Part shown: piece after piece, positions 1 to 64,000 of the stretch | Position numbering within the stretch: the stretch's first letter is position 1 | How the letters are laid out: every line of letters begins with the position of its first letter | NCBI GenBank assembly: GCA_964387845.1 | Contig: CAYLXA010000006.1 | Location: forward strand, 135,040-199,039 | Origin: an uncultured bacterium | Lineage (GTDB): Bacteria > Omnitrophota > Omnitrophia > Omnitrophales > Abzuiibacteriaceae | DNA length: 64,000 nucleotides | Direction of reading: 5' to 3' | Program-made: the position numbers and the translations under genes | Notes under the pieces: generated by a model | Told to the model about the DNA's origin: nothing | Seen by the model: only the letters and a program-made list of their open reading frames with translations | Database searches by the model: none

Positions 1-648
1 AAAAAGATATCCCAAGTCGCCAAATTTCTCGAGAAGCCGGCCGATGAAGTTAAAAAGATTTTGCAGCGGCTTTTGCATGACCGTTTTGTGGAGAAGAAAG
101 GTGTCTTTTTTGCGGTGCCCGATTCGCTTTACCGTTTCTGGCTTCAGGAAGTTTATTATTTAAAGCGTGCTTCTTTTGATTTGGATCTAACCGATACCCG
201 TCAGGCATTCCGAAAATCTATCGAACGGACATTTGAATTTTTTGCCAAAGAAGATAGCAAGGATGTATCGCGGCGCATTGAGGAGCTTTTCCGCCAGTTT
301 GGAAACGAAATTGTAGAGCTTGGGCGGAAGAAAATCAAATGCCCGCGCTTTTCTGATGTCCAATTCAAGCCGACCAACGGACGTGTGTTTCCGGTGGTTG
401 CCAAAAATCAGAATACCAAATGGATGTTCCAGATTGTCCGGGAGCGCGCCCGCGAGGAAGACGTGCGGCTATTTCTGGATGACATGAATAAACTAAAAAG
501 TACCGTCCAAAAAAAGGTGATGATTACGCTTCGGGGCGTTGAATTAAATGCAAAGTTATTGGCGCAAGAGTCGAAAATTCAGTTGTGGGATTTGCGCGAA
601 TTGAACGCGCTTTTAGATTTATATAATCAGCCCAAGTTAATTTTGTAA
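1..648 (+). CDS. hypothetical protein, 5'-truncated by the window edge (possibly the C-terminal DUF234-like region of an ATPase)
   Basis: The reading frame is open from position 1 and stops with TAA at 646-648. No catalytic motif is recognisable. It lies on the same strand as the downstream genes. Confidence 0.4.
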   Translation, partial: KKISQVAKFLEKPADEVKKILQRLLHDRFVEKKGVFFAVPDSLYRFWLQEVYYLKRASFDLDLTDTRQAFRKSIERTFEFFAKEDSKDVSRRIEELFRQFGNEIVELGRKKIKCPRFSDVQFKPTNGRVFPVVAKNQNTKWMFQIVRERAREEDVRLFLDDMNKLKSTVQKKVMITLRGVELNAKLLAQESKIQLWDLRELNALLDLYNQPKLIL

Positions 649-649
649 T

Positions 650-1156
650 ATGAGAAAAACATCTCGGAAAACAGTTCGGAAATCAAGCCAGCAGCTTCTA
701 TGGGCGCCTTGGCGAGCGCCTTACATTCAGCATATTGCCCAACCCAAAGGCTGTGTTTTTTGCAGGGCGATCAGGAGTTCAAAAGATGCTGAAAATCTCG
801 TAGTGAAGCGCAGCCGTCATTCGTTTGCAATTCTGAATTTGTATCCTTACAACAATGGCCATCTGCTCATCGTGCCGAAACGCCATGTACCGGAATTCAG
901 CCGGCTTACGGATCGTGAAATCCTGGATTTGATGGCCCTTCAAAATAGTATGCTGAAACGCATCAAACAAAAACTGAAACCGGACGGATTTAATGTCGGC
1001 GCCAATCTCGGCAGAGTCGCGGGCGCCGGAATTCCGGGTCATTTGCATCTGCACATCGTTCCGCGCTGGCGCGGCGACACCAACTTCATGCCGGTTATCG
1101 GAAAGACCAAAGTCATCTCTCAATCGCTTGCGGCATTGCGCGATCTGCTACAATAG
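650..1156 (+). CDS. HIT family hydrolase (histidine triad nucleotide-binding protein)
   Basis: The histidine-triad motif 'GHLHLHIVPRW' is present, preceded by the conserved 'WAPWRAPYI' N-terminal box. The size, 168 aa, is typical of the family. Confidence 0.85.
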   Translation: MRKTSRKTVRKSSQQLLWAPWRAPYIQHIAQPKGCVFCRAIRSSKDAENLVVKRSRHSFAILNLYPYNNGHLLIVPKRHVPEFSRLTDREILDLMALQNSMLKRIKQKLKPDGFNVGANLGRVAGAGIPGHLHLHIVPRWRGDTNFMPVIGKTKVISQSLAALRDLLQ

Positions 1157-1159
1157 GGC

Positions 1160-2275
1160 ATGATTTTAACCCGCAAGGAATATGAAGACCGCGAATCCCA
1201 GTTTTTAGCTCCTTACGCCGTCAAAAGCGCCGAAAGCCGCGGCCGCGATTATTCCGAAAAAGAGCATGAATACCGCACTTGTTTTCAGCGTGACCGGGAC
1301 CGTATCGTGCATTCGACCGCATTCCGGCGTCTTCAGTACAAAACCCAAGTCTTTGTAAATTCCGAAGGCGATCATTATAGAACTCGCCTGACTCATACCA
1401 TCGAAACTGCGCAAATCGCACGCACCATCGGCCGGACGCTTGGCCTGAACGAAGATTTGATTGAAGCAATTGCGCTCGCGCATGATTTGGGCCATGGGCC
1501 TTTCGGTCATGCCGGTGAGTGGGCGCTTGAGTCCCTGATGAAAAATCATGGCGGCTTTGAACACAATCTGCAGGGAATCCGAATTGTCGAAGAGCTTGAA
1601 GAAGTATATTCAAACTTTCCTGGCCTTAATTTAACATCCGAAGTACGGGAGGGCATGAAGAAGCATCAGCAGAACATATCGTTATCATTTGAAGCGCGTG
1701 TGGTCGATTTGTCGGACGAGATTGCCTATGACAGTCATGATTTGGATGACGGAATCCGTTCAGGCTATCTTTCCGGATCGGATCTTGAGAAGCTCGCGAT
1801 TTGGAAAAAAATTAGCCAATATTTGGGTACCAAATCTAACCTGAAGCAGGACCCGTCGTGGCGGCGCGCCGCGATCCGGCTTCTCATCAACCATCAGGTG
1901 AAGGATTTGCTTGAGACGACTAACCGAAATCTTAAAAAACTTAAGTCTGCTAAAAAATTATCATCCGACATAATTATCCGCCTAGTTCATTTTTCTTTGC
2001 CGGTACGGAAATGGAAGAAGGAACTTAAAAGTTTTCTGCATGAAAATCTTTATAATCATTACCGCGTTGTTCGCATGACCGATAAGGGGCAGCGGATTAT
2101 CCGGAAATTGTTTCGGGCATATCTCGATAAGCCTAAGCAATTATCGCCCGGTATCCAACGGCGGATCGGAAAAGATTCTATCGAGCGGGTGATCTGTGAT
2201 TACGTTGCCGGAATGACAGATCGGTTTGCACTGGATGAATATAAGCGGTTATTTGACCCGGATGAACGGGTTTAA
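1160..2275 (+). CDS. dgt: dGTP triphosphohydrolase-like HD-domain protein
   Basis: The HD motif 'AHDLGHGPFGHAGE' and the 'FQRDRDRIVHSTAFRRL' box are characteristic of Dgt-type dNTPases. Confidence 0.8.
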   Translation: MILTRKEYEDRESQFLAPYAVKSAESRGRDYSEKEHEYRTCFQRDRDRIVHSTAFRRLQYKTQVFVNSEGDHYRTRLTHTIETAQIARTIGRTLGLNEDLIEAIALAHDLGHGPFGHAGEWALESLMKNHGGFEHNLQGIRIVEELEEVYSNFPGLNLTSEVREGMKKHQQNISLSFEARVVDLSDEIAYDSHDLDDGIRSGYLSGSDLEKLAIWKKISQYLGTKSNLKQDPSWRRAAIRLLINHQVKDLLETTNRNLKKLKSAKKLSSDIIIRLVHFSLPVRKWKKELKSFLHENLYNHYRVVRMTDKGQRIIRKLFRAYLDKPKQLSPGIQRRIGKDSIERVICDYVAGMTDRFALDEYKRLFDPDERV

Positions 2276-2287
2276 CGATGTAAGTAT

Positions 2288-3955
2288 TTGTTCAGAAACG
2301 ACTTATATCGGCCGATTGACAAGATACACCTCAGTGCTACAATCAATGCTGTCAAAAGGAATCTTGGGCGAATGAGTCGTTCTAATGAACATAAGAGTGT
2401 TATTGAAAGATTTCTCCTAACAAACCCCGGCTGGATAGAGGGGTATCGCGTTTTCAATCGTCTCTTCGGACATCCTCTCGGCTGGCTCTATATTATCCAC
2501 GAAGGCAAAAGCAGGCTTATCCGGCTTAATCAAAAAGGTAACTGTTCTTTTTTTGCCTCATCAGCAAGCAATCAATCCGGTTGCGTCGGTTTTTTGCTTA
2601 AATATTGTGAACAACTCAAGGATGATGCCGACAAAAAAGCTTTCAAGCCTTTCAACTATAAATGCGCCTACGGCCGCAAGGGATTGGTATTCAATCTTGA
2701 GTATTTAAATCAACTCAAGGGTTATTTGATCCTGTGCGCAACGTCGAAGAGCGAGAAAGAAACACGCGATTTAATGCCCCTTTTCAATCAATTCCTGAAA
2801 AGCCAGATTGAGCTTGCCTACAAGGCATTCGAGCTCCAAAATTTTTACGAAACCGTTCATCCGCGTGCACTCGCGCTTTCGACCATGCATTCGGTTCATC
2901 GAGTCATTAGTTCCTCGCTTCACTTGAATGAACTTCTTCCAAAAATTGGCAGGCTGTGTGCGCAAATTTTGAAAGCCCAAGGGTGCACGATTTTCTTATT
3001 AGATGAAGAAAGAAAATATTTGGTCCCGCACTTTCATCTGCAAAATAAAAAAGATATCGGAAAGCGTTCGCGTCTCCAAGTTGGTAAGGGCGTCGAAGGG
3101 AAGGTGGCAGAAACCGCTGAATTTCATGTTTCGCGAAATTCAATTTCAGTTCCTTTTATCGAAGAAGATGTGATCGGCGTTATCACGCTTCGCGACAAGG
3201 TGGGTGGGGAAGCATTTGGAAAAATGGATATGGAAATTTTGAAGACTTTGTCCGAGCAGGCTGTTGTGGCGATTAAGAATGCAAAACTTTTCGAAGAAAC
3301 CGAGCATTTGACCCACAGCAGTATTCAGGCGATCAATGAACTGCTTGAAATGAGCTATGAAGGAAGTAATATGCAGCTTCCTTTATTCGGGGAACTTGTT
3401 TTCGAAATGGGTAAGGATTTGCGCCTTTCCAGCATGGAGTTAACGCATCTTCACCGTGCCACTTTTTTGATCGATGCTGGCCATCTGGGTACGCCGGCTC
3501 ATATATTAAAAAAGAAAACCCAGCTCACGAAGCGCGAGTTCGACGCGATTAAAGAGCATCCGCATGCCGGTGCCGCGGTTTTGAAGAAAATGGGTGCGTT
3601 GAAGCCCGTTATTCCGATTATTTTGCACCACCATGAGCGCTACGACGGCAAAGGCTATCCACAGGGATTGAAAGGCGATGAAATTCCGCTCAGCGCCAGG
3701 ATTATGGCGGTGGCAGATGCTTTTTTTGCGATCACTGCCGAGCGGCCTTACCGCCCGGCCCGAACTCATGCAGAGGCGATTAGCGAAATTAAAAAGAATT
3801 CAGGCACGCAATTTGACCCTGCCGTGGTTGCGAGCTTCGTAAAAGTGGTTGAAAATCCCGAATTTATGAAGAAAATAACAAGGTGGGAGCAGGCGCGCGA
3901 TAAAACTGAGCGCCATGGACCGAATTCAAAACAAGAAACAGCTTTTGTTAATTAA
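2288..3955 (+). CDS. GAF domain / HD-GYP domain c-di-GMP phosphodiesterase
   Basis: The C-terminal 'HHHERYDGKGYPQGLKGDEIP...IMAVADAFFAITAERPYR' is a canonical HD-GYP domain. A GAF-like region (~aa 190-330) lies upstream of it. Confidence 0.75.
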   Translation: MFRNDLYRPIDKIHLSATINAVKRNLGRMSRSNEHKSVIERFLLTNPGWIEGYRVFNRLFGHPLGWLYIIHEGKSRLIRLNQKGNCSFFASSASNQSGCVGFLLKYCEQLKDDADKKAFKPFNYKCAYGRKGLVFNLEYLNQLKGYLILCATSKSEKETRDLMPLFNQFLKSQIELAYKAFELQNFYETVHPRALALSTMHSVHRVISSSLHLNELLPKIGRLCAQILKAQGCTIFLLDEERKYLVPHFHLQNKKDIGKRSRLQVGKGVEGKVAETAEFHVSRNSISVPFIEEDVIGVITLRDKVGGEAFGKMDMEILKTLSEQAVVAIKNAKLFEETEHLTHSSIQAINELLEMSYEGSNMQLPLFGELVFEMGKDLRLSSMELTHLHRATFLIDAGHLGTPAHILKKKTQLTKREFDAIKEHPHAGAAVLKKMGALKPVIPIILHHHERYDGKGYPQGLKGDEIPLSARIMAVADAFFAITAERPYRPARTHAEAISEIKKNSGTQFDPAVVASFVKVVENPEFMKKITRWEQARDKTERHGPNSKQETAFVN

Positions 3956-3979
3956 TGTCAGACAACCAGGGAAAATGAA

Positions 3980-4207
3980 GTGAATGACCTTTCAGCCGTT
4001 AATCCAGCCGGTCCGACGCCAAAAATCAGCTTGAAAATCGAAAAACCGCGTGACCAAAGTATTCACGGTTTTTTTAACACGCTTCTAATCATTTCGTTTT
4101 TATTGATTGCTGCGACTTTGTGGGTGCTCGCGCTTGAATATTTGGACATGCCGGCACCGATGTGGCTTCTTGATTTGATTGATGAATTGAAGCTCATTTT
4201 CGCTTGA
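3980..4207 (+). CDS. small hypothetical membrane protein
   Basis: A 75-aa ORF with one hydrophobic helix (LLIISFLLIAATLWVLAL). It sits on the same strand and is closely spaced to its neighbours. Confidence 0.3.
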   Translation: MNDLSAVNPAGPTPKISLKIEKPRDQSIHGFFNTLLIISFLLIAATLWVLALEYLDMPAPMWLLDLIDELKLIFA

Positions 4208-4216
4208 TAATTAGAT

Positions 4217-4681
4217 ATGACACGACGCGTTGCCCTCAAGCCTGCCGCCATCCTTCTGATTCTAGGTATTTTTTTGGCTTTCCCGTGGCTGAGCGGCTAC
4301 ACGTTTCTTCAATATATGAAAATGAAGCACAGTGTTACGATTCACGGTTTTTGGTATCCTTCTTATTTCCCGATCGGAAAGTTTTATGTGCGTCAATTAA
4401 ATGCGGATTGGAAAGATGATTTTCGAATCCAGTCCGGGACGCTTGAAGTCCAATATAATCCGTTTCTGTTTTCAATTTCGCGCGGTGGTGTTTCGTTGAA
4501 AGGGCGCGATCTGGAGGTTTCGGTGAAGAAATTGAACTCAAATCTCAAAGTGAAAGGGCCGTTTGTCGTAAACCGGTTTGATGCCAAGCTGGAATTGCGG
4601 CCTCGCGCAGAGCCCTTCATCCACTCGCTTGAAATTGACTCGCCGGTGATTCAATTCAAAATCAACGGGCAATCGGCATGA
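4217..4681 (+). CDS. hypothetical membrane-anchored protein
   Basis: An N-terminal TM/signal-anchor (AAILLILGIFLAFPWL) is present. Its stop overlaps the next start (ATGA). Confidence 0.4.
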   Translation: MTRRVALKPAAILLILGIFLAFPWLSGYTFLQYMKMKHSVTIHGFWYPSYFPIGKFYVRQLNADWKDDFRIQSGTLEVQYNPFLFSISRGGVSLKGRDLEVSVKKLNSNLKVKGPFVVNRFDAKLELRPRAEPFIHSLEIDSPVIQFKINGQSA

Positions 4682-5400
4682 ACCTCTATTCCGGAAAAAA
4701 TTTCTCAGCACCTTCTGTGCTGATTTCGCTGTGTGTGCACGCCGGTATTTTACTCATCGGCCATGCGGCAGTAGCGTATTCGTGGGTGATTCCGATTCAG
4801 ACGGAACAGAGCATCCTGCTTGAGTTAAATTCGTCGGCATCCCATCCAAAATCGTCCGCACAGAAAGCGGCGCTGCCCAAGACCGAAGAGAAGCCGCAGA
4901 ATCCTGCGCCGGAAAAGGAAAAATTAGCGGATGCGGCGCCAAAAAATTCAGGTTGGGACAACCGCGAATTTCAAGACCGGCAAGCCAGGATGGATCAAAA
5001 AATTGAACTAATCCGTGAACAAATTAGAAAAATCAAAGAAGGCCAATCCACAGGCGCCGAATTGAAAGGCTTCGAGCTGATTTCGGCAGGCCTTGATAGC
5101 GAATCGTGGCGGTCTTATTTGGCAAAGCTTCGGCGGCAAGTTCTTGAAAAATGGTATCCGATGATTCTTTCACGAGAAAGCCAATTAAAAACCAGCGAAG
5201 CGCGGCTTGATTTCTATATCGGGACGGATGGGCGAGTGGTGGCTTATGAAATTGCAGATTTAAAAGGCGTGCCTGTTTTTGGTGAAATTTGTTTGGAAGC
5301 TTTCCGGCGTGCTATTGGGACCGAAGCAAGCCTTGCGAGACAAGCGGTGAAGCCCGTCGGCAATTTCCTAAAGGTGTCGCTCTTTTTTTATTACCAATAG
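4678..5400 (+). CDS. TonB-family C-terminal domain protein
   Basis: There is an N-terminal TM, a Pro/Lys-rich linker (KPQNPAPEKEK) and a C-terminal block 'YP...DFYIGTDGRVVAYEI...' resembling the TonB_C fold. Confidence 0.45.
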   Translation: MNLYSGKNFSAPSVLISLCVHAGILLIGHAAVAYSWVIPIQTEQSILLELNSSASHPKSSAQKAALPKTEEKPQNPAPEKEKLADAAPKNSGWDNREFQDRQARMDQKIELIREQIRKIKEGQSTGAELKGFELISAGLDSESWRSYLAKLRRQVLEKWYPMILSRESQLKTSEARLDFYIGTDGRVVAYEIADLKGVPVFGEICLEAFRRAIGTEASLARQAVKPVGNFLKVSLFFYYQ

Positions 5401-5506
5401 AACCAGGCTCTGCCCAAGTCAAGTATTGAAGCTTTTTTTCCGAAATATGAAGCACTGCTCTTGGGTTATTTTAAAGAGTAAATTTTTCGGGTCTGGGTGA
5501 TGATTT

Positions 5507-6997
5507 ATGAAATTGTTGGGTGAGTTTTTGCAGGATATCCGGTATCAATGGAATGGCCGGGGATCTTTATTTGTTCCGGTTCATCGCGTGGTATCGGATT
5601 CGCGCATTGTTCAGAAGGGTGATATTTTCGTTGCGTTGAAAGGGCCGCTTGCGGACGGCCATGATTTTATACCGCATGCGGCAAGCCGTGGCGCAGCGGC
5701 CATTATTGCGGAAACCAAGCTGAATCCGTCAACCAATCTCCAAGACACCGCTTTTCTCCAAGTCGAAGACAGCCATTTTGCATTCAGCCGTTTACTGACA
5801 AGATTGCACGGCCTGGAGGCACGGCCCATTCAATTAATCGGCGTTACAGGCACCAACGGCAAGACAACGATTACTTACTTGATCCGATTTTTGCTGAACC
5901 AGCTTTCGGCTTGCGGCCTAATCGGAACCGTGCGCTACGAGTGGGCGAATAAATCCATCGAGTCTAAAAACACAACACCGGGCCTCGGGCAGCTCATTCC
6001 GCTTCTTTCCGACATGGTCCAAGACGGCATGAAATATTGTGTGGCTGAAATTTCAAGCCACGGGCTTGATCAAAACCGCCTTGCCGGGCTTGATTTCACG
6101 GCTGCTGTTTTTACGAACCTGACGCAAGACCACCTGGATTATCACCGCACGCTTGAAAATTATTATTTGGCAAAACGCAAACTTTTTGTATCTAAGCCGG
6201 CGCCGAAATTTTCGGCGGTTAATTTAGACGATGAGTACGGCCGGAGACTGTTGTCGGAGTTGGGCAAACGTGCCGTTAGTTTTGGTTTTGACGCGGGCGC
6301 TACTTACCGTGCTCAAAATGAAAAAGTAACGCTCGAAGGTTCCGAGTTTGATCTCATTTACCGGGGGGGAACCCACCGCGTTAAAACCAATTTACCGCTC
6401 CGGCATAATATTTATAATGTCTTAGCGGCGCTCAGCATTCTTTCAGAACTTGATTTTGCTCTGGAGCAATTAATCCCGCTGCTTCCCAAGTTTCCGGGCG
6501 TGCCTGGGCGCATGGAGCGTGCAGATGCGAAGGGCGGCGCGCTTGTGTTTGTGGATTACGCGCACACGCCGGACGCTGTTTTTAATGTGCTGTCATCGGC
6601 GCGGCCGCTTGTAGGCGGAAAAATCATCACCGTCTTGGGCTGCGGCGGCAATCGCGATAAAGGCAAGCGCCCTTTGATGGGCCGTATCGCCGGTGAAGGA
6701 TCTGACATTGCAATCGTGACGAGTGATAATCCAAGAAATGAAGAGCCGCAATCGATTCTGGACGCCATTCGGCCGGGGATAGCGGAAGGCAGGCAAGCCG
6801 AATTTATTTTAGACCGCAAAAAAGCGATTGAGCGCGCCATTGAATTGGCGGGCCCCAAAGATGTGGTGCTCATTCTCGGAAAAGGACATGAAAAGTATCA
6901 AATCGTCGGCGATCAAACGCTTCCGTTTGATGACGTTGAGGTTGCGCAAGAATGTTTAAGAAAAAAGGCGGGTAAATCACATGCTGTCCATTCCTGA
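5507..6997 (+). CDS. murE: UDP-N-acetylmuramoyl-L-alanyl-D-glutamate--2,6-diaminopimelate ligase
   Basis: Mur-ligase P-loop 'GVTGTNGKTTITYL' and the motifs 'DYAHTPDA' and 'DNPR'. The gene is first in the dcw block. Confidence 0.9.
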   Translation: MKLLGEFLQDIRYQWNGRGSLFVPVHRVVSDSRIVQKGDIFVALKGPLADGHDFIPHAASRGAAAIIAETKLNPSTNLQDTAFLQVEDSHFAFSRLLTRLHGLEARPIQLIGVTGTNGKTTITYLIRFLLNQLSACGLIGTVRYEWANKSIESKNTTPGLGQLIPLLSDMVQDGMKYCVAEISSHGLDQNRLAGLDFTAAVFTNLTQDHLDYHRTLENYYLAKRKLFVSKPAPKFSAVNLDDEYGRRLLSELGKRAVSFGFDAGATYRAQNEKVTLEGSEFDLIYRGGTHRVKTNLPLRHNIYNVLAALSILSELDFALEQLIPLLPKFPGVPGRMERADAKGGALVFVDYAHTPDAVFNVLSSARPLVGGKIITVLGCGGNRDKGKRPLMGRIAGEGSDIAIVTSDNPRNEEPQSILDAIRPGIAEGRQAEFILDRKKAIERAIELAGPKDVVLILGKGHEKYQIVGDQTLPFDDVEVAQECLRKKAGKSHAVHS

Positions 6998-8393
6998 AAT
7001 CGCCGGCGCGTGCCGCGGAAAAATCATTGGTCTGCAAACCAGTGTCCTGTCGGGCATTTCTACGGATACAAGGAATATTAAGCCGGGTTCGGTTTTTTAT
7101 GCGTTGCGCGGAAAGAATTTTAACGGCCATCAATTTTTACAAGACGCTTTCCGGAAGGGTGCCGCTGTCGCCGTCGTTGATGACCAATTTGCCAGAGCGT
7201 CATCCGAAGCCTTGTCGCAGCTCGGCGCTTCCAACACGCTTATTGTTGTTCCGGATGTTTATCGAGCGCTTTTAGATTCTGCGTGTGCTTACCGCCAAAA
7301 ATTCAAGATTCCCGTCGTAGGTATCACCGGAAGCGCCGGAAAAACGACGACAAAGGAATGTGTTCGCGCCATTTTAGGCTTGCGTTACCAAACACTTTCC
7401 AACATTGGTAATTTCAATAATCACATTGGCCTCCCGCTCAGTATTTTCGAAATGAATCAAGCAACGCAGGCCGCTGTCTTCGAGCTTGGCGCCAATAAAT
7501 CCGGCGATATTCGCGAACTTTGTGAAACAGCCCGGCCAACCGTTGGTGTTTTGACCTGTGTTCAGCCCGTTCATTTGGAGGGATTCGGCTCTCTCGACAA
7601 TATTTACAAAACCAAGCTTGAGCTTGCCGGATGGATCGCATCTCAAAAAGGTGTCATGATTATTTATGGTGACGACCCCGAGCTTTTGAAAAGAGCGAAA
7701 AAAATTTCTTCTAAACTAAAAACATTCGGCCGGGGGAAAGGTTGTGATTACCGCGTTTCAAACGAGCGGCAAGACGGTGAGCGGATTCGTTTTACAATCA
7801 ATGAAAAATTCGACTTTTCCGTGAAAGCCATGGGCCTTTTCAACGTGCTGAATTTTGCAGCCGGCATCGCGGCGGCGGCCGAATTGAAATTAGATTTGAA
7901 TGATCTTGCCCGGGATTGGCACGACTTTCAGCCGGCAGCCAATCGGTTTGAAATCGAACGTATGGAAAATCCCAAGGTTGTGTTTGTCAAAGATTTTTAT
8001 AATTCCAACCCGGTTTCATTTCAGATTGCTTTGCAAGCATTTGAAGCGCTTCCATCCGAAGGCAGGAAGATCATTGTGGCGGGTGATATGCTCGAGCTTG
8101 GTCCGGATGCAGCGAAATATCATGGGGAGTTGGGAGAGCAAGCCGGCAAAAGCCGCGCGAACGCTTTCATTTATATCGGAAAATACGCAGAGCCCGCCGC
8201 AGCCGCAGCGCGGAAGCTCAACCATCAGATTCAGATTGCGACATTTTCCGACAATCAACATGCAGCCGATTATTTATCCGGATTTTTACGTGACCGCGAC
8301 TGTGTGTTTATGAAAGCTTCGCGCGGCATGAAGTTTGAAGAAATTTTGAATGCACTTAAAAATGTTCCGGATTTATCGTTAACACATCCGTAA
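6981..8393 (+). CDS. murF: UDP-N-acetylmuramoyl-tripeptide--D-alanyl-D-alanine ligase
   Basis: 'GITGSAGKTTTKE' P-loop. It overlaps the murE end by 17 bp. Its size and position are those of MurF. Confidence 0.9.
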   Translation: MLSIPEIAGACRGKIIGLQTSVLSGISTDTRNIKPGSVFYALRGKNFNGHQFLQDAFRKGAAVAVVDDQFARASSEALSQLGASNTLIVVPDVYRALLDSACAYRQKFKIPVVGITGSAGKTTTKECVRAILGLRYQTLSNIGNFNNHIGLPLSIFEMNQATQAAVFELGANKSGDIRELCETARPTVGVLTCVQPVHLEGFGSLDNIYKTKLELAGWIASQKGVMIIYGDDPELLKRAKKISSKLKTFGRGKGCDYRVSNERQDGERIRFTINEKFDFSVKAMGLFNVLNFAAGIAAAAELKLDLNDLARDWHDFQPAANRFEIERMENPKVVFVKDFYNSNPVSFQIALQAFEALPSEGRKIIVAGDMLELGPDAAKYHGELGEQAGKSRANAFIYIGKYAEPAAAAARKLNHQIQIATFSDNQHAADYLSGFLRDRDCVFMKASRGMKFEEILNALKNVPDLSLTHP

Positions 8394-8406
8394 GGAAAGG
8401 GGAAAC

Positions 8407-9495
8407 GTGTTTTATTATTTTCTTTATCCGCTGAGTGATCATTCAATTTTGTTTAACGTTTTTAAATACATCACATTCCGCTCGGTCGGGGCGAGCGTGA
8501 CCGCCTTTTTGTTCTGCATTTTTATGGCACCGGCCGTTATTGATTGGCTGAGCCGTTTGTGCGTGGTCAATTCCACAAAGCGCGAACATGCGCAATCGAT
8601 TCATAAATTCTATGAGCATAAAGGCAAAGTGCCGACAATGGGCGGCGTTCTGATCGTCGGCAGCATTCTTCTTTCGTGCCTTTTGTGGGGCAATTTCGGA
8701 AACGCGTTTTTTAATTTATCGCTGATTGTCTTGATTTTGTTTGCCGCTGTCGGTTTTTTGGATGATTACATTAAATTGAAATCTAAAAGCTCAAGAGGCC
8801 TAAGCGCGCGCGTCAAATTGGCGGGACAATTGGGCGCTGGTTTACTGCTCGCAGTTTATCTTTTTTGGGATCCTGCAGTGGATACTAAATTATTTATTCC
8901 GTTTTTCAAGACTGCCACCGTGATGCTGGGCTGGCTTTATATTCCGTTTGTGGTGCTCGTGCTGGTCGGTACATCCAACGCCCTTAATTTAACCGATGGG
9001 CTTGACGGGCTTGCGATCGGCTGCTTCACCATCGCAGCTGGTGTTTTTGGGCTTATTTGCTATATCGTGGGCCGTATCGACTATGCCACTTATTTAGAAG
9101 TCCGCTATATTGCCCAAGCAGCGGAACTGTCCATATTTTGCGCGGCCCTTGTCGGCGCGGCCCTTGGTTTTCTTTGGTATAATTCCTATCCTGCGAGTAT
9201 CATGATGGGCGACACAGGCTCTCTTGCACTTGGCGGCGCGTTGGGCACGATTGCCATTTTAGTCAAAAAGGAAGCTATTTTAATCGTCGTCGGCGGCGTT
9301 TTTGTGTGGGAAGCGCTTTCTGTTATTTTGCAGGTGTTTTGCTATAAAAATTTTAAAAAGCGGATATTTTTAATGTCGCCCTTTCATCATCACCTACAAC
9401 TGAAAGGCTGGCCCGAATCCAAAGTGACGATCCGGCTGTGGATTGTCGCGTTTATTTTGGCGCTTCTCGGACTCAGCATGCTGAAATTGAGATGA
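8407..9495 (+). CDS. mraY: phospho-N-acetylmuramoyl-pentapeptide transferase
   Basis: A polytopic membrane protein carrying 'NLTDGLDGLA' and 'HHHLQLKGW' MraY signatures. Starts with GTG. Confidence 0.9.
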   Translation: MFYYFLYPLSDHSILFNVFKYITFRSVGASVTAFLFCIFMAPAVIDWLSRLCVVNSTKREHAQSIHKFYEHKGKVPTMGGVLIVGSILLSCLLWGNFGNAFFNLSLIVLILFAAVGFLDDYIKLKSKSSRGLSARVKLAGQLGAGLLLAVYLFWDPAVDTKLFIPFFKTATVMLGWLYIPFVVLVLVGTSNALNLTDGLDGLAIGCFTIAAGVFGLICYIVGRIDYATYLEVRYIAQAAELSIFCAALVGAALGFLWYNSYPASIMMGDTGSLALGGALGTIAILVKKEAILIVVGGVFVWEALSVILQVFCYKNFKKRIFLMSPFHHHLQLKGWPESKVTIRLWIVAFILALLGLSMLKLR

Positions 9496-10790
9496 GCTCA
9501 ACTCAAGAAGCGAAAACCGGTTCTGAAACGGCCAACACCGCTGTGAAGTTGGTCGGCGAGTCTGTTTCTGTCCTTGGGCTTGGAAAAAGCGGATTTGAAA
9601 GCGCGAAGTTTCTTGCCAAGCGCGGCGTTCAAGTGTTTGCCAGCGAATCCAAATTCTCGCCGGAATTACTCAAGCGCAAAGAAGAGCTCGAACAGCTTGG
9701 TGTCCGCGTTGAAATCGGAAAACATTCCATCCGATCGATCGCGCGGGCCGATCGTGTCATTATTTCTCCCGGGATCCCGCCGTCTGCGCCGGTCTATGAA
9801 TCGCTTCGGAAAAAGAAAATCCCGATTTGGAGCGAAATCGAACTGGCATATCAATTTTGCCCGGCACCCATTATTGCCGTGACCGGGACGAACGGAAAAA
9901 CGACCGTCACATCATTAATTGCGCGAATTTTATGCGCCAATCAGTTTCATGCGATTTCCTGCGGCAACATTGGCAACCCGCTGATCGGTGAAATCGAAAA
10001 TTTAACGGATCAATCCATTGCTGTCACTGAGGTTAGTTCGTTTCAACTCCAAAACATTGATCAATTTCGTCCCTATATCGGTATCGTGCTTAATCTCACC
10101 GTTAATCACCTAGACTGGCACGCCAATTTTGCAGAATACGCGGCAGCCAAATGGAACTTGTTTAAAAATCAAAGGCCGCACGATTATGCGTTTTTAAATG
10201 CCGACGATATTGAAAGCATGCACCGCGCGGATTTGATTCAATCGCAAAAAGTTTATTTCAACGGCGGCGAGCACGAAAACCCGAATTTTGCGGCGTGCCT
10301 TGCAGTGGCGAATTTGTACCGGCTGGATGATCACAAAACGCGAAAAATCATCGATGAATTTCCCGGCATTGAGCATAGGCTCGAAAAAGTGCCGTCCCGG
10401 GATGGTTTTCGGTACTTTAATGATTCGAAATCAACGACAATCGCATCGCTCGGTTGGGCGCTTGACCGGATGAAAGACAAAGCCGTATTAATCATGGGCG
10501 GTAAGCATAAAGGCGGTGATTTTTCGGTCTTACGCGATAAAATAAAATCAAAAGTTCGTTTTTTGGTTTTAATCGGAGAGGCCGCGCCGGTTTTGGAGAA
10601 AGCCTTTGGAAGAATTGTTAAAACCATGACGGCGCCCAATTTGGAACAAGCGGTCCGGCAGGCGCGTGCGGCGGCTTGCGCAAGTGACGCCATTTTATTT
10701 TCGCCGGCGTGTGCAAGTTTTGATATGTTCGAAAATTACGAAGACCGGGGCCGGAAGTTTAAAGCCATTGTTCAAAGCTTTCAGAAATAA
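9492..10790 (+). CDS. murD: UDP-N-acetylmuramoylalanine--D-glutamate ligase
   Basis: 'VTGTNGKTTVTSL' P-loop. ATG at 9492 overlaps the mraY stop (ATGA). The ORF-track start at 9438 is probably an upstream extension. Confidence 0.88.
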   Translation: MSSTQEAKTGSETANTAVKLVGESVSVLGLGKSGFESAKFLAKRGVQVFASESKFSPELLKRKEELEQLGVRVEIGKHSIRSIARADRVIISPGIPPSAPVYESLRKKKIPIWSEIELAYQFCPAPIIAVTGTNGKTTVTSLIARILCANQFHAISCGNIGNPLIGEIENLTDQSIAVTEVSSFQLQNIDQFRPYIGIVLNLTVNHLDWHANFAEYAAAKWNLFKNQRPHDYAFLNADDIESMHRADLIQSQKVYFNGGEHENPNFAACLAVANLYRLDDHKTRKIIDEFPGIEHRLEKVPSRDGFRYFNDSKSTTIASLGWALDRMKDKAVLIMGGKHKGGDFSVLRDKIKSKVRFLVLIGEAAPVLEKAFGRIVKTMTAPNLEQAVRQARAAACASDAILFSPACASFDMFENYEDRGRKFKAIVQSFQK

Positions 10791-10830
10791 AACCGGCCAA
10801 CATTAATCTTCATGATTATTTGAGATCCTC

Positions 10831-11940
10831 ATGTCACAAGAATCCAGAAGCATTTTTATTGTGATGCTTCTTTTAATTGCCGTCGGCGTGATCATGATCT
10901 ACAGCGCTAGCGCGGTGTTTGCGGACCAATTGTTCGGAAGTTCCACTTATTTCCTGCGCCGTCAGCTTTTTTATTTAATTTTGGGCCTTCTGGCGTTCGG
11001 TGTTAGTTACTATGCAAACCCCGAATTTTTAAGAAGTCACGCAAAGGGGCTCATGATTTTCGCTTTTTTCATACTGCTCCTCGTTTTTATTCCCGGGCTC
11101 GGCCATTCGGCGGGCGGTGCGCGGCGCTGGATCGGTTTCTCGTTTTTTACATTCCAACCTGTTGAATATGCGAAACTGGCGGTTTGTTTGTATCTATCGG
11201 ACTACCTCACCCGAAAAATGAAATTGATGGTAACGGGGGACCATATGGTTTTAGTTCCGCCTATCGCAATACTGCTTTTTATGCTCTCACTTTTAATCGC
11301 GCAGCCTGATCTTGGTTCAACTATTTTTGTTTTAATGATCGCAGGCATTTTGTTCATTTTGGCCGGCATCCGGCTGAGATATATTGCCATGGCAGTGGTT
11401 CCGGTCGTTTTTGCCATCGTTATTTTGATCATCAAGGCGCCGTACCGGATGAACCGCATCGCGGCTTTCTTGGATCCCTGGAAGGACCCGCGCGGCACGG
11501 GATTTCAAATTATTCAATCGTTTCTTGCGTTTTCATCCGGGGGCGTGAAGGGTGTAGGGCTCGGCCAAAGCACCCAAAAATTATTTTATTTGCCGCAAAG
11601 CTACACCGATTTTATCTTTTCAATTATTGCCGAAGAGCTTGGTCTTATCGGCGCGTTGTTTGTGGTTTCGCTCTACGGTTGTTTTTTTGTGATGGGCGTC
11701 CGGATTGCCAACAAAACACACGACCCGTTTTACCGCCTCTTTGCTTATTCACTGGTGCTGATTATTACACTGCAGGCTTTGATCAATATTCTGGTGACAA
11801 CCGGGCTTGTGCCGACCAAAGGGCTTCCGCTTCCGTTCGTCAGTTACGGCGGTACTTCACTTATTTTTAATATGATCGCAGTCGGTCTTCTGCTGGCGAT
11901 TGACCGTCATATTGTTTATAGATCTCCCGCTTATCGTTAA
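10831..11940 (+). CDS. ftsW: SEDS-family peptidoglycan glycosyltransferase / cell division protein FtsW
   Basis: A 10-TM SEDS protein placed between murD and murG as in canonical dcw clusters. Confidence 0.85.
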   Translation: MSQESRSIFIVMLLLIAVGVIMIYSASAVFADQLFGSSTYFLRRQLFYLILGLLAFGVSYYANPEFLRSHAKGLMIFAFFILLLVFIPGLGHSAGGARRWIGFSFFTFQPVEYAKLAVCLYLSDYLTRKMKLMVTGDHMVLVPPIAILLFMLSLLIAQPDLGSTIFVLMIAGILFILAGIRLRYIAMAVVPVVFAIVILIIKAPYRMNRIAAFLDPWKDPRGTGFQIIQSFLAFSSGGVKGVGLGQSTQKLFYLPQSYTDFIFSIIAEELGLIGALFVVSLYGCFFVMGVRIANKTHDPFYRLFAYSLVLIITLQALINILVTTGLVPTKGLPLPFVSYGGTSLIFNMIAVGLLLAIDRHIVYRSPAYR

Positions 11941-11944
11941 CGCT

Positions 11945-13033
11945 ATGAGAGAGGCGCCAAAACATTCGATAGTGATTACAACCGGAATGACGGGAGGGCA
12001 TTTTTTCCCGGCTTTGAGTTTTGCGGAAAGTTTTGCAGCCGCACATCCTGATTTTGAAGTTCATTTTCTGCTTCCGCGCGAGAATAAACGATTTGATCTG
12101 GCACGCGTGAATCCTAAAATTTCCTTTCACCCGATTCCAGTCGAGCCTTTTCCGCGCGCTTTTAGTTTAAAGCTCATGTCTTTTTTGATACACTATCTGC
12201 GTTCTTTGAGAGCTACTTTTCAATTTTTTTCCCGCAGAAAACCGGCGGTAATTGTAAGTTTCGGGAGTTACGGCTCATTTCCAGGTGTTTTATGTGCTTG
12301 GGTTCTTGGAATTCCCGTAGTCTTGCATGAACAAAACCGGATTGCGGGCTGGGCAAATCGTTTGGCGTCTTTTTTAGCAACGTATGTGGCGGTATCGTTT
12401 TCTGATACGAGCGGGATCGTGTTGAAAGGCAAAATCAAAAAAGTCGGATATCCGCTTAGAAAAGAAATTTTGGAAGCGGCTCATAGAAAACAGAGCGAGG
12501 CAGCAAACAGCCGGCCGGCGAATATTCTCGTTTTGGGAGGTTCACAGGGTGCCTCAGCCATCAATGAGGCTGTTTTAGAGCTCTTCGATAAATTATCTGT
12601 TGAGGAAAAACAAAAATTAGCCGTAATACATATCACCGGCGAGGCGCAGCATTCCGAGGTTTTGAAGCGCTATCAAGCGAACGGCGTGAAACATCAAGTG
12701 TTCGCGTTTTCGGATGAAATGCATCGCTGGTACGAGCAGGCGGATCTTGTGATTGCGCGTGCCGGCGCAGGAACGGTCTTTGAGTTGATCGAATTTAATT
12801 TGCCGTCGGTTTTGATTCCGTATCCGTTTGCACATTCGCATCAATTCAAAAATGCGCAATATTTGGAAGAAAAACGGATGGCTATGATTATCGAACAAAC
12901 GGAATTAACAGCGACGCGGCTTCACAGTGCAATTTTTGAAATGTTGAAGCGTTTTGATCAAAAGGACAAGTCGCCGCGCGTGATGCAAAATCCGAATCAA
13001 AATTTTATTCAGTTGGTTGATCAATTGATTTAA
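11945..13033 (+). CDS. murG: undecaprenyldiphospho-muramoylpentapeptide beta-N-acetylglucosaminyltransferase
   Basis: N-terminal 'ITTGMTGGHFFPAL' G-loop, GT28 fold length, dcw position. ATG at 11945 is preferred over the track's TTG at 11900. Confidence 0.88.
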   Translation: MREAPKHSIVITTGMTGGHFFPALSFAESFAAAHPDFEVHFLLPRENKRFDLARVNPKISFHPIPVEPFPRAFSLKLMSFLIHYLRSLRATFQFFSRRKPAVIVSFGSYGSFPGVLCAWVLGIPVVLHEQNRIAGWANRLASFLATYVAVSFSDTSGIVLKGKIKKVGYPLRKEILEAAHRKQSEAANSRPANILVLGGSQGASAINEAVLELFDKLSVEEKQKLAVIHITGEAQHSEVLKRYQANGVKHQVFAFSDEMHRWYEQADLVIARAGAGTVFELIEFNLPSVLIPYPFAHSHQFKNAQYLEEKRMAMIIEQTELTATRLHSAIFEMLKRFDQKDKSPRVMQNPNQNFIQLVDQLI

Positions 13034-13058
13034 GAGCAGTCAACCATGAGGGCGTCCT

Positions 13059-14471
13059 ATGACACAGTTACAGCAGGCGGTTAAGGACATTCAAAGTCTT
13101 TTACAGCCCGGAAAACGGGCTCATTTAATCGGTGTGGGCGGCGTCGGCATGAGTGCGCTTGCCAAGGTTTTGAAGCATATGGGCCTTGCCGTCAGCGGAT
13201 CCGATATGAAAGCAGGCCGCGTCGCTTCCGAGCTCACTTCCGGCGGCATTCAGATTTTCAACGGGCATGATAGCCACAACGTTTCCAATTGCGATTTCAT
13301 TATTTATTCTTCCGCCATCCGTGTTGACAATCCCGAAAGGCGCCAGGCGCTGATTAGCGGTATTCCGTCTTTTCATCGCGCAGAAGTTTTGTCGAATATC
13401 ATGAACCGGGGTATTTCAATCGGCGTTACAGGCACGCACGGTAAAACAACCACATCGGCCCTCATTAGCTTTTTGCTTCAAGCTGCAGGTTTACGCCCGA
13501 CTTGTTTGGTGGGTGGTAATATTTTAAATTTCGGATCCAACACGCTGCTTGGCGATCCCAATCTTTTTGTCGCAGAAGTGGACGAGAGCGATAAAAGCCA
13601 TTTGAATTTTAAGCCTGATTTTGCGGTTTTGACCAATCTCGAAGAAGACCACATGGATGTCTATCAGGATTTTGCGAATCTGCAGCTCGCATTTTCCCAG
13701 TTTGTCGAAAACATTCAGCACTCGGGACATGTGATCTTTTCGGCGCACGATTCAAACCTAAAGGAGATTACGCGCATTACAACCCGCAAAACGGATTACG
13801 GATTGTCGCGCAATTACGGTTTTGGAGCAGAAGAAGTTGTGTTGGAGGGCTTTCAGTCGCGCTTCCGGCTTTACGAAAAAGGTGAATTTATTTCAACGGT
13901 TTCGCTAACCGTGCCGGGCATGCACAACGTGCTGAATGCGCTTGGCGCAATCGCGACGCTCAGAACCTTTGGAATTCCGTTCAGAAGTTTCGAAGCAGCG
14001 CTCCCCAAATTTCGCGGTGCCGGACGTCGGCTCGAGGTGAAGCTTGAGCATCGCGGCTGGACCGTTATTGATGATTACGCGCATCATCCCACGGAAGTGA
14101 TTGCGTCATTGAAAGCAATTCGGACATTGGGCAAACCGACGACGGTGGTGTTTCAGCCGCACCGGTATTCGCGCATGCAGTATCTCGGAGAGTCGTTTTC
14201 TAAAGCATTTCATCATGCAGATTGCCTCATTTTAACGGATATTTACAGTGCAAATGAAGAGAATGCAAAAGGAATTGATGTGAGCGACTTGTATGAAATG
14301 GTAAAAAGTGCCGGGCATCCGAATGTTCGCATGGTAGCCCGCGATCAATTAATCGATCATTTGCTCCAGGACTCCGCAGGCGAAGGCGTGGTTGCCTTTC
14401 TCGGAGCCGGAGATATCGGAGAGGTGGCCTGTGAATTTGCCGAACGGCTTCGTGGTTCCGATCCAGAATAA
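13059..14471 (+). CDS. murC: UDP-N-acetylmuramate--L-alanine ligase
   Basis: 'GVTGTHGKTTTSAL' P-loop and an N-terminal Rossmann 'GVGGVGMSALA'. Confidence 0.9.
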   Translation: MTQLQQAVKDIQSLLQPGKRAHLIGVGGVGMSALAKVLKHMGLAVSGSDMKAGRVASELTSGGIQIFNGHDSHNVSNCDFIIYSSAIRVDNPERRQALISGIPSFHRAEVLSNIMNRGISIGVTGTHGKTTTSALISFLLQAAGLRPTCLVGGNILNFGSNTLLGDPNLFVAEVDESDKSHLNFKPDFAVLTNLEEDHMDVYQDFANLQLAFSQFVENIQHSGHVIFSAHDSNLKEITRITTRKTDYGLSRNYGFGAEEVVLEGFQSRFRLYEKGEFISTVSLTVPGMHNVLNALGAIATLRTFGIPFRSFEAALPKFRGAGRRLEVKLEHRGWTVIDDYAHHPTEVIASLKAIRTLGKPTTVVFQPHRYSRMQYLGESFSKAFHHADCLILTDIYSANEENAKGIDVSDLYEMVKSAGHPNVRMVARDQLIDHLLQDSAGEGVVAFLGAGDIGEVACEFAERLRGSDPE

Positions 14472-15366
14472 CGTTCCGCTTTGCCGGTTTTCAACTTTGC
14501 AAATCGGCGGCCCGGCTGCCTATTTTGCAGAGCCGGATACGCGCGAAGCACTATTACCGCTTCTGGAATTTCAAAAACAGGAAAATCTCCCGCTTCTTGT
14601 AATCGGCCGCGGTTCCAATATTTTATTTTCCGACGAAGGATTCCCAGGGCTTGTTATTTCGCTTCGGAAATTTGAACTCGAACGCATTCAATTCAATCCC
14701 AAAGGCCTAGTAAAAGTTTCCGCCGGTATGAGCCTTTTTCGATTGTCCGCATTATGCCAGGAGCAGGGAGTGAGCGGGCTTGAATTCATTTGCCACATTC
14801 CCGGCACTGTCGGCGGTGCTTGCGCCATGAATGCCGGTTTCGGCCGCGCCGGGGTTCATTATCAGGAAATCAAAGACGTTCTAAATTCGGTCACGGTTTT
14901 GGATGCGGCAACAAGCAAATTGCGTGTGATTCAACGCAGTGAAATTGATTTTCAATACCGCAAAAGCAGTCTCGAGCGGGAAATTGTTTTAGATGCCACG
15001 TTCCAATTAAAGCCATCCACACGCGAGGCGGTGCGAGATGAAGTAAAAGCCAACTTTGCTTATCGGAATTCCGTGCAGGATCTGCGCTATCCGAGCGCCG
15101 GATCCGTTTTTAAGAATCCGAAAAAACCCACGGAATCAGCCGGGAAGCTGATCGACCGCGCAGGGCTTCGCGGAACGCGGATCGGCGGCGCCATGATTTC
15201 GGAAAAACACGGCAATTTTATTTTAAACGTCGGAAATGCAAAGTCAGCCGACGTTTTGCAGCTTATTGATTTGGCAAAATCTCGGGTTCTTGAGCAGTTT
15301 GGTATTGAGTTAGAGCCCGAAGTAAAACTGATGGTGCCCGGCTTGTCGTCTGCGTGCGCCGTTTAA
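14431..15366 (+). CDS. murB: UDP-N-acetylenolpyruvoylglucosamine reductase
   Basis: 'VPLCRFSTLQIGGPAAYF' FAD-binding N-terminus and a MurB C-terminal domain. GTG at 14431 follows a GGAGAGG RBS. The gene overlaps the murC 3' end. Confidence 0.8.
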   Translation: MNLPNGFVVPIQNNVPLCRFSTLQIGGPAAYFAEPDTREALLPLLEFQKQENLPLLVIGRGSNILFSDEGFPGLVISLRKFELERIQFNPKGLVKVSAGMSLFRLSALCQEQGVSGLEFICHIPGTVGGACAMNAGFGRAGVHYQEIKDVLNSVTVLDAATSKLRVIQRSEIDFQYRKSSLEREIVLDATFQLKPSTREAVRDEVKANFAYRNSVQDLRYPSAGSVFKNPKKPTESAGKLIDRAGLRGTRIGGAMISEKHGNFILNVGNAKSADVLQLIDLAKSRVLEQFGIELEPEVKLMVPGLSSACAV

Positions 15367-15396
15367 TGCAAACTCCACAACATTGACAGGGAATTC

Positions 15397-16326
15397 GTGA
15401 AATCGTTTAATCAAATCTGCGTACTTTTGGGAGGTAACTCGCACGAACGTGAAATTTCAATCCGTTCTGGATCTGCAGTGGCCGAAGCGCTTGTCCGCTC
15501 CGGGTTCGAAGTCTCGCAGCTTGATGCTAAAAACGGCTGGCGTGAAAAACTCAAAAATAAAAAACCTGACGCAGTATTTGTGGCGCTTCACGGTACCGGC
15601 GGAGAAGACGGCGAGGCGCAAAAAGTTTTAGAGGGCCTCGGAATCCCTTATGTCGGTTCCAGCCCTGATGCAAGTTTGGATGCTTTTGATAAACTCCGCT
15701 CCAAAAGAATATTCGAGAAAGAATCCATTCCGACCCCGGCCTGGGCCCTCATCACCGGAAAAAATTGGAAAAAGAAAATTGAAGAGCTGAAAATCCCGAT
15801 TTTTATCAAGCCGATTGCCGATGGTTCCAGCATCGGCGTTGAATTAATCGAATCTGAAATTGAACTAGAGCCGACGATCGAAAAGAGCCTTAAACAGTAC
15901 GAATCCATCATTGTTGAAACTGCAATCCAGGGAAGGGAGTTTACGGTCGGTATTTTAGGAGACCAGGCGTTGCCCGTATTGGAAGTGAGGCCGAAGCGCC
16001 GTTTTTATGATTACACAGCCAAATATACGAAAGGGCAGACGGATTATCTCGTCCCGGCACCGATTGATGAGAATTTTGCCGTCAAGCTTCAAGCGCTTGC
16101 GTTAAAAACGCACTTAGCTTTGGGGCTTCGCGATTTTTCAAGAGTTGACATGATTGTTGATCTGGCCGGAAATCCGTATATTTTAGAGGCCAATTCAATT
16201 CCGGGTTTTACTGAAACAAGTCTTTTGCCAAAAGCGGCCCAAGCAGTCGGAATTAGTTTTGATAAGTTGTGCGTGAAATTAGTAGAGCTTGCGTATCAGC
16301 GAGTTGCGGGGAAGGTTTATGCGTAA
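15397..16326 (+). CDS. ddl: D-alanine--D-alanine ligase
   Basis: ATP-grasp protein with 'ICVLLGGNSHEREISIRSG' N-terminus and a 'EANSIPG' C-terminal motif. GTG start. Confidence 0.88.
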   Translation: MKSFNQICVLLGGNSHEREISIRSGSAVAEALVRSGFEVSQLDAKNGWREKLKNKKPDAVFVALHGTGGEDGEAQKVLEGLGIPYVGSSPDASLDAFDKLRSKRIFEKESIPTPAWALITGKNWKKKIEELKIPIFIKPIADGSSIGVELIESEIELEPTIEKSLKQYESIIVETAIQGREFTVGILGDQALPVLEVRPKRRFYDYTAKYTKGQTDYLVPAPIDENFAVKLQALALKTHLALGLRDFSRVDMIVDLAGNPYILEANSIPGFTETSLLPKAAQAVGISFDKLCVKLVELAYQRVAGKVYA

Positions 16327-17128
16327 GCGTTCAAACCGCGGAAAATCAAAAAATATTTTCGTCCGTCTTTTTGAAAAAATATTTCTTTTGTTTTTCTTGC
16401 TATGGAAAAGCATCCCAATCCTAATTATTGCCGCAATTTTTTACTTCTCATTTTTCGGTGTCAAAGATTTGTTAAGTGCGGATTCTCATTTTCAAATCGC
16501 CAGTCTTAAAATTTTTCCGCGCGGCATATTGACTGATCAGGAATATCAGGCGCTCGAGCGGCGTTCAACCGGTGTTAATTTACTCAAAGCCGACCTCCGG
16601 ACGCTCAGGGCAATGATTGAAACAAATCCCAAAGTTAAGCAGGCGGATGTGGTCCGAAAACTTCCAAATGAACTGGAAATTACGCTGACGCCTCGAAAAG
16701 TGGCCATGCAGTTTCGGACGTCGCCCCGCGGCCCGTTCTACACGCTCGGCGAAGATGCGGTCGTGATGTCGTCGGCAGATTCCCGGGATTTATCGCTCAT
16801 TGAATTCTCGAATTTTGACTATGCCGCGAAACGCCTTTCGCCTCTTGACCGTTATTCCGATCCTTCTTGGCACAAGCTCCAGTCGATTTTGGACTCTTTG
16901 AAAAAGCATGACGCAACAAAGCGGGAAAAGGTTGACCGCGTATCAGTTGATAAAACCGGAAATTTTACGGTGTCGTTTGTAGGCGGTCTTGAGCTTGTAC
17001 TGCGTGATACGAGCGATATGACAAACCAAAAAATGATAGCGCTCGGGAACTTGTTGGCGTCACCGGAACGGGACTTGATTGCTTATATTGATTTGCGCCA
17101 CCTTGACATTATTTTGAAGTACAAATAA
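16319..17128 (+). CDS. ftsQ: cell division protein FtsQ/DivIB (POTRA domain)
   Basis: A basic N-terminus, a single TM, and a periplasmic POTRA-like region. It lies between ddl and ftsA. ATG at 16319 overlaps the ddl end. Confidence 0.7.
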   Translation: MRKRSNRGKSKNIFVRLFEKIFLLFFLLWKSIPILIIAAIFYFSFFGVKDLLSADSHFQIASLKIFPRGILTDQEYQALERRSTGVNLLKADLRTLRAMIETNPKVKQADVVRKLPNELEITLTPRKVAMQFRTSPRGPFYTLGEDAVVMSSADSRDLSLIEFSNFDYAAKRLSPLDRYSDPSWHKLQSILDSLKKHDATKREKVDRVSVDKTGNFTVSFVGGLELVLRDTSDMTNQKMIALGNLLASPERDLIAYIDLRHLDIILKYK

Positions 17129-17146
17129 AACAACGCACCGTTTAGC

Positions 17147-18385
17147 ATGAACCAAAAGCCGCTTATCCGCTACATTCTGCACATCGGTACCGTCAAAATA
17201 TCGTTCCTGAAAATACTCTTTAAACCGACCGGCCAGCGCGAAATTTTAAAAACCGTAACCTGCAGTTCGGACGGTTTTGACAAAGGAGTCGTGACAGACC
17301 TGTCCAAGGCTGCCGAAAGCATTCACCAGGGGCTTAAAGTGATTACGAGCGGTTCTAACGAGTCGCTGATTCCATGCCGGGTCGTCGTGTCAAACGGCCA
17401 TCTTAAAAACTATACCTATTCGAGTTCGCTTTATTTTTACGGCAATTCGCATGAGCTCAGCATGAAGGATGTCCGCGATGTGATTGCCCAAACCCGCAGT
17501 GTAGCCACAATCCCGCTGAACGAAATGATTATCCAGGCTATTCCGCAGGAATTTTTGGTAGACAATATGGCTGGTATTTCAAATCCGATCGGCCTCGAAG
17601 CGACGCGGCTTGGCGTTACGTTACGGCTTTTTACGACCGAATATAGTATTTATCAAAATTTATTAAAAGCAACCGAGCGCGCCGATGTAGACGCGCGGGA
17701 TATCGTACCGACCTCTCTGACATCCGCTCACGCCGTCCTCACACAGGAAGAAAAGCAGGAGGGTGTAATCTTGATTGATGTGGGCGGTCACGCAACACAT
17801 GTGGTTGCGTTTCAAAACGGCATTTTGCAGGAATCAAAATCATTTCAGGATGGATCTGAGGTGATTACGGATGCTCTTGCGCGAAAATACAATCTCAAAC
17901 TGGATGAAGCGCGCCGCGTTAAAGAAACCTATGCTTCTTTGTCAAAGAAGCCTGAATTTGCCGACGAGCTTATCCCGATTTGCGACAAGGAAGGGCATAA
18001 AAGCTCACATGTTTCAAAATCGGAATTGCAAACCGAAATTGAAAGTTCTCTTTCAATTTTTACGCACAAACTGCTGGACCCGGCGCGTCACATGATTAAA
18101 AAGCACGCACCAATTACGCAAGTTGTCATGACAGGCGGCGGCGCGAAGCTGGACGGTCTTTTAGAGTTTGTTCAGCAGGAGCTTGGCTCGAGCGTGCGGC
18201 TCGGTGTTGCGAAGAATATTTTTGGAGATCAAAAAGTCATTAATGATCCCGCTTTCGCGGGCGCCATCGGCGCTTCGGACTATTCTAGTTTTATCATGGA
18301 TCCCATCACGGTTCTCAACCAATCCGGAAACGCGGTTTATAAAATCCTCAACACGGCCAAACGCTGGGTTTCCGAATACTTCTGA
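17147..18385 (+). CDS. ftsA: cell division protein FtsA (actin-like ATPase)
   Basis: 'ILIDVGGHATHVVAFQNG' phosphate-2 motif and 'VVMTGGGAKLDGLLEFVQQELGSSVRLG' adenosine motif. Confidence 0.85.
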   Translation: MNQKPLIRYILHIGTVKISFLKILFKPTGQREILKTVTCSSDGFDKGVVTDLSKAAESIHQGLKVITSGSNESLIPCRVVVSNGHLKNYTYSSSLYFYGNSHELSMKDVRDVIAQTRSVATIPLNEMIIQAIPQEFLVDNMAGISNPIGLEATRLGVTLRLFTTEYSIYQNLLKATERADVDARDIVPTSLTSAHAVLTQEEKQEGVILIDVGGHATHVVAFQNGILQESKSFQDGSEVITDALARKYNLKLDEARRVKETYASLSKKPEFADELIPICDKEGHKSSHVSKSELQTEIESSLSIFTHKLLDPARHMIKKHAPITQVVMTGGGAKLDGLLEFVQQELGSSVRLGVAKNIFGDQKVINDPAFAGAIGASDYSSFIMDPITVLNQSGNAVYKILNTAKRWVSEYF

Positions 18386-18451
18386 AGTTTGTTTTCCTCT
18401 TTATATTTAGCTGACCGACTGCTATAATTCACACCTTATTAACCGCTTATC

Positions 18452-19576
18452 ATGACTGCTACTATTATGACTCAAGACATACGCAAACTTCCGCTGCACA
18501 ACACGCACGTTCAGCTGGGCGGTAAAATGGGCGCTTTCGGCGAATGGGAAGTGCCGCTTTACTATTCAAGCATTCTCGAAGAGCATGCAGCCGTCCGTGA
18601 AAAATGCGGGATTTTTGATATTTCTCACATGGGCGAAGTTTGGTTTAGAGGTTCGAATGCGCGCAAAGCGCTCAATTCTTTGCTTCCGGGGAAAATTGAA
18701 AAGCTGGTGCCCGGCAAAGCCGTTTACAGCCCGATGCTGAATGAGCGAGGCGGCATTGTGGATGATTTGATTGTTTCGCAGATTGACGCGGATTCTTATC
18801 TCGTGGTTGTCAACGCCGCCAACGTGGAAAAGGATTACAATTGGTTTCTGGCGCACAATCCGTTGAAAGCTGAAATTGTTAACGAAAGCGATGCGTTCGG
18901 TTTGTTAGCGGTTCAGGGCCCCGAAAGCGCAAAAGTCGTGTCGCAAGTTTTTTCAGACGATATTCTCAAGCTTCCGTATTACCACATCCAAAAATCGGAC
19001 ATTCCCTGGAAGGGAAGTTATATTTCCCGGACCGGTTACACGGGAGAAATCGGCTTTGAAATTTTTCTGGCCCAAAAAAATTTAAAACCCGCGTATAATA
19101 CATTTCTTGAAATTGGAAAATCGTTCGGAATCAAACCCATTGGATTTGGCGCGCGCGATACTTTGAGGCTTGAGTCCTGCATGCTGCTGTACGGGCAAGA
19201 CATGAATGATGACACCTCGCCGCTCGAAGCCGGGCTTGAATGGACTTTGGATCTCGAGAAAGATTTTGTCGGAAAAGATCCGCTCGTCAAATTAAAAACG
19301 CAGGGAATCGCGAAGAAGCTTGTCGGATTTGAAATGATTGACCGCGGACTTGCGCGCCATGACTATTCTGTTTTTAAAAACGGAAAAATAATCGGAAAAG
19401 TAACGAGCGGAACGTTTGCACCGACTTTGAAGAAAAATATCGGTCTAGCCTATGTCGATACGCCGGAATCTGCGGTCGGCAATGAAATTCAAATTCAGAT
19501 CCGAGACCAACAGGCGAAAGCCAGAATTGTGAAAACGCCTTTTTACAAAAAAAATACCACGAAGGAGATTGTATGA
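18452..19576 (+). CDS. gcvT: glycine cleavage system aminomethyltransferase T
   Basis: 'LHNTHVQLGGKMGAFGEWEVPLYY' and a GcvT fold, followed by gcvH-gcvP. Confidence 0.9.
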   Translation: MTATIMTQDIRKLPLHNTHVQLGGKMGAFGEWEVPLYYSSILEEHAAVREKCGIFDISHMGEVWFRGSNARKALNSLLPGKIEKLVPGKAVYSPMLNERGGIVDDLIVSQIDADSYLVVVNAANVEKDYNWFLAHNPLKAEIVNESDAFGLLAVQGPESAKVVSQVFSDDILKLPYYHIQKSDIPWKGSYISRTGYTGEIGFEIFLAQKNLKPAYNTFLEIGKSFGIKPIGFGARDTLRLESCMLLYGQDMNDDTSPLEAGLEWTLDLEKDFVGKDPLVKLKTQGIAKKLVGFEMIDRGLARHDYSVFKNGKIIGKVTSGTFAPTLKKNIGLAYVDTPESAVGNEIQIQIRDQQAKARIVKTPFYKKNTTKEIV

Positions 19577-19962
19577 ATTTCCCGAAAGAACTGCACTATA
19601 CCAAAACACACGAATGGGCTAAGAAAAACGCGGATTCGGTGACGGTCGGCATCAGCGATTACGCGCAGCATGAAATCTCGGACATTGTGTTTGTTGAGCT
19701 TCCGAAAGTCGGCCAAAAAGTGGCGCAGGGGAAGGCGATTTCTGTGGTAGAATCCGTGAAAGCCGCGTTCGATATTTATGCCCCGGTGTCGGGCACGGTG
19801 AAATCGATTAACACAACGCTGGAATCGGACCCGTCGATTGTTAATCGCGACTGTTATGGTAACGGCTGGTTTTTTGAAATCACGCCGGATAACGCGGGTG
19901 AATTAAGTTCGCTTTTATCTGCCGAACAATATGAGAGTTTTTTAAAGGAAGCTGCGCACTAA
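19573..19962 (+). CDS. gcvH: glycine cleavage system H protein (lipoyl carrier)
   Basis: Lipoyl-lysine motif 'VESVKAAFDIYAPVSG'. 129 aa. ATGA overlap with gcvT. Confidence 0.9.
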   Translation: MNFPKELHYTKTHEWAKKNADSVTVGISDYAQHEISDIVFVELPKVGQKVAQGKAISVVESVKAAFDIYAPVSGTVKSINTTLESDPSIVNRDCYGNGWFFEITPDNAGELSSLLSAEQYESFLKEAAH

Positions 19963-19965
19963 TTT

Positions 19966-21309
19966 ATGCATTATTTTCCGCTCACGAATGAAGAACGCCA
20001 GGAAATGCTCGACACGATCGGTGTCGAGAATTTTGGCCAGATTTTAACGCCGATCCCTGCCAAACTTAAAAATCCCGCGCTGGATATTCCGCCGCATTTG
20101 AGTGAAATCGAAATTAACCGTTTGCTCGGTGATTTGGCGGCGAAGAACCTGCACTGCAAAAATCGTTCATCATTCTTAGGTGCGGGTGCCTATGATCATT
20201 TTTCACCTTCGATTGTTAACGAGATCATTTCCAGAAACGAATTCTACACGGCTTACACGCCGTATCAGGCAGAGGCATCGCAGGGGACTTTGCAGGCGAT
20301 CTTTGAATACCAGAGTTTAATTTGCGAGCTGACCGGCATGGATGTGTCCAATGGCTCGCATTATGACGGCGCCACAGCGCTTGCGGAAGCCGCGCTCCTC
20401 AGTTTAACTAAAACACAGCGCGCCAAAATTTTAATCGCGCGATCGGTTCATCCGGATTATCGGAGAGTCGTGCAAACCTATGTCGAAAGACCGGGACATC
20501 AAATCGAGGAAATTCCGTTTCTGGCGGACGGTAATCTCGATAAGGAATTCTTGAAGAAGAAACTAACGAATGAAGTTGCGTCCGTGATTATCGCAAGCCC
20601 GAACTTTCTGGGATTGGTCGAAGATTTGGAAGGGCTTTCGGATCAAATTCATCAAAACGGGTCACTTTTTATTTTGGTTTCGAATCCGTTGTCGCACGGT
20701 TTTTATAAAACACCGGCGGAACTCGGCGCTGACATCAGCTGCGGTGAAGGGCAGCCGCTTGGGATTCCGATGAGTTACGGAGGTCCCTGGCTCGGGTTTT
20801 TTGCTACAAAGCGCGAGTTGGTCCGTCAAATTCCGGGTCGTCTTGTGGGTCTTACAAAAGATTCGGATGGAAAACGCGCATTTTGCCTCACCCTTCAGGC
20901 CCGCGAGCAACACATCCGCCGTGAAAAAGCCGCTTCCAATATTTGTACCAACCAAGCGCTTTGCGCGCTTGCGGCTTGCGTTTATATGGCTGCAATGGGC
21001 AAAGCCGGTATCCGACAGGTCGCGGAGCTCAATATTGAAAATGCGGTGTATTTACGCCGGGAAATCGCGAAATTAAGGGGGTTTAAAATTCTGACCGCCG
21101 GCCCCATTTTCAATGAGTTCAGCGTGATTTGCCCCAAGCCCGTTTCGGATATTAATCGCGAGCTTTTAAATCAAGGCATTATCGGCGGCTACAATGCTTC
21201 TAAGAAATACGATGAACTCGAAAACACGATGGTTATTTGTGCGACAGAAACTAAAACCAAAGAAGAGCTGGACCGGTTTGTGAAAGTGCTCGGGCAGGTT
21301 GCGTCATGA
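19966..21309 (+). CDS. gcvPA: glycine dehydrogenase (decarboxylating) subunit 1
   Basis: P-protein N-terminal half ('FLGAGAYDHF', 'YTPYQAEASQG'). Confidence 0.9.
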   Translation: MHYFPLTNEERQEMLDTIGVENFGQILTPIPAKLKNPALDIPPHLSEIEINRLLGDLAAKNLHCKNRSSFLGAGAYDHFSPSIVNEIISRNEFYTAYTPYQAEASQGTLQAIFEYQSLICELTGMDVSNGSHYDGATALAEAALLSLTKTQRAKILIARSVHPDYRRVVQTYVERPGHQIEEIPFLADGNLDKEFLKKKLTNEVASVIIASPNFLGLVEDLEGLSDQIHQNGSLFILVSNPLSHGFYKTPAELGADISCGEGQPLGIPMSYGGPWLGFFATKRELVRQIPGRLVGLTKDSDGKRAFCLTLQAREQHIRREKAASNICTNQALCALAACVYMAAMGKAGIRQVAELNIENAVYLRREIAKLRGFKILTAGPIFNEFSVICPKPVSDINRELLNQGIIGGYNASKKYDELENTMVICATETKTKEELDRFVKVLGQVAS

Positions 21310-22829
21310 TGAAAACCAATGCTTCGATTGGGCTTCAATCAACGGATGACCGTTTGATTTTCGAAAAAAGCAAATCCGGAAAGCTCGGCGCATCGCTTCC
21401 GGCCCGCAAATTCACTTCCATCGATCTTACCAAAGAAGTGCCGGCAAAATATCAACGTGCTCAAGCTGCGAAGATGCCCGAAGTCAGCGAGCCTGAAATC
21501 GTGCGCCACTACGTGAATTTATCGAAGAAGAATTTCAGTATCGACACGCATTTTTATCCGCTCGGTAGCTGCACGATGAAATATAACCCCAAAATTAACG
21601 AAAAAGTTGCCCGTTGGGACGGTTTCGCGGCCGTGCATCCGTATCAGCCGGAGCACGAAGTCCAAGGATTCTTGCAGATTTTTCACGAGCTTTCAAAATA
21701 TCTCTGTGAAGTTGTGGGAATGGACGCGTTTACTTTGCAGCCCGCCGCCGGCGCGCAAGGTGAAATGTGCGGCCTGATGCTTGTGCGCGCGTATCATCAA
21801 TCACTCGGCAATCATAAAAAAACAAAAGTCATTGTGCCGGATTCCAGCCATGGCACGAATCCCGCGACCGCAGCGCTGGCGGGTTTCACAGTGGTTCAAA
21901 CGCCGTCTAATTCGCGCGGCAGAACCGATTTAAAAGCCTTAAAAGAGCTTGTGAATGAGGAAACAGCGTGTTTGATGCTCACAAACCCTAACACGCTCGG
22001 CCTTTTTGAGGATGAAATCCTGGAAATCGGTGAGATTGTCCACAAACACGGTGCGCTTCTTTATTATGACGGTGCTAATCTCAATCCTTTGCTCGGCATC
22101 GCCCGGCCCGGCGACATGGGTTTTGATATTGTTCATATCAATTTACATAAAACATTCTCAACACCGCATGGCGGCGGCGGCCCCGGCGCAGGCCCGGTCG
22201 GTGTTAAAAAGAAGCTCGCCGAATTTTTACCGAGCCCGGTTTTATCGAAAGGCAGTGAAGGCTTTTTTTGGGATTACAACCGTCCAAAATCGATCGGCAA
22301 GCTGAAATCTTTCTATGGAAATGTCGGCATGCTGCTGCGTGCCTATGTCTATATCCGGACGCTCGGATTAGAAGGTTTGAAGCAGGTGAGCAAAGATGCG
22401 ATTTTAAATGCCAATTATTTACGCAAGAAACTCGAAGGGGTTTTACAAATTCCTTTTCCGGAATTCTGCATGCATGAGTTTGTTGCAACGGTCCGGAATT
22501 ACAAATCAAAGAACCTCCATGCCAGCGACGTTGGCAAAAGACTGCTCGATTACGGCATTCATGCGCCGACCGTTCATTTTCCGCTTGTGGTGGAAGATGC
22601 GCTGATGATTGAACCGACGGAAACTGAATCAAAAGAGGCGCTTGATAAGCTGGTGGAAGCGTTGAAAGCGATTGTCAAAGAAATCGAGCAGGATCCGCAG
22701 ATTGTGTTGACCGCGCCGCACACGATGCCCGTCAAACGCCCGGATGAAGTGCAGGCGGCGAGAAAGCCGATTTTAAGTTGGCGCGATTTTCAAGGCGAGC
22801 AAGCAGCCAATACGCCTAAAGCGGCGTAA
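21306..22829 (+). CDS. gcvPB: glycine dehydrogenase (decarboxylating) subunit 2
   Basis: PLP-lysine region 'HINLHKTFSTPHGGGGPG'. It overlaps gcvPA (ATGA). Confidence 0.9.
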   Translation: MMKTNASIGLQSTDDRLIFEKSKSGKLGASLPARKFTSIDLTKEVPAKYQRAQAAKMPEVSEPEIVRHYVNLSKKNFSIDTHFYPLGSCTMKYNPKINEKVARWDGFAAVHPYQPEHEVQGFLQIFHELSKYLCEVVGMDAFTLQPAAGAQGEMCGLMLVRAYHQSLGNHKKTKVIVPDSSHGTNPATAALAGFTVVQTPSNSRGRTDLKALKELVNEETACLMLTNPNTLGLFEDEILEIGEIVHKHGALLYYDGANLNPLLGIARPGDMGFDIVHINLHKTFSTPHGGGGPGAGPVGVKKKLAEFLPSPVLSKGSEGFFWDYNRPKSIGKLKSFYGNVGMLLRAYVYIRTLGLEGLKQVSKDAILNANYLRKKLEGVLQIPFPEFCMHEFVATVRNYKSKNLHASDVGKRLLDYGIHAPTVHFPLVVEDALMIEPTETESKEALDKLVEALKAIVKEIEQDPQIVLTAPHTMPVKRPDEVQAARKPILSWRDFQGEQAANTPKAA

Positions 22830-22839
22830 GAATCTTTCA

Positions 22840-23592
22840 ATGATGACTCTACGCGTAATTTCAAGCCCAAGCCTTGATTGTTTCTCTCAAATGGCAATCG
22901 ACGAGGCGCTTTTTTTGATTGCCCAAGATTCCGAGTCAGCCCAACCGATCATTCGTTTCTATCAGTTTTCAAATCCATGCTGCACAATCGGATTCTCGCA
23001 AAGACGCCTGCCGCTTTTAGAATCCATCGAAAACCAAAATCTGCCATGGGTGAGGCGCCCGACGGGCGGCGGCGTGGTTTGGCATACGAACGACATCATT
23101 TTTTCGATGGTCCTTCCGGAATCGATTCATCCGGATTTTCATTGCGCTCCGGAAACTTACCGGCTCATCCACGAAGCCGTTGTTTCGGCCCTCACAGCAT
23201 TTTCAATCAATCCAGAGTATTTTTCAGAAAATGAAAAGCAAAAAACGCCCGATGAGTTGATTTGCTTTGATCATCCGGTGAAGAACGATGTTTTGCTGAA
23301 TGGCGATAAAATTGCGGGCGGTGCCGAGCGCCGGTCAAATCACTACGTGCTGCATCAAGAATCGCTTCAGTTGCACGGAATCGCTGTTCAGGATTTCAAA
23401 ACGCAATTAATCCGGGAATTTGAGATAAAATTCGGATGGATGAGTGAAGCTTCAGAAATCACGGATTCTGAAATCGCGCTGTCTGAAAAGTTAAAACGTT
23501 TCAAATATCAAACATCAGAATGGAATTGGAAAGGGAAAACCGGTTTTCAAAAGGATCATGAGCAAAAGACTTTCGCCGCCGCAGCTGACTAA
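22840..23592 (+). CDS. lipoate--protein ligase / octanoyltransferase family protein (BPL_LplA_LipB domain)
   Basis: 'RRPTGGGVVWH' and 'GDKIAGGAERR' are motifs of the LplA/LipB/LipM catalytic domain. It lies immediately 3' of gcvPB. Confidence 0.65.
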   Translation: MMTLRVISSPSLDCFSQMAIDEALFLIAQDSESAQPIIRFYQFSNPCCTIGFSQRRLPLLESIENQNLPWVRRPTGGGVVWHTNDIIFSMVLPESIHPDFHCAPETYRLIHEAVVSALTAFSINPEYFSENEKQKTPDELICFDHPVKNDVLLNGDKIAGGAERRSNHYVLHQESLQLHGIAVQDFKTQLIREFEIKFGWMSEASEITDSEIALSEKLKRFKYQTSEWNWKGKTGFQKDHEQKTFAAAAD

Positions 23593-23602
23593 CAAGCTTG
23601 AT

Positions 23603-23983
23603 ATGATCGAAAATAACGAAATTATCCAGAAGCTTAAAAAATTAAGCGATTTGTATCCCGAATACAAAATCGAAGGCTACAGTTTTCTCTTAACCGCGCT
23701 CAATTTCACTGTGTCAAAACTCTCGAAGCCTCGGCATGTCTCGGGGCAGGAATTATTAGAAGGAATCCGCTTGTTTGCGCTGGATCAGTTCGGCCCTCTC
23801 GCGAAAACGGTGCTGAATCATTGGGGTATTTATAAAACCATCGATTTCGGCAATATGGTTTTTGCTTTAATCGAAGTTGATTTAATGCGCAAAAATGACG
23901 ATGACTCTATTGAGGACTTCCGGGACGGATTTGAGTTTGAAACCGCATTTCAAGCGAAGTTAAGCTTTAGCGATGATTCATGA
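23603..23983 (+). CDS. hypothetical protein
   Basis: An ORF with ATG at 23603 just after the ligase stop. Its end overlaps the helicase start (ATGA). No recognisable motif. Confidence 0.4.
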   Translation: MIENNEIIQKLKKLSDLYPEYKIEGYSFLLTALNFTVSKLSKPRHVSGQELLEGIRLFALDQFGPLAKTVLNHWGIYKTIDFGNMVFALIEVDLMRKNDDDSIEDFRDGFEFETAFQAKLSFSDDS

Positions 23984-26067
23984 TATCAGCCGATGAGCTT
24001 CTAAAAGACCTAAACGATGTGCAGCGCGACGCGGTCGCGGCAGACCCTTCACAGCCGCTTTTGATTGTAGCGGGCGCCGGAAGCGGCAAGACACGGATTT
24101 TAACCCGCCGAATCGCATATTTCATCGCTAACAACATCCCTTCATTTCATATTCTCGGCATTACATTTACCAACAAGGCCGCCGAAGAAATGCGCAAGCG
24201 TGTCGGCCAAATGGTTCATCATCAGGTCTGGATTTCCACGTTTCATTCAACGTGTTTGCAAATTCTTCGAATGGACGGCGAGAAAATCGGACTCAAAAAA
24301 AGTTTCGCAATTTATGATGATACGGATCAGATTATTTTGATTAAGGAGTGCATGAAAGATTTGGGAATCAGCGACAAGCATATCAATCCCAAAGGTGCAC
24401 GCGAAATGATTCAGCGCGCCAAAGACCAGCTCAGAACGCCGGAAGAAGTTGCGGAAGGTGCGCAGGATTATTTTGAAGAAACGGTCGCTAAGATTTATTC
24501 GCTTTATCAAGAAAAGCTTTCGGGCCTCAATGGCTGCGACTTTGGCGATTTGATTATGAAAACCGTTCAGCTTTTCAACGCCCATCCGGGCGTTCTTGCG
24601 AGCTGGCAGGACCGGTTTCGTTATATTTTAATCGACGAGTATCAAGATACGAATCACGCGCAATATTCATTTGTGAATCAGTTGGCGGATAAATACAAGC
24701 AAATCACAGTAGTAGGCGATCCGGACCAATCGATTTACGCCTGGCGCGGCGCCAACATTGAGAACATTCTCCATTTTGAAGAAGATTATCCGAAGTGCTC
24801 GATATTGAAACTCGAGCAGAACTACAGGTCTACTCAAAACATTTTGGACGCGGCCAATAACTTGATTCAAAAAAACGCCAGCCGAAAGCCCAAAAATTTG
24901 TGGACCGAGAATGATGAAGGCGAAAAGATTTCGCTTTATGAGGCGACGGATGAGTTGGATGAGGCACGTCATATCGTAGACCAAATCCGCGATCACCAAA
25001 GGCAGGGCAAGCGGCTTTCCGATATGGTCATTTTCTACCGGGTTCATGCTCAGTCGCGCGTGATTGAAGACGCTTTGAGAAGACAGAAGTTGATGTACAA
25101 AATCATCGGCGGTATCCGGTTTTATGACCGCCGCGAAATAAAAGATTTAATCGCGTATTTGCGCGTGATCGCGTTTCCGGACGATGCGGTGGGCCTTAAG
25201 CGCATCATGAATGTCCCGAGCCGCGGAATTGGGAAAAAGGCGCTTGCAGAAATTGAGAATTTTCAAATCATCCAGAATATTTCATTATTTCAAACTCTGG
25301 AACGAATTCGCGAAATTGAAGCAATCGGCAACAAAACCGGTCTCCAGATTAAAAAGTTTTGCGGCCTTATCAGTGAAATGCGAGGGAAGAAGCATGAGCT
25401 CTTAATCAGCGAAGTTTTGCAGCGCGTGTTGGATGAAACGGGCTACCTGAAAGAGCTCGAAGAAGAGCGGACGATCGAGTCTAAGCAGCGCCTCGAAAAT
25501 ATCCAGGAGTTCTTCTCAGCAGTTCGGGAATTTGAAGAAACCTGGGAGCCCAATCTTGATCAGTTGCCAAAGCCGGACAAAGAAGTTTCGCGCGAAGGTT
25601 TGCTGGACGCATTTTTAGAAAGTATTGCGCTCCGCTCAGATGCGGACGATGTCGAGACGGAAGTGGAATGGCTGACGCTGATGACGATCCACTGCGCCAA
25701 AGGGCTTGAATTTCCAGTGGTATTTATGGTCGGTATGGAAGAGGAGATTTTCCCGCACGTCAATTCTTTCGGCGAAGATGTGCGCGAACTCGAAGAAGAA
25801 CGCCGGCTTTGTTATGTCGGCATGACACGCGCGAAAGAAAAGCTCTATATGACTTTTGCCAATAGCCGCAGGCTTTACGGTTTTCGCGAGCACAATTTGC
25901 CTTCCAGGTTTCTGAATGAAATTCCGTCCGAACTTTGCGATATGCCGGATCGTTTCAGCGAACGTGTTGAGCTCGATCAGGTTACGGAAGATGATTTGGA
26001 AGGGGATGTCGATTTCGATATCGATTCCGATGATGATAACACCAAACGCCGGATTTTGTTTGGATGA
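23980..26067 (+). CDS. ATP-dependent DNA helicase, UvrD/PcrA family
   Basis: Walker A 'AGAGSGKTRILTRRIA' and helicase motifs 'DEYQDTN', 'VGDPDQSIYAWRGA', 'QNYRST' and 'TIHCAKGLEF'. Confidence 0.88.
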   Translation: MISADELLKDLNDVQRDAVAADPSQPLLIVAGAGSGKTRILTRRIAYFIANNIPSFHILGITFTNKAAEEMRKRVGQMVHHQVWISTFHSTCLQILRMDGEKIGLKKSFAIYDDTDQIILIKECMKDLGISDKHINPKGAREMIQRAKDQLRTPEEVAEGAQDYFEETVAKIYSLYQEKLSGLNGCDFGDLIMKTVQLFNAHPGVLASWQDRFRYILIDEYQDTNHAQYSFVNQLADKYKQITVVGDPDQSIYAWRGANIENILHFEEDYPKCSILKLEQNYRSTQNILDAANNLIQKNASRKPKNLWTENDEGEKISLYEATDELDEARHIVDQIRDHQRQGKRLSDMVIFYRVHAQSRVIEDALRRQKLMYKIIGGIRFYDRREIKDLIAYLRVIAFPDDAVGLKRIMNVPSRGIGKKALAEIENFQIIQNISLFQTLERIREIEAIGNKTGLQIKKFCGLISEMRGKKHELLISEVLQRVLDETGYLKELEEERTIESKQRLENIQEFFSAVREFEETWEPNLDQLPKPDKEVSREGLLDAFLESIALRSDADDVETEVEWLTLMTIHCAKGLEFPVVFMVGMEEEIFPHVNSFGEDVRELEEERRLCYVGMTRAKEKLYMTFANSRRLYGFREHNLPSRFLNEIPSELCDMPDRFSERVELDQVTEDDLEGDVDFDIDSDDDNTKRRILFG

Positions 26068-27167
26068 GCACCACAGATCTTAAGCGCGCGAAGGAATATC
26101 AAAAGACGCGCAATTGGCTGACACTGTGGAATTTGGTGCTGACCATCACACTCCTGTCTTTGATGATTGCCTTGCGGATTCACGAAGCATTTTTCAGTCG
26201 GACCTCCGGTTTTCAAAACATTTATGCACAATTGGTTTTATTTTTTCTGCTTTTCTCGATATATTTCCTAATTTTCCAACTACCGCTCGGCTTTTATTCC
26301 AGCTACGTTTTAGAGCATCAATATCAATTGTCCAACCACACTTTAAAATCCTGGATTTTGGATGAGATTAAAAAGGAAGTCTTGTCGTTTGTGTTTTCAG
26401 CAGCTCTGGTTGCCGGGCTTTTTGCGATTATTTGGAATTCTCCGGAATTTTGGTGGCTGTGGGCTTGGGCAGCCTATTTGGTTGTCAGTATTGTAATGGG
26501 CAAGCTCTTTCCGGTTTTTATTATCCCGCTTTTTTATAAATACAGCCCGCTTCAGGATACTGCGTTAAAAACCCGACTGATTCAGTTATCCGACCGATTT
26601 GGCATTAAAATAGAGAATATTTCGTCGCTTAATTTGAGTAAAAATACCAAAAAAGCGAATGCAGCTTTCACGGGTATGGGTAAGACAAAACGCATTATTT
26701 TAGGAGATACGTTATTGAATCATTTCACGCATGATGAGATTGAAACTGTGGTGGCTCACGAAATCGGCCACTACAAACACTTGGACATCTGGAAACAGCT
26801 CATTTTTGGGGCTATATTTTCATTGGTGACGTTTTGGATCGGATTTCAGTTAATCAGTTTTTGGATGCCGGAATTCGGCCATCAAGGCGCAAGGGATTTG
26901 CTCGGAATGCCGATGTTATTTTTAATCTTTTATTTGTGCGGTCTCGCAATCGGCCCTGCGTCTAATGCGTATTCGCGTCATGCTGAGCGTAGAGCCGATC
27001 AATTTGCGCTGGAAAATACAAGGAATAAACAGGCCTTCATTTCGGCCATGGAAAAACTGAGTGAAACCAATTTGGCGGATCCTGATCCGCATCCGATTAT
27101 CGAATTTTTACTCTATGATCATCCGGCCATTCAAAAACGAATCGATTTTGCAAAACAGTATGCCTAA
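26064..27167 (+). CDS. M48 family (Ste24/HtpX-like) zinc metalloprotease
   Basis: Multi-TM N-terminus, then 'HEIGHYKH' (HExxH) and a downstream E. Size matches the M48 family. Confidence 0.78.
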   Translation: MSTTDLKRAKEYQKTRNWLTLWNLVLTITLLSLMIALRIHEAFFSRTSGFQNIYAQLVLFFLLFSIYFLIFQLPLGFYSSYVLEHQYQLSNHTLKSWILDEIKKEVLSFVFSAALVAGLFAIIWNSPEFWWLWAWAAYLVVSIVMGKLFPVFIIPLFYKYSPLQDTALKTRLIQLSDRFGIKIENISSLNLSKNTKKANAAFTGMGKTKRIILGDTLLNHFTHDEIETVVAHEIGHYKHLDIWKQLIFGAIFSLVTFWIGFQLISFWMPEFGHQGARDLLGMPMLFLIFYLCGLAIGPASNAYSRHAERRADQFALENTRNKQAFISAMEKLSETNLADPDPHPIIEFLLYDHPAIQKRIDFAKQYA

Positions 27168-28572
27168 GCGTTTTGCCGGTATAGCGGGCAAGGCAGTGCC
27201 GTACTTAATTGTTCTGAGCACCGTTCTTTTCCCAGCATCAGGTATCGGTGAAGACCCGGCACCCTCCAAAGCGGTAACCGAATTTTCTATTTTCCAGAAA
27301 GCGAATGAGCATGTCCAGAACAAAGAATATCAAAAAGCCATCCCTCTGCTTGAAGAATTGCTGAAAGCCCACCCCAAAGACAATACCATTAAATCGTTTC
27401 TTGCCCGTGTTTACATTGCAAACGGCAATCAACTTCAAAGCGAAGGAAAATTAGATCAATCGCTCGACATGATCGTGAAATCAAAAAAAATAATTGAAGA
27501 AGTGAGCGCCGACAAAGCCGCCAAAGCGATACGCGGCGAAGGCCAGAGCGACGAAGAAAGGGCGTTGTCGAATTTGCGGCAGTATTTTGTTGGGGAAAGC
27601 GGTTCGGGCGAAGCAGCTATCACCGATAGCAAGGCGCAGGTTTTGTTGGAGAAAGCAGCGCAAAGCTACAAAGAGAAGCAATACAAATTAGCGAAAGATT
27701 TAATCAAGCAGGCCCTTCAACTCCAGCCCAAAAATGCCCTGGCTTACGAATTGCTGGGTGATTGCGAATATTTTTCTCATAACATGACGGCAGCCAAAGG
27801 CGCATACGAACAATCTTTTTTAAACGATGCTAACGGTCGCGTTAAAGGCAAGCTTGAAAAAATTGAAAAAGAACTTCAACTTGAGTCGCAATTTGCAGAG
27901 TACGCGGATGAGCATTTTCTGATCCGCTACAAACGCTCCGAACGGTTTGAGGGCTCCGAGATCCGTGAATATTTGCGGGATGCTTATCGCGAAGTTTCTC
28001 GCGATTTCGGGCATTATTTGGATTATAAAACAGTGGTGATTTTGTACAGCAAAGGTGAGTATGAAACAATCGCGAACATGCCGCACTGGTCCGGCGCACT
28101 TTATGACGGCAAAATCCGAATTCCCATCCATGATCCGAAAGTTGATTCGCGAAACCTCAGGAAATATATCCAGCACGAACTGACGCATGTTTTCATCATT
28201 GATTTAAGCGACAATCAATGTCCGACATGGCTGCATGAAGGAGTTGCGCAGTATGAAGAAAATAAAATTATTCCGATTGATATGTCTCTGCTGAAAAAAG
28301 CGGCCAAAAATGACAGTTTGCTGCCCTGGGAAGATCTGAATCAGGGCATTACGCAGGCAAAAGATCAGGCTAGCGCCATTTTGTTTTATCATCAGTCATT
28401 CAGCATGGCTAAGTACATGATCGAAAAGTACAGGTTTGTGAAAGTCAAAGCGCTATTGAAGGAAATGGCTCAAGAAACGCCGATTGATGAAGCATTTAAG
28501 AAATCCTTAGGAGTAGACCGGGACGGTTTTTATGCCCGCTGGAAGAAGGCCGCCATGGCCGAACTCGTTTAA
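27160..28572 (+). CDS. secreted TPR-repeat protein with C-terminal peptidase-MA-like (HExxH...E) domain
   Basis: Signal peptide, TPR-like helices, then 'HELTHVFI...LHEGVAQYEE' in gluzincin arrangement. ATG 27160 overlaps the M48 stop. Confidence 0.5.
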   Translation: MPKRFAGIAGKAVPYLIVLSTVLFPASGIGEDPAPSKAVTEFSIFQKANEHVQNKEYQKAIPLLEELLKAHPKDNTIKSFLARVYIANGNQLQSEGKLDQSLDMIVKSKKIIEEVSADKAAKAIRGEGQSDEERALSNLRQYFVGESGSGEAAITDSKAQVLLEKAAQSYKEKQYKLAKDLIKQALQLQPKNALAYELLGDCEYFSHNMTAAKGAYEQSFLNDANGRVKGKLEKIEKELQLESQFAEYADEHFLIRYKRSERFEGSEIREYLRDAYREVSRDFGHYLDYKTVVILYSKGEYETIANMPHWSGALYDGKIRIPIHDPKVDSRNLRKYIQHELTHVFIIDLSDNQCPTWLHEGVAQYEENKIIPIDMSLLKKAAKNDSLLPWEDLNQGITQAKDQASAILFYHQSFSMAKYMIEKYRFVKVKALLKEMAQETPIDEAFKKSLGVDRDGFYARWKKAAMAELV

Positions 28573-28609
28573 TCGGGCGCCGCGCCAGATAAAATAGCTT
28601 ATCCGCGAA

Positions 28610-28638
28610 TTGACTTCGCACGTTCCTTTCTGTAAAAT
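28610..28638 (+). promoter_or_regulatory. putative sigma70-type promoter (TTGACT-17 nt-TAAAAT) upstream of the BatD-like gene
   Basis: TTGACT at 28610-28615, a 17-nt spacer, TAAAAT at 28633-28638, in the 123-bp gap ahead of the GTG start at 28696. Confidence 0.35.
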
Positions 28639-28695
28639 TAGCTACTCTCGTTTCGGCAATTCAAATCTTTGTAAGTTAAGGTATTTGGAGTACTT

Positions 28696-30630
28696 GTGAA
28701 AAAATTCAGCGTCGTCGCGCTAATCGCTTTCTTTGTTCTCTTGGCGGGAATCAATCCGGCACTTTTAAATGCTGATCAGGTTACGGTGGCAGCCACTGTC
28801 GATAAGAAGACGGTTTCTCAAGATGAAGAGGTTAGTCTCAATATCAAAATCTCCGGTGTTAGCGGCAATATTCCGGCACCACGTTTACCGAGTTTTCAAG
28901 CGTTTGATTCGTTTTATTCAGGCCGGGCTTCTCATTTTACGTTCATCAATGGCAAAAGCGAATCATTGGTGTCTTTTAATTATGTCTTAGTCCCTAAATC
29001 AACCGGCGCTTTTCAAATTCAGCCAATTGAAGTTGTTGTGGACGGGAAGATATACAAAACAGAGCCGATTCAAATCGAAGTTCTAACTCATTCAGCCGCG
29101 CCGCCAATGCAGGCTCCGCCGGTAGCGCCAATTGCTAATCCTTCGCCCGCTCAGCATCAGCAGCCCGTTTCTTACTCTGCATCGCCTGCAACGCCTGCTT
29201 ATCCGTCTGCCCCCGCCGTTTCTTCGGGCGGTGATGAAAATATATTTTTGCGTGTTGTACCGAGCAAATATGAGGTTTATACCAATGAGCAATTGCTTTT
29301 AGTTTATTCGCTGTTGACCCGGTACGATACTCGGTATGAGGGTTTTGAAGAGGAGCCGGAGACGAGCGGTTTCTGGATCGAAGATTTTCCGATGGACAAA
29401 GACATTGGTAAACAGACCGAAACGGTAAACGGACGTAAATATGTCCGGGCCGACATCAAGAAGTCAGCGCTTTTTCCGACAGCACCCGGCGAATATGTGA
29501 TTAAACCCGGCACGATCAAAGCCAGTGTTCAAATTCAGCAGCGGTCAAACAGTTTTCTGGACGAATTTTTCAACGACAGTTTCTTCAGCGGTTCCGGCGT
29601 GTTTGCCCGCCGGGTGGATAAATTATTGACCGTACCGCCGATCAAAATCACAGTAAAACCGATCCCGGAGGCCGGCAAGCCCAAAAGTTTTAACGGTGCG
29701 GTTGGTGATTTTCGAATCGCTTCATCAGTCGATAAGCGGGTCATCAATCAAAACGAGCCCGTAACACTCCGGCTCGTGATCGAAGGGCAGGGTAACATTG
29801 AAACGCTTGCACGTCCGCCGATTCCGGAAATGCAGGATGTTAAAATCTATGATTCCGACACCAAGAGCGAGTTTTTTAAAGCGCAGGATTTAATTGCCGG
29901 CAAAAAAACGTTCGAAATTATTTTCATCCCGCGCTTGGCCGGTTCTTTGGCAATTCCGGCGGTCGAGTTTAGTTTTTTCAATCCGCGCACGGGCGGCTAT
30001 CAAACTTTAACGACCGAGCGTTATGAAATCACGGTCAATCAATCGTTTGCTCCGGTTCCCGAAACGCCCAGAGAATTGCTGGATGTCACTGAAAAAAATA
30101 AACAAGAGATCAAAACCGAGGGCCGCGAGATTCGCTATATCCACGAGCGGCTCGCACCATCCCGGACTTGGCTGAACTCGTATTTAACCGCAGTCGGCGG
30201 CTTAGGCGGTCTTTTCACATTAGCGGGCCTGATTTTAATCGGGATGCGGCGCAATGAAGCATTTTTGGATTCCAACACCGGGCTTAAGCGCAGCCGGTAT
30301 GCGCTTCGGAATGCGGCGCAGCAATTAAAAAAGCTCAAAAATTTGATGTCGAAACAAGGCGGTAAAAGCCAGCAGCGTTTTTTTGACGATGCCGAGCGGT
30401 TGATGAATCAGTATTTAGCTGACAAACTGAATTTGTCGCCGCAGGCACTTACGCAAAACCTGATAGCCGAAAAATTAAGCGAGCGTGGCATTTCGGAAGA
30501 AATTATTCAAAAGATCCGCCGCTTCTATGATGATTGCGGCATGATCCGCTTTGCGCCGCCAGGCAGTTTTTCGGCAAGGTCGCATGAAATTCTAGGGGCA
30601 ATCGAATCCATTTTGAGAGAAAAGATATGA
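28696..30630 (+). CDS. BatD-like protein (aerotolerance operon family)
   Basis: Signal peptide, a long beta-rich ectodomain with a Pro/Ala-rich linker, a single C-terminal TM and a cytoplasmic tail. It is immediately followed by a BatE-like TPR-TM-SH3b protein. Confidence 0.5.
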   Translation: MKKFSVVALIAFFVLLAGINPALLNADQVTVAATVDKKTVSQDEEVSLNIKISGVSGNIPAPRLPSFQAFDSFYSGRASHFTFINGKSESLVSFNYVLVPKSTGAFQIQPIEVVVDGKIYKTEPIQIEVLTHSAAPPMQAPPVAPIANPSPAQHQQPVSYSASPATPAYPSAPAVSSGGDENIFLRVVPSKYEVYTNEQLLLVYSLLTRYDTRYEGFEEEPETSGFWIEDFPMDKDIGKQTETVNGRKYVRADIKKSALFPTAPGEYVIKPGTIKASVQIQQRSNSFLDEFFNDSFFSGSGVFARRVDKLLTVPPIKITVKPIPEAGKPKSFNGAVGDFRIASSVDKRVINQNEPVTLRLVIEGQGNIETLARPPIPEMQDVKIYDSDTKSEFFKAQDLIAGKKTFEIIFIPRLAGSLAIPAVEFSFFNPRTGGYQTLTTERYEITVNQSFAPVPETPRELLDVTEKNKQEIKTEGREIRYIHERLAPSRTWLNSYLTAVGGLGGLFTLAGLILIGMRRNEAFLDSNTGLKRSRYALRNAAQQLKKLKNLMSKQGGKSQQRFFDDAERLMNQYLADKLNLSPQALTQNLIAEKLSERGISEEIIQKIRRFYDDCGMIRFAPPGSFSARSHEILGAIESILREKI

Positions 30631-31379
30631 AAAAAATCTTCATATGCCTTGTATTTTTTATGTTACTGGCAGCGGAACGGTCTGCGGCTGAGGTCCACAA
30701 TTTTGAGCAGTCGTTTGCTCAGGCCAACACAGCTTATCGCGATGGAAATTACAAAGAAGCTTTATCGGTTTATCAAAATTTAGCGAAGCAGATGCAAGAA
30801 GCGGATATTTTTTACAATTTGGGGAACGCGGCGTTCAAAACCAAAGAGCTCGGCCTCGCAATCACGAGTTACGAGCGTGCCCGCCGTCTGGATCCGCGAA
30901 ATCCCGATATTTTAGAAAACCTGAAGCTTGCCAAAAGCCTTGTGGAATACCGCGTGGAAGACAAGCGCAGCTGGTATCATCAGAAAACCGTCGAGCTTCT
31001 GGAATCTGTCCGGTTTGAGGAACTGTTGGCAGTTTCGCTTTCGGTTTATTTGATTCTAGCCGTTTTGGTTTTGGTCAGAATTGCATGGAGACAGCAGCCG
31101 GTTTTAACGGATTTTTCAGTTTTGATACTTTGGGTATTTTTGATTGTTTCGATTCCGACTGCTGCCAAATTTTACAAAATGAAATTTCAACAAAAAGCAA
31201 TTGTGACCAGCGCGCAAGTCAACGCGCGTTTCGCGCCGTCTGACCGGGACAAGGTGGCTTTTCGCCTGACGGAAGGCATTTCGGCGGATGTGGAGGATCA
31301 GGTGGGTGATTGGTACCGCATTGCGCTTGTGAGCGGCGACACCGGCTGGGTTCAGGGAAGTGAAATTGCAATCATATGA
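30627..31379 (+). CDS. BatE-like protein (TPR repeats, TM segments, C-terminal SH3b domain)
   Basis: Signal peptide, TPR ('[16 protein letters not shown]...'), two TM helices, and a C-terminal SH3b-like '[21 protein letters not shown]'. Confidence 0.55.
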
Positions 31380-32566
31380 AAAAGATAAAAAAATTACCAG
31401 ATTCCAAAGGCTATTTTGATCAATTTGGCGGCCGGTTTGTGCCCGAGACGCTGGTAGCAGCGCTTGATCAATTAACATCAGCTTACGGCTGGATTAAGCA
31501 AGATGCGAAATTTCAGCGCGAGCTCAAAACATTGCTCCATGATTATGCGGGGAGGCCCACCGCACTTTATTTTGCGAAGAACCTCACGGAATTTGCACGC
31601 GGCGCCAAAATTTTCCTGAAACGGGAAGACCTTTGCCATACAGGTGCGCATAAAATCAATAATACGATTGCACAAGGTTTGCTCACGACTAAATTGGGCA
31701 AAAAACGGATCGTGGCGGAAACCGGTGCGGGGCAGCACGGTGTCGCTTCGGCGACTGCGGCACGTATTTTTGGGCTCGAGTGCGATGTTTATATGGGCGA
31801 GGAAGATATCGAGCGTCAGGCCTTGAACGTTTACAAAATGAATTTGTTGGGTGCGCGCGTCATTCCGGTGTCGTCGGGCTCCAAAACGCTCAAAGATGCG
31901 ACGAACGAAGCGATCCGCGATTGGGTCGCAAATGTCGACACCACACATTATTTGTTGGGCTCTGCAGTCGGCCCGCACCCCTATCCGATGATGGTACGCG
32001 ATTTTCAATCGGTGATCGGAAAAGAAACCTTACAGCAAACCCGTCAGAAAATTGGGCGCTTGCCGGATGCGTTGGTGGCCTGCGTTGGCGGCGGCAGCAA
32101 CTCGATCGGATTTTTTTATCCCTTTCTCAAGACCAAAGTCAAAATGGTTGGTGTCGAAGCGGCGGGAAAAGGCGTTGGAACGCCTCATCATGCTGCCTCG
32201 CTGGGAAAAGGTTCGGTTGGCGTGCTTCACGGCATGAAAAGTTATTTGCTTCAAAATCAAGACGGGCAAGTTCAGCTCGCGCATTCAATTTCAGCAGGCC
32301 TCGATTATCCGTCGGTCGGCCCCGAGCATGCTTATCTAAAAACAACCAAACGTGTTTCATACGAATCCATTACCGACAAAGAAGCGGTGCGGGCATTTCA
32401 CACGCTGACCCGGCTTGAGGGCATTATGCCGGCGCTGGAATCGGCACATGCCGTGGCGCATGCTTTAAAGCTTGCGAAAAAACTCGGAAAAAATAAATCA
32501 ATCGTCATTTGTCTTTCAGGCCGCGGCGATAAAGACATTCACACCATTCAGAATTCCAAACTTTGA
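31376..32566 (+). CDS. trpB: tryptophan synthase beta chain
   Basis: PLP-lysine motif 'HTGAHKINN' and 'GGGSNSIG'. 396 aa. Confidence 0.92.
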
Positions 32567-32572
32567 GATCTA

Positions 32573-33364
32573 ATGAACCGCCTTGAACAGTATTTAAAAT
32601 CAGCGCGCAGCAGAAAAGAAAAAATTGTCTGTGCATTCTTGACGCTCGGATTTCCGTCAATTGCTGCTACCGAGAAATTAATTCAGGAGTTCGAAAAATC
32701 CGGCGTCGGAATTTTGGAGCTCGGGTTTCCGTACTCAGATCCGCTCGCGGACGGCCCGACCATCCAATATGCATCCGATCAGGCGCTCAAACGTGCCCAT
32801 ATTCAGCTTCAAGACGCTTTCCGGTTGGTTGCGCGCTTGCGCAAAAAGGGCGCACGAATTCCGATTGTTTTTTTCTCGTACGTAAACCCGATTCTTAATT
32901 TCGGTTTTACAAAATTTGCCGCCAAAATCAAGCAATCCGGTTTCGACGGCCTGATTGTTCCGGATTTACAGCCGGATGAAGCGCATGCCATGGAAAAAAT
33001 ATGCCGCAGGAAGAAAGTGTCGCTCGTCCATTTGATTGCACCGACGACCGAATCAAAGCGAATGAAACAAATCGCCGCCCGTTCGCAGAGTTTTATTTAT
33101 TATGTGTCGCTTCGCGGCGTAACCGGTGCGCGGCAAAAATTAGCGAAAGATTTAAAAACCAATATCGCCAAAATCAAGCGTGCGACCAAGAAGCCGGTGT
33201 TGGTCGGTTTCGGCGTTTCATCGCCGGCTCACGTGAGGCAGATTTGCAAATTCGCCGATGGTGTTATCGTCGGCAGTGCGATCATTGATTCGATCCGGAA
33301 AAGCGGCGGTAATTTAACAAAAACCGTCAGGTTTGCAAATGCGCTGGTCCGGGCTGCGCGATGA
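32573..33364 (+). CDS. trpA: tryptophan synthase alpha chain
   Basis: TIM-barrel TrpA signatures 'LELGFPYSDPLADGP' and 'GFGVSSPAHV'. Confidence 0.88.
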   Translation: MNRLEQYLKSARSRKEKIVCAFLTLGFPSIAATEKLIQEFEKSGVGILELGFPYSDPLADGPTIQYASDQALKRAHIQLQDAFRLVARLRKKGARIPIVFFSYVNPILNFGFTKFAAKIKQSGFDGLIVPDLQPDEAHAMEKICRRKKVSLVHLIAPTTESKRMKQIAARSQSFIYYVSLRGVTGARQKLAKDLKTNIAKIKRATKKPVLVGFGVSSPAHVRQICKFADGVIVGSAIIDSIRKSGGNLTKTVRFANALVRAAR

Positions 33365-33795
33365 TTTATTTGGGGCTTGATTACGGCGAAAAACGGATCG
33401 GCGTTGCATGTTCGGATGAAACCGGATTAATCGCGGAGCCGCTTGGTTTTATCGAAGTGACCGGATTTAAAAAGGTCAAGGCCGAGCTTAAGAAATATTT
33501 GAGCGAGATGCGCGCAGAACAAATTGTGGTAGGGCTTCCGGTTACGACTAAAAACGAAATCGGAAAACAGGCAACGGTCGTACTTGAATTTGTTGCCAAA
33601 CTGAAAAAAGAGCTGCCGTGTGAAATTGTCACATGGGATGAGCGGTTTACGACCAAAGAAGCGGATCGCGTTTTGCGCGAAACGGAGACTGCCATTCGTG
33701 ACCGGAAAGCCCGGCGAGATGCGCTGGCAGCGCAATTCATGCTTCAAAATTTTCTCGATTTTCAAAGGATGAAAAGTACAAATGTATCAAATTAG
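33361..33795 (+). CDS. ruvX: Holliday junction resolvase-like protein RuvX/YqgF
   Basis: 'LGLDYGEKRIGVACSD' RNase H-like N-terminus. 144 aa. Confidence 0.85.
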   Translation: MIYLGLDYGEKRIGVACSDETGLIAEPLGFIEVTGFKKVKAELKKYLSEMRAEQIVVGLPVTTKNEIGKQATVVLEFVAKLKKELPCEIVTWDERFTTKEADRVLRETETAIRDRKARRDALAAQFMLQNFLDFQRMKSTNVSN

Positions 33796-35053
33796 CAAAC
33801 TGGGTAACGGTGCACGGATTCTGACGGTTAACCTCGAGAACCGGAACTCGGTTGGGATGGGAATTTGGGTCAAAGTCGGTGCGCGTTTTGAGCCGCAACG
33901 GATTTCTGGTGTCTCGCACTGCCTTGAACACATGCTGTTCAAAGGGACGAAACACCGCTCGACGCAAAAAATTAAAGCCGATGTCGAAGGCGTGGGCGGC
34001 ATGCTGAATGCTTTTACCGGGGAGGAATCGACGTGTTATTTCGTTAAAATCATGAAGGATCACGCCAATCGCGCGTTCGATGTATTGGCTGATATGATGA
34101 ATCACGCGACGCTGGATGCAAAGGAGCTCGAAAAAGAGCGGACGGTTATTTTGGAAGAAATTAAAATGTATTTGGATCTGCCGTCTCATCATGTGCATGA
34201 GCTCATGGGCGAACTTTTGTGGCCCGAGCAGTCGCTCGGCCGGCCGATCGCGGGATCTGTTGATACCGTGTCGCGCTTGACGCAATCGGAGCTCAAGACG
34301 TTTCGGGATAAATATTATCACCCGCGCAATCTCCTGATTTCGTTTTCGGGCGAAGTGCCCCATGACGAAGTCTGCGCAAGAGTGGGAGAATATTTCGGAA
34401 ACCGGAAATCAAGAGACAGTTCAAAATTTGAGCCTTCCAAATCAATTCAGAAAAGCCCGCGGTTCCGTTTCATTAATAAAAAGACCGAGCAAATGCATTT
34501 TGTGGTCGGGTTTCACGGCCTCTCGCGCAATGACCCCGACCGGTATAAACTTGCGGTTTTGAATGTGATTTTAGGAGCCAATATGAGCTCGCGGTTATTT
34601 GAAGAGGTCCGCGAAAAGCGCGGGCTTGCGTATGAAATCCGCTCAAGTTTAAGTTTTTATGAAGACGCAGGCGCTATCACGGTTTCGGCAGGCGTTGAGC
34701 CTAAAAAGGCGGTGCTGGCCACGCATGTCATCATGCGAGAGCTGCGGCGCCTGAAGCACGGTTTGGTTTCAAAGGGCGAGCTTCAGCGTGCGAAAGATTA
34801 TTTTGTCGGTAATTTTTTCCTCGGCCTTGAAGACACGCTCGATCATATGCTTTGGCTCGGTGACCGCATGATTTACCGGGACGATCTTCCCAATCAGGAA
34901 GAGATTTGCGCTAAAATCCAGTCAGTCACGAGTGACGATGTTCGGAGTCTTGCGAATAAGATTTTTAGAACCAAAAATTTAAATTATTCATTGATAGGGT
35001 CTTATAACGGCCGCTTTGAAAAACAAATCGAACGGGAGTGTCATTGTGACTAA
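33782..35053 (+). CDS. M16 family (pitrilysin/insulinase-like) zinc peptidase
   Basis: Inverted zincin motif 'HCLEHMLFKGT' (HxxEH) with a downstream E. Confidence 0.8.
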   Translation: MYQISKLGNGARILTVNLENRNSVGMGIWVKVGARFEPQRISGVSHCLEHMLFKGTKHRSTQKIKADVEGVGGMLNAFTGEESTCYFVKIMKDHANRAFDVLADMMNHATLDAKELEKERTVILEEIKMYLDLPSHHVHELMGELLWPEQSLGRPIAGSVDTVSRLTQSELKTFRDKYYHPRNLLISFSGEVPHDEVCARVGEYFGNRKSRDSSKFEPSKSIQKSPRFRFINKKTEQMHFVVGFHGLSRNDPDRYKLAVLNVILGANMSSRLFEEVREKRGLAYEIRSSLSFYEDAGAITVSAGVEPKKAVLATHVIMRELRRLKHGLVSKGELQRAKDYFVGNFFLGLEDTLDHMLWLGDRMIYRDDLPNQEEICAKIQSVTSDDVRSLANKIFRTKNLNYSLIGSYNGRFEKQIERECHCD

Positions 35054-35702
35054 AAAACCGGATTATTTGATCGCACCGAGCATTTTGTCAGCCGATTTCA
35101 GCAAGCTGGGCTCCGAAATTTCGGAAGTTGAAAAAGCAGGCTGCGATATCATCCATGTCGATGTGATGGACGGTCATTTTGTTCCGAATTTGACCATCGG
35201 TCCTGTCGTGATTTCCTGGATCCGCAAGATCACGAAATTGCCGCTTGATGTCCATTTGATGATTGACGAGCCGATCCGTTACGTCAACGAATTCCGGAAA
35301 GCCGGCTCAGATTGGATCACGGTGCACGTCGAAGCGTGCAAGGATGTCAAAAAGACGCTCAAAGAAATTAAAAATTTAGGCGCCCGATGCGGAATTTCGC
35401 TTCGGCCCAAAACACCGCTGAGTGCGATTGAACCGTATCTGGCCGATCTTGATTTGGTGCTGGTCATGACCGTAGAGCCCGGCTTCGGCGGCCAAAGTTT
35501 CATGCCGGACATGATGGATAAAGTCCGGATGCTCAAAAAACAGTTCAAAGGGCATATTTCGGTAGACGGAGGTATTAGCGCCGAGACCATTCAGGTGACG
35601 CGGGATGCCGGCGCTAGCGTGTTTGTCGCAGGCAGCGCGATTTTCGGCGGTTCCGACCGGAAGCAAAAAGTCGCCGAACTTCGCCGCGCTCTCGAGTCGT
35701 GA
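35016..35702 (+). CDS. rpe: ribulose-phosphate 3-epimerase
   Basis: 'HVDVMDGHFVPNLTIGP' and 'MTVEPGFGGQ' are Rpe signatures. The start is ambiguous (TTG 35016 or GTG 35046). Confidence 0.85.
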   Translation: MKNKSNGSVIVTKKPDYLIAPSILSADFSKLGSEISEVEKAGCDIIHVDVMDGHFVPNLTIGPVVISWIRKITKLPLDVHLMIDEPIRYVNEFRKAGSDWITVHVEACKDVKKTLKEIKNLGARCGISLRPKTPLSAIEPYLADLDLVLVMTVEPGFGGQSFMPDMMDKVRMLKKQFKGHISVDGGISAETIQVTRDAGASVFVAGSAIFGGSDRKQKVAELRRALES

Positions 35703-35706
35703 TGTA

Positions 35707-37491
35707 ATGGACCCTGCCAAGATCCGCAATTTTTCCATCATTGCACATATTGATCACGGCAAGTCTACGCTCGCAGACCGCTTCTTGCTGATCACCAAGG
35801 CGATTTCAGCGCGTGAATTTCAGGCACAGTTTTTGGATGATATGGATTTGGAGCGCGAGCGCGGCATCACGATCAAGGCGCGGACGGTGCGGATTAAATA
35901 CAAAAATCATCTCATTAATCTTATCGATACGCCGGGCCACATTGATTTTACCTACGAAGTTTCAAAGAGCCTTTCTGCTTGCGAAGGCGTCTTGCTTCTG
36001 GTGGATGCATCGCAGGGGATCCAGGCGCAAACCATCACGAATTTATATTTGGCGCTCGAAGCCAATCTGGTGATTATTCCGGTTATTACGAAAATCGATC
36101 TGCCGAATGCGGATTTGGAAAAGACAAAGCATGAAATTGAAAAATTGACATCCATTTCCGAGAAAGAAATTCTGATTTGCAGCGCAAAATCAGGGGAGGG
36201 CGTTGAAGAAATTTTAAATGCGATTATTGAGCGTATTCCGCCGCCGACCGGAAATGCCCAAGCGCCTGCCAAGGCATTGATTTTTGATTCGAAATATGAT
36301 TCCTACAAAGGGGTTTTGATTTATATGCGCGTGATGGACGGAAAGTTTGAGCTCAAACAAAAAAGCCGGATGATGGGAACCGGGTTTGCTTATGATATTG
36401 AAGAGCTCGGCGTTTTTAATCCGCACATGGAGGCTGTCGGCGAGCTCGGTGTCGGCGAGGTGGGTTATATGGGCGGCAGCATCAAGGATGTGACGCATGT
36501 GCGCGTTGGGGACACGCTCACGCTTGACAATAATCCTTGCGCAGAACCGCTGCCCGGATACAAGCCGGTCCAGCACATGGTTTTTTGCGGCCTTTATCCG
36601 ATTAATTCCAAGGATTACATACCCCTGCGCGAAGCTTTGGATAAATTAAGGTTGAATGATTCTTCATTTTCGTATGAACCGGAAACATCGGCGTCGCTCG
36701 GCCTCGGTTTTCGCTGCGGCTTTTTGGGGCTTTTGCATATGGATGTTATTCGCGAGAGGCTTGAGCGCGAGTTTAATCTCAGCTTGCTCATTACCGCACC
36801 CAACGTGATGTATCAGATCATGAAAACAAACGGCGAAATTATGACGCTCGACAATCCCACCAAGATGCCTGCGCCGCAACACATCGAATCGATGGATGAG
36901 CCGTTCATTCGTGCGCGGATTCTGCTACCCACAGCTTCGCTTGGCGCTGTCATGAAGTTGTGTCAGGAGCGGCGTGGTGATTACAAAGGAACGGAATATT
37001 TGGATCCGACACGCGCGATGTTGACTTATGAAATTCCGTTCTCCGAAGTTCTCATTGATTTTTATGACAAAATTAAATCACTGACGAGCGGTTATGGCTC
37101 GCTCAACTATGAGCTGATCGGCTATAAACCCTCAGAGCTTGTGAAATTAGATATATTGATCAACAGCGAACCGGTCGATGCATTATCCACGATCACGGTC
37201 CGCGAAAAAGCGTATTTTCGCGGCAAGGCGCTGGTTGAAAAATTAAAAGAAGTGATCCCGCGTCAATTATTTGAAGTGGTGATTCAAGCCGCGATTGGTT
37301 CCAAGATCATTGCACGCGATTCTCTCCGAGCGATGGGAAAAAACGTGACGGCCAAATGTTACGGCGGTGATATTACGCGAAAGCGAAAATTGTGGGAACG
37401 TCAGAAAGAAGGCAAGAAGCGCATGAAGCGCATCGGGCATGTGGATTTGCCGCAGGAAGCGTTTATTTCTATTTTAAAAATTGAAGGATAA
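35707..37491 (+). CDS. lepA: elongation factor 4
   Basis: 'IRNFSIIAHIDHGKSTLADR' G1 motif and 'DTPGHIDF'. It has LepA-specific C-terminal domain length. ATG 35707 directly follows the rpe stop. Confidence 0.92.
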   Translation: MDPAKIRNFSIIAHIDHGKSTLADRFLLITKAISAREFQAQFLDDMDLERERGITIKARTVRIKYKNHLINLIDTPGHIDFTYEVSKSLSACEGVLLLVDASQGIQAQTITNLYLALEANLVIIPVITKIDLPNADLEKTKHEIEKLTSISEKEILICSAKSGEGVEEILNAIIERIPPPTGNAQAPAKALIFDSKYDSYKGVLIYMRVMDGKFELKQKSRMMGTGFAYDIEELGVFNPHMEAVGELGVGEVGYMGGSIKDVTHVRVGDTLTLDNNPCAEPLPGYKPVQHMVFCGLYPINSKDYIPLREALDKLRLNDSSFSYEPETSASLGLGFRCGFLGLLHMDVIRERLEREFNLSLLITAPNVMYQIMKTNGEIMTLDNPTKMPAPQHIESMDEPFIRARILLPTASLGAVMKLCQERRGDYKGTEYLDPTRAMLTYEIPFSEVLIDFYDKIKSLTSGYGSLNYELIGYKPSELVKLDILINSEPVDALSTITVREKAYFRGKALVEKLKEVIPRQLFEVVIQAAIGSKIIARDSLRAMGKNVTAKCYGGDITRKRKLWERQKEGKKRMKRIGHVDLPQEAFISILKIEG

Positions 37492-37496
37492 AAATA

Positions 37497-38135
37497 ATGC
37501 AAATCATCATCGGCTTCGCGGCCATTGCTATTTTGGTTTTGTACCGTAAACAAATTTTGGCAGATATTGCTTTTTTGAGATCCAAACCGAAAGAATGGCT
37601 GCGGCACAAATGGAAGGAGTGGGGCGAGCCGCTCGTGATCGCCGGTATTTTGGCTCTCGCCATCCGCACGTATGTTATAGGCCCCTACAAAATTCCAACC
37701 GGCTCCATGCGGCCGACGTTAATGGAAGGTGACCGTATTTTTGTCGACAAAATCACTTACCGGTTCCGAGGGCCCGAGCGCGGCGAAATTGTCGTATTTA
37801 AATATCCGCTGGACCTGAAGAAAGATTTTGTGAAGCGTTTGGTTGCCTTTGGCGGTGAAACGGTGGAAATCAGGGATGGAAATCTTTATGTTAACGGGAA
37901 AAAGCTCGACAGCGAGCCTTTAATTCAGGGCCGGTATTACTACAACCGTTCCGATTGGGATTACGGCAAAGAAGGCCAGCTTGTGACCGTGCCGGAGGGG
38001 TCTTTATTTGTCCTTGGGGATAACAGTGCGCATTCAAGCGATAGCCGGAACTGGGGTTTTGTGCCCGAGAAGGATTTGGTCGGGCGAGCGGTGGTCATTT
38101 GGTGGCCGCCAAAGCGCGTCGGTTTTACTAAGTAG
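37497..38135 (+). CDS. lepB: signal peptidase I
   Basis: 'GSMRPTL' serine box and 'VLGDNSAHSSDSRNWGFVP' box E. The lepA-lepB linkage is conserved. Confidence 0.88.
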   Translation: MQIIIGFAAIAILVLYRKQILADIAFLRSKPKEWLRHKWKEWGEPLVIAGILALAIRTYVIGPYKIPTGSMRPTLMEGDRIFVDKITYRFRGPERGEIVVFKYPLDLKKDFVKRLVAFGGETVEIRDGNLYVNGKKLDSEPLIQGRYYYNRSDWDYGKEGQLVTVPEGSLFVLGDNSAHSSDSRNWGFVPEKDLVGRAVVIWWPPKRVGFTK

Positions 38136-38278
38136 GCTCACCAGTCTTCTTGCCGCAAAATTATTACGATTCTCTATTAATATTTCCGGTATGCTGCCGT
38201 TAAGTAATACCACAACGCTTTTATTGAAAACCAACGTTTATTTTATAAAGATTTATCACATAAAAAGGAGTTCACAGT

Positions 38279-38857
38279 ATGGCCCAAGAAGAATTGTTTA
38301 AGGATGATTCGAGCGCATGGCAAACCGCAAACCGCACTTCATTTTTTTCAACCAAGCAATGGACCATCGGCCTCGATAAAATTATTCTTCTGATGATTGT
38401 GACCATGATTTTCTTCGTCCTGTCTTATTCTTTCGGTTATGAGCGCGGCCGCCATTCTATGGAAGAGAAAATGCGGGAACTGACCAAGCAAATCGAAACA
38501 CTTCCCGTGGTTCCCGAACCGCAGCAAATAGTTGTTCAAGAGGATGCTCCTGAAAACGCGCAGGTCTCACCGGCCTTAAGCGCCCCCGAAACTGCTTCTG
38601 ACGCGCAAGCCATTGATCTCCAAAACGGCAAGTACACCATTCAACTTGCTACTGTTTTACAAAAGGACCGTGCGGAAGAACAGATCAAATCACTCGAGAA
38701 AAAAGGGATTAAAGCATTCATTTTAGTTCGTGGGAAGTACTATGAAATCTGTTCCGGTTCTTTCGCAACCGCTAGCAGCGCAAAAGGGCCGCTCAATCAG
38801 ATTCATTCCGAAGGCCGTTTTTCGGATGCTTTCATCCGCCCGCTTCCGCAAGCGTAG
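38279..38857 (+). CDS. SPOR domain-containing membrane protein
   Basis: TM helix, then a C-terminal 'YTIQLATVLQKDRAEEQIKSLEKKGIKAFI...' SPOR-like fold. RBS AAAAGGAG. Confidence 0.55.
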   Translation: MAQEELFKDDSSAWQTANRTSFFSTKQWTIGLDKIILLMIVTMIFFVLSYSFGYERGRHSMEEKMRELTKQIETLPVVPEPQQIVVQEDAPENAQVSPALSAPETASDAQAIDLQNGKYTIQLATVLQKDRAEEQIKSLEKKGIKAFILVRGKYYEICSGSFATASSAKGPLNQIHSEGRFSDAFIRPLPQA

Positions 38858-38964
38858 TCCGGACAGTTTATTTTTAGCTTATTTTAAGCCGAAATATACC
38901 TAGCCAACCTCTGAGTTCCTGAGTATAATAACCTCCGTTATTTCATTTTTTTAAGGAGAAAAGC

Positions 38965-39246
38965 ATGTCGCAGCATACCAGTTTAAAAGTGGCTAGTGTC
39001 GGTAAAAAACATCGAAATGTGTTGAAGCGCTATGAGCGGATCAAGCGTCTCAAGGAAACCGAAAAATGGGGCGGTCGCCAATCTGCCTATGGTCTTCCAA
39101 AGATTAAATCGATGAAAATCAAGGTCCGCAAAGCTAAATCTGAGAAGGCGGAAGAAGCAGAGGGCGCAGCAGGAACTGCTGCAGCGCCGGCAAAAGCAGC
39201 CGCACCAGCAGCTCCCGCGGCAAAAGCAAAAGCACCGGCAAAATAA
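38965..39246 (+). CDS. small basic protein with Ala/Lys/Pro-rich histone H1-like tail (putative nucleoid-associated)
   Basis: 93 aa, very basic, C-terminus 'AAPAKAAAPAAPAAKAKAPAK'. Strong RBS AAGGAGAA. Confidence 0.5.
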   Translation: MSQHTSLKVASVGKKHRNVLKRYERIKRLKETEKWGGRQSAYGLPKIKSMKIKVRKAKSEKAEEAEGAAGTAAAPAKAAAPAAPAAKAKAPAK

Positions 39247-39257
39247 CACGTTGACTC

Positions 39258-39725
39258 ATGGTCAAAATCCGAAAGTTTCAATCCGGGGATGAGCAGGCGG
39301 TTAAAGATCTGATTGCTGGAATCATGAATCAGGAATTTCCGCAGAGTTTGTCGGCTTTTCCGCTGGATGACCTCAACCACATTCAGGATGTTTATGGAAA
39401 GCTCGGAGAAGCTTTTTTTGTTGCTGAGAATAGCCATAAAATCATCGGAACGGTTGGAGTTAAACGCGAAGATGACCGGATTGCGCTTTTAAGGCGCATC
39501 TTTGTCGCGCCGGAATATCGAAAGCAGAAAATCGGTATCCAATTAGTAGAGCGCGCAATCGAGTTCTGTCAGGAAGTCGGTTATCAAGAAGTTGTATTTA
39601 AAAGTTCTTCGAAGATGGACGGCGCTATCCGGCTTTGCCAAAAAAAAGGATTCCACCAACGCGCCAAGCTGGAAATGGGCGGTATGGAATTGTTGAAATT
39701 TGTTCTGGCCTTCAATCACAGTTAA
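39258..39725 (+). CDS. GNAT family N-acetyltransferase
   Basis: 'RRIFVAPEYRKQKIGIQLVERAIEF' acetyl-CoA binding motif A. Confidence 0.7.
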   Translation: MVKIRKFQSGDEQAVKDLIAGIMNQEFPQSLSAFPLDDLNHIQDVYGKLGEAFFVAENSHKIIGTVGVKREDDRIALLRRIFVAPEYRKQKIGIQLVERAIEFCQEVGYQEVVFKSSSKMDGAIRLCQKKGFHQRAKLEMGGMELLKFVLAFNHS

Positions 39726-39793
39726 ATTAAAGCGTATCCGCCGAGCTGCATCCCGCATTCATCATTATTGAGACCAAAAAGTTGGATATCAGC

Positions 39794-40642
39794 ATGTGGT
39801 TTTCGAAGCAAAAAGAAAAAGACGAGCCGCTTAAAGTACTGAAAGAAAGAGAAATTCAGGAAAAGCTTTACGGCCGCTTCCGTAAGCCGTATCCCGAAAC
39901 GGTTTCCGGCGATGCCAATTCCGGCATGCCGGAGAATCAGACGGCGACTATCACCGCGCAGCCAAAACCCGCAATTTCGATAGAGCCGCCAAAACCAAAA
40001 GAAGCAAGCCAGTCCAGGCCTTCAATTAATTCTACGTATCAAACCAAAACGTCAGCCGCGTCTGAAAGTTACCGTCAGGCCGCAATTCCGCGATCGAGCC
40101 GCTCACTCCGGATTTTGAATATTCCGGTTATGATCAAGCTTTTAGGTTTCGTCGTTTTGAGCATCGTGGTTTTCTTTGCTGCTTGGTGGTTTGCTATCCA
40201 GTTTCATCGCAGCAAGTCGCCTGTGAACGAACAGCCGGTACGCGAAGGGGTTTCAACGCTCGTGGCACCCGCGCCGCAAGCGTATTCAGGAAAGCCCTCC
40301 TCATCCGAAACGGCGTCACGGGTCGATCAAATTGAAAAAGTCGAGCCCGCATCTGGCAGTCCAAGTGCGAACGAGCCGGCACTGCCTAGCAACTTTTACT
40401 CAATTCAGATCTGTACCTACTATTCGGAATCCGATGCCAACAAATTAATCGAAGAAATGAAGGCGCTCAATATTCCTGCCTTTCACCGGACGTCGGGAAT
40501 CCGGGGATCTGATTCCAAGTTGCATATGGTGATGCTGGGTAAAGATGCCACATTCCAAGAAGCGCAAAAGCGGCTGGAGCAATTTCAAAAAACCGAAATT
40601 TCTAAAAAGTTTCTTGATGCATACGTGAGGAGGGTGTCGTAA
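39794..40642 (+). CDS. SPOR domain-containing membrane protein
   Basis: A central TM and a C-terminal 'YSIQICTYYSESDANKLIEEMKALNIPAF' SPOR-like fold. Confidence 0.5.
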   Translation: MWFSKQKEKDEPLKVLKEREIQEKLYGRFRKPYPETVSGDANSGMPENQTATITAQPKPAISIEPPKPKEASQSRPSINSTYQTKTSAASESYRQAAIPRSSRSLRILNIPVMIKLLGFVVLSIVVFFAAWWFAIQFHRSKSPVNEQPVREGVSTLVAPAPQAYSGKPSSSETASRVDQIEKVEPASGSPSANEPALPSNFYSIQICTYYSESDANKLIEEMKALNIPAFHRTSGIRGSDSKLHMVMLGKDATFQEAQKRLEQFQKTEISKKFLDAYVRRVS

Positions 40643-41004
40643 TGTGGGCGGGGCTTGAGAGCAGAAAGTTTCCTAGAGTAAAGGCGAGTTGTAAAATATT
40701 TCTTCAGCACGGATCGGACGTTCAGCCGGTGAAAGCGTCGACTGAAAATTTGGGCGCCGGCGGTCTGTGTATTTTTTTGGATCGTCCCCTCGATAAAATG
40801 TCGAACGTCAAAATAGAACTTGATTTACAAGACGGAAAAAATCCGATCCAATGTTCCGGCCGAGTGGTTTGGACGGTACGGAAGCGTTCGTTTAAGGCAG
40901 GCGAAGAGGGGCATGATATCGGAATAGAGTTTGTCAATTTGCCCGAGACGGATTTGAGCCGGATCTCCGCTCTAGTAAGCCGCACCGGCACTGCAAAAAA
41001 ATAA
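40642..41004 (+). CDS. PilZ domain protein (c-di-GMP effector)
   Basis: 'FPRVKASCKI' (RxxxR-like) and 'TENLGAGGLCI' (DxSxGG-like) boxes. 120 aa. GAGGAGGG RBS. Confidence 0.55.
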   Translation: MWAGLESRKFPRVKASCKIFLQHGSDVQPVKASTENLGAGGLCIFLDRPLDKMSNVKIELDLQDGKNPIQCSGRVVWTVRKRSFKAGEEGHDIGIEFVNLPETDLSRISALVSRTGTAKK

Positions 41005-41006
41005 CT

Positions 41007-41510
41007 ATGGGCAAAGAGTTTTCGTTCGATATTGTCTCCGAGGTTAATTTGCAAGAAGTGGACAATGCCGTGAATCAGGCCATGAAAGAAATTCTCACTC
41101 GGTTTGATTTTAAGGGCAGTAAAAGTCAGATTGCGTTTAACCGCACGGAAAAAAAAGTCCAGCTAATTGCGGATGATGAAATGAAGATGCGGAATTTACG
41201 CGATGTTCTTTCCACCCGCCTAGCGAAACGGTCGATTTCAATGAAAGCACTCGATTACGGAACCGAAGAGAAGGCGTTTGACGGCATGGTCCGCCAGGAG
41301 GCAAAACTAGTGGACGGTATTTCTCAGGAGCATGCGAAAGATATTGTCCGCCGGATCAAAGATTTTAAGCTCAAAATCCAGCCGAGCATTCAGGGCGAGA
41401 GCGTTCGAGTGACCGGGAAAAGCAAAGACGATCTACAATTTATCATGCAGCAATTGAAAGCAAGCGACCTTACCATTCCGCTCCAATTCGCAAATTTTCG
41501 CGAGCATTAA
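41007..41510 (+). CDS. yajQ: YajQ family (UPF0234) cyclic-di-GMP-binding protein
   Basis: 'FDIVSEVNLQEVDNAVNQAMKEILTRFDFKGS' matches the YajQ N-terminus. 167 aa. Confidence 0.78.
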   Translation: MGKEFSFDIVSEVNLQEVDNAVNQAMKEILTRFDFKGSKSQIAFNRTEKKVQLIADDEMKMRNLRDVLSTRLAKRSISMKALDYGTEEKAFDGMVRQEAKLVDGISQEHAKDIVRRIKDFKLKIQPSIQGESVRVTGKSKDDLQFIMQQLKASDLTIPLQFANFREH

Positions 41511-41879
41511 TCTCTTCTAAAAATCCCTGTTTTGAAGATTTTTTAACCCATCGAGATTTAACTATCTCTTTGTAACTCTATTAAATACAAGAGCTTATAC
41601 TGCGATAAAGTTAAAATAACTTTTATAAAACCGTTTATTAATAAAAAATGACCGCTTACCCCTTGCTTTCAGTAAAACACGTGTTATACTTCTAATAACA
41701 GATAAAAATAAGCGTAACATATTGAAAATTAAGAAGTTACAAGAATAAACAATCTGTATAGCAAACGCGTAGAGCAGCCGAAATATAAAGGCCCGCATTG
41801 TTAAATTAAAATTGAAAAGGAAAATTGAAAAACCATGAATTCGAATATTGAAGCAGTTGATCAACACGGGAGGCGAGAC

Positions 41880-42275
41880 ATGTCAAAGGAGCGGCGAAGG
41901 TTTAAGCGTTTCGATGCTTATATGAGCGTTAAATGTGCGGTGCCGAGCAACGAAAATGCAAAAAATTATACGGTCGGTCTCACCAGAGATTTATCTCGTG
42001 ATGGAATATGTTTGAGTACCAGCCAGCCTCTACCGAGCGGTTCGACCTTGAATATTGAAATCGATATTCCGGATGATCCGCGGCCCATCTGCACTACGGG
42101 CAAAGTGATGTGGACTAAGAATGGAAATGCTGACGAGGGTAGTAATCACGGAATACGGTTCGTCAATATTGATCCTATCGATAAGTTTCGAGTTTTGGAT
42201 TACGCTTACAACCATTGGCTTGAAACCAAAGTCAATGATTATGCGGACCCGGAGCAAGTATCTGAATTAGGCTGA
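41880..42275 (+). CDS. PilZ domain protein
   Basis: 'RRRFKRF' and 'TRDLSRDGICL' PilZ boxes. GGGAGG RBS 6 nt before the ATG at 41880. Confidence 0.55.
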   Translation: MSKERRRFKRFDAYMSVKCAVPSNENAKNYTVGLTRDLSRDGICLSTSQPLPSGSTLNIEIDIPDDPRPICTTGKVMWTKNGNADEGSNHGIRFVNIDPIDKFRVLDYAYNHWLETKVNDYADPEQVSELG

Positions 42276-42431
42276 GCAACAATCTAGTTTTGCAAAAGAG
42301 CGTCTTATCCAAAGACGCTCTTTTGTTTTCTGCATACCCCATCCTCACCCCTAAAATCCCTCTATTTCTCATCAGATCGGCCGATAAATTAGGAAAACAA
42401 TTTATCTAAATGAATTAACCTTACAATAGCC

Positions 42432-44507
42432 ATGGCACCCTTTTTTAGATTTGGCAAAGCCGCTCAGCCCAAGAAAGAATATGACATTACTCTTTTCCCG
42501 ATTTTCACGGGATTGAGCCAAGCTGAGATTAAGATGGTCGAGGAGAAAATCCGCCTCGTAGAGCTCAAGAAAGGCGAGTGCGCGTATCAGAAAGGCGAGG
42601 CGGCAAGCGCCTTTTACGTGATCTTAACCGGACGTTTTCAAATTCTTCGTGAAAACGGCGAGGTGATCAATCACTTACACCATGGTGATTATTTCGGCGA
42701 AACTTCAATCATCACGGATCATCCGCACAGCGCAACGGTTCAGGCGAAAAATGATTCGATTGTGCTCAAGATCGAAAAGAATGATTTTTTGTGGCTCTTA
42801 AAACGTATTCCGGCACTATCACTTCAAATCAGCCGCACGTTGGGGCACCGGTTAACTTCCAATATGGCCGGCGAAGAACTGGAAGGCCAATCCAAAATCC
42901 TCTCAATTTATCATGCGCAGCCGCGGATCGGTAATTCAACGTTCGCCGTCCGTTTGGCTGCATCGCTTGCATTTGAGATGAAGAAAAAAGTGATCGTGGT
43001 TGATTTGAGCCAGATTCATGCCGAAGGGCGGTCGGTTTCTCGAACCCGGCCGCATGCGCGTTCTTATTCTCTTGCGTCTCATGGTTTGCCAAGCGCGCAG
43101 TCGCTCGACCCGTTCATTCTTAAAAAAGACGGGCCTTTTGATTTTTTGAACGTCTCAAACCATGTGGAACTCGAAAAGGCCGAACGCCAGTTGGCACATT
43201 TATTGTCTTACTTGCTGTCACGCTATCACTACATCCTGATTGATTTACCAGCCGAATCATCCGGGCTCGGGCCTAAGGCTATTCAACAATCCGACTTGTT
43301 ATATTTTTTAGTGGATTCGGGCGAAAAGGAAACACAAAAGACTCAAAACATCATTTATCATTTCAAAGAGACATTCAGCCTCAACGATAACGACATCCGC
43401 TTGGTTCTGGTAGAAAGTAAGGATGCCAAAAGAATTTTTTCTTCCAATGTCGCGACTAAGCAATTTTATTCATATCCTGTTTTTGCGACACTGCCGCATG
43501 TTTCGGGAATGCCGTCGCCGAGCGAGACTAATTTAAAAGAGCCGCTTCCCGGCGATGCGGGAAAAGCTTATTCAAAGGTTATTCGGTTTTTAGCCCGTGA
43601 GGTAACCGGGACTTCGGTGGGGCTTGTGCTTGGAAGCGGCGCTGCGTTTGGTTTTGCACACATCGGTGTTTTGAAAGCGCTGGAGGAAGCAGGCATTGAA
43701 ATTGATATTTTAGGCGGATGCAGCATGGGCTCGTTGATCGGCGGTATGTGGGCGCTCGGCATCACAACGGATGAGCTGGTCAAAATTGCGACTGACCTGA
43801 ACCCGAAGAATGTTTTTTTTAAATTAATCGGGCTTCAGGACCTATCCATCGCCCACCGCGGGTTCTTTAAAGGCGACCAGGTGACGGAATTTTTGCGGGA
43901 ACACATCGGAAATGCGTCTTTTAGGGATGTGAAAGTTCCGATAAAAGTAATGGCAGCGGACTTGGCAAACGGTAATCCGGTGGTTTTAGATGAAGGGTCG
44001 CTCTTGGCGGCAATTCGCGCCAGTATTTCGATTCCCGGAATTTTCCGTCCGTTTCAGATCGGGAACCGGTATTTAATGGACGGCGGCGTGGTGGATCCGC
44101 TTCCGGTCCAGATGCTCCGGCGGTACGGCGCTAAAAAAGTAATTGCCGTGAATGTGCTGCAATCGCCGGATGACCATGCGAACCGGCTTGAAATCCTCCA
44201 GAGAAAAGATGAAAAGACAAATGAAATTATTCAAAATAAAAGCATCTTCGTCCGACATTTATATGAATACCGAAAAGACTTTATGGATAAACAAACGGCC
44301 AATATCTTCAACGTGGTCATGAAGGCCATTCAATTTATGGAGTTTGAAATGGCGGAAAATTCCGAACTGCACGCCGATGTGGTTCTGCGGCCGATCGTGA
44401 CGGATGCGCACTGGGCCGAGTTTTATCACGCGGAAAAATTTATCCGCAGGGGCGAAGACGAAACCTTGAAGGCGATGGATGAAATTAAGCGGATGATGAG
44501 CGAGTAA
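42432..44507 (+). CDS. cyclic nucleotide-binding domain / patatin-like phospholipase (NTE-like)
   Basis: An N-terminal cNMP-binding fold ('GDYFGETS') and a C-terminal patatin domain with oxyanion loop 'LGSGAAFGFAHIG', serine 'GCSMGS' and 'DGGVVDPLP' (Asp of the dyad). Confidence 0.75.
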   Translation: MAPFFRFGKAAQPKKEYDITLFPIFTGLSQAEIKMVEEKIRLVELKKGECAYQKGEAASAFYVILTGRFQILRENGEVINHLHHGDYFGETSIITDHPHSATVQAKNDSIVLKIEKNDFLWLLKRIPALSLQISRTLGHRLTSNMAGEELEGQSKILSIYHAQPRIGNSTFAVRLAASLAFEMKKKVIVVDLSQIHAEGRSVSRTRPHARSYSLASHGLPSAQSLDPFILKKDGPFDFLNVSNHVELEKAERQLAHLLSYLLSRYHYILIDLPAESSGLGPKAIQQSDLLYFLVDSGEKETQKTQNIIYHFKETFSLNDNDIRLVLVESKDAKRIFSSNVATKQFYSYPVFATLPHVSGMPSPSETNLKEPLPGDAGKAYSKVIRFLAREVTGTSVGLVLGSGAAFGFAHIGVLKALEEAGIEIDILGGCSMGSLIGGMWALGITTDELVKIATDLNPKNVFFKLIGLQDLSIAHRGFFKGDQVTEFLREHIGNASFRDVKVPIKVMAADLANGNPVVLDEGSLLAAIRASISIPGIFRPFQIGNRYLMDGGVVDPLPVQMLRRYGAKKVIAVNVLQSPDDHANRLEILQRKDEKTNEIIQNKSIFVRHLYEYRKDFMDKQTANIFNVVMKAIQFMEFEMAENSELHADVVLRPIVTDAHWAEFYHAEKFIRRGEDETLKAMDEIKRMMSE

Positions 44508-44595
44508 GCCGGCGCTCGGTGTTTGACGGCTTATAACCCGCTATGCTAAACTCTCGTTAACTTGACATTAACCGCACGAAACGAAAGCAGGCTTT

Positions 44596-45786
44596 ATGAA
44601 ATCAGTAGTGATCGTTGACGGTGTCAGGACACCCCAAGGCATTCTTGGCGGGTCGCTTAAAAGTTTTACCAATCAAAAACTTGGTCAAGTGGTCGTCAAG
44701 GCGCTGCTCGAGCGTAACAAGCTTGATCCCAAACTGGTCCAGGAAGTTATTTTCGGCTGTGTCGGCCAGGCGAGCGATGCGGCGAACGTGTCGCGGGTTA
44801 TCAGCTTGATGTCCGGAATTCCCCATACCGTTCCGGCTTTTACCGTGGCGCGTAATTGCGCCTCAGGCCTTCAGGCGGTTGTTTCGGCTTATCAGATGAT
44901 TGTCTGCAATGAAGCCGATATCATTATCGCAGGGGGTGCGGAATCCATGTCGTGCGCGCCTTACGTGAACCGCGATCTCCGATTCGGTAAAAAATTACGC
45001 CACTCAACGATGATTGATTCGCTCTGGGAAGGTTTGACGGACCCGGTCTGCAAACAAATTATGGGCGAAACCGCCGAAAATCTTGTCGAGGAATTTAAAA
45101 TTACCCGGCAGGAACAGGACCAGTTCGCGGTTCAATCACACCAAAAAGCTTTCCGGGCAAACCGCGAAGGAAAATTCAAAGACGAAATTGTCAAAGTCAG
45201 CGTCCCCAAGTTTGCGGCGGGCAAAGAAATGCCGCCCGAGATTTTTTCGGAAGATGAGGGGATTAATGTCGGGCTCACCGAACAAATTTTGTCACAATAT
45301 CCCACGGTTTTCAAAGAAGGCGGCAGCGTAACGCCGGGCAATTCGTGCCCGATTTCAGACGGAGCGGCAGCGCTTTTGATCATGAGTGAAGACAAAGCAA
45401 AAGAAATGAATCTCAAGCCCCTGGGCTACATAAAGTCTTACGCGTTTGCGGGCGTCGAGCCTCAGCGGATGGGCATCGGCCCTTCGTGTGCGGCACCGAT
45501 TGCGCTTAAGCGTGCTAACTTAACACTCAAAGACATTCAATTAATGGAACTGAACGAAGCGTTCGCGGCTCAATTCATCGCTTGTGAGCGGCTGATGAAA
45601 TTTGACCGCAACATCGTAAACGTCAACGGCGGTGCCATTGCGCTCGGCCATCCGGTTGGCGCCACAGGTGCGCGTCTTTTGGTAACGCTTCTCAATGAAA
45701 TGAAACGCAAAAATTCAACCCTCGGGCTTGCAATGATGTGCGTGGGCGGCGGCCAGGGCGGTGCGATGATCGTGGAGAGAAAATAA
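44596..45786 (+). CDS. acetyl-CoA C-acyltransferase (thiolase)
   Basis: 'VARNCASGLQAV' active-site Cys region and a C-terminal 'GGGQGGAMIVE'. Confidence 0.88.
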   Translation: MKSVVIVDGVRTPQGILGGSLKSFTNQKLGQVVVKALLERNKLDPKLVQEVIFGCVGQASDAANVSRVISLMSGIPHTVPAFTVARNCASGLQAVVSAYQMIVCNEADIIIAGGAESMSCAPYVNRDLRFGKKLRHSTMIDSLWEGLTDPVCKQIMGETAENLVEEFKITRQEQDQFAVQSHQKAFRANREGKFKDEIVKVSVPKFAAGKEMPPEIFSEDEGINVGLTEQILSQYPTVFKEGGSVTPGNSCPISDGAAALLIMSEDKAKEMNLKPLGYIKSYAFAGVEPQRMGIGPSCAAPIALKRANLTLKDIQLMELNEAFAAQFIACERLMKFDRNIVNVNGGAIALGHPVGATGARLLVTLLNEMKRKNSTLGLAMMCVGGGQGGAMIVERK

Positions 45787-45787
45787 T

Positions 45788-47005
45788 ATGTATATCTACA
45801 AAGCAGGCGTTGTCGGTGCGGGAACGATGGGCGCAGGGATTGCTCAGGTCATTACGTATTCGGGCTTGCCGGTCGTGCTAAAAGACGTTAACCAGCAGCT
45901 GGTCGATCAAGGCATCAAAAAAATTAAGGCAGTCTATGAAGCCAGGGTTTCAAAAGGAAAGATGTCATCGGATGAGATGGCCAAAAAAATGAGCCTTGTG
46001 ACCGGTGCTGTTGATTGGGAATCATTCAAAGATGTCGACATCGTGATTGAAGCAGCGCCCGAAAAAATGGAGCTCAAGAAAAAAATATTCCAAGAGTTGG
46101 ATTCAATACTGCCGCAAACGGCGATTTTGGCGACCAATACCTCAGCGCTTTCGATTTCGGAACTTGGCGCAGCGACCAAGCGGCCCGGGAAAGTCATTGG
46201 TTTTCACTTTTTTTATCCGGCTCATGTCATGAAATTGATCGAAGTAATACCTGGTTTAGCAACAAGCGAGGAAACCATTAACGATTCAATCAGCTTTTCG
46301 GAATCAATCCGTAAGATTCCCGTGAAAGTCAATGAATGCGCAGGGTTTTTGGTGAACCGCGTGTTAATGCCTTATTTAAATGAAGCCGCGTTTTGCCTTC
46401 AGGAGGGCGCTGCCACGATTCAAGAAATCGACCAGGCGATCGTAAAATTCGGGCTTCCGATGGGTCCGTTTACACTCGTGGACAATCTCGGGATGGATGT
46501 GTGTTTTGATGTTGTCCAGGTCCTAATGGGTTCCTACGGCAGCCGGATGAAGCCTGCCGAAATTTGGGACTCGTTTCATCAAGCGAAAATGTTCGGGCGT
46601 AAGACCGGTGCGGGTTTTTACAGCTACGGAGAAAAGTCCGACGCCGATATCGATAAAATCGTGAAAGATGCTCAAGCTAAGTCGCCGAAAAAGAAAACCA
46701 AATTTTCCGTGGAGCGTTTGATTTATCCGATGATCAACGAGTCGGTGCTTTGCTTGGAAGAAAATGTTTCGAAAGCGGCGGATATCGATATGGCGATGGT
46801 TGCCGGAATCGGGTTCCCGCAGGATAAAGCCGGCATCCTGCATTATGCCGACGAAGTCGGGTTGGATAACGTGCTTAAAACGCTGGAAGAACTGACCAAA
46901 GAGCACGGCGAGCGTTTTTGGCCCGCGCCGCGTCTGCGCCGGATGGTCGCCGCGAATTTTCTCGGCAAAAAAACAGGGCGCGGATTTTTCGAATACTCAT
47001 CCTAA
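45788..47005 (+). CDS. 3-hydroxyacyl-CoA dehydrogenase
   Basis: 'GVVGAGTMGAGIAQV' NAD Rossmann, plus a 3HCDH C-terminal domain. Confidence 0.85.
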   Translation: MYIYKAGVVGAGTMGAGIAQVITYSGLPVVLKDVNQQLVDQGIKKIKAVYEARVSKGKMSSDEMAKKMSLVTGAVDWESFKDVDIVIEAAPEKMELKKKIFQELDSILPQTAILATNTSALSISELGAATKRPGKVIGFHFFYPAHVMKLIEVIPGLATSEETINDSISFSESIRKIPVKVNECAGFLVNRVLMPYLNEAAFCLQEGAATIQEIDQAIVKFGLPMGPFTLVDNLGMDVCFDVVQVLMGSYGSRMKPAEIWDSFHQAKMFGRKTGAGFYSYGEKSDADIDKIVKDAQAKSPKKKTKFSVERLIYPMINESVLCLEENVSKAADIDMAMVAGIGFPQDKAGILHYADEVGLDNVLKTLEELTKEHGERFWPAPRLRRMVAANFLGKKTGRGFFEYSS

Positions 47006-47021
47006 CGCGAAAGGAATACGC

Positions 47022-47807
47022 ATGGCTGACAACCAATTTGTAAAGACCAAAATGGACGAAGGTGTCCTGATCCTCACAATCGATAATCCGCCTGTCAATG
47101 TTTTAAACAAACAAACGCTTGCCGAGCTGGACAAGACAATCGCAGACGCGCAAAGCGATTCAAAAGTGAAGGTGATTGTCATCACCGGTGCAGGCTCCAT
47201 GGCATTTATTGCCGGCGCGGACATCAAAATCATTGCCAGCGTCCAATCTAAGCAGGAAGCCGTGTCGCTCGCACTTCAAGGCCAGGCGGTTTTGGATAAA
47301 ATCGAAGCTTCAAAAAAACCTGTGATTGCGGCAATCAACGCTGTTTGTTTGGGCGGCGGCAACGAATTGGCAATGGCTTGCCATATTCGCATTGCATCGG
47401 ACCGCGCGAAATTCGGACAGCCGGAGGTAAGCCTTGGTATTGTGCCGGGGTTCGGCGGGTCGCAGCGCCTTGCGCGTTATTCCGGCGTTTCGAAAGCGCT
47501 GGAGCTTTGCTTGACGGGTGATTTGATTACTGCACAAGAAGCGCTCCGGATTAATTTGATCAACCGTGTTGTTCCGGATGGCGAAGTTCTCAAGCAAGCG
47601 GTCGGTATGGCGAAACGGATTGCATCAAAAGGGCAAGTGGCTGTCCGATTAATTACGGAAGCTGTGGTAGAGGGTATTAAAAAACCGCTCTCCGAAGGGC
47701 TTAAATTGGAGGCAGAGCAGTTTGGTAAAGTCAGTGAAACGAGTGATATGAAAGAGGGTGTCCGTGCTTTCTTGGAAAAAAGACAGCCTAAATTTGAAGA
47801 TAAGTAA
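47022..47807 (+). CDS. enoyl-CoA hydratase (crotonase family)
   Basis: 'AAINAVCLGGGNELAMACHIRIAS' crotonase oxyanion-hole region. Confidence 0.85.
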   Translation: MADNQFVKTKMDEGVLILTIDNPPVNVLNKQTLAELDKTIADAQSDSKVKVIVITGAGSMAFIAGADIKIIASVQSKQEAVSLALQGQAVLDKIEASKKPVIAAINAVCLGGGNELAMACHIRIASDRAKFGQPEVSLGIVPGFGGSQRLARYSGVSKALELCLTGDLITAQEALRINLINRVVPDGEVLKQAVGMAKRIASKGQVAVRLITEAVVEGIKKPLSEGLKLEAEQFGKVSETSDMKEGVRAFLEKRQPKFEDK

Positions 47808-47852
47808 CCCTTGAAACTGCCCGATATCAGTGATACTTTTTAAACTCAACCT

Positions 47853-48386
47853 ATGAAGTTATTCCGCATAAAATCTATCGGTTTATCAGTCCTTGTTTTA
47901 GCTGTTTTGGCGAGCTACGGCTTCACTTTTGATTTTCAACAATGGGGCAAGAATCAGCAGGAGAATACCGCTCAAAACGGTGAACCAGCGGGTTCCGGAC
48001 AAAAAGTAGTTGCGGCTAATGTTAAAAGGCCCGTAACGCCTTCGTTGGCGCAGCCGGTGGCGGATACCGAAATTGTCGAAATCCAAAATCAGATTCAACA
48101 AATTACCGAACATACCAAAGTCGTTGAGCAGCAAAGCGCTGCAGACCGTGCCGCACTTCAAAAAGTTTTGCAGCAAGTTCAAATCCAGAAAAAGCTTGTT
48201 GATACATTGAAGGTGCCGAAACAACCGGTTCCGGGCGATGCGTTGAATACCGACGAAATTATCCGGCAGGCAAAATTGCGTCTTATTGCCGAAGATGTCC
48301 GCCGGACGCAGGAAGTGCTGCGGACGTCTAAAGTTGTTACTCCCGTTCCAAAACCTGTCCAAACAGTTAAAACCAGTGATCGGTAA
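47853..48386 (+). CDS. hypothetical secreted Gln-rich coiled-coil protein
   Basis: Signal peptide and a Q/V-rich low-complexity region. It sits inside the fatty-acid locus. Confidence 0.35.
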   Translation: MKLFRIKSIGLSVLVLAVLASYGFTFDFQQWGKNQQENTAQNGEPAGSGQKVVAANVKRPVTPSLAQPVADTEIVEIQNQIQQITEHTKVVEQQSAADRAALQKVLQQVQIQKKLVDTLKVPKQPVPGDALNTDEIIRQAKLRLIAEDVRRTQEVLRTSKVVTPVPKPVQTVKTSDR

Positions 48387-48407
48387 AATTTTCTAGAGCA
48401 ATCGAGC

Positions 48408-50252
48408 ATGTCGAACGATTTGCCTTATCAAAATTTACCCGAAATGTTTTTTGATCAGGCCGATCGCCTTCAAAACAAAACCGCTCTTCTTTCAAAAAAA
48501 GAAGGCCTCTACACGCCTATTTCGTGGCTTCAATTTAAAACGCAAGTACTCAAAGCGGTGCGCAGCTTCCAAAAGCTCGGTATCGGGTCGGGTGATTGTG
48601 TGGCGCTTCTGTCAGAAAACCGGCCTGAGTGGGCAATTACGGATCTCGCCGTACAGTCATTTGGTGCTTGCCTGGTTCCGGTGTATGCGACGAGTTCCAT
48701 TAAAGAAGTCGGTTACGTCGTGCGGCATTCTGAAGCGAAAGTGATCGTGGTATCGACGGCGGAACAATTCTGTAAAGTTCAAAGTTTTCTGATCGAATCG
48801 TCATCAGTACGCCATATCATCGTCATGGATGGACCAGCCGCATCAGATCCACGCGTACTGAATTGGGAGAGCTTTTTGGGAAGCAGTCAGGTGAGTGATT
48901 CTGAAGAAAAAGCCATTCGCCAAAACGTTGAAAAAATTCAGCCTGATCATTTGGCAACCGTCATTTACACATCCGGCACCACGGGGCCACCGAAAGGCGT
49001 CATGCTCAGCCACCGGAATTTTTTGATCAACTGTTGGGATGCAAAGCATGCAATTGATCTGCGTCCGGATGACGTCTCGCTTTCGTTTTTACCGCTCAGC
49101 CATGTATTCGAACGCACCGCAGGGTATTATTTTCCGATTATGGTCGGTTCTACTATCGCTTACGCCGAAAGTATGAATACGGTTCCTGAAAACTTGCTCG
49201 AAGTAAAACCGACAGTTGCCAGCAGCGTGCCGCGCCTTTATGAAAAAATTCACGAAAAGATAATGGATAAAATCCGGAACGCGCCGCCGCTTCGAAAAAA
49301 ACTGGCCAACTGGGCAATCAAAGTCGGTTACCGGACCGCGCCATACCGGCTTGTGCATAAAAGTTTACCGGCACTGCTTGCGATTCAATATAAAATTGCC
49401 AAACTTCTTATCTTTAATAAATTACAAAAACAACTGGGCGGCCGGATGCGGTTTTTTATTTCAGGCGGCGCACCTCTTTCAAAACAAATTGCGGAGTTCT
49501 TTTATGCAGCCGGTGTTGTGATTTTGGAGGGATATGGCCTCACCGAAACATCGCCTGTGATTGCTGTCAATCGGCTTGACCGTCTGAAATTCGGAACGGT
49601 CGGAATCCCGTTTGATCATGTTGAGGTCAGGATCGCAGATGATGGTGAAATCGCGGCACGCGGCCCTTCGATTATGAAGGGTTATTACAAAGATGATACC
49701 GCAACAAACGAAGTAATTCGGGACGGCTGGTTTTATACGGGCGATATCGGCCAAATTGATTCTGAAGGTTTTCTATCGATTACCGACCGGAAAAAAGATC
49801 TCATCGTTACATCCGGCGGCAAGAATATTGCTCCGCAAAATATTGAAAATTCACTGACGCGCCATCCGCTGATTCAGCAGGCAGTGATATTGGGAGACCG
49901 TTATAATTTTCTAACTGCCCTCATCGTGCCCAAGTTTGAAAATCTCGCAAAGCAACTCGGAAAGGATGAGGTGTCGAAGAGAGCATTGATTGCTGTGCCG
50001 GAGGCATATAGACTCATCGCAGAAGCAATCCGGGAGCAGACGCTTGAATTACCGAATTATGAAAAGGTGAAAACTTTTAGGATGTTGGACGAGGAATTTT
50101 CGCAGGAGAAAGGCGAGCTTACGCCGACACTGAAAGTGAAAAGGAAGATCGTGGCGGACCGGTACCGGCAGCTGATCGAAGAAATGTGTGCTGAAGTCGA
50201 AGAAAGAAAAAAACACGACCCTTCGTTATCAAAGGAAGTGATGGGCGGTTAA
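48408..50252 (+). CDS. long-chain fatty acid--CoA ligase (AMP-dependent synthetase)
   Basis: 'YTSGTTGPPKGV' AMP-binding motif and 'GYGLTETS'. Confidence 0.85.
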   Translation: MSNDLPYQNLPEMFFDQADRLQNKTALLSKKEGLYTPISWLQFKTQVLKAVRSFQKLGIGSGDCVALLSENRPEWAITDLAVQSFGACLVPVYATSSIKEVGYVVRHSEAKVIVVSTAEQFCKVQSFLIESSSVRHIIVMDGPAASDPRVLNWESFLGSSQVSDSEEKAIRQNVEKIQPDHLATVIYTSGTTGPPKGVMLSHRNFLINCWDAKHAIDLRPDDVSLSFLPLSHVFERTAGYYFPIMVGSTIAYAESMNTVPENLLEVKPTVASSVPRLYEKIHEKIMDKIRNAPPLRKKLANWAIKVGYRTAPYRLVHKSLPALLAIQYKIAKLLIFNKLQKQLGGRMRFFISGGAPLSKQIAEFFYAAGVVILEGYGLTETSPVIAVNRLDRLKFGTVGIPFDHVEVRIADDGEIAARGPSIMKGYYKDDTATNEVIRDGWFYTGDIGQIDSEGFLSITDRKKDLIVTSGGKNIAPQNIENSLTRHPLIQQAVILGDRYNFLTALIVPKFENLAKQLGKDEVSKRALIAVPEAYRLIAEAIREQTLELPNYEKVKTFRMLDEEFSQEKGELTPTLKVKRKIVADRYRQLIEEMCAEVEERKKHDPSLSKEVMGG

Positions 50253-51103
50253 TGAGGCAGGAAACCGGTTTTTTCGATTCGTTCGACCAAACCAAACTGT
50301 TTTACCGTTGCTGGATTTCGGAAAAACCAAATCCAAAACCATGCCTAATTCTTCATGGGTACGGCGAACATTCCCGGCGCTATGACGAGCTCGTGAGCTT
50401 TTTGCAGGATGTCCCGTATTCATTTTTTTCATTTGATTTACGCGGGCAAGGGCGTTCAGGCGGTGTTCGGGTTCATGCCGATCAATTTGAAGATTTTGTA
50501 AAGGATGCCGAAACATATCTCAATTTTCTGCAGCGAGATAAGATCTCTGTAAATCAGAAAGCGGCATTGCTCGGCCACAGTTTGGGCGGTTTGATCGCAA
50601 TCCGGCTTGCATTGCAAATTCCGAGCCGGTTTGACAAGGCAATTTTATCATCACCGTTTTTGGGTGCGCACGGCCTGGCAGCGCTCGACTTGACGTTCTG
50701 GCTTGCGGCGTTTCTCAATCAAGCAATGCCGAAATTGCAGCTTCCGGGGCCCGCAAGACCGCGGTATCTTTTTCATGACGCCGAGAAAATGAAGCAATAT
50801 CTAGCCGATACGCTGATCGAGCGCAGAATCACGGCTCGCCTCGGCTATGAATTGTTGCGCGAGTCCCGTGCGGCAGGTGAGCGGGCGGTGCATTTGCAAA
50901 TGCCGCTTCTTGTTTTGGCAAGCGGGGATGACCGGATTGTATCGCTTGAGAAAACCAAAAGCTGGTTTGAGCAAGTTTCGGCGCCCGAGAAAGAGATGAA
51001 AGTCTATCCGGATTTTTATCACGAAATTTTTCATGAAACCGGCAGGAAAGAGCCGATGACGAAAGTGAAAGAATTTCTCGAAAAAAATAATGGAGGTATG
51101 TGA
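50252..51103 (+). CDS. alpha/beta hydrolase (lysophospholipase/monoacylglycerol lipase-like)
   Basis: 'GHSLGG' nucleophile elbow and 'HGYGEH' oxyanion region. Confidence 0.72.
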   Translation: MRQETGFFDSFDQTKLFYRCWISEKPNPKPCLILHGYGEHSRRYDELVSFLQDVPYSFFSFDLRGQGRSGGVRVHADQFEDFVKDAETYLNFLQRDKISVNQKAALLGHSLGGLIAIRLALQIPSRFDKAILSSPFLGAHGLAALDLTFWLAAFLNQAMPKLQLPGPARPRYLFHDAEKMKQYLADTLIERRITARLGYELLRESRAAGERAVHLQMPLLVLASGDDRIVSLEKTKSWFEQVSAPEKEMKVYPDFYHEIFHETGRKEPMTKVKEFLEKNNGGM

Positions 51104-51243
51104 TGAAACCAATATTGAAGTTAGCAGTAGTAGTTTTGCTTTTGGGTATGTTGGCTGGATGCGGCGAAACATTCCGCGGTATCGGAAAAGACACATCCAG
51201 GATTTGGTACGGCACCAAAACAATTTTTGTTAGTCAAGAATAA
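51103..51243 (+). CDS. entericidin A/B-like micro-lipoprotein (46 aa)
   Basis: Not in the ORF track (<60 aa). GGAGG RBS. ATG overlaps the upstream TGA. Lipobox 'LAGC' followed by 'GETFRGIGKD', resembling EcnA/EcnB. Confidence 0.45.
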   Translation: MKPILKLAVVVLLLGMLAGCGETFRGIGKDTSRIWYGTKTIFVSQE

Positions 51244-51253
51244 CGAGGCCCCA

Positions 51254-51910
51254 TTGTTACACCGATTAATTTCATGCGTGGTAATCATATCGGTCTTGAT
51301 TTCAGGCTGCGTGCAATACAAGCGCCCGCCGATGATGATCAAAGTGCCGAGCTACTACGACAATCAAATCTCGCTCAAAGATTTGACGCTGGTTGCTGAT
51401 CCTTACATTGAACGCGCGAAGATCGAGCATTTATTTAACACCAATTTGCTTGAAAAAGGTTTTCTTGCGATCCAGCTGATTGCTTTCAATGACGGAGACG
51501 GCGTTTTTGACATGTCGCGTTCTGCAGTCGTTTTAGTGCGTGACGATGGGATTGTTTTCCCGCCGGTTCCGCCCAAACAGGTAAGCAAGAAGGTCTTGCG
51601 TCGCACATCGCTCCGGATGTTGGGGTGGGGATTCGCCGGACTTATCGTTTTGAGCATTCCGCTGTCGCTGGCTGCGGGCGTTGATTCTCGGCGCGCCAAT
51701 CAGGGAATCCGTCGCACCCTTAAAGAGAATGTGCTGAGCTCTCACGAAATCGGCGCCCGTGAAGTTGTAAGTGGTTTTTACTTTTTCAAGATTGGAAAGT
51801 CGCATGGCCATAGCCAGGGCTCGCTTGCGCATCAGTACCGGTTCAAAATTGATCGATTGTTAGAGGTTGACTCCGGAGTAGAATACGAGTTTAATATCGG
51901 GATAAATTAA
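51254..51910 (+). CDS. hypothetical lipoprotein
   Basis: A TTG start gives 'MLHRLISCVVIISVLISGC' (lipobox LISGC). The ORF track extends it to 51227. Confidence 0.4.
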   Translation: MLHRLISCVVIISVLISGCVQYKRPPMMIKVPSYYDNQISLKDLTLVADPYIERAKIEHLFNTNLLEKGFLAIQLIAFNDGDGVFDMSRSAVVLVRDDGIVFPPVPPKQVSKKVLRRTSLRMLGWGFAGLIVLSIPLSLAAGVDSRRANQGIRRTLKENVLSSHEIGAREVVSGFYFFKIGKSHGHSQGSLAHQYRFKIDRLLEVDSGVEYEFNIGIN

Positions 51911-51928
51911 GTTTTATTTTGCGAATAG

Positions 51929-52001
51929 GGGCCAGTAGCTCAGCTGGGAGAGCGCTACATTCGCATTGTAGAGGTCACGAGTTCAATCCTCGTCTGGTCC
52001 A
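51929..52001 (+). tRNA. tRNA-Ala (anticodon CGC)
   Basis: Manual cloverleaf: acceptor GGGCCAG/CTGGTCC with a G3:U70 pair, D-arm GCTC-AGCTGGGA-GAGC, anticodon stem CTACA/TGTAG, loop TTCGCAT, T-arm ACGAG-TTCAATC-CTCGT, discriminator A. CCA is not encoded. Confidence 0.85.
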
Positions 52002-52008
52002 AATTTCT

Positions 52009-52292
52009 GAAGCCGGTAGCTCAGCCCTCACGCTACCATGAATATTCACGTATTATTTTAATGAAGCGTGAGGGTAGTCCTGATTTCTAATGAATAAATG
52101 ATTGTCATTTATTGATGAAAATCAGGGCAGCTGGGAGAGCGCTACATTCGTATTGTAGAGGTCAGGACTCATTTTCATTGAGGGATCCAGACGGTCAATA
52201 GGAAATGAGTTCAGCTCCTGAGCCTGATCAAGAATTCCTTAGTCGATTTTTACAGTAGCTCAGGGGCGGGGGTTCGGTCCCCCTTCGGTCCA
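52009..52292 (+). other. tRNA-like mosaic / pseudo-tRNA region with nested perfect hairpin insertions
   Basis: It contains a 5' tRNA fragment (GCCGGTAGCTCAG), a D-loop-to-variable-loop copy almost identical to the tRNA-Ala but with anticodon loop TTCGTAT, a third GTAGCTCAG copy, and a T-arm/3'-end-like GGGGGTTCGGTCCCCCTTCGGTCCA. Two inserts with perfect 8-10-bp inverted repeats interrupt it. Confidence 0.4.
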
Positions 52293-52422
52293 AAGTTAGT
52301 TTTACACCTAAAATTAGCCTCGAATTAATCTCACCTAACGTCTTAAGCTATCAGATAAAAGAGCCGAAACATTATCCTACAAGCTTGGAGTGTCTTTAAG
52401 CGGTTAAACGTAGGATAAAATT

Positions 52423-53295
52423 ATGAGCTACTACCGCATTTTAGGTTTTGATAAAGAGCCTTTTTCCACAAGCCCGGACCCTAACTTTTTTTATCTTACC
52501 CGCGAGCACGAAACGGCGCTGACCAATGTTTTAATCGAGCTCAGATTGCGCCGAGGTTTGTCGGTTGTTTTGGGGGATGTTGGAACCGGCAAAACAAGTC
52601 TTTCCCGGAAATTAGTTCAGTGCTTGCGTGAGCGGAGCGACTTTATATTTCATATTGTTTTAGATCCCTGCTTCGAGAATGAGCATCTTTTCTTAACCTC
52701 CTTAATTCGCAATTTGGGAATCGTTGTCGATCAGCCGCATGAACAAGACCGAACTCTGCTTCGGCACACGGTTTTAGACTTAAAAGAGGCTTTAGAAAAG
52801 TACCTTTATCAGAAGTGCGTTATCGAAAATAAAACAGTGGTTTTGATTGTCGACGAGGCGCAGAAGCTGAGCGAATCCTCGATGGAAATGCTGCGTGTTA
52901 TACTTAATTACGAAACCAACGAAAACAAATTGTTGCAGCTCGTCCTTTTGGGCCAAATGGAGCTTCATGCAAAAATCGTGAATATCCCGAATTTTTGCGA
53001 CCGGATTAGTTTTAAATATTCGCTCAACCCGCTGGATTTCAAGGAAACGAAAGACATGATCCGCTACCGGATCAAGCAAGCAGGCTACAACGCGCCGTCC
53101 CATCTTTTTTTAGATGATGCAATTCAGCTGATTCACAAAGTGTCGCGCGGATATCCGAGAAAAATCACGATGCTGTGCCATCGCTCGCTCAAGAAGCTTG
53201 TGATGCAAAGTAAATGGTCGGTCGACGAAAATTTGGTGCGCGAAATCGTGAATGAAGATATTCATTCCGGCTGGCTTGCGCCGACGCTGCATTAA
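52423..53295 (+). CDS. ExeA/GspA/MshM-like AAA+ ATPase (secretin-associated)
   Basis: N-terminal 'YRILGFDKEPFSTSPDPNFFYLTREHETAL' and Walker A 'GDVGTGKTSL', Walker B 'LIVDEAQ'. It lacks a C-terminal peptidoglycan-binding extension. Confidence 0.7.
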   Translation: MSYYRILGFDKEPFSTSPDPNFFYLTREHETALTNVLIELRLRRGLSVVLGDVGTGKTSLSRKLVQCLRERSDFIFHIVLDPCFENEHLFLTSLIRNLGIVVDQPHEQDRTLLRHTVLDLKEALEKYLYQKCVIENKTVVLIVDEAQKLSESSMEMLRVILNYETNENKLLQLVLLGQMELHAKIVNIPNFCDRISFKYSLNPLDFKETKDMIRYRIKQAGYNAPSHLFLDDAIQLIHKVSRGYPRKITMLCHRSLKKLVMQSKWSVDENLVREIVNEDIHSGWLAPTLH

Positions 53296-53312
53296 GGATT
53301 TTAAAATCCGAT

Positions 53313-54032
53313 ATGGGAGACGAAACACCGGAACAGCAGCTTTTAAAGCTGATTGAGCAGCCGCAAGCGAGCGGTGCTCAGCCGGCGGGGGATTCTAAAG
53401 ATCCCAAAGCGGATACAGCGGCAGCGGCAAAAGCAAAGAAAGGTCTCAATTTTAAGAGCCTGCTGACACCAAGCGGATGGAAAGGCGTTTTGTCCTATGC
53501 AAAGGAACAAGGCGCAACGCTGGCAAAGCAAAAGCCGGAAGTTTACAGTCTCCGAAGTTTTAACCGTTTTTTTCGGATCGCGCTCGGCGCCGGCGGAATA
53601 GTAATGTTTTGTTACATTGCTTATGCGGCTTACGTCATGAATAGTGAGTTTCACGAGCTGTCTGATTCGACACAAAAGGAAATGGCTGATCTGCCCATGT
53701 CGGGCGGGCGAATGTTGGATCCGAATTTTTTTGAGGATATTGCGAAACGGAATATTTTTGCACCGATGGAAAAAAAGCTGGAGCCCGAGCTTGCGCTTGA
53801 GTCTGGAGTTAGCAAAGCGGCTCTCGTTGAAATGGCAAAAGATATCAAGCTAACGGGGATTTCCGTAAATCCAACGGATGAGAGCCGCACATTTTGCATG
53901 ATCGAAGACCTTAAGAAAAACACGACAAGTTTTTTAAAAGTTGGCGACGGAATCGCCGGATTTACGATTAGCAAAATCGGTCCTGACAGCGTTGAGCTCA
54001 AATACCAAAAGGAAGCGATCGAGCTGAGATAA
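53313..54032 (+). CDS. hypothetical bitopic membrane protein, possible PilP/GspC-like secretin partner
   Basis: One TM (FFRIALGAGGIVMFCYIAYAAYVM) and a C-terminal beta-rich '...SFLKVGDGIAGFTISKIGPDSVELKY' resembling secretin-binding HR/PilP domains. It overlaps the secretin start (ATAATGA). Confidence 0.3.
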   Translation: MGDETPEQQLLKLIEQPQASGAQPAGDSKDPKADTAAAAKAKKGLNFKSLLTPSGWKGVLSYAKEQGATLAKQKPEVYSLRSFNRFFRIALGAGGIVMFCYIAYAAYVMNSEFHELSDSTQKEMADLPMSGGRMLDPNFFEDIAKRNIFAPMEKKLEPELALESGVSKAALVEMAKDIKLTGISVNPTDESRTFCMIEDLKKNTTSFLKVGDGIAGFTISKIGPDSVELKYQKEAIELR

Positions 54033-55687
54033 TGAAAAGAACAATTTCACAAAAAAAGCACTTACTCATCATTGTATTAACGGTTATCGTTTCGGCAATG
54101 CCCGTGAGCTCATTCAGCGCAACGTTACCGGCTCCGGAAACAGCACAAGTCGCAGCGCAGCCGTCAGAGAAAGCCGAGCCATTACAGATTGCCTCAGCCG
54201 CATCGACAACCGGGCTTGATAAAACTATTTTTCTAGATCTTCGCGATATCAACGTTATCGATATTCTTAAGTTTTTAGCTTTGGAAGGGGATTTGAATAT
54301 TGTGACGAGCAAAAACGTCCAGGGCCGATCAACGCTGCTTTTGCGTGACGTAAAAATCCGCGATGCGCTCGACATTATTGTTTTATCAAACCAGCTTGCC
54401 TACGACATGAGGAACAGCATTATTTACGTTATGACCGAGCAGGAGTATTTGCAGCTTTACGGAAAAAATTTTAGCGATCAGAAAAAAATCAAAACTCGGG
54501 TTTTGACGTACGCCAAGCCCAGTCACGCGCTTGCGGCGCTGCAATCAATTCAAAGCGCTTTGGGAAAAGTGATCATTGACGAGGAAACCGGCTCGGTGAT
54601 CATGATCGATACTACCGAAAAATTATCCGAAATGGATGCTCTGTTGGATAAGCTGGAAACCAAAGTTGAGACCAAATCCATCACACTTCAATATGCGATG
54701 GCGAAAGATATCGAAACGCAGCTGAAGCCGAAATTAGATGTCAAATCCGTTGGTTCGGTTATTGCGGATGAACGGTCCAATCAAGTGACCATCACAGCGT
54801 ATCCGGGCCGGATGGAAGAAATTGTGGAGCTTGTGCAGTCGTTGGACGCTAAAACCAAAGCGGTTTTGGTGGATGTTCGCATTCTGCAGTTAACCATTAA
54901 TCCGAAGTACGATGCCGGAATCGAGTGGGAAAGAGTATTTACGAACAGTAAGAACGAACTTTTCAAAAGCCTCGATTTCAACCATGCATTTCCGATCGCT
55001 TCAACAGTTTCATCCAGCGCGGCTCTGGGCTCGGTCGGCCAATACACGATCGGAAACTTAACGACGGATGAATTTACGGCCGAATTAAGATTTCTAAAGC
55101 AAATCGAGCGCACCAACGTTGTTGCCAGTCCGCGGATGATGATTCTGGATCGCCAAGAAGCGAAGATTAATATCGGTGACCGGATTCCGTATGTTATTAC
55201 CACAACAACCGGAACGGGAACGAACGTGTCGGTTAGTGAGGACATTCAATTTATTGACGTTGGCCTTAATCTTGTTGTGACGCCGGTTATTAATGACGAG
55301 GGGTATGTGACGATGAAAATTCGTCCGGAAATTTCAAGCCGCACGGGAACGCTTACAACACCCACAGATAACGCAATCCCGATTGTTAATACAACGTTTA
55401 TCGAAACCAATATCGTTGTAAAGGATGGAGTCACCATTATCTTGGGCGGCCTCAGGCGGGATGAATTAACCGAATCAAACAAAGGCGTCCCGTATTTGAT
55501 GGATGTGCCCTTCATCGGCAACGCGTTTAAAAGCAGGGCTGAAACAACGCGAAAAACGGAGATTGTTATTTTCATCACGCCCAAAATTGTCAGCGGAACT
55601 GAAACAATGGCGTGGCAAAATCCGCCTTTTAAACCGGCAAAGTTAGAGATGATTCCACAGGCGCAGAAAAACAAAAAAATATCATGA
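54032..55687 (+). CDS. secretin (GspD/PilQ/MshL family outer-membrane channel)
   Basis: Signal peptide, N-domains, and a C-terminal secretin core ('VVASPRMMILDRQEAKINIGDRIPY', 'VVTPVINDEGYVTMKIRPEIS', 'IILGGL...VPYLMDVPFIGNAF...EIVIFITPKIV'). Confidence 0.8.
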   Translation: MKRTISQKKHLLIIVLTVIVSAMPVSSFSATLPAPETAQVAAQPSEKAEPLQIASAASTTGLDKTIFLDLRDINVIDILKFLALEGDLNIVTSKNVQGRSTLLLRDVKIRDALDIIVLSNQLAYDMRNSIIYVMTEQEYLQLYGKNFSDQKKIKTRVLTYAKPSHALAALQSIQSALGKVIIDEETGSVIMIDTTEKLSEMDALLDKLETKVETKSITLQYAMAKDIETQLKPKLDVKSVGSVIADERSNQVTITAYPGRMEEIVELVQSLDAKTKAVLVDVRILQLTINPKYDAGIEWERVFTNSKNELFKSLDFNHAFPIASTVSSSAALGSVGQYTIGNLTTDEFTAELRFLKQIERTNVVASPRMMILDRQEAKINIGDRIPYVITTTTGTGTNVSVSEDIQFIDVGLNLVVTPVINDEGYVTMKIRPEISSRTGTLTTPTDNAIPIVNTTFIETNIVVKDGVTIILGGLRRDELTESNKGVPYLMDVPFIGNAFKSRAETTRKTEIVIFITPKIVSGTETMAWQNPPFKPAKLEMIPQAQKNKKIS

Positions 55688-56691
55688 AAGAAAATAATAC
55701 CAAGTTTTTAATACAAGCACTCACCAGAATGGCTCTGATTTTATTAATCGCTACAGGCGCGGCCCGTCCCGGCTCGGCATTTTGGCCGTTTGATACCGGT
55801 GAAGAAAAACAAAGCGAAGAGTTTAGTGCTCCGACAGCCTCACTTCCGACACCCGAACAGAAAAGGGAAGAATCGCTCAAGATTGATACGATTCTAAGCA
55901 CGCTAAACGAGTCCCTGGAAGAAAACAAAAAACTCCGGACCGATGCGGAAAACGCGCAAGAGCAGCTGAACCGATCCTCAATCGAGAACAACGTACTTCG
56001 AAGCCAATTGCGCACATTGCAAGCAGAAGCCGATTCGTACAAAACCGAGCTCACCAAGCACGCAGAAGAAACAAAAAAAAACATTCAAAAGCTTGAGCAG
56101 GAAGTTGGTCGTCTTCAAATTGAGGCCAAAAAAGCAGAAGAGATGAAGGAATTTGCCGAAGAAAGCATGGCCTACACCGAAGCGGAAAATCAAAAGGTGA
56201 GAAAGCTGCTTGAACAATCTATTCTTGAAAGCGAACGGGACACATACGTGAAGCTGATTTCGGAGTCGGAGATAAAGGCGAATCGAGCTGCGGAAAAGCT
56301 GATGACAGCAAAGCGCCAGAATGAACGCATGAGATCCGAACTGGCTTCGGCTTATTATAATTTGGGCAATATGCTGGCCGGGTCGGCGCAATATCGGAGC
56401 GCTTTAACGCAATACAAAAAGGCGCTCAAACTTAACCCAAATGATGCGTGGACGCATTACAATTCGGCCATTATTTATGATTATTATTTAAACAATAAAG
56501 AAAAATCGCTCGCACACTACAAGAAATATTTAAGCTTAGAACCTGCTGAAAAAGAGATCAATAAAGTGCGCGAGCGCGTTTTAGAAATGGAATTACTGAA
56601 TCCTGTCACGCCCGGCCAGCCGCTCAAGTCTGATTTTGACAAATATCAAAAGGATTTGAACAAGCCCTACGTCATCAAGGCAAACGGTTAA
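55684..56691 (+). CDS. secreted coiled-coil / TPR-repeat protein (MshN-like position)
   Basis: Signal peptide, a long E/K/Q-rich coiled coil, and C-terminal TPRs ('AYYNLGNMLAGSAQYRSALTQYKKALKLNPNDAWTHYNSAIIY'). ATGA overlap with the secretin gene. Confidence 0.5.
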   Translation: MKENNTKFLIQALTRMALILLIATGAARPGSAFWPFDTGEEKQSEEFSAPTASLPTPEQKREESLKIDTILSTLNESLEENKKLRTDAENAQEQLNRSSIENNVLRSQLRTLQAEADSYKTELTKHAEETKKNIQKLEQEVGRLQIEAKKAEEMKEFAEESMAYTEAENQKVRKLLEQSILESERDTYVKLISESEIKANRAAEKLMTAKRQNERMRSELASAYYNLGNMLAGSAQYRSALTQYKKALKLNPNDAWTHYNSAIIYDYYLNNKEKSLAHYKKYLSLEPAEKEINKVRERVLEMELLNPVTPGQPLKSDFDKYQKDLNKPYVIKANG

Positions 56692-56772
56692 TTTTTTTAA
56701 CCCACACCCGGCCTTACACCTAAAGCCACATTCTAAAGCATTTTTTTAAGATATTTTTATCTGATAAAAAAA

Positions 56773-56801
56773 TTGCATTGAATTTCAGGTTATGATACTA
56801 T
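56773..56801 (+). promoter_or_regulatory. putative sigma70-type promoter (TTGCAT-17 nt-TACTAT) upstream of the FGE-like paralog pair
   Basis: A hexamer match with 17-nt spacing in the 247-bp AT-rich gap. A GNRA hairpin CCTGCC-GAAA-GGCGGG (56884-56899) lies between the putative promoter and the ATG at 56939. Confidence 0.3.
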
Positions 56802-56938
56802 TTTTTTGTTGTCCCATAACCCTAAATTAAACTGCTGAATTAACATATGGCGATTGGGAAATTTCTGACTTGAAAAAGGCAAACCTGCCGAAAGGCGGGG
56901 ACGCAAAACCGAAGTTCTAAATCTCATCAAGGAGAGAC

Positions 56939-58726
56939 ATGAAGGCTGGGTTACCAAGCTGCTTGCGCAATGCGCACACCATGCGTATTGACGCTCAAAT
57001 AAATTGCAAATTTTTCTTCTATGCGATCAGTCTTTTCGTCTTCCTTTTTGGCGCGTCTCCTAAAACCGTTTGGGCCAACAACCTCAGCATTTCAAACGTC
57101 ACACTGACAAGCCAGGATTCCGCAAACGACACCGTCGCGATTCAGTTTGATATTTCGTGGGACAATTCATGGCGGAACCAGACCAATTGGGATGCGGTTT
57201 GGATATTTATTAAATACACAACAGAAACCTCAACGCCGCAGCGATGGTTTCATGCAATTCTACGCAAGACTTCCGCAGCAGCATCCCAGACAAATCCTTC
57301 CGGATATTCTCAAGGAAGCGGAACTGGTCTGGACATTCTTTTGCCGGATGATAATACGGGTGCGGATACCGGTGTTTATGGCGCGTTTCTTTACCGCTCA
57401 GAGATCGGAACTGGCAGCGTTTCAACCACCAGCGTGAAGCTTTTGTGGGATTATGGCGAAAACGGCTTGGCAGATACCGCGACACCGATTGTGCAAGTAT
57501 TCGGCATCGAAATGGTTTATGTTCCACAGGCGTATTTTGTAGCCGGCGATTCCACTAACTCAGCCAGTAATCCGCCGGGCGGATTTGTGGACGGCGGAAG
57601 CGGTACCTATGCTGCTTACACAGTGAGCAGCGAAACTCAGATTGGGTTAGGATCTCCGACGACTGGATGGATTCAATCGCGCTCCGGCATGTCGCCCGCG
57701 GATGATTTTTCAAGCGCTGCTCACAAAAATCTCCCGATTGCATATCCAAAAGGCTACAACGCGTTTTACATGATGAAATATGAACTGACACAAGGTCAAT
57801 ACGCCGAATTTTTAAACACGCTGGAACGTAAAGGCCAAGTCAACTTAGTCGGTGCTACCGTGTCGGCTGATACGATTGCAAATTATTATGTCATGAGCGC
57901 CGAATCTCAATTATCAAGAAGCAACCGAAATACGATTACAGCTCCTTCGTTTGGAAACGGCAGTATCAATCCTATTGCGTTTTCGGTCTCAAGGCCTTAC
58001 CGGGCTATGAACTATCTTGCTTGGATGGATTTGGCGGCCTATGCCGATTGGGCTGCTTTGCGCCCGATGTCTGAGTTGGAGTATGAGAAGGCGGCGCGCG
58101 GTTTTTATGGCTATCAAGCTCCATTACCTGCTTTAAGTTTGGGATTTGCTTGGGGAACGACCGATTTGGTAATTGCAACGACTCCGAATGCATCGGAAGA
58201 TAGTGGAACGGAAGGAATCAACGGAAATGCAGCTTACGGTAATTATACCTACGGCGCTGGCGATGGTTCAACGGGTCCGCTCCGTGTGGGCATTTTCGCA
58301 AGCGGAACCGCGACGGCTACTCGCCCGCTGAGCGGTGCCGGCTTTTACGGCGCGATGGAGCTCTCGGGGAATGTCGCAGAACAGGTTGCGTCCATAACAG
58401 ATACGCTGGCTGCCAACATCCGCGGCGGCAGGGATTTTGACGGATCACATGGCAACGGCACAGTGGTGACTGGTTCTGCGTGTTCTTGGGTCGGGCGGGC
58501 CGACGTGAAGCAATGGCCGGGGTCGTTAACGACATTTTCAGATGGTAACTGCAGCGGCGGCGGAACGGTTCGGCTCATCTATTCACGCGGCGCTATCCGG
58601 CGCGGTGGCTCGTGGAGCAGTGTATCAGCGCGGCTGCAGCTTTCAGACCGCCTAGATTCAGGAAGCGTGCCGAGTTTTACGCGTTCCAGCGCGCATGGCG
58701 GCCGGTTGGTGAGGACTGCGCCATGA
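56939..58726 (+). CDS. secreted protein with N-terminal conserved domain and C-terminal non-catalytic FGE-sulfatase-like (SUMF1/GldJ-type) domain, paralog 1
   Basis: AAGGAGAGA RBS and a signal peptide. 'ELTQGQYAEFLNT', 'RPYRAMNYLAWMDLAAYADWAALRPMSELEYEKAARG' and 'GGRLVRTAP' follow the FGE-sulfatase fold pattern, but no Cys pair is present. Confidence 0.6.
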   Translation: MKAGLPSCLRNAHTMRIDAQINCKFFFYAISLFVFLFGASPKTVWANNLSISNVTLTSQDSANDTVAIQFDISWDNSWRNQTNWDAVWIFIKYTTETSTPQRWFHAILRKTSAAASQTNPSGYSQGSGTGLDILLPDDNTGADTGVYGAFLYRSEIGTGSVSTTSVKLLWDYGENGLADTATPIVQVFGIEMVYVPQAYFVAGDSTNSASNPPGGFVDGGSGTYAAYTVSSETQIGLGSPTTGWIQSRSGMSPADDFSSAAHKNLPIAYPKGYNAFYMMKYELTQGQYAEFLNTLERKGQVNLVGATVSADTIANYYVMSAESQLSRSNRNTITAPSFGNGSINPIAFSVSRPYRAMNYLAWMDLAAYADWAALRPMSELEYEKAARGFYGYQAPLPALSLGFAWGTTDLVIATTPNASEDSGTEGINGNAAYGNYTYGAGDGSTGPLRVGIFASGTATATRPLSGAGFYGAMELSGNVAEQVASITDTLAANIRGGRDFDGSHGNGTVVTGSACSWVGRADVKQWPGSLTTFSDGNCSGGGTVRLIYSRGAIRRGGSWSSVSARLQLSDRLDSGSVPSFTRSSAHGGRLVRTAP

Positions 58727-60408
58727 TGAGGCAAATATTACTGCCGTTTTCTATGTTTGTTTTTTTAGGTTTTCAGGCGTCCTACCTGCACGCTAACAAT
58801 TTGAACATTTCAAACGCTAAAATTGCAAGCCAGGATACTTCGAATGACACCTTGACCATCCAATTCGATATCAGTTGGGAAAACTCATGGCGCGATGGAG
58901 AAAATTTTGACGCAGTTTGGGTTTTTATAAAATACAGCACGCAGGTGGATCATTGGATTTCCACTGAGCAGCCGACTGGGTGGCAGCACGCAGTTTTAAA
59001 ATCATCAGGAACAAATCCAAGCGGATATTCTCAAGGATCCGGAACTGCGCTGGACATTGTGGTGCCGAGTGACCGGCGCGGCTTTTTTCTGCAGCGCTCC
59101 AGTACCGGCGCGGTAGGTACGGTGAACACCACAAGTATTAAAGTTTTATGGAATTACGCAGAAAATTCTGTGTCGGACACAGAAGCCAATTCTGCTTACA
59201 CCCATATCAAAGTATTTGGAATTGAAATGGTTTATATTCCGCAGGCCGGTTTTTACACTGGAGATGGTAGTGATGGTCTTAATGGGGAATTTGAGTTCGG
59301 GGGCTCGACGGCGTCAAGGCCGGCGTCGGTCAATAGTGAGCAAGAGGTTGTGTTTGGAACGGGTACTTTTTCGAATCAATGGTATTACAACACTGATTTG
59401 TCAGGGGATGACTACACATCCGGGACTATCTTCACATTAGCTGAAAGTTTCCCAAAAGGCTTTCAGGCGTTTTACGCCATGAAATACGAAATTACGCAGG
59501 GCCAGTACGTCGAATTCTTAAACACATTGCAGAGAAGCGCTCAAAAGAGCCGGGTGGCAAGTGATCCTGTTAATGCAATTCCGAATTATTATGTGATGAG
59601 CGCCGAATCTTTATTGACTCGCAGTGACCGTAACACGATTACAGCGCCTTCTACGGGCAATGGCTCCTATCATCCTGTCAAGTTTTACGCCCAAAGGCCT
59701 TACCGCGCGATGAATTATATGAGCTGGATGGACCTGGCGGCATTCGCTGATTGGGCGGCTCTTCGGCCGATGTCGGAGCTCGAGTATGAAAAAATAGCAC
59801 GGGGCCCATTGTATCCGGTGGATGGCGAGTATTCTTGGGGAAGTACGGTCGTTTCGTTTGTGGATATAAACGGGGTTGGTGATGAGCTAGGCACAGAAAA
59901 CTTGGATGTGGGCAAATCACCAACGCCTGCCGCCAATTACAGCAACACGGCTTTTGCAGGGGGCGACACCGGCACAGGCCCGTGGCGTGTGGGGATTGTG
60001 AGCGGCGCCCCTCCTGAGCTTACTCTTTATGACCGCGCCAACAATGGAATGGGTTACTACGGGAATGCCGATTTAACCGGCAATGTCTGGGAGCGGGCCG
60101 TCACGGTTGGGAATTCGGCGGGGCGGAATTTTGCGGGTACGCATGGAGATGGAAAGCTTATATATAGCAGCAGCGATACAACCTACATTAATTATTTCGG
60201 AAACGCGACCAACTTGGATTGGCCCGGCATGGATACGACCGACATCAATAGGGGTATTACGGGTGCGCATGGAAGCGGGTTTCGAGGTGGCGCTTGGACC
60301 ACAACGTCGCTCAATTCATTACAAGTTTCAAATCGCGCAGAAGCCGCGCGGGTAGATACCACGCGCGGTTCGTCGTATGGTGGGCGCTTGGTCAGGACAG
60401 CGCCGTAA
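58723..60408 (+). CDS. secreted protein with non-catalytic FGE-sulfatase-like domain, paralog 2
   Basis: ATGATGA overlap with paralog 1. It shows the same architecture ('ANNLNISNAKIASQDTSNDTLTIQFDISWENSWR', '...RPMSELEYEKIARG', '...GGRLVRTAP'). Confidence 0.6.
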   Translation: MMRQILLPFSMFVFLGFQASYLHANNLNISNAKIASQDTSNDTLTIQFDISWENSWRDGENFDAVWVFIKYSTQVDHWISTEQPTGWQHAVLKSSGTNPSGYSQGSGTALDIVVPSDRRGFFLQRSSTGAVGTVNTTSIKVLWNYAENSVSDTEANSAYTHIKVFGIEMVYIPQAGFYTGDGSDGLNGEFEFGGSTASRPASVNSEQEVVFGTGTFSNQWYYNTDLSGDDYTSGTIFTLAESFPKGFQAFYAMKYEITQGQYVEFLNTLQRSAQKSRVASDPVNAIPNYYVMSAESLLTRSDRNTITAPSTGNGSYHPVKFYAQRPYRAMNYMSWMDLAAFADWAALRPMSELEYEKIARGPLYPVDGEYSWGSTVVSFVDINGVGDELGTENLDVGKSPTPAANYSNTAFAGGDTGTGPWRVGIVSGAPPELTLYDRANNGMGYYGNADLTGNVWERAVTVGNSAGRNFAGTHGDGKLIYSSSDTTYINYFGNATNLDWPGMDTTDINRGITGAHGSGFRGGAWTTTSLNSLQVSNRAEAARVDTTRGSSYGGRLVRTAP

Positions 60409-60615
60409 ATTTTTTTAGAAAACCCCGGCCTTTAGCTTTGGAGAGGGTTGAAGGCAGGATGGAAAGTAAAAAAATCGTAACCTCTGGCCCCAGTCCGGAG
60501 GAAGCGAAAGCAAGACCCAATTGACACCGGCTTTGGAGAGGAGGCGTTTAAAAACGCTTTGAGTAGTCGTCCCAGTTTAAAAAGGAAAATTATAGGTCGT
60601 CCCAATAACGCCTGG

Positions 60616-63600
60616 TTGAAGAGATTAGCTTGGCTGCTGATCTTGACACAGGCACTTTCTGCGCCTTATCAAGCCCGTCTTGAAGCGGCTTACTATGGCG
60701 GCGGCAGCTACTCAGGCGATGATGTTGTCCAGGTCACCCAAGCGCAGTATATGGGCGGTTCCTATGCGGGTTATTCATCTGCAACCAGCTCTGCCACATC
60801 CGTCGGCGCCAACAAACTGGCTTTTGCCATTACGCCTCCAACCAGCTCGGTCAATCAAGCCTTCACGGCAACTGTTCAGGTCCAAGATGCCAGTGGCGCC
60901 GTAGTTTCCACAGCAGAGAATTCTGTAACCGTAGCGCTATCAAGCAATCCGACGAGCGCCACCTTGGGTGGTACTTTGACCGCCCCCGCTTCCTCCGGTA
61001 CGGCAACCTTCAATACGCTTTACATTAATCAACCCGGCACATACACATTATCGGCCATGGCAAGCGGCCTCACATCGGCAACTTCATCGTCATTTAGTAT
61101 TGTTTCGGGAGAGTTTAGGGTTCAGGGCTCGCTCGGTTACGCTGCGTCGAGCAATGCATACTATGTCAATTGCTGGATTGAAAACATTTCAGGCACGATT
61201 CTGACGGGCCCGACCTCTTGCGCAGCGGTAGTTTATGCGCCCGATGGATCAACCCACGCCACGTTGACGACCGTTAATTTTGGAAGCCCGGATTCTGACG
61301 GTGTTTTTCGTACAACCGCATGGGATCCGGGCGCTAATTATTTGGATGCCTATACAGCCCGGTTGACTGTCGTCTATAACAGCGCAAGCTACAGTGCCGT
61401 TATTGGTTTAAATCCAGCGCTCAACCGAGGCATTGATGAAATTTACACATCAACCTCAGGAATCAGTGATATCGCAAGCGATGTCACGGATATCGCAGCC
61501 GCAGTCGGCGTTGGTCAAGCGCAGACGGTTTGGCAGAAGGCCGATAGCATCCTCACCTCCATCAGCAAAGCCAACTGGGATGATTTGAAAGTTCTTACCG
61601 AAGCCGGAATTAATTGGGCGGACGTCAATAACCAGAGCCGGGCCGGGATCAACTGGGACGACCTGCGCTCTCTGACCAAGGCCGGCATCAACTGGAACGA
61701 CATCATGAAGTTCAGCCTCTCGGGAATCAATTGGGATGACTTGGTGAAACTCACCAAAGCCGGAATCAACTGGAACGATTTCGGCACGCTCACGAAATCG
61801 GGCGTTAACTGGGACGACCTCAATAGAATGACCAAGGCCGGCATCAACTGGACGGACATTGCCGTATTGAGTTTGAAGGGTGTTAACTGGGCGGACATCT
61901 ATACTTTGTCACGTTCCGGCGTAAACTGGGATGATATCAAAGCGCTCTCCAAAGCAGGTGTCAACTGGTCTGACATCGGCCGTCTCTCCAAATCAGGCGT
62001 TAACTGGGACGATTTTAGCAAGCTTTCTAAGGCCGGTATCAACTGGTCCGACATCGGGCGTTTGTCAAAGTCAGGCGTTAACTGGGATGATTTAAAGGTG
62101 TTGAGCAAGGCAGGTGTTTCGTGGGCCTCGCTCGGTTATGAAGTGACTTGCGGCGCTGCGATTGATACGGATGGGGTCAGCTACATTTATACGGGTCTAC
62201 GGAGGAACGGGGCGCCGGCGCCGTTCACGACGGACTGCGAGTCGATGGCAGTTGCGGATGATATTCAAATTTCAGTACTGAGTGCTGATGCAGGTTCTAC
62301 GGTAGACACGATTGACGATAACACGGGTACGGGGATTGACAGTTCGACGTGCCGGTATGAAACAGTCAATCAATATATCCAAACTCATTTAACGGAAGAT
62401 TACGTGATTAGTTGTTATGTTGTGTTGAATGGAATTGGATATGAAGGCCTGACCACTTATAGTCCGCAAGCCCATTATGTCGCCACTGCAGTGAATTGGA
62501 CAGATATCGGCCTTTTGGCGGATGCCGGCATCAATTGGGCGGACATCGGTCGGCTCTCCAAGTCGGGCGTCAACTGGGATGATTTGAAAGTATTTTCAAA
62601 GGCGGGTGTCAATTGGTCCGACATCGGCCGTCTCTCTAAGTCGGGGGTCAATTGGGACGATATTGGCAAACTTTCCGCCGCCGGCATCAACTGGTCTGAC
62701 ATCGGCCGCCTCTCCAAATCCGGCGTCAATTGGGACGATTTGCGTGCACTCACGAAAGCCGGGGTCAATTGGACCGATATAAAAGCACTGGCCGCGGCGG
62801 GCAATTATCGGTTTGGCGGATATTTTACATCGTTTAGCCATGTTTCGCCGTCGGCTACGGGCGGTACGTTTGCGGTTTATTTTGAGCGCAATGGATCGAT
62901 CGTGCCTCCGGCCAGTTGGTGTTCGGCAGCCACCTTCACGGTGACTAGCGGAAGCTGTGGCTCGTTTGGCTTATTCCCTTACGATTGCTCGAATGCGTGT
63001 TGCTATGATGTGGATTCGTGTAGCTCACAGCCTACCAGCACGGAAGTATCCTTAAGCTATGGCGGTCGAAGCTATTCTGGTCAAGTACGGTTTGATGTGC
63101 TGGGAACTGCAGGGGTCAACTGGAATGATATACAGGCGTTCTCCAAATCCGGTATTAACTGGACGGATATCGGCCGCCTTTCCAAATCCGGTGTCAATTG
63201 GGATGACCTGAAAGCGCTTTCCAAAACCGGCATTAATTGGACGGATATCGGCCGCCTCTCCAAATCCGGCGTCAATTGGGATGATTTTGGGAAATTATCA
63301 AAAGCGGGAATTAATTGGAGCGATCTCGGACGTCTCTCGAAATCCGGTATTAATTGGGATGATTTGCAAGTTCTTACAAAGTCAGCCATTAACTGGACGG
63401 ATCTGGCGGTGATGACAAAAGCTGGGAGTAACTGGATGGACAATGTCAACTGGATGAATTTAGCCGCTCTTACAAAATCCGGGGTCAATTGGACCGACAT
63501 CAAAATCATGAGCGATACCAATATTAACTGGGATGGCATGAAGGCGCTTTCAGAAGGCGGGGTCAATTGGACGGATATCGGTGTATTGACAAAATCAGCG

Positions 63601-64000
63601 ATTAACTGGGATGATTTAAAAACGCTCTCTAAAACAGGTGTCAATTGGGACGACTTAAAGTCTCTCTCTCGGGCCGGCGTTAACTGGACGGACATCGGAA
63701 AAATGAGTAAATCCGGCGTCAATTGGGATGATCTCAATAAACTCTCCAAGGCCGGGGTGAATTGGCAAGGCATTGAGACCTTGTCAAAAACCGGCATCAA
63801 TTGGACGGACTTAGGGGCTCTGACAAAAGCTGGCATTAACTGGAATGATCTTCTCTCACTCAGTAAAACAGGCGTTAATTGGGATGATCTCTCAAGGCTC
63901 TCCAAAGCCGGTGTCAATTGGGATGACTTGAATAAACTCAGCAAGGCCGGTGTTAATTGGGATGATTTGAATAAACTCTCTAAGGCCGGGGTCAATTGGC
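60616..64000 (+). CDS. giant secreted repeat protein (3'-truncated by the window), with 11-residue G(V/I)NW(S/D/T)D(I/L)xxLSK(S/A) tandem repeats
   Basis: My own frame-1 translation is open from 60481 to the window end, which is why it is absent from the ORF track. Inferred TTG start 60616 gives 'MKRLAWLLILTQALSA|PYQA' (signal-peptide-like). There is a ~320-aa N-terminal Ser/Thr/Ala-rich region, then three repeat arrays separated by Cys-containing inserts. The start codon is uncertain. Confidence 0.6.
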   Translation, partial: MKRLAWLLILTQALSAPYQARLEAAYYGGGSYSGDDVVQVTQAQYMGGSYAGYSSATSSATSVGANKLAFAITPPTSSVNQAFTATVQVQDASGAVVSTAENSVTVALSSNPTSATLGGTLTAPASSGTATFNTLYINQPGTYTLSAMASGLTSATSSSFSIVSGEFRVQGSLGYAASSNAYYVNCWIENISGTILTGPTSCAAVVYAPDGSTHATLTTVNFGSPDSDGVFRTTAWDPGANYLDAYTARLTVVYNSASYSAVIGLNPALNRGIDEIYTSTSGISDIASDVTDIAAAVGVGQAQTVWQKADSILTSISKANWDDLKVLTEAGINWADVNNQSRAGINWDDLRSLTKAGINWNDIMKFSLSGINWDDLVKLTKAGINWNDFGTLTKSGVNWDDLNRMTKAGINWTDIAVLSLKGVNWADIYTLSRSGVNWDDIKALSKAGVNWSDIGRLSKSGVNWDDFSKLSKAGINWSDIGRLSKSGVNWDDLKVLSKAGVSWASLGYEVTCGAAIDTDGVSYIYTGLRRNGAPAPFTTDCESMAVADDIQISVLSADAGSTVDTIDDNTGTGIDSSTCRYETVNQYIQTHLTEDYVISCYVVLNGIGYEGLTTYSPQAHYVATAVNWTDIGLLADAGINWADIGRLSKSGVNWDDLKVFSKAGVNWSDIGRLSKSGVNWDDIGKLSAAGINWSDIGRLSKSGVNWDDLRALTKAGVNWTDIKALAAAGNYRFGGYFTSFSHVSPSATGGTFAVYFERNGSIVPPASWCSAATFTVTSGSCGSFGLFPYDCSNACCYDVDSCSSQPTSTEVSLSYGGRSYSGQVRFDVLGTAGVNWNDIQAFSKSGINWTDIGRLSKSGVNWDDLKALSKTGINWTDIGRLSKSGVNWDDFGKLSKAGINWSDLGRLSKSGINWDDLQVLTKSAINWTDLAVMTKAGSNWMDNVNWMNLAALTKSGVNWTDIKIMSDTNINWDGMKALSEGGVNWTDIGVLTKSAINWDDLKTLSKTGVNWDDLKSLSRAGVNWTDIGKMSKSGVNWDDLNKLSKAGVNWQGIETLSKTGINWTDLGALTKAGINWNDLLSLSKTGVNWDDLSRLSKAGVNWDDLNKLSKAGVNWDDLNKLSKAGVNW
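61567..62125 (+). repeat. in-frame 33-bp tandem repeat array 1 (~17 units) inside the giant protein gene
   Basis: Units such as GGCGTTAACTGGGACGATTTTAGCAAGCTTTCTAAGGCC translate to G-V/I-N-W-x-D-I/L-x-x-L-S/T-K-A/S. Confidence 0.8.
62488..62805 (+). repeat. in-frame 33-bp tandem repeat array 2 (~9-10 units)
   Basis: The same unit, e.g. 'AGINWADIGRLSKSGVNWDDLKVFSKAGVNWSDIGRLSKS'. Confidence 0.8.
63101..64000 (+). repeat. in-frame 33-bp tandem repeat array 3 (>=27 units, continues past the window)
   Basis: 'GVNWNDIQAFSKSGINWTDIGRLSKSGVNWDDLKALSKTGINWTDIGRLSKS...' up to the window end. Confidence 0.8.

Follow-up and report, generated by a model that had tools for sequence, protein, structure and literature searches.

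A dcw gene cluster that runs from murE to ftsA, and probable division without FtsZ, in Omnitrophota

Bacteria of the phylum Omnitrophota probably divide without a Z-ring. We consider it likely that these organisms have lost ftsZ and retain a shortened murE-ftsA block, and they may rely on a septal synthase centred on FtsA. The genes, synteny, clade conservation, taxonomy and FtsA anatomy behind this explanation were observed here, in one 64-kb stretch of DNA (the window) and in related metagenome loci. Genome-wide absence of ftsZ is taken from the literature, and the part given to FtsA is our inference. The occurrence of FtsA without FtsZ is real and phylum-wide. It is not new, since the phylum was earlier reported to lack ftsZ but to have ftsA.

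Results

The murE-ftsA block

Eleven dcw genes occupy positions 5507-18385 of the window. All are on the forward strand and were assigned using Pfam: murE (5507-6997), murF (6981-8393), mraY (8407-9495), murD (9492-10790), ftsW (10831-11940), murG (11945-13033), murC (13059-14471), murB (14431-15366), ddl (15397-16326), ftsQ (16319-17128; POTRA_1) and ftsA (17147-18385; 412 aa; SHS2_FTSA and FtsA). This is the collinear, one-strand dcw core, with murB included. Neighbouring reading frames either overlap (4-41 bp) or lie 4-40 bp apart. The overlaps are murE/murF (17 bp), mraY/murD (4 bp, ATGA), murC/murB (41 bp) and ddl/ftsQ (8 bp). Gene calls were identical in an independent Logan assembly. 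A first-pass annotation had described eleven contiguous head-to-tail dcw genes with these overlaps, and the Pfam assignments and junction coordinates bear this out. Its range for the block, 5507-19576, is correct at the start but not at the end; position 19576 is the end of gcvT, while ftsA ends at 18385.

The canonical dcw cluster has the order mraZ-rsmH-ftsL-ftsI-murE-murF-mraY-murD-ftsW-murG-murC-murB-ddl-ftsQ-ftsA-ftsZ, as in Verrucomicrobium spinosum and our control contigs from other phyla (L034-L089). From murE to ftsA, this order is identical to that of the window and neighbouring genes are tightly coupled in both. However, the window lacks both ends, namely the four 5' genes and ftsZ at the 3' side. 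Every control locus has both.

Genes flanking the block

Upstream of murE, and on the same strand, Pfam identified a HIT hydrolase (650-1156), an HD phosphohydrolase (1160-2275) and a GAF/HD-GYP c-di-GMP phosphodiesterase-like protein (2288-3955). Two small envelope-type genes (4217-5400) then fill the place of ftsL-ftsI, directly before murE. These encode a 154-aa hypothetical protein that is hydrophobic in a segment near its N-terminus (4217-4681, forward strand) and a 240-aa TonB/TolA-like protein (4678-5400, forward strand). Neither matched Pfam, and the second gave weak, sub-cut-off matches to TolA and TonB models of NCBIfam. Within 5.5 kb upstream of murE, Pfam detected no MraZ, Methyltransf_5 (RsmH), FtsL or Transpeptidase domain. 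The HIT, HD and HD-GYP trio also lies 5' of murE in related loci (L011-L016, L018, L025, L033 and L086; 48-87% identity) and in none of the control loci of other phyla. Positional homologues of the TonB/TolA-like gene in L012, L013 and L024 match Pfam TonB_2; in L025, L033 and L086, the slot before murE holds a coiled-coil OmpA-family protein. Consistent with the first-pass annotation, hypothetical and TonB-like genes are thus found where mraZ-rsmH-ftsL-ftsI would be expected.

Downstream, the 66 bp between ftsA and gcvT (18386-18451, forward strand) are at the usual start position of ftsZ. This spacer contains a putative promoter-like site, identified by consensus match only (18400-18428; TTTATA, 17 nt, then TATAAT preceded by TG), and no terminator-like hairpin. 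Coordinates and Pfam agree with the earlier claim that gcvT, rather than ftsZ, follows ftsA at this distance. A forward-strand block of about 10 kb separates ftsA from BatD (18452-28572; Pfam, NCBIfam). It encodes gcvT, gcvH, gcvPA, gcvPB, a lipoate-protein ligase, a TIGR04138 gene, a uvrD-type helicase, an M48 peptidase and a TPR/MA-peptidase. The next forward-strand segment (28696-38857; Pfam) is common to other Omnitrophota lineages and comprises BatD, TPR/SH3, trpB, trpA, ruvX, an M16 peptidase, rpe, lepA, lepB and a SPOR-domain protein. Lineages whose FtsA shares at least 51% identity with that of the window (L003/L011, L009/L012 and L027) carry the gcv block 3' of ftsA. Conversely, lineages with FtsA 40-42% identical have no gcv block, and BatD directly follows ftsA. 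The order from BatD to the SPOR gene begins immediately after ftsA in L008/L013, and BatD matches are right behind ftsA in L014-L016, L018 and L023.

Placement of the source organism

Protein matches identify the source organism as an uncultured member of the phylum Omnitrophota, in the PVC superphylum. In a protein similarity search, all ten named FtsA relatives with at least 40% identity were Omnitrophica; beyond this group, identity fell sharply to 35% or less. Similarly, 32 of 34 LepA matches with a taxon name were Omnitrophica or Omnitrophota, at about 70-75% identity. The ORF at 23558-23983 is the PVC marker TIGR04138 (NCBIfam; 138.4 bits, cut-off 60). Seymour et al. 2023 (PMC10066038, Supplementary Note 1) used this marker to put Omnitrophota in the PVC superphylum and to set Ratteibacteria, which bear ftsZ and lack TIGR04138, outside Omnitrophota. 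The window is also syntenic with GCA_001804285.1 (Omnitrophica bacterium RIFCSPLOWO2_12_FULL_44_17). A further criterion for the phylum is that ftsZ, ftsY and ribosomal protein L30 are missing from the whole genome; within the 64 kb, there is no ftsZ. The gene pattern had been expected to be informative about taxonomy; the FtsA and LepA matches, with TIGR04138, turn that expectation into a PVC placement.

Conservation of the layout

Synteny was compared using a MurD-anchored scan of metagenome contigs and exact-protein look-ups. The Omnitrophota-type set comprises 23 loci from about 14 lineages, with FtsA 25-100% identical and at least 1.3 kb of sequence past ftsA. None of the 23 has ftsZ after ftsA. 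The scan also yielded control contigs from other phyla, and in 19 of 19 of these ftsZ was 72-290 bp past ftsA. Similarly, tblastn with verified queries placed mraZ, rsmH, ftsL or ftsI before murE in none of the 17 Omnitrophota-type loci with at least 1.2 kb upstream, most of which have HIT, HD and HD-GYP genes instead. The control arrangement, mraZ-rsmH-ftsL-ftsI-murE, was present in 23/23 contigs of other phyla (tblastn). The murE-to-ftsA order is the same in all Omnitrophota-type loci except L006/L007, where murB is out of the cluster. We conclude that the truncated dcw layout is a clade trait and not a local rearrangement. The latter, named as the less interesting outcome at first pass, is contradicted by a layout uniform over some 14 Omnitrophota-type lineages.

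A chimeric join at ftsA/gcvT or TonB-like/murE, introduced by assembly or binning, could in principle have removed flanking division genes. The contig is metagenome-assembled, with NCBI and Logan as its only sources. However, the ftsA-gcvT junction recurs in independent Logan, JGI, ENA and NCBI assemblies. The same junctions are present in SRR15237813, SRR10398028, SRR25730292, Ga0268299, ERZ978390 and OBEQ/ORMF records, from different samples and pipelines, and composition is even across both boundaries. Because the junctions are replicated in independent assemblies, an artefact is effectively refuted.

Absence of ftsZ

Pfam found no Tubulin/FtsZ domain in any ORF of the 64-kb window. Likewise, tblastn searches that used FtsZ of E. 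coli and B. subtilis as queries gave no match in the 64 kb, while the same search was positive in every control locus of other phyla. Our own search covers the window; for the organism as a whole, the absence of ftsZ is drawn from phylum-level literature. Seymour et al. 2023 (PMC10066038, Supplementary Note 1) reported that Omnitrophota have no ftsZ homologue. The sole exception, an archaeal-like ftsZ, was ascribed to bin contamination or very recent archaeal transfer. Earlier surveys had a single FtsZ-positive "Omnitrophica" genome, OLB16, which does not belong to Omnitrophota (Supplementary Notes 1-2 of the same study). Pende et al. 2021 (PMC8178401) found FtsZ absent in four Omnitrophica genomes, of which three have FtsA. 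According to these published phylum-wide surveys, ftsZ has not merely moved but is absent from Omnitrophota genomes.

The 5' genes differ in this respect. A KO table for two Omnitrophota genomes (Seymour 2023, PMC10066038) lists ftsI (K03587), rsmH (K03438), mraZ (K03925), ftsQ, mreB and ftsK in both, ftsW and ftsA in one of the two, and K03531 in neither. Hence, mraZ, rsmH and ftsI are probably elsewhere in the genome. Their absence, implied by the first-pass annotation, holds locally but probably not beyond the locus. An iScience 2025 survey calls dcw genes "highly conserved" in Ca. Omnitrophota, without itemising ftsZ; its supplement has no Omnitrophota rows.

Anatomy of FtsA

The window FtsA passes the NCBIfam equivalog model TIGR01174 (224.8 bits; cut-off 175.85). 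The FtsA-specific 1C insert is at residues 85-161 (PF02491), and PF14450 also matched. The protein aligns end to end with solved FtsA structures 7q6d, 7q6f and 7q6g (E. coli, Vibrio and Xenorhabdus). It has the same domain layout as these and Thermotoga maritima FtsA (1e4f, 4a2a), namely 1A, 1C, 2A and 2B, with no large deletions and with the C-terminal amphipathic tail in common. Conversely, it shares only about 25-30% identity with FtsA from other phyla, and its phosphate-1 and phosphate-2 motifs are substituted. In Omnitrophota, phosphate-1 reads "yiGT" or "hIGT", so the acidic residue becomes Y or H, and phosphate-2 reads "GG.aTh" in place of "DIGGGT" (canonical DxGGGT). The adenosine motif GGGa is retained. 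The last residues of the window FtsA are WVSEYF, and the terminus AK(R/N)W(I/V)xEY(F/L), a predicted membrane-targeting helix, is kept in 45/45 Omnitrophota homologues.

Subdomain 1C is 69% identical between deeply diverged Omnitrophota FtsA pairs, compared with 36-37% for other subdomains. In control FtsA pairs, these values are 42% and 29-35%. The FtsZ-binding subdomain 2B is present and shows no more divergence than 1A or 2A. Such constraint fits a kept partner as much as a new one. Judged from these alignments, FtsA is intact and constrained in Omnitrophota, a phylum in which it has no known FtsZ partner.

Discussion

Division without a Z-ring has to be weighed against readings in which FtsZ persists or FtsA has changed its job. 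A canonical ftsZ, with ftsI, ftsL, rsmH and mraZ, could lie elsewhere in the genome and support ordinary Z-ring fission. We inspected 64 kb of the genome, and ftsI, rsmH and mraZ are outside the murE-ftsA block in two Omnitrophota genomes, so dcw parts can be dispersed. Anchoring of FtsZ is the only well-established role of FtsA, 2B is not degraded, and the iScience survey puts Omnitrophota among phyla keeping dcw genes. However, no bona fide ftsZ was reported across genomes of the phylum or in the four examined by Pende et al., the single positive genome was misclassified, and K03531 is missing from both KO lists. The lack of an ftsA-ftsZ linkage is also ancient and uniform (adjacent in 0/23 loci). 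Relocation is, in our judgement, very unlikely. Alternatively, the anchored partner of FtsA could be a divergent tubulin/FtsZ-fold protein, invisible to sequence models. The retention of FtsA with an intact, constrained 2B would fit this, as would several no-family proteins in the window and related loci. Against this, unannotated ORFs adjoining ftsA include no GTPase-like candidate, and no candidate is conserved beside ftsA across lineages; we regard such a substitute as very unlikely. The 402-aa ORF after ftsA in L086 was considered and rejected, because its product is a secreted protein of low complexity, rich in Gly and Pro, for which no structural relative was found.

FtsA might instead have left division, as a relic or re-used in a pilus or secretion system, with MreB and FtsK organising division in a Chlamydia-like manner. 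The altered nucleotide-binding motifs (Y/H in phosphate-1; "GG.aTh"), a PilT-like ATPase gene after ftsA in two divergent lineages, and the mreB and ftsK entries of two genomes are in keeping with this. However, ftsA is immediately 3' of ftsQ in every lineage, passes the equivalog model, and keeps both a strongly constrained 1C insert and its membrane-targeting tail. For a relic, 69% 1C identity over deeply diverged lineages would not be expected. We hold this explanation to be highly improbable.

FtsZ-less division, raised at first pass by analogy with some PVC members, is well supported by the clade-wide layout together with Seymour 2023 and Pende 2021, and by the PVC placement. The 5' module mraZ-rsmH-ftsL-ftsI is not joined to the eleven-gene block. 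Because published surveys find no ftsZ in Omnitrophota genomes, cell division most likely proceeds here without a Z-ring. The cell would still make peptidoglycan, given that it has the full Mur pathway as well as MraY, MurG and Ddl. It also keeps septal machinery, namely FtsW and FtsQ, plus FtsI, which is probably encoded elsewhere. FtsA, held at the membrane by its conserved amphipathic tail, may directly organise or activate the FtsQ/FtsW-FtsI septal synthase via the highly conserved 1C. More tentatively, and with the balance somewhat against it, we suggest an "FtsA-only" divisome. Here, after the loss of FtsZ, membrane-bound filaments of FtsA would themselves serve as cytoplasmic scaffold, positioning and activating FtsQ/FtsW-FtsI through 1C. 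FtsA would have a re-tuned nucleotide site, and outer-membrane constriction would be coupled by the TonB/TolA- or OmpA-like envelope proteins whose genes head the cluster. If so, PVC bacteria would have a third way of dividing without FtsZ, distinct in mechanism from the others, and Omnitrophota would be a natural experiment on the capacity of FtsA without FtsZ.

Chlamydiota and Planctomycetota, also of the PVC superphylum, have likewise lost ftsZ and have fragmented dcw clusters. Peptidoglycan precursor genes are kept in Chlamydiota, Phycisphaerae and Planctomycetales, as here. However, according to the literature, Chlamydiota and Planctomycetota lost ftsA together with ftsZ, whereas the window retains an intact ftsA under strong constraint, with the genes from murE to ftsA still fully collinear. 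The Omnitrophota described by Seymour 2023 and Pende 2021 belong to the same phylum by markers, with FtsA, FtsQ and FtsW present and FtsZ not found. Those studies score only whether genes are present, in a supplementary note and in a table. They leave the gene order undescribed: murE-ftsA, with HIT/HD/HD-GYP and TonB- or OmpA-like genes upstream and gcv or BatD downstream. Hyperconservation of FtsA 1C is likewise described in neither study.

A murE-to-ftsA block without ftsZ

The window has a G+C content of approximately 47% and nearly all genes are on the forward strand. Pfam scans identified 11 contiguous division and cell wall (dcw) genes. These are murE (5507-6997), murF (6981-8393), mraY (8407-9495), murD (9492-10790), ftsW (10831-11940), murG (11945-13033), murC (13059-14471), murB (14431-15366), ddl (15397-16326), ftsQ (16319-17128) and ftsA (17147-18385), all on the forward strand. 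Overlaps occur at murE/murF (17 bp), mraY/murD (4 bp, ATGA), murC/murB (41 bp) and ddl/ftsQ (8 bp). Hence, the Pfam assignments and junction coordinates agree with the first-pass annotation, which described 11 coupled genes from murE to ftsA. For the extent then proposed, 5507-19576, the end point is that of gcvT rather than ftsA. The block includes the lipid II synthesis genes, encoding MurC-F, MurB, Ddl, MraY and MurG. FtsW, a SEDS polymerase, is encoded with FtsQ and FtsA in the same tightly coupled block.

The core order is that of a dcw cluster. Neither end feature, the 5' module or ftsZ after ftsA, is present. On the 3' side of ftsA, gcvT (18452-19576, forward strand, Pfam) begins after a spacer of 66 bp, and is followed by gcvH, gcvPA, gcvPB and a lipoate-protein ligase gene. 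The spacer contains a promoter-like site, in promoter and terminator scans that report consensus matches only. On the 5' side, genes upstream of murE encode a 154-aa hypothetical protein, a 240-aa TonB/TolA-like protein, and GAF/HD-GYP, HD phosphohydrolase and HIT proteins. Domain scans found no tubulin/FtsZ, MraZ, RsmH, FtsL or transpeptidase domain in any ORF of the 64-kb window. Similarly, the FtsZ proteins of E. coli and B. subtilis gave no tblastn match to the 64 kb. The first-pass annotation had reported gcvT in place of ftsZ, and TonB-like and hypothetical genes in place of mraZ-rsmH-ftsL-ftsI; both statements hold.

The organism has the testable features of Omnitrophota

An identical FtsA protein is encoded by a 199-kb NCBI MAG contig and the Logan assembly of run SRR15237813. 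All ten named FtsA relatives with at least 40% identity are 'Candidatus Omnitrophica', and other phyla reach at most 35%. For LepA (35605-37491, forward strand), an independent marker, the 120 top-ranked of 8000 word-sharing candidates include 34 matches with a taxon name, at approximately 70-75% identity, and 32 of these are Omnitrophica/Omnitrophota. A 141-aa ORF (23558-23983, forward strand) strongly matches TIGR04138, the PVC-restricted hypothetical Minf_1886 family, scoring 138 bits where the cut-off is 60. According to Seymour et al. 2023 (PMC10066038), TIGR04138 places Omnitrophota in PVC and excludes the ftsZ-bearing Ratteibacteria. The FtsA and LepA relatives, together with TIGR04138, confirm the PVC membership that had been suspected.

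The TIGR04138 ORF is without a Pfam match and lies between the lipoate ligase gene and uvrD. A similar-sized ORF fills this slot in three relatives (loci L001, L003 and L009). As called, the LepA ORF is 628 aa long and overlaps rpe by approximately 100 bp. Because homologues of 593-596 aa cover 94% of this ORF, the true start is probably around 35 codons downstream.

The shortened cluster is conserved across the clade

In exact-protein look-ups, FtsA relatives at 83%, 51%, 44% and 40% identity retained the murF-to-ftsA order, with ftsZ absent. We also searched JGI metagenome contigs after aligning five Omnitrophota MurD proteins with each other. This identified 80 loci in two clean groups. Omnitrophota-type loci have MurD at least 40% identical to that of the window and upstream HIT/HD/HD-GYP genes. 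Other-phylum controls have MurD at 35-39%. Two loci, L025 and L086, were moved into the Omnitrophota-type group by upstream synteny. We scored ftsZ where 1.3 kb or more of sequence followed ftsA, and the 5' module where at least 1.2 kb was readable before murE. The MraZ, RsmH, FtsL and FtsI queries were Pfam-verified proteins of control locus L034.

None of 23 Omnitrophota-type loci, from approximately 14 distinct lineages, had ftsZ after ftsA. Conversely, all 19 controls did, at a distance of 72-290 bp. Likewise, mraZ, rsmH, ftsL or ftsI preceded murE at 0 of 17 Omnitrophota-type loci and at 23 of 23 controls. Since the controls were uniformly positive, the assay detects ftsZ and 5'-module genes wherever they are present. 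We conclude that the shortened cluster is an old feature kept across the clade, and not the mere local rearrangement that the first-pass annotation had considered.

Omnitrophota-type loci usually have HIT, HD and GAF/HD-GYP genes and two small genes 5' of murE. In some lineages the murE-adjacent small gene is TonB_2-like; elsewhere, one of the two small genes encodes a coiled-coil OmpA-family protein. Every lineage examined encodes an envelope protein in this slot, normally occupied by ftsL-ftsI. By positional homology, the window gene is that for the TonB/TolA-like protein (4678-5400, forward strand). The TonB_2 (TonB/TolA C-terminal-like) form is found in relatives L012 (5208-5942), L013 (5296-6039) and L024 (2902-3699), and the OmpA-family form in L025 (4414-5118), L033 (4638-5357) and L086 (4766-5479). 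A link between these predicted envelope proteins and outer-membrane constriction is conceivable. In the RIFCSPLOWO2_12_FULL_44_17 lineage (loci L006 and L007), murB is absent from the cluster (8123-8250) and murC is directly followed by ddl. The gene next to ftsA on its 3' side at these loci is on the reverse strand and encodes a large protein composed of Ig-like repeats.

Different genes follow ftsA in different lineages

The downstream neighbour of ftsA differs among lineages. It is the gcv block where FtsA is at least 51% identical to that of the window, and BatD where identity is 40-42%. In two divergent lineages, a PilT-like type II/IV secretion ATPase (Pfam T2SSE) is encoded directly after ftsA (L025, 19026-20132; L033, 18668-19777). 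Further lineages have other genes. At loci L008 and L013, ftsA is directly followed by BatD, TPR/SH3, trpB, trpA, ruvX, M16, rpe, lepA, lepB and SPOR protein genes, exactly the order at 28.7-38.9 kb of the window. Thus, the block of approximately 10 kb from gcvT to the MA-peptidase gene (18452-28572) is present in some lineages and missing from others. It is not a recent displacer of ftsZ.

In L033, gcvT is next after the PilT-like ATPase gene. A 402-aa unannotated ORF after ftsA in L086 was considered as a divergent FtsZ and rejected; the product is secreted, Gly/Pro-rich and of low complexity, with no PDB relative. In the window, two proteins with SPOR domains, which bind septal peptidoglycan, are encoded downstream of lepB (38279-38857 and 39782-40642, forward strand). 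The distant relative L008 has a SPOR protein at the same position.

Subdomain 1C of the retained FtsA is highly conserved

FtsA and FtsZ form one of the most conserved bacterial partnerships. The FtsA of the window passes the FtsA equivalog model. Residues 11-380 align with solved FtsA structures 7q6d, 7q6f and 7q6g without any large deletion. The C-terminal tail, W(I/V)xEY(F/L), is conserved and amphipathic, as is typical of the membrane-targeting helix. Briefly, FtsA comprises subdomains 1A, 1C (the SHS2 insert), 2A and 2B (which binds FtsZ). In FtsA of model bacteria, 1C provides the contact surface for adjacent FtsA subunits and for divisome proteins that act downstream. Among 45 Omnitrophota homologues, deeply diverged pairs (42% identical overall) share 69% identity in 1C, compared with 36-37% for 1A, 2A and 2B. 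The equivalent values for a mixed control set were 42% and 29-35%. At other-phylum control loci, conservation of 1C was no higher than for the rest of FtsA. We found no relaxation of 2B relative to 1A and 2A in the clade, a result that supports neither side.

The actin-fold nucleotide-binding motifs also differ. In phosphate-1 (residues ~11-18), the acidic residue (D or E) of other FtsA proteins is replaced by Y or H in Omnitrophota. In phosphate-2 (residues ~208-220), 'DIGGGT' is replaced by 'GG.aTh', which reads DVGGHATH in the window. These substitutions suggest that nucleotide binding or hydrolysis by Omnitrophota FtsA may be altered.

Loss of ftsZ and alternative explanations

A canonical ftsZ at another site of this genome would also explain the block. 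Such relocation appears to apply to the 5' genes. In the KO table of Seymour et al. (PMC10066038), the entries for two genomes both list K03438 (rsmH), K03925 (mraZ), K03587 (ftsI), K03589 (ftsQ), K03569 (mreB) and K03466 (ftsK). K03588 (ftsW) and K03590 (ftsA) are listed for one of the two, and K03531 (ftsZ) and K03586 (ftsL) for neither. For ftsZ, the phylum surveys point elsewhere. Seymour et al. 2023 (PMC10066038) analysed 421 Omnitrophota genomes and found no ftsZ homologue, with one exception. That ftsZ product shares 89% identity with a protein from archaea, and the gene was attributed to bin contamination or very recent archaeal transfer. In Rivas-Marin 2016 and Pende et al. 2021 (PMC8178401), FtsZ was recorded among 'Omnitrophica' only for OLB16, where ftsZ adjoins ftsA; Supplementary Note 2 of Seymour et al. 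(PMC10066038) places this ftsZ-encoding genome outside Omnitrophota. For Ca. Omnitrophus magneticus, RIFOXYB12_FULL_50_7 and WOR_2 SM23_29, Pende et al. (PMC8178401) record FtsA and no FtsZ. A figure legend in that paper counts Omnitrophica among FtsZ-less phyla and describes loss of FtsA in Planctomycetes and Chlamydiae. With the 5' genes in KO lists, and ftsZ absent from phylum surveys, mraZ, rsmH and ftsI appear to have been relocated and ftsZ lost. We consider it very unlikely that this genome has a canonical ftsZ at another site.

A divergent tubulin-fold partner could have escaped detection. The retained FtsA would fit such a partner; no unannotated ORF beside ftsA resembles a GTPase, and we judge this very unlikely. 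FtsA might no longer have any role in division. The altered phosphate motifs could be read this way; the conservation of 1C and the constant position of ftsA next to ftsQ are not what this predicts, and we give it only a slim chance. An assembly artefact could create the ftsA-gcvT junction in a single contig, but the same junctions occur in many independent assemblies and the probability is negligible.

The most likely interpretation is that division is FtsZ-independent yet peptidoglycan-dependent. Membrane-bound FtsA would drive the FtsQ/FtsW-FtsI synthase directly via 1C. MreB, and the SPOR, TonB and OmpA-type envelope proteins encoded nearby, might help. The finding is real and well explained. 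Like FtsZ-less Chlamydiota and Planctomycetota, the lineage appears to be without ftsZ. Unlike them, Omnitrophota keep FtsA and a collinear murE-ftsA block. A phylum with strongly constrained FtsA, FtsQ, FtsW and a full peptidoglycan pathway, and without FtsZ, offers a well-defined setting in which to ask which roles FtsA has beyond Z-ring anchoring, and how cells lacking a tubulin homologue can organise septal wall synthesis.

That Omnitrophota have no ftsZ has been published before, but only in a supplementary note and a table. A 2025 iScience paper on PVC bacteria calls dcw genes 'highly conserved' in Ca. Omnitrophota and does not treat ftsZ separately; the supplements have no rows for this phylum. 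The conserved gene-order signature and the domain-level pattern in FtsA appear to be new, with no description in the literature searched. These two patterns can inform experiments and offer a rapid means of recognising Omnitrophota contigs.

Other features of the window

A c-di-GMP-I riboswitch (56868-56958, forward strand, 76 bits) precedes genes for two paralogous FGE-sulfatase-domain proteins (56939-58726 and 58612-60408, forward strand), and overlaps the nominal start of the first. The window also encodes an HD-GYP protein (2288-3955), and two PilZ proteins and a DUF520 (YajQ-like) protein (40642-41004, 41007-41510 and 41835-42275). Hence, c-di-GMP signalling genes are dense. A tRNA-Ala(CGC) gene (51929-52001) precedes a secretion-type gene set (52423-56691, forward strand) encoding an ExeA-like AAA ATPase, a T2SS protein C-like protein, a secretin and a TPR protein. 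Giant repeat proteins have been reported from Omnitrophota. An ORF of at least 1173 codons (60481-64000, forward strand) runs past the 3' end of the window. In the encoded protein, an N-terminal hydrophobic segment precedes a 13-aa repeat, G(V/I)NW(D/T/S)D(L/I)xxLSK(A/S), that forms long arrays with DNA periods of 39 and 78 bp.

Follow-up and report, generated by a model that had tools for sequence, protein, structure and literature searches.

A three-domain patatin lipase beside PilZ and YajQ genes in Candidatus Omnitrophota: probably separable gene units on the core chromosome

Do two PilZ genes, a YajQ gene and a lipase gene that lie side by side in an Omnitrophota genome form one second-messenger system, or are they merely neighbours? 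The question arises at 40642..44507 of the 64,000-nt window (the whole stretch of DNA analysed; all features located below between 39782 and 51103 lie on the plus strand). A sequence-only reading had described these genes as a cyclic-nucleotide effector island acting in nucleotide-gated membrane-lipid remodelling. The PilZ-YajQ-PilZ and cNMP-binding/patatin reading frames are real and were confirmed by Pfam and NCBIfam, but the region shows no shift in base composition and the locus is a conserved, syntenic stretch of the Candidatus Omnitrophota core chromosome, so the term island does not apply. The reading that we consider moderately probable is that of three neighbouring, separable units, the third of which would serve (phospho)glycerolipid catabolism and be headed by a soluble three-domain enzyme.

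The lipase is a 691-aa protein encoded at 42432..44507 (Pfam cNMP_binding, 72.6 bits; Patatin, 114.5 bits), and at least 120 full-length relatives of it were found, those bearing names being Omnitrophica/Omnitrophota. It had been taken for a fusion of two domains with intact lipase motifs; both domains and the motifs are present, but a third domain of ~240 residues in the middle (aa 152-392), which is ParA/MinD-like, had been overlooked. The AF2 single-chain model of the protein has a pLDDT of 87.4 and a pTM of 0.84, and hydropathy analysis revealed no membrane segment besides the buried catalytic strand. The N-terminal domain (aa ~20-145; 42489..42866), to which the cNMP_binding match belongs, has the cyclic-nucleotide-binding (CNB) fold. 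Its phosphate-binding cassette, F88-G-E90 ... P-H99-S-A-T, is preserved in part: the G-E and S-A residues are kept and the Arg is replaced by His. H99 aligns with the cassette Arg of three functional PKG domains, and His occupies this position in 115 of 116 relatives; the Arg persists (RRSA) in full-length relatives that are more distant and bear the label Chloroflexota. With a conserved His in place of the Arg that clamps the phosphate, the sensor domain probably does not bind its ligand in the way that is canonical for cAMP or cGMP. Strong selection nevertheless acts on G-E and S-A, which leaves room for a ribose-phosphate ligand in the domain; conceivably a protonated His could hold even a cyclic nucleotide.

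The middle domain (aa ~152-392; 42885..43607) is the relic of a ParA/MinD-type P-loop domain, scoring 26.2 bits with Pfam AAA_31, just under the cut-off of 27. Its Walker A motif reads P-R-I-G-N-S-T and has lost the lysine; GK[ST] is kept in 10 and lost in 106 of the 116 lipase relatives. The family profile matched the ParA-family ATPase 3ea0 over its full length (E = 2e-17) and Soj/MinD at 1e-9 to 1e-6, and most of the proteins in which an exhaustive search located the domain are ~640-700 aa long and carry it at residues ~150-390. The decayed domain probably acts as a scaffold or dimerisation module. The C-terminal domain (aa ~396-690; 43617..44504) is a Patatin/RssA-like phospholipase domain, which accounts for the 114.5-bit Patatin match. 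The oxyanion loop (G401-x-G403-x-x-x-G407), the nucleophile motif (G429-x-S431-x-G433, with Ser431) and D550-G551-G552 (with Asp550) are all intact, and these catalytic motifs are essentially invariant among the 116 relatives. The NCBIfam RssA model was matched across its whole length at 155 bits, below its cut-off of 272, and the closest solved structure to the domain is PlpD (5fya; 30% identity, target-normalised TM-score 0.83).

As had been stated earlier, the lipase gene lies directly upstream of genes for fatty-acid catabolism. Using Pfam and NCBIfam, we identified an acetyl-CoA C-acyltransferase (thiolase; 44596-45786), a FadB/FadJ-type 3-hydroxyacyl-CoA dehydrogenase (HADH; 45788-47005), which over its full length matches FadJ positions 309-701, and an enoyl-CoA hydratase (ECH; 47022-47807), the three beta-oxidation genes together spanning 44596..47807; the gap between lipase and thiolase contains no hairpin terminator. 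These are followed by a gene for a 177-aa protein with an N-terminal hydrophobic anchor or signal (47853..48386), which has no match in Pfam, NCBIfam or PADLOC and whose position is conserved, being occupied in all relatives by an unannotated ORF of 153-219 aa. A long-chain fatty-acid--CoA ligase (48408-50252; Pfam AMP-binding, 278.9 bits) then overlaps, at a TAATG junction, with an alpha/beta hydrolase of the Hydrolase_4, lysophospholipase-L2-like type (50252-51103; Pfam Hydrolase_4, 213.5 bits); the best NCBIfam names for this pair, FadD11 or long-chain-fatty-acid--CoA ligase and lysophospholipase L2, all scored below their cut-offs. Operon structure in the locus is further supported by ATGA-type junctions. 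In relatives, genes for glycerol kinase (glpK), a glycerophosphodiesterase (GDPD) and an electron-transfer flavoprotein (ETF) are inserted beside the lipase. The glpK assignment exceeds the NCBIfam equivalog cut-off (651.8 bits versus 590), and GDPD, which adjoins the lipase in locus L086, owes its name to Pfam and to an NCBIfam match below threshold.

Because these neighbours (glpK, GDPD, acyl-CoA ligase, the beta-oxidation enzymes, ETF and the lysophospholipase-like hydrolase) indicate (phospho)glycerolipid catabolism rather than membrane remodelling, the remodelling proposed earlier finds no backing here, and the lipase is most likely the first gene of a cluster for phospholipid breakdown. 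In such a pathway the patatin domain would strip acyl chains off phospholipids or lysophospholipids, deacylation would be completed by the Hydrolase_4 enzyme, the glycerol backbone would be handled, in relatives, by GDPD and glycerol kinase, and the fatty acids would be burned by the acyl-CoA ligase, ECH, HADH and thiolase, with the lipase presumably gated allosterically by a ligand of its N-terminal domain. Among the genes of the window's cluster we saw none for an acyl-CoA dehydrogenase, and the thiolase/HADH/ECH set could also serve short-chain (butyrate-type) metabolism.

Upstream, a SPOR-domain membrane protein (peptidoglycan-binding domain, Pfam SPOR, 28.1 bits; a single hydrophobic segment at aa 114-134) is encoded at 39782..40642, and its stop codon overlaps the start of the first PilZ gene (GTAATG). 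The SPOR gene precedes this PilZ gene in 9/9 relatives looked up and is likely the first gene of the unit. The PilZ gene (PilZ1; 40642..41004) encodes a stand-alone PilZ-domain protein of 120 aa (Pfam PilZ, 56.5 bits; cut-off 22.5), and 2 nt past its stop begins the gene for a 167-aa YajQ/DUF520 family protein (41007..41510; DUF520, 210 bits; NCBIfam NF003819, 204.8 bits; cut-off 146). Judging from these junctions, PilZ1 and YajQ appear to be translationally coupled to the SPOR gene, and the three would make up the first unit. When the PilZ motifs were aligned, PilZ1 was found to have RxxxR (R8-K-F-P-R12; R-x-F-P-R in 9/9 orthologues) but not the Ser of DxSxxG, in place of which the second motif, N-L-G-A-G-G, has Gly; all nine orthologues read N-[LIV]-G-x-G-G. 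The YajQ assignment is sound, but the suggestion of c-di-GMP binding does not extend to the family as a whole, the YajQ proteins of E. coli, Clostridium and B. cereus preferring ATP/GTP (PMC4199771).

The second PilZ protein, likewise stand-alone (PilZ2; 131 aa; 41880..42275; Pfam PilZ, 54.5 bits) carries both motifs in canonical form (RRRFKR and D-L-S-R-D-G). Its ORF spans 41835-42275; since a GGGAGG Shine-Dalgarno sequence stands in front of M16 at 41880, and the gene callers and the ~130-aa homologues agree, this is almost certainly the true start. In the best 120 of 437 matching protein clusters, the named ones being Omnitrophota, RxxxR was found in 119/120 and [DN]xSxxG in 120/120, and the C-terminal tail (IDPxDKFRVLDYAYNHWLETKVNDxADPE) is highly conserved. 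Within one and the same set of relatives, identity is higher for PilZ2 (55-65%) than for the lipase (36-50%). PilZ2 is the most credible c-di-GMP receptor among PilZ1, YajQ and PilZ2. A sigma-70-like promoter candidate (TTGCTT, 16 nt, then TGT-TATACT; 41663..41690) sits upstream in an intergenic region of 31% G+C; the block is conserved in an alignment of the window with L082 and L083, and a TTG...TGnTATACT element occurs 106-273 nt upstream of PilZ2 in 5/12 loci. The gene is followed by an intrinsic terminator (42293..42331) with a 14-bp stem (CAAAAGAGCGTCTT / AAGACGCTCTTTTG), a 5-nt loop and a TTTTCT tail. The RNA fold of 42270-42435 has a z-score of -4.0, with 0/200 shuffles folding as well, and equivalent hairpins stand 3' of PilZ2 in L082 and L004. 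Where glpK comes next, no terminator hairpin follows PilZ2 and the gaps are 17-128 nt; in those loci the lipid operon may begin with PilZ2. In this window, with its own promoter-like site and strong terminator, PilZ2 would stand alone as the second unit, and the four genes do not appear to form one transcription unit. Between terminator and lipase lies a conserved GCCGATAA motif (42380..42387), at a distance of 51 nt from the lipase start; 8/14 loci have it 16-100 nt ahead of their lipase gene, against a background of 11 copies of the 7-mer CCGATAA per 128 kb (window, both strands). Candidates for its role are a -10-like element and an operator.

Gene order was compared across relatives. The block from LepA to the hydrolase, 17 kb including lepA and lepB, is collinear in 9/9 relatives looked up, across which lipase identity is 36-81%, and all share the order lepA-lepB-SPOR-small-GNAT-SPOR-PilZ-YajQ-PilZ-[glpK +/- GDPD]-lipase-[thiolase-HADH-ECH +/- ETFab]-small-ACS-Hydrolase_4; L001, L002 and L004 have the identical order as far as their contigs extend. 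The PilZ/YajQ/PilZ/lipase arrangement was found again in every orthologous locus examined, which is more than chance, and the PilZ genes adjoin the lipase in all of them. After rearrangement, the lipid genes track the lipase: L003 keeps a lipase-HADH-ECH-ACS order while unrelated genes part the PilZ genes from the lipase, L010 has thiolase, ECH and HADH 3 kb downstream of the lipase, and L012 has ECH-HADH followed by a ParA-patatin protein without the sensor domain. In the rearranged L005, three stand-alone PilZ genes lie upstream without an intervening YajQ or SPOR gene, and the last abuts the lipase. L006-L009, a deeper branch of the lipase family (30-33% identity), have neither lipid nor PilZ neighbours, and PilZ is absent within 6 kb in L006-L013.

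How far do these data allow an integrated module, in which PilZ2, perhaps together with PilZ1 or YajQ, serves as c-di-GMP receptor, docks on the lipase (for example on its ParA-like domain) and together with the sensor ligand gates lipid hydrolysis, the four genes being one functional system? The canonical PilZ2 motifs, its conservation in excess of that of the lipase, a near-invariant tail that resembles a partner-binding surface, the constant PilZ-lipase adjacency, retained even in L005, and the missing terminator in front of glpK would all fit. The organism also uses c-di-GMP, as a c-di-GMP-I riboswitch at 56868-56958 of the window indicates; the GAF/HD-GYP protein at 2288-3955, which had been mentioned along with the locus, is real but lies 38 kb away and has FLIDAGHL (I-D for H-D) where active enzymes have LLHDIGKL. 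Against the module, however, a strong terminator parts PilZ2 from the lipase in the window, L082 and L004, L006-L013 do without PilZ nearby, and in L003 the lipid genes stayed with the lipase when the PilZ genes did not. Moreover, collinearity extends over the whole block, lepA and lepB included, so adjacency is expected by inheritance alone and does not demonstrate functional coupling; it may be simply inherited gene order, and gene order is the only tie between the lipase and the neighbouring c-di-GMP-type proteins. We regard the module as unlikely.

Separable units also account better for the locus than two readings of the lipase by itself. Disfavoured and very improbable is a role in anti-phage defence by abortive infection, as played by CBASS CapV/CapE or Pycsar effectors, in which a cyclic-nucleotide alarm would switch on a membrane-destroying patatin lipase. 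PADLOC does link the N-terminal domain to the cNMP-binding domains of Pycsar TIR effectors (53-56 bits) and, weakly, the patatin part to phospholipase effectors of CBASS, and CapV and CapE are among the structural matches, but these are generic domain similarities (NCBIfam CBASS_lipase, 24 bits against a cut-off of 200), no cyclase was found in the scanned window ORFs or called in the neighbourhoods of the 9 relatives looked up, and the fixed core-genome position beside housekeeping and lipid-catabolic genes, with its flat base composition, is unlike that of mobile defence islands. Rather improbable, too, is an NTE/PNPLA6-like housekeeping enzyme that, controlled by cAMP or cGMP, would turn over endogenous phospholipids to keep the membrane lipids in homeostasis or to remodel them, and not for nutritional catabolism. 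The NTE-type architecture noted earlier holds as a loose analogy: NTE has three sensor domains and a membrane anchor, whereas the protein here has one CNB domain, no anchor and an extra ParA-like domain. In addition, the cassette Arg is replaced, the conserved partners (acyl-CoA ligase, beta-oxidation, ETF, glpK) are catabolic, and no acyltransferase or reacylation gene lies nearby. What speaks for it is the CNB fold N-terminal to an NTE/RssA-type patatin domain, the JGI label of relatives ('NTE family protein'), the soluble cytoplasmic nature of the protein, to which inner-leaflet lipids would be the nearest substrate, and the GDPD-lipase pair in L086, which echoes the eukaryotic NTE-to-glycerophosphodiesterase route.

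The sequence-only reading had described four genes as a cyclic-nucleotide effector island (40642-44507). All four were present as co-directional open reading frames, and Pfam assigned their domains: a PilZ protein (PilZ1, 40642-41004), a YajQ protein (41007-41510), a second PilZ protein (PilZ2, 41880-42275) and a 691-aa cNMP-binding/patatin protein (42432-44507), referred to here as the lipase. The lipid-catabolism genes that had been reported downstream of the lipase were likewise recovered by Pfam and NCBIfam searches, namely thiolase, FadB/FadJ-type 3-hydroxyacyl-CoA dehydrogenase (HADH), enoyl-CoA hydratase (ECH), a long-chain-type acyl-CoA ligase (ACS) and an enzyme resembling Hydrolase_4 proteins and lysophospholipases (Hydrolase_4). 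While the observation was borne out, the interpretation held only in part: proteins of c-di-GMP type physically adjoin the lipase, and the locus is a conserved lipid-catabolic locus. The lipase has at least 120 full-length relatives (34-81% identity), those with names belonging to Candidatus Omnitrophica/Omnitrophota, and their existing annotation is only 'patatin-like phospholipase family protein' or 'NTE family protein'. The nine relatives compared for synteny (36-81% lipase identity) all shared the order lepA-lepB-SPOR-small basic protein-GNAT-SPOR-PilZ-YajQ-PilZ-[glpK, +/- GDPD]-lipase-[thiolase-HADH-ECH, +/- ETF alpha/beta]-small protein-ACS-Hydrolase_4, and the loci L001, L002 and L004 had the same order as far as their contigs extend. 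A genomic island was rejected on account of the flat base composition and because the locus keeps its collinearity with lepA and lepB in every relative. Given this base composition and the ordinary chromosomal genes elsewhere in the window (mur/ftsQ/ftsA, glycine cleavage system, uvrD, trpA, ruvX, lepA and lepB), the region belongs to the core chromosome.

The patatin domain of the lipase matched PF01734 with 114.5 bits (cut-off 27.7). Among 116 relatives, the patatin-motif glycines were retained almost without exception (G401 and G403 in 115/116, G407 in 116/116, G552 in 114/116), and S431, G433, D550 and G551, which make up the GxSxG nucleophile and the D-G-[AG] aspartate, were found in every one. 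With the profile match, the Gly-rich oxyanion loop, GxSxG and DGG all present, the lipase catalytic motifs are intact, as had been proposed. The AlphaFold model of the protein was of good quality (pLDDT 87.4, pTM 0.84), and the closest solved structure to its patatin part was PlpD of P. aeruginosa (5fya; 30% identity, target-normalised TM-score 0.83). The C-terminal 300 residues of the lipase aligned with positions 5-297 of the 301 in the RssA/YchK model NF007623 at 155 bits, below its equivalog cut-off of 272. Hydropathy analysis of the lipase revealed no membrane anchor, the sole hydrophobic segment being a strand of the catalytic core.

At the N-terminus, the CNB domain matched PF00027 (cNMP_binding; 72.6 bits, cut-off 27.5), and its best solved relatives were the regulatory domains of PKG and PKA. 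The phosphate-binding cassette was strongly conserved among the 116 relatives (F88 and E90 in 116/116, G89 in 113/116, S100 in 110/116 and A101 in 99/116), which implies that the domain is still able to take a ligand. However, the residue that aligned with the cassette arginine of three functional PKG domains was His99, and position 99 was histidine in 115 of the 116 relatives. The cNMP-binding domain that had been read from the sequence was accordingly upheld with respect to the profile match, the Gly-Glu pair and [ST]-Ala, but not with respect to the phosphate-clamping arginine, and this change argues against canonical cAMP or cGMP binding. Histidine recurred in more remote loci with Omnitrophota, Planctomycetes or Verrucomicrobia labels, the two loci labelled Chloroflexota (L014 and L017; full-length relatives of 25% identity) carried a canonical RRSA cassette with arginine, and some Omnitrophota relatives lacked the sensor domain. 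The fixed cassette histidine appears to be a new feature. A cyclic-nucleotide fold that keeps every cassette residue but the arginine is one case of repurposing in the lipase.

Between the sensor and the patatin domain lies a middle domain (residues ~152-392) that matched Pfam AAA_31 below threshold. When a profile built from 16 relatives was searched against the PDB, it matched the ParA-family ATPase 3ea0 over query positions 7-233 (E = 2e-17), and Soj and MinD with E = 1e-9 to 1e-6. The Walker A site in the window reads R-I-G-N-S-T, having lost the lysine; GK[ST] was lost in 106/116 relatives and only 10/116 still carried G-x-G-K-[ST]-T, indicating a decayed P-loop domain in most lineages. 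When 1.84 billion cluster representatives were searched exhaustively, the middle domain turned up in only 83, mostly proteins of ~640-700 aa in which it occupies residues ~150-390. The likeness to ParA/MinD/TadZ-type deviant P-loop ATPases (3ea0, Soj, MinD) is a whole-domain profile match; these are free-standing positioning ATPases, whereas the domain described here is internal to an enzyme and without the Walker A lysine. Most plausibly, the relic acts as a scaffold or in dimerisation, and a ParA-derived middle domain in a cNMP-binding/patatin fusion appears to be new. It is a second case of repurposing, in which a ParA/MinD ATPase without its P-loop is retained as an internal module.

The NTE-type architecture attributed to the lipase holds only as a loose likeness of domain order: as in PNPLA6/7, Drosophila SWS and yeast Nte1, a CNB fold precedes a (lyso)phospholipase of patatin type that uses a Ser-Asp dyad. 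In relatives the lipase also has GDPD beside it, which resembles the route that leads from phospholipid through NTE and GDPD to glycerol-3-phosphate. In contrast to NTE, which has three tandem CNB domains and an N-terminal transmembrane anchor, the lipase has one CNB domain and no anchor, and it differs further in its interposed ParA/MinD-type domain, in the arginine-to-histidine change of the cassette and in its beta-oxidation cluster context. Unlike RssA, which consists of patatin only, and PlpD, which belongs to the secreted type Vd autotransporters, the patatin domain of the lipase is joined to two regulatory domains that are cytoplasmic. By comparison with these enzymes, the lipase would work like NTE/RssA-type patatin hydrolases while falling outside both NTE proper and the RssA equivalog. 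Fusions of cNMP-binding and patatin domains are already annotated in bacteria; M. tuberculosis Rv2565 is one, and fusions of this type share the two end domains of the lipase. Rv2565 is listed as an esterase (PMC10865251). The full-length relatives in the two loci labelled Chloroflexota place the fusion beyond Omnitrophota as well. What appears to set the Omnitrophota clade apart from such bacterial fusions is the conserved arginine-to-histidine change and a longer, recognisably ParA-derived middle domain.

Both PilZ proteins scored well above the PF07238 cut-off of 22.5 bits (PilZ1, 120 aa, 56.5 bits; PilZ2, 54.5 bits). The PilZ2 reading frame spans 41835-42275, and its start is almost certainly M16 at 41880, on which a GGGAGG Shine-Dalgarno sequence, the gene callers and the ~130-aa homologues agree. 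On careful alignment, the RxxxR and DxSxxG residues were both canonical in PilZ2 (RRRFKR and D-L-S-R-D-G), while PilZ1 had RxxxR (R-K-F-P-R; 9/9 orthologues) but not the serine of the second motif, which reads N-L-G-A-G-G and conforms to N-[LIV]-G-x-G-G in 9/9 orthologues. The serine of [D/N]xSxxG contacts the ligand, and its replacement by glycine makes c-di-GMP binding by PilZ1 uncertain. Among the best 120 of 437 protein clusters that matched PilZ2, RxxxR was found in 119 and [DN]xSxxG in all 120, and across the same relatives PilZ2 was conserved more than the lipase. The C-terminal ~35 residues of PilZ2 (IDPxDKFRVLDYAYNHWLETKVNDxADPE) were near-invariant in 120 homologues and more conserved than the PilZ barrel, a pattern that suggests a conserved binding partner. 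Like the characterised stand-alone PilZ receptors bearing YcgR-type motifs, PilZ2 combines the PilZ barrel with RRxxxR and DxSxxG; the differences are the serine-free N-x-G-x-G-G of PilZ1 and the lineage-specific C-terminal tail of PilZ2.

YajQ was a full-length family member (DUF520, 210 bits; NCBIfam NF003819, 204.8 bits against a cut-off of 146) and shares its full-length DUF520 likeness with the c-di-GMP effectors Xanthomonas XC_3703, P. aeruginosa PA4395, Lysobacter YajQ and Salmonella STM0435. These effectors act through LysR-type regulators, none of which is near the window yajQ; in further contrast to them, yajQ is translationally coupled here to PilZ and SPOR genes. We know of no diagnostic sequence motif for the c-di-GMP-binding, XC_3703-like subgroup. 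YajQ proteins of E. coli, Clostridium and B. cereus preferred ATP/GTP, and c-di-GMP binding is a property of a subgroup (PMC4199771). Hence, the family name by itself does not make the protein a receptor, and of the proposal of a YajQ-type c-di-GMP receptor only the family membership stands. The space between YajQ and PilZ2 contains only AT-rich non-coding DNA in the window; an extra 81-86-aa ORF with a faint STI1-HOP_DP match occupies this place in three relatives (L084, 5085-5345; L085, 5389-5637; L086, 4751-4996), and L084 has a YjbQ/UPF0047 gene there as well (5443-5859).

Gene junctions and intergenic sequences were then considered. The SPOR gene (39782-40642) ends in a stop codon that overlaps the start of PilZ1, and 2 nt separate PilZ1 from YajQ. 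The AT-rich 325-nt gap 3' of YajQ contains a block conserved in three loci, consisting of TTGCTT, 16 nt and TGT-TATACT (41663-41690), and this promoter-like element was found upstream of PilZ2 in 5/12 loci. Directly 3' of PilZ2 is a hairpin (42293-42331) with a 14-bp stem and a T-tail (fold z = -4.0); equivalent hairpins follow PilZ2 in L082 and L004 and are absent where glpK follows PilZ2. The hairpin was identified by reading and folding the gap, as a consensus promoter/terminator scan, which gave no excess over shuffled sequence, had missed it. No terminator was found between the lipase and thiolase, and Rfam searches of the 325-nt and 156-nt gaps flanking PilZ2 yielded no riboswitch or known RNA, only sub-threshold noise. 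Taken together, the SPOR/PilZ1/YajQ junctions, the promoter-like site and hairpin of PilZ2 and the lack of a lipase-thiolase terminator suggest that the window 'island' is most simply three units: SPOR-PilZ1-YajQ, PilZ2 alone, and the lipase with the lipid-catabolic genes. In addition, 8/14 loci (window, L082, L083, L004, L085, L087, L088 and L002) carried the motif (T)GCCGATAA(A/T), which is at 42380-42387 in the window, at a distance of 16-100 nt ahead of the lipase start, far above the background of 11 CCGATAA copies per 128 kb. The GCCGATAA motif is a candidate for either an operator or a promoter element.

The genes that vary across relatives, glpK, GDPD (glycerophosphodiesterase) and the ETF genes, are all lipid-related and all adjoin the lipase; the glycerol kinase in relatives scored above its NCBIfam equivalog cut-off. 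After rearrangement, L003 kept lipase-HADH-ECH-ACS together, L010 has beta-oxidation genes 3 kb downstream of the lipase, and in L012 ECH-HADH directly precede a form of the enzyme that lacks the sensor domain. In the best-supported reading, a soluble, allosterically gated (lyso)phospholipase would feed the co-encoded pathway, whereby the Hydrolase_4 enzyme would complete deacylation, the glycerol backbone would be processed in relatives by GDPD and glycerol kinase, and the fatty acids would be oxidised by ACS, ECH, HADH and thiolase. Thiolase, HADH and ECH could instead form a butyrate-type short-chain pathway, but this is less likely because the HADH is of the long FadB/FadJ type and its partners are a long-chain-type CoA ligase, the lipase and glpK. 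A 153-219-aa ORF that has a hydrophobic anchor at its N-terminus and matches no family (47853-48386, and in the same place in L082-L089) always lies between the beta-oxidation genes and ACS and may be a component of the lipid cluster.

Whether c-di-GMP reaches the lipase is a separate matter from lipid breakdown itself. Coupling of c-di-GMP to the lipase through PilZ2 would be in keeping with the canonical motifs and conserved tail of PilZ2, and in L005, which has three PilZ genes upstream and no YajQ, one PilZ gene abuts the lipase. In L003, however, unrelated genes lie between the PilZ genes and the lipase, L006-L013 have no PilZ within 6 kb of it, and a deeper branch of the lipase family is located among unrelated genes (L007). 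We consider such coupling unlikely; the case for it is adjacency within a block that is collinear anyway. A more elaborate and so far undescribed joint design, in which the CNB fold, re-tuned by the arginine-to-histidine change to a ligand other than cAMP/cGMP, and PilZ2 gate the lipase and switch on membrane-lipid breakdown, the phylum-specific PilZ2 docking in a c-di-GMP-dependent manner on the decayed ParA-like domain, is more improbable still. If true, c-di-GMP would for the first time be tied directly to lipid catabolism, and there would be a handle on how these cells feed on the lipid of host or dead cells. A defence effector of CBASS CapV or Pycsar type was also considered and rejected, given a CBASS_lipase score of 24 bits against 200, PADLOC matches at domain level only and the core-genome synteny. 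The scanned window ORFs yielded no nucleotide cyclase to go with such an effector, and none is called near the locus in the nine looked-up relatives. The locus cautions against reading adjacent signalling domains as one system where a genome is strongly collinear; for c-di-GMP research, it offers a phylum-wide, highly conserved stand-alone PilZ2 and a PilZ-YajQ pair coupled to a SPOR-domain (peptidoglycan-binding) gene.

Omnitrophota are ultra-small, possibly host-dependent bacteria, and membrane lipid is a plausible carbon and energy source for such tiny cells. Lipase, hydrolase, GDPD, glycerol kinase, ACS and the beta-oxidation cluster would together give this uncultured phylum a carbon and energy source that can be tested. 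The conserved lipid-catabolic context across the phylum is new: our literature search found no paper on the lipase family or on a lipid-catabolic locus in Omnitrophota, the matches being incidental, and in no paper found were the ParA-derived middle domain, the fixed cassette histidine or the lipid context described. The main survey of the phylum does not discuss lipid catabolism (PMC10066038).

Elsewhere in the window, a c-di-GMP-I riboswitch was detected at 56868-56958 (+) (Rfam RF01051; 76.4 bits, gathering score 35), which shows that the organism uses c-di-GMP. It directly precedes two ORFs (56939-58726 and 58612-60408) that encode paralogous ~595-aa proteins, each with a weak FGE-sulfatase-like domain, and the function under its control is probably extracytoplasmic. 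The riboswitch is closely preceded by a small secretion or pilus-type cluster (52423-56691, +), which comprises genes for an AAA_22 (ExeA-like) ATPase, a secretin and a TPR protein, with an unannotated ORF between the ATPase and the secretin. At 2288-3955 (+), the GAF/HD-GYP phosphodiesterase of the sequence-only reading retained its GAF and HD_5 domains and HHERYDGKGYP; however, its H-D dyad is I-D, and the presence of FLIDAGHL where the active enzymes V-cGAP3 and PA4781 have LLHDIGKL makes phosphodiesterase activity doubtful. The protein is possibly a catalytically dead, receptor-type HD-GYP and, located 38 kb from the PilZ/YajQ/lipase locus, has no bearing on it. A cell-wall/division cluster extends over 5507-18385, from murE to ftsQ (16289-17128) and ftsA (17147-18385); within the window, where murE, ftsQ and ftsA were scanned, ftsZ was not in its usual place after ftsA, gcvT being directly next (18452). 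Finally, opposite a minus-strand ORF at 63081-63995 that is probably spurious, an ORF of at least 1173 aa runs from ~60481 to 64000 (+) and past the window end, and it is composed of 13-aa repeats that follow the pattern G-[VI]-N-W-x-D-[IL]-x-x-L-S-K-[AS]; each repeat takes up 39 nt, and many are paired into 78-nt units.

Follow-up and report, generated by a model that had tools for sequence, protein, structure and literature searches.

The window, that is, the whole 64-kb stretch of DNA analysed, contains an intact tRNA-Ala(CGC) gene (copy 1; Table 1) with the acceptor strands GGGCCAG/CTGGTCC, the T arm ACGAG-TTCAATC-CTCGT and no encoded CCA. These acceptor strands therefore form G3:U70, the alanine identity pair of tRNAs, and the calls by ARAGORN and Rfam bear out the first-pass annotation, which had described such a gene here. 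Copy 1 is identical at 73/73 positions to the tRNA at the same locus of a related Omnitrophota species (L160). It is followed by an interrupted copy derived from tRNA-Ala(CGC), which carries two inserts and spans 52010–52292 (283 nt). The spacer region leading from copy 1 into this mosaic (52002–52014) is only 41% alike between the window and L160 and thus evolves freely. The locus context is bacterial (a secretin, an ExeA-like ATPase and a c-di-GMP riboswitch, with homologues from Omnitrophota), and the flanking genes are housekeeping genes syntenic with those of relatives. Neither an integrase nor an island is present in ~18 kb on either side of the tRNA pair, and the scanned 33–60 kb of the window contain no transposase, integrase, Y1/HUH, RAYT or TnpA gene. 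Over the whole region the window agrees exactly with an independent Logan assembly of SRR15237813 (L001), and the tRNA/hairpin region is thus not an assembly artefact.

Table 1. Features of the tRNA-Ala(CGC) locus, in positions of the window.
Feature	Composition	Positions	Strand	Basis
Intact tRNA-Ala(CGC), copy 1		51929–52001	+	ARAGORN; Rfam RF00005, 63.9 bits
Spacer between copy 1 and interrupted copy	AATTTCTG, 8 nt	52002–52009	+	sequence
5′ piece of interrupted copy	A1 A2 G3 C4 C5 G6 G7 U8 A9 G10–C13 A14 G15	52010–52024	+	direct repeat D2
Hairpin unit H1, type A	CCCTCACGCT, 30-nt A/T-rich loop, AGCGTGAGGG	52025–52074	+	inverted repeat I4, 100% complementary
Hairpin unit H2, type B	CCTGATTT...AAATCAGG (8 bp) enclosing AATAAATGA/TCATTTATT	52079–52126	+	inverted repeats I13 and I1
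Middle piece of interrupted copy	D-loop remainder, D-stem 3′ strand, anticodon arm, variable loop AGGTC	52131–52163	+	direct repeat D1
Hairpin unit H3, type B	GGACTCATTT...AAATGAGTTC	52165–52212	+	inverted repeat I14; fold −17.2 kcal/mol
Hairpin unit H4	CTCCTGAGC...GCTCAGGGG	52215–52267	+	inverted repeat I8; fold −18.5 kcal/mol
3′ piece of interrupted copy	T arm GGGGG-TTCGGTC-CCCCT, 3′ acceptor strand TCGGTCC, discriminator A	52268–52292	+	direct repeat D3

Insert 1 (52025–52130) sits after tRNA position 15 and insert 2 (52164–52267) at the variable-loop/T-stem junction. The reuse of tRNA sequence with a change of CGC to CGT, as reported in the first-pass annotation, is confirmed by direct repeats: the tRNA piece GCCGGTAGCTCAG is repeated at 52012–52024, and a 40-nt repeat (D1, from D-loop to variable loop, 52128–52167) is 95% identical to 51941–51980, its anticodon loop reading TTCGTAT with the anticodon CGT. 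ARAGORN and Rfam call copy 1 as the only tRNA here, and a clean second tRNA is not returned, in keeping with the inserts noted earlier: a 73-nt cloverleaf is called by ARAGORN (default settings) when both inserts are deleted in silico, and no call is made for the native interrupted sequence or after deletion of one insert alone. In the excised form positions 3–7 pair with 52285–52289, so that five of the seven acceptor pairs form (G3:U70, C4:G69, C5:G68, G6:C67 and G7:U66; GCCGG with TCGGT) and A1.C72 and A2.C71 are the only mismatches; the earlier statement that the 5′ acceptor strand cannot pair with the 3′ end does not hold. The anticodon has changed from C36 to T, and the T-loop (TTCGGTC) from A58 to G, the canonical TTCGATC being present in the relative L002, which has the same 3′ end. 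A functional tRNA is expected to have a seven-pair acceptor stem and a canonical A58 T-loop, and the interrupted copy has neither. The Omnitrophota tRNA-Ala(CGC) genes of L053, L058 and L075 end in ...GGGGTTCGA(C/A)TCCCCTTCGGTCCA. As the excised cloverleaf combines G3:U70 with the A1/A2 mismatches, C36→T and A58→G, the interrupted copy reads as a dead Ala tRNA, an Ala-derived descendant with degenerative changes and not a Thr tRNA, and it is presumably inert as a tRNA.

Each insert is made up of two palindromic hairpin units of 48–53 nt, giving four units in total. Insert 1 comprises H1, a TAGT linker, H2 and a terminal GCAG, while insert 2 comprises H3 and H4. The 106-nt insert flanked by CAG/CAG and the 10-, 8-, 9- and 8-bp stems listed in the first-pass annotation are all present where it had placed them, including the perfect 10-bp stem of H1 (CCCTCACGCT/AGCGTGAGGG; predicted fold −19.1 kcal/mol) and a further 8-bp stem (ACTCATTT/AAATGAGT). 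A third GTAGCTCAG does occur at 52255–52263, the window holding three copies against 0.09 expected; this third copy forms the 3′ strand of H4 and was rejected as an att core. Four such hairpins lie inside 243 nt, compared with a background density of roughly one per 2 kb. The inserts are predicted to fold as closed hairpins of insert sequence alone, set off from the tRNA parts by 2–4 unpaired nucleotides, and in three of four inserts the tRNA-sense strand gives the more stable fold (insert 2, −40.4 vs −26.8 kcal/mol). Structure in the inserts, as proposed earlier, is also seen in the predicted fold of the 283-nt stretch 52010–52292 (−113.3 kcal/mol vs −78.0 ± 5.5 for shuffles; z = −6.5), in which acceptor-like ends close a multi-branch structure. 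No Rfam 15 family is significant at 52002–52300, even at an E-value limit of 10. A hammerhead or C/D-box motif in H2 was dropped as a candidate, the sole match being SNORD99 (non-significant, E = 0.87), and so was a mini-ORF in the H1 loop, which is not conserved in the L145 locus described below; the hairpin units contain no conserved ORF.

The arrangement recurs in relatives. At the orthologous locus of L160, which is assembled identically in four samples (L160–L163) and whose flanking hydrolase shares 67% amino-acid identity with that of the window species, homologous units occupy the same two tRNA positions. The L160 copy has one D-loop unit instead of two and an extra, unrelated 32-nt insert in the anticodon loop; its 5′ acceptor strand is absent and its T-loop mutated. 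Locus L145, from the same metagenome as L160, contains a tRNA-Val(TAC)-derived copy behind an intact tRNA-Val, with an insert at the same position and the 5′ acceptor strand absent, as in L160. The first L145 insert is ~80% identical to insert 1 of the window, with identical stems and linker, and its second insert is a collinear paralogue of the first. L145 and L160, sharing one metagenome, possibly belong to one genome; the protein next to L145 lacks any close homologue. In all three known loci an intact isoacceptor lies directly upstream and the inserts are at the same two positions. The T-loop and anticodon lesions differ between lineages, and the tRNA parts decay independently. By contrast with the interrupted copies, the tRNA-Ala(CGC) at this locus in the relatives L158/L159 and L005 is uninterrupted, with a continuous D-loop and variable-loop/T-stem junction and with an acceptor and T arm of the type seen in the interrupted copy of the window; the inserts are therefore derived.

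A unit family is recognized across the three loci, with 11 units known, of 48–53 nt, each with an A/T-rich centre of ~30 nt between terminal inverted repeats of 8–12 bp, whose consensus is CCCTCAC...GTGAGGG or, as a variant, CCTGATTT...AAATCAGG. Homologues of H1 are found at L145 582–634, 728–779 and 783–832 and at L160 4540–4589; the stems and linker of H2 are identical to those at L145 639–686. H3 is 82% identical to L160 4659–4707, compared with 25–41% for neighbouring spacers, and the counterpart of H4 (L160 4710–4759) keeps its stem via two both-side changes. Over seven units, 97.1% of stem cells pair and 7/10 pairs change on both sides, a stem-pairing score reached by 0/500 shuffles; the stems are maintained by compensatory change. 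Such covariation needs no selection on an RNA, because palindromic elements are self-complementary by origin. The covariance model R1 scores 115.7 bits on insert 1, and 103–117 bits on this insert and both L145 inserts. Insert 2 scores modestly (52163–52266; 31.2 bits on the minus strand vs 21.1 bits on the plus strand; minus-strand E about 1e-5 in 4 kb and 0.0018 in 722 kb) and was missed by nhmmer, and H3 apparently is inverted relative to H2.

All 11 units have a CAG-like (YAR) triplet on both sides (CAG, TAG, CAA or CGG), with boundaries chosen by eye. The flanks of insert 1 follow the local tRNA, being CAG/CAG in the Ala copy of the window and CAA/CAA in the Val copy of L145. On these hand-drawn boundaries the triplet looks like a 3-nt target duplication, and for insert 2 runs of G make them ambiguous. 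The targets are GCTCAR after position 15 in the D-loop and GGTCAG at the variable-loop/T-stem junction, and GTAG precedes H2 units only.

Searches for further copies covered several scales. The proposal that insert 1 might be a dispersed element found no support in the window, where blastn (word size 7) of each insert gave no other copy in 64 kb. Units outside tRNA copies were absent from the 64-kb window, the 10.9-kb L160 locus and ~720 kb of other loci; those found are confined to three loci in two or three genomes, of which ~75 kb were examined. R1 over 93 loci (722 kb) gave no further copies; an extra match at L003 14285–14366 was taken as spurious and lies in an intergenic region that is the counterpart of the c-di-GMP riboswitch region of the window. 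An nhmmer profile of three inserts gave no further copies, and an end-motif pattern in JGI metagenomes gave 23 loci, L145 being the sole real one and the other 22 matching by chance. The T-arm/acceptor pattern GGGGGTTCGRTCCCCCTTCGGTCCA had 0 matches in GTDB representative genomes and viral contigs, the conserved core AGCGTGAGGGTAGTCCTGATTTC had 0 matches in viral contigs, and the H1-stem pattern had six matches in viral contigs, all attributable to chance by alignment score. When the whole interrupted copy was compared with phages and plasmids (distant mode), the tRNA part alone matched.

The first-pass annotation had offered an intron-containing or split tRNA-Thr(CGU) gene as one possibility. 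The two inserts of such a working gene would act as introns, being either non-canonical ones of archaeal style or hairpins that host RNases and a ligase take out, and the gene product, with the anticodon CGU, would be charged with Ala (by G3:U70) or Thr. Exact in-silico removal of both inserts does restore a cloverleaf, and the D-loop and the variable-loop/T junction are among the positions of non-canonical archaeal tRNA introns. The context is, however, bacterial, with the secretin, ExeA-like ATPase and c-di-GMP riboswitch named above; A1 and A2 are mismatched here, and neither of the other two examples has a 5′ acceptor strand; A58 has changed to G; and the number of units differs between orthologues. 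By inspection of the predicted folds there is no 3-4-3 bulge-helix-bulge and no exon–intron helix with 3-nt bulges. In every one of at least 120 GTDB genome stretches the anticodon arm CTACATTCG[C]ATTGTAGAGGTC belongs to tRNA-Ala(CGC), the CGT form being absent among the matches listed, all of which are CGC; this form also had 0 matches in JGI metagenomes, and the orthologous L160 copy, also interrupted, still reads CGC. A spliced tRNA gene is thus highly improbable, and the G3:U70 pair argues against Thr identity.

Scars of the attL/attR type left by tRNA-targeted integrative elements, with the hairpins as remnants of island ends or arm sites, had likewise been suggested. Elsewhere tRNA-Ala(CGC) does serve as an integration site: Clostridia loci L008, L014, L088 and L117 have a 3′ partial tRNA-Ala(CGC) duplicate 1–1.6 kb from the gene, and in L005, at the same locus as in the window, the tRNA is followed by a 3.2-kb variable segment with a toxin–antitoxin pair. 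Against this, integrase and island genes are lacking within ~18 kb on either side, and the neighbouring genes are housekeeping genes in synteny with relatives; the tRNA sequence that is duplicated runs from position 3 to 76, with 5′ and middle parts, and not merely a 3′ segment; and viral contigs, phages and plasmids gave no match. The acceptor strands of each copy match one another (A6:U67 in copy 1, G6:C67 in the interrupted copy), and there has thus been no crossover inside the tRNA. The inserts also break the tRNA at two internal points and are themselves homologous between an Ala and a Val locus, which is unexpected for island ends. Altogether, integration scars are a very unlikely origin of these repeats.

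A third possibility, also proposed in the first-pass annotation, is a decayed tandem tRNA duplicate invaded by MITE-like elements, and this fits best with the degenerate Ala copy and with the homologues of its inserts at other loci. The region is probably a tandem tRNA-Ala(CGC) gene pair, the upstream gene intact and the downstream copy interrupted by a small non-autonomous family of palindromic insertions that land in loop-coding positions of redundant tRNA copies. In such a history, non-coding palindromic units would have hit the downstream copy repeatedly, at the DNA level. Where two units adjoin, the second would have entered the triplet duplicated by the first, which would give two inserts of ~105 nt. 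Since an insertion destroys the tRNA, it persists only where an adjoining intact isoacceptor gene has made the copy redundant. The interrupted copy would then have decayed further, by loss of G1 and G2, C36→T and A58→G in the window, and by loss of the 5′ acceptor strand and an extra anticodon-loop insert in relatives. The units would have moved by transposition through a putative enzyme for which the window offers no candidate.

Several observations weigh against such an insertion family. For a mobile repeat the units are present in very few copies, and a filter by selection would explain the layout in three of three loci only with very high target specificity. The interrupted copy has outlived the divergence of two species, and H3 is more conserved than junk DNA should be; three of four inserts show a sense-strand folding bias, and the 3-nt duplication is read from self-chosen unit boundaries. 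Two variants of the insertion model were rejected. One composite element (insert 1, middle piece and insert 2) moving between tRNAs was dropped because the middle piece matches the local tRNA identity, Ala or Val, and single-crossover integration of a small circle would give products that differ from the observed order.

In a less likely reading, the interrupted copy would be a functional, transcribed structured RNA, a tRNA scaffold expanded by accessory hairpins. Co-transcribed with the neighbouring tRNA, this RNA would have a protein-binding, decoy or regulatory role and not a decoding one, and its hairpins would project from surface-exposed sites of the L-shape, at D-loop positions 15/16 and at the variable-loop end, the site of the long arm in class II tRNAs. 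The strong predicted fold (z = −6.5), with its acceptor-like ends closing a multi-branch structure, is consistent with such an RNA, as are the better folding of the sense strand in three of four inserts, the compensatory changes that keep the stems, the 82% conservation of H3 against 25–41% for spacers and an arrangement kept in two species and stable in four samples. In the DNA examined the units are, moreover, seen in tRNA scaffolds only, at two insertion coordinates that are identical in Ala and Val scaffolds. The scaffold itself is nevertheless unconserved, its 5′ acceptor strand missing in L160 and L145, the L160 D-loop having one unit and not two, and its anticodon loop an unrelated 32-nt insert; the T-loop and anticodon lesions differ per lineage, insert 2 of the window looks inverted relative to insert 1, and no Rfam family matches. 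On balance a structured RNA is considered rather unlikely, and such co-transcription and function only tentative.

It is doubtful, too, whether hairpin units and tRNA copies form one system in this Omnitrophota lineage, by tRNA-loop-specific insertion coupled to the intact upstream isoacceptor or as a domesticated structured RNA. In a first version, the units would be recognized after position 15 and at 48/49, and insertion would be coupled to the presence or creation of a replacement isoacceptor; in a second, a hairpin-expanded scaffold would stand beside several different tRNAs of the same genome. Taken jointly the two versions remain a minor possibility beside the insertion family that is preferred here.

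Small palindromic repeats are common in bacteria. The hairpin unit family could not be matched by sequence to any described repeat family; literature searches turned up no account of a comparable tRNA-associated element in bacteria, and to our knowledge no bacterial palindromic repeat family is confined to two defined tRNA positions. Bacterial MITEs and their relatives of ~100–150 nt include Rickettsia palindromic elements (RPE), Correia/NEMIS, RUP, SPRITE, CIR and RU-3 (PMC3184786). Like these MITE-type repeats, the units described here are non-coding, have hairpin-forming terminal inverted repeats and an apparent short flanking direct repeat, are known from more than one locus and genome and can lie within genes, including RNA genes; paired units, at ~105 nt, resemble RPE, SPRITE and RU-3. 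Unlike them, the basic unit is 48–53 nt long and its copy number is apparently very low, all 11 units lie in tRNA-derived sequence at two fixed coordinates, and they match no record searched and have no known cognate transposase. REP/BIME/REPIN (RAYT, Y1/HUH) and IS200/IS605-derived elements are comparable in their short imperfect palindromes, single or paired, with a conserved motif (here YAG, or GTAG before H2) 5′ of the hairpin, so that fixed-target insertion is conceivable. REP elements, however, have short loops and hundreds of intergenic copies, whereas the present units have loops of ~30 nt, very few copies, GTAG before H2 units only and no RAYT in the 33–60 kb scanned; and IS200/IS605-type insertion proceeds without target duplication, whereas here the flanking triplet follows the target (CAG or CAA).

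Sponge and fungal mitochondrial hairpin and double-hairpin elements spread within the genome and insert in tandem, occur inside rRNA and adjoining or overlapping tRNA genes, and show compensatory stem changes (PMC2800124); they differ from the present units in being usually shorter, dispersed intergenically and not limited to defined positions of tRNA copies. Integrative islands duplicate part of their target tRNA (Islander database, PMC4383910), and the locus resembles them in having an intact tRNA gene with a nearby incomplete copy of the same tRNA. In islands, however, the fragment left is a 3′ one, lying at the distal end of a kb-scale, integrase-bearing element, whereas the second copy here is 8 nt from the first, covers positions 3–76, is internally interrupted and adjoins no island.

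If the targeting is real, it would imply an enzyme that reads the structure or the sequence of tRNA genes, for example through hairpins extruded in single-stranded DNA, and would illustrate how selfish DNA can be taken up by tRNA copies that have become redundant. Expression of the expanded scaffold, if it occurs, would instead define a tRNA-derived structured RNA of a new class, in an uncultured phylum about which little is known. The interrupted copies are unannotated because tRNA finders do not call them. Such loci also break short-read assemblies, several Logan contigs ending inside these tRNAs.

The window contains a single called tRNA, tRNA-Ala(CGC) at 51929-52001 (ARAGORN; Rfam 63.9 bits), which is followed at 52010-52292 by an interrupted copy of the same gene. 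All repeats and perfect stems listed in the first-pass annotation were recovered by reading 51600-52700 and with a repeat finder (Table), including GTAGCTCAG, present three times in the window against 0.09 expected; its third copy is simply the 3′ strand of hairpin unit H4. The acceptor strands, which had been said to be unable to pair, do so at positions 3-7 (GCCGG with TCGGT, including G3:U70). As the annotation had read it, there is no clean second tRNA: ARAGORN gives the intact gene alone, and Rfam, even with E-values up to 10 allowed, has no match to the native interrupted copy. For the 283-nt stretch the predicted folding energy is -113.3 kcal/mol (z = -6.5 vs shuffles), and a quirk of one assembler is excluded because L001, a Logan contig from run SRR15237813, is identical to the window throughout the region.

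Table. Features of the interrupted tRNA copy and the adjoining gene (window positions)
Feature	Position	Description	Basis
GCCGGTAGCTCAG	52012-52024	repeated tRNA piece	sequence reading, repeat finder
D-loop-to-variable-loop copy	52128-52167	40 nt, 95% identical, CGC to CGT	repeat finder
Third GTAGCTCAG	52255-52263		sequence reading, repeat finder
GGGGGTTCGGTCCCCCTTCGGTCCA	52268-52292	T-arm/3′-end-like	sequence reading, repeat finder
CCCTCACGCT/AGCGTGAGGG		perfect stem	repeat finder
CCTGATTT/AAATCAGG		perfect stem, enclosing AATAAATGA/TCATTTATT	repeat finder
ACTCATTT/AAATGAGT		perfect stem	repeat finder
ExeA-like AAA ATPase	52423-53295	downstream of the tRNA pair	homologues from Candidatus Omnitrophota MAGs

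In-silico deletion of both inserts (insert 1, 52025-52130; insert 2, 52164-52267) leaves a 73-nt cloverleaf that ARAGORN recognises with its default parameters; its anticodon is CGT, and it contains A1.C72 and A2.C71 mismatches together with G3.U70 and G7.U66. With a single insert deleted, ARAGORN calls no tRNA in the interrupted copy. An intron-containing or split tRNA-Thr(CGU), one option of the annotation, is not supported by the anticodon arm CTACATTCG[Y]ATTGTAGAGGTC, which occurs in at least 120 GTDB genome stretches of many phyla, with CGC in all matches listed, while its CGT form has 0 matches in the JGI metagenomes. The T-loop is TTCGGTC, where G replaces the conserved A58, whereas L002, a Logan contig of a relative with a 94% identical ATPase, has the same 3′ end but the T-loop TTCGATC. 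Judged by these sequence features, the interrupted copy is a descendant of tRNA-Ala(CGC), not of tRNA-Thr, carrying degenerative transitions.

Eleven hairpin units, 48-53 nt long, lie at the three loci known; all have 8-12-bp terminal inverted repeats and an A/T-rich centre of ~30 nt. With boundaries set by inspection, all 11 are bounded by CAG, TAG, CAA or CGG; neighbouring units have the middle triplet in common, and insert 1 is flanked by triplets that match the tRNA it interrupts, CAG/CAG for Ala and CAA/CAA for Val. In seven type-A units (typified by H1), 97.1% of stem cells are paired and 7 of 10 pairs have changes on both sides, a covariation reached by 0 of 500 shuffles. A generic hairpin scan, with a high background (~27 per 64 kb), found no further CCCTCA-type unit and no further cluster in the window or in four related contigs (L160, L005, L003 and L157), and searches of viral contigs, phages and plasmids yielded no unit.

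The end motifs of insert 1 recur in insert 2 when the latter is reverse-complemented (global score 17 vs 5.9 ± 3.6, reached by 7/500 shuffles). An end-motif scan of JGI metagenomes gave 23 loci, 22 of them chance matches (alignment scores 2-27) and one, L145 (score 127), a true homologue. L145 contains an intact tRNA-Val(TAC), TTTTTT and a Val-derived tRNA copy without the 5′ acceptor strand, which is broken after position 15 by an insert ~80% identical to insert 1, with identical stems and linker, and again at the variable-loop/T-stem junction by a collinear paralogue. The inserts are a repeat family recurring at the same tRNA coordinates. The covariance model R1, built from insert 1 and both L145 inserts, scores 103-117 bits on these sources, and 31.2 bits (minus strand) vs 21.1 bits (plus strand) on full-length insert 2. 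For the membership of insert 2 this is only modest support, since the wrong orientation of a true member likewise gives ~31 bits and nhmmer did not detect insert 2.

The orthologous locus L160 (IMG contig Ga0268299_1000056), from a related Omnitrophota species, was reached via cluster members of the ATPase; it comes from the same metagenome as L145, and three further runs gave Logan contigs of identical sequence. Its flanking proteins share 67-76% identity with those of the window, as determined on L157, a contig that stops within this tRNA, and the intact tRNA is identical at 73/73 positions. The adjoining interrupted copy, without the 5′ acceptor strand, contains only one unit (CCCTCACATT...AATGTGAGGA) after position 15, an anticodon loop with an unrelated insert of 32 nt, where the anticodon remains CGC, and a mutated T-loop (TTTGATC). 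The variable-loop/T-stem junction carries a unit H3 with 82% identity to that of the window and an H4 whose stem has two both-side changes; the spacers on either side of the intact tRNA show only 25-41% similarity between the two species. A functional RNA built on the tRNA scaffold, or an insertion system dedicated to tRNA targets, is unlikely but stays live, because several observations ill suit plain junk: the units have a very low copy number and are associated exclusively with tRNA copies, the layout is identical at 3/3 loci, the arrangement persists across species with H3 conserved above the spacers, and the tRNA-sense strand folds better.

The simplest account of the three loci is DNA-level insertion into a redundant tRNA copy, in agreement with the decayed, invaded duplicate first proposed. 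Small palindromic, non-autonomous units would enter loop-coding positions, probably with a 3-nt duplication, as read off the inspected boundaries; the copy, made dispensable by the intact isoacceptor 8 nt upstream of it, would then decay independently in each lineage. Integration scars (att sites), also suggested, do not fit: the genes at 33-60 kb of the window, which encode beta-oxidation enzymes, LepA, signal peptidase, a secretin/TPR cluster and FGE-sulfatase-like proteins, include no integrase or transposase, and relatives keep the flank order acyl-CoA synthetase, hydrolase, 46-aa ORF, lipoprotein, tRNA, ATPase. Four Clostridia MAGs (L008, L014, L088 and L117) contain tRNA-Ala(CGC) and, 1.0-1.6 kb away, a partial copy starting GGTAGCGCG... 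and running from the D-stem 3′ strand to the 3′ end, an arrangement suggestive of att-type duplications on either side of very small integrated elements.

The newcomer of the two tandem tRNAs was judged by the acceptors and T arms that relatives have. In L005, a more distant relative, and L158/L159, the lipoprotein stop codon directly adjoins a tRNA-Ala(CGC) with a GGGCCGG acceptor and G-rich T stem, resembling the interrupted copy, and with an uninterrupted D-loop and variable-loop/T-stem junction; on these grounds, the interrupted copy looks like the ancestral resident gene, and its inserts are derived. L158/L159 and L002 may represent one genome or several. The last 8 nt of L158 (...CCCCCTCGGCTCC) are not complementary to the contig's 5′ acceptor GGGCCGG and differ from TTCGGTCC of L002; here the assembly graph may have branched into a different tRNA or strain. 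Logan contigs of several runs, one of 215 kb, break inside these tRNA-Ala genes (starts of L001, L002 and L161-L163, ends of L157-L159), likely through sequence common to the tandem copies or co-occurring strains; the arrangement therefore fragments k-mer assemblies.

After its tRNA, L005 contains a 3.2-kb segment (2766-6000) lacking in the window, with small ORFs, an MNT/HepT-type toxin-antitoxin pair and a 419-aa protein that has no Pfam match; the site downstream of this tRNA-Ala(CGC) is a variable hot spot. In the Omnitrophota relative L003, positions 1-184, near this locus, are the last part of a called gene whose product has 4874 residues. The ATPase leader contains a ~40-nt block (CTTAAGCTATCAGATAAAAGAGCCGAAACATTATCCTACA; 52342-52382), near-identical in the window, L002 and L160, whose end takes part in a perfect 9-bp hairpin (TTATCCTAC/GTAGGATAA; 52372-52380/52410-52418). 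The hairpin would mask the AGGA ribosome-binding site immediately 5′ of ATG and is possibly a translational control element. In L160 (about 4870-4990), this leader is ~83 nt longer, with further inverted repeats (e.g. ACTCAT...ATGAGT, CTCGC...GCGAG), and the extra sequence may be another palindromic insertion related to type-B units (typified by H2). A c-di-GMP-I riboswitch (56868-56958; Rfam 76.4 bits) is predicted between a TPR gene (55684-56691) and an FGE-sulfatase-like gene (ORF 56939-58726), which suggests that genes downstream of the secretin cluster are under c-di-GMP control.
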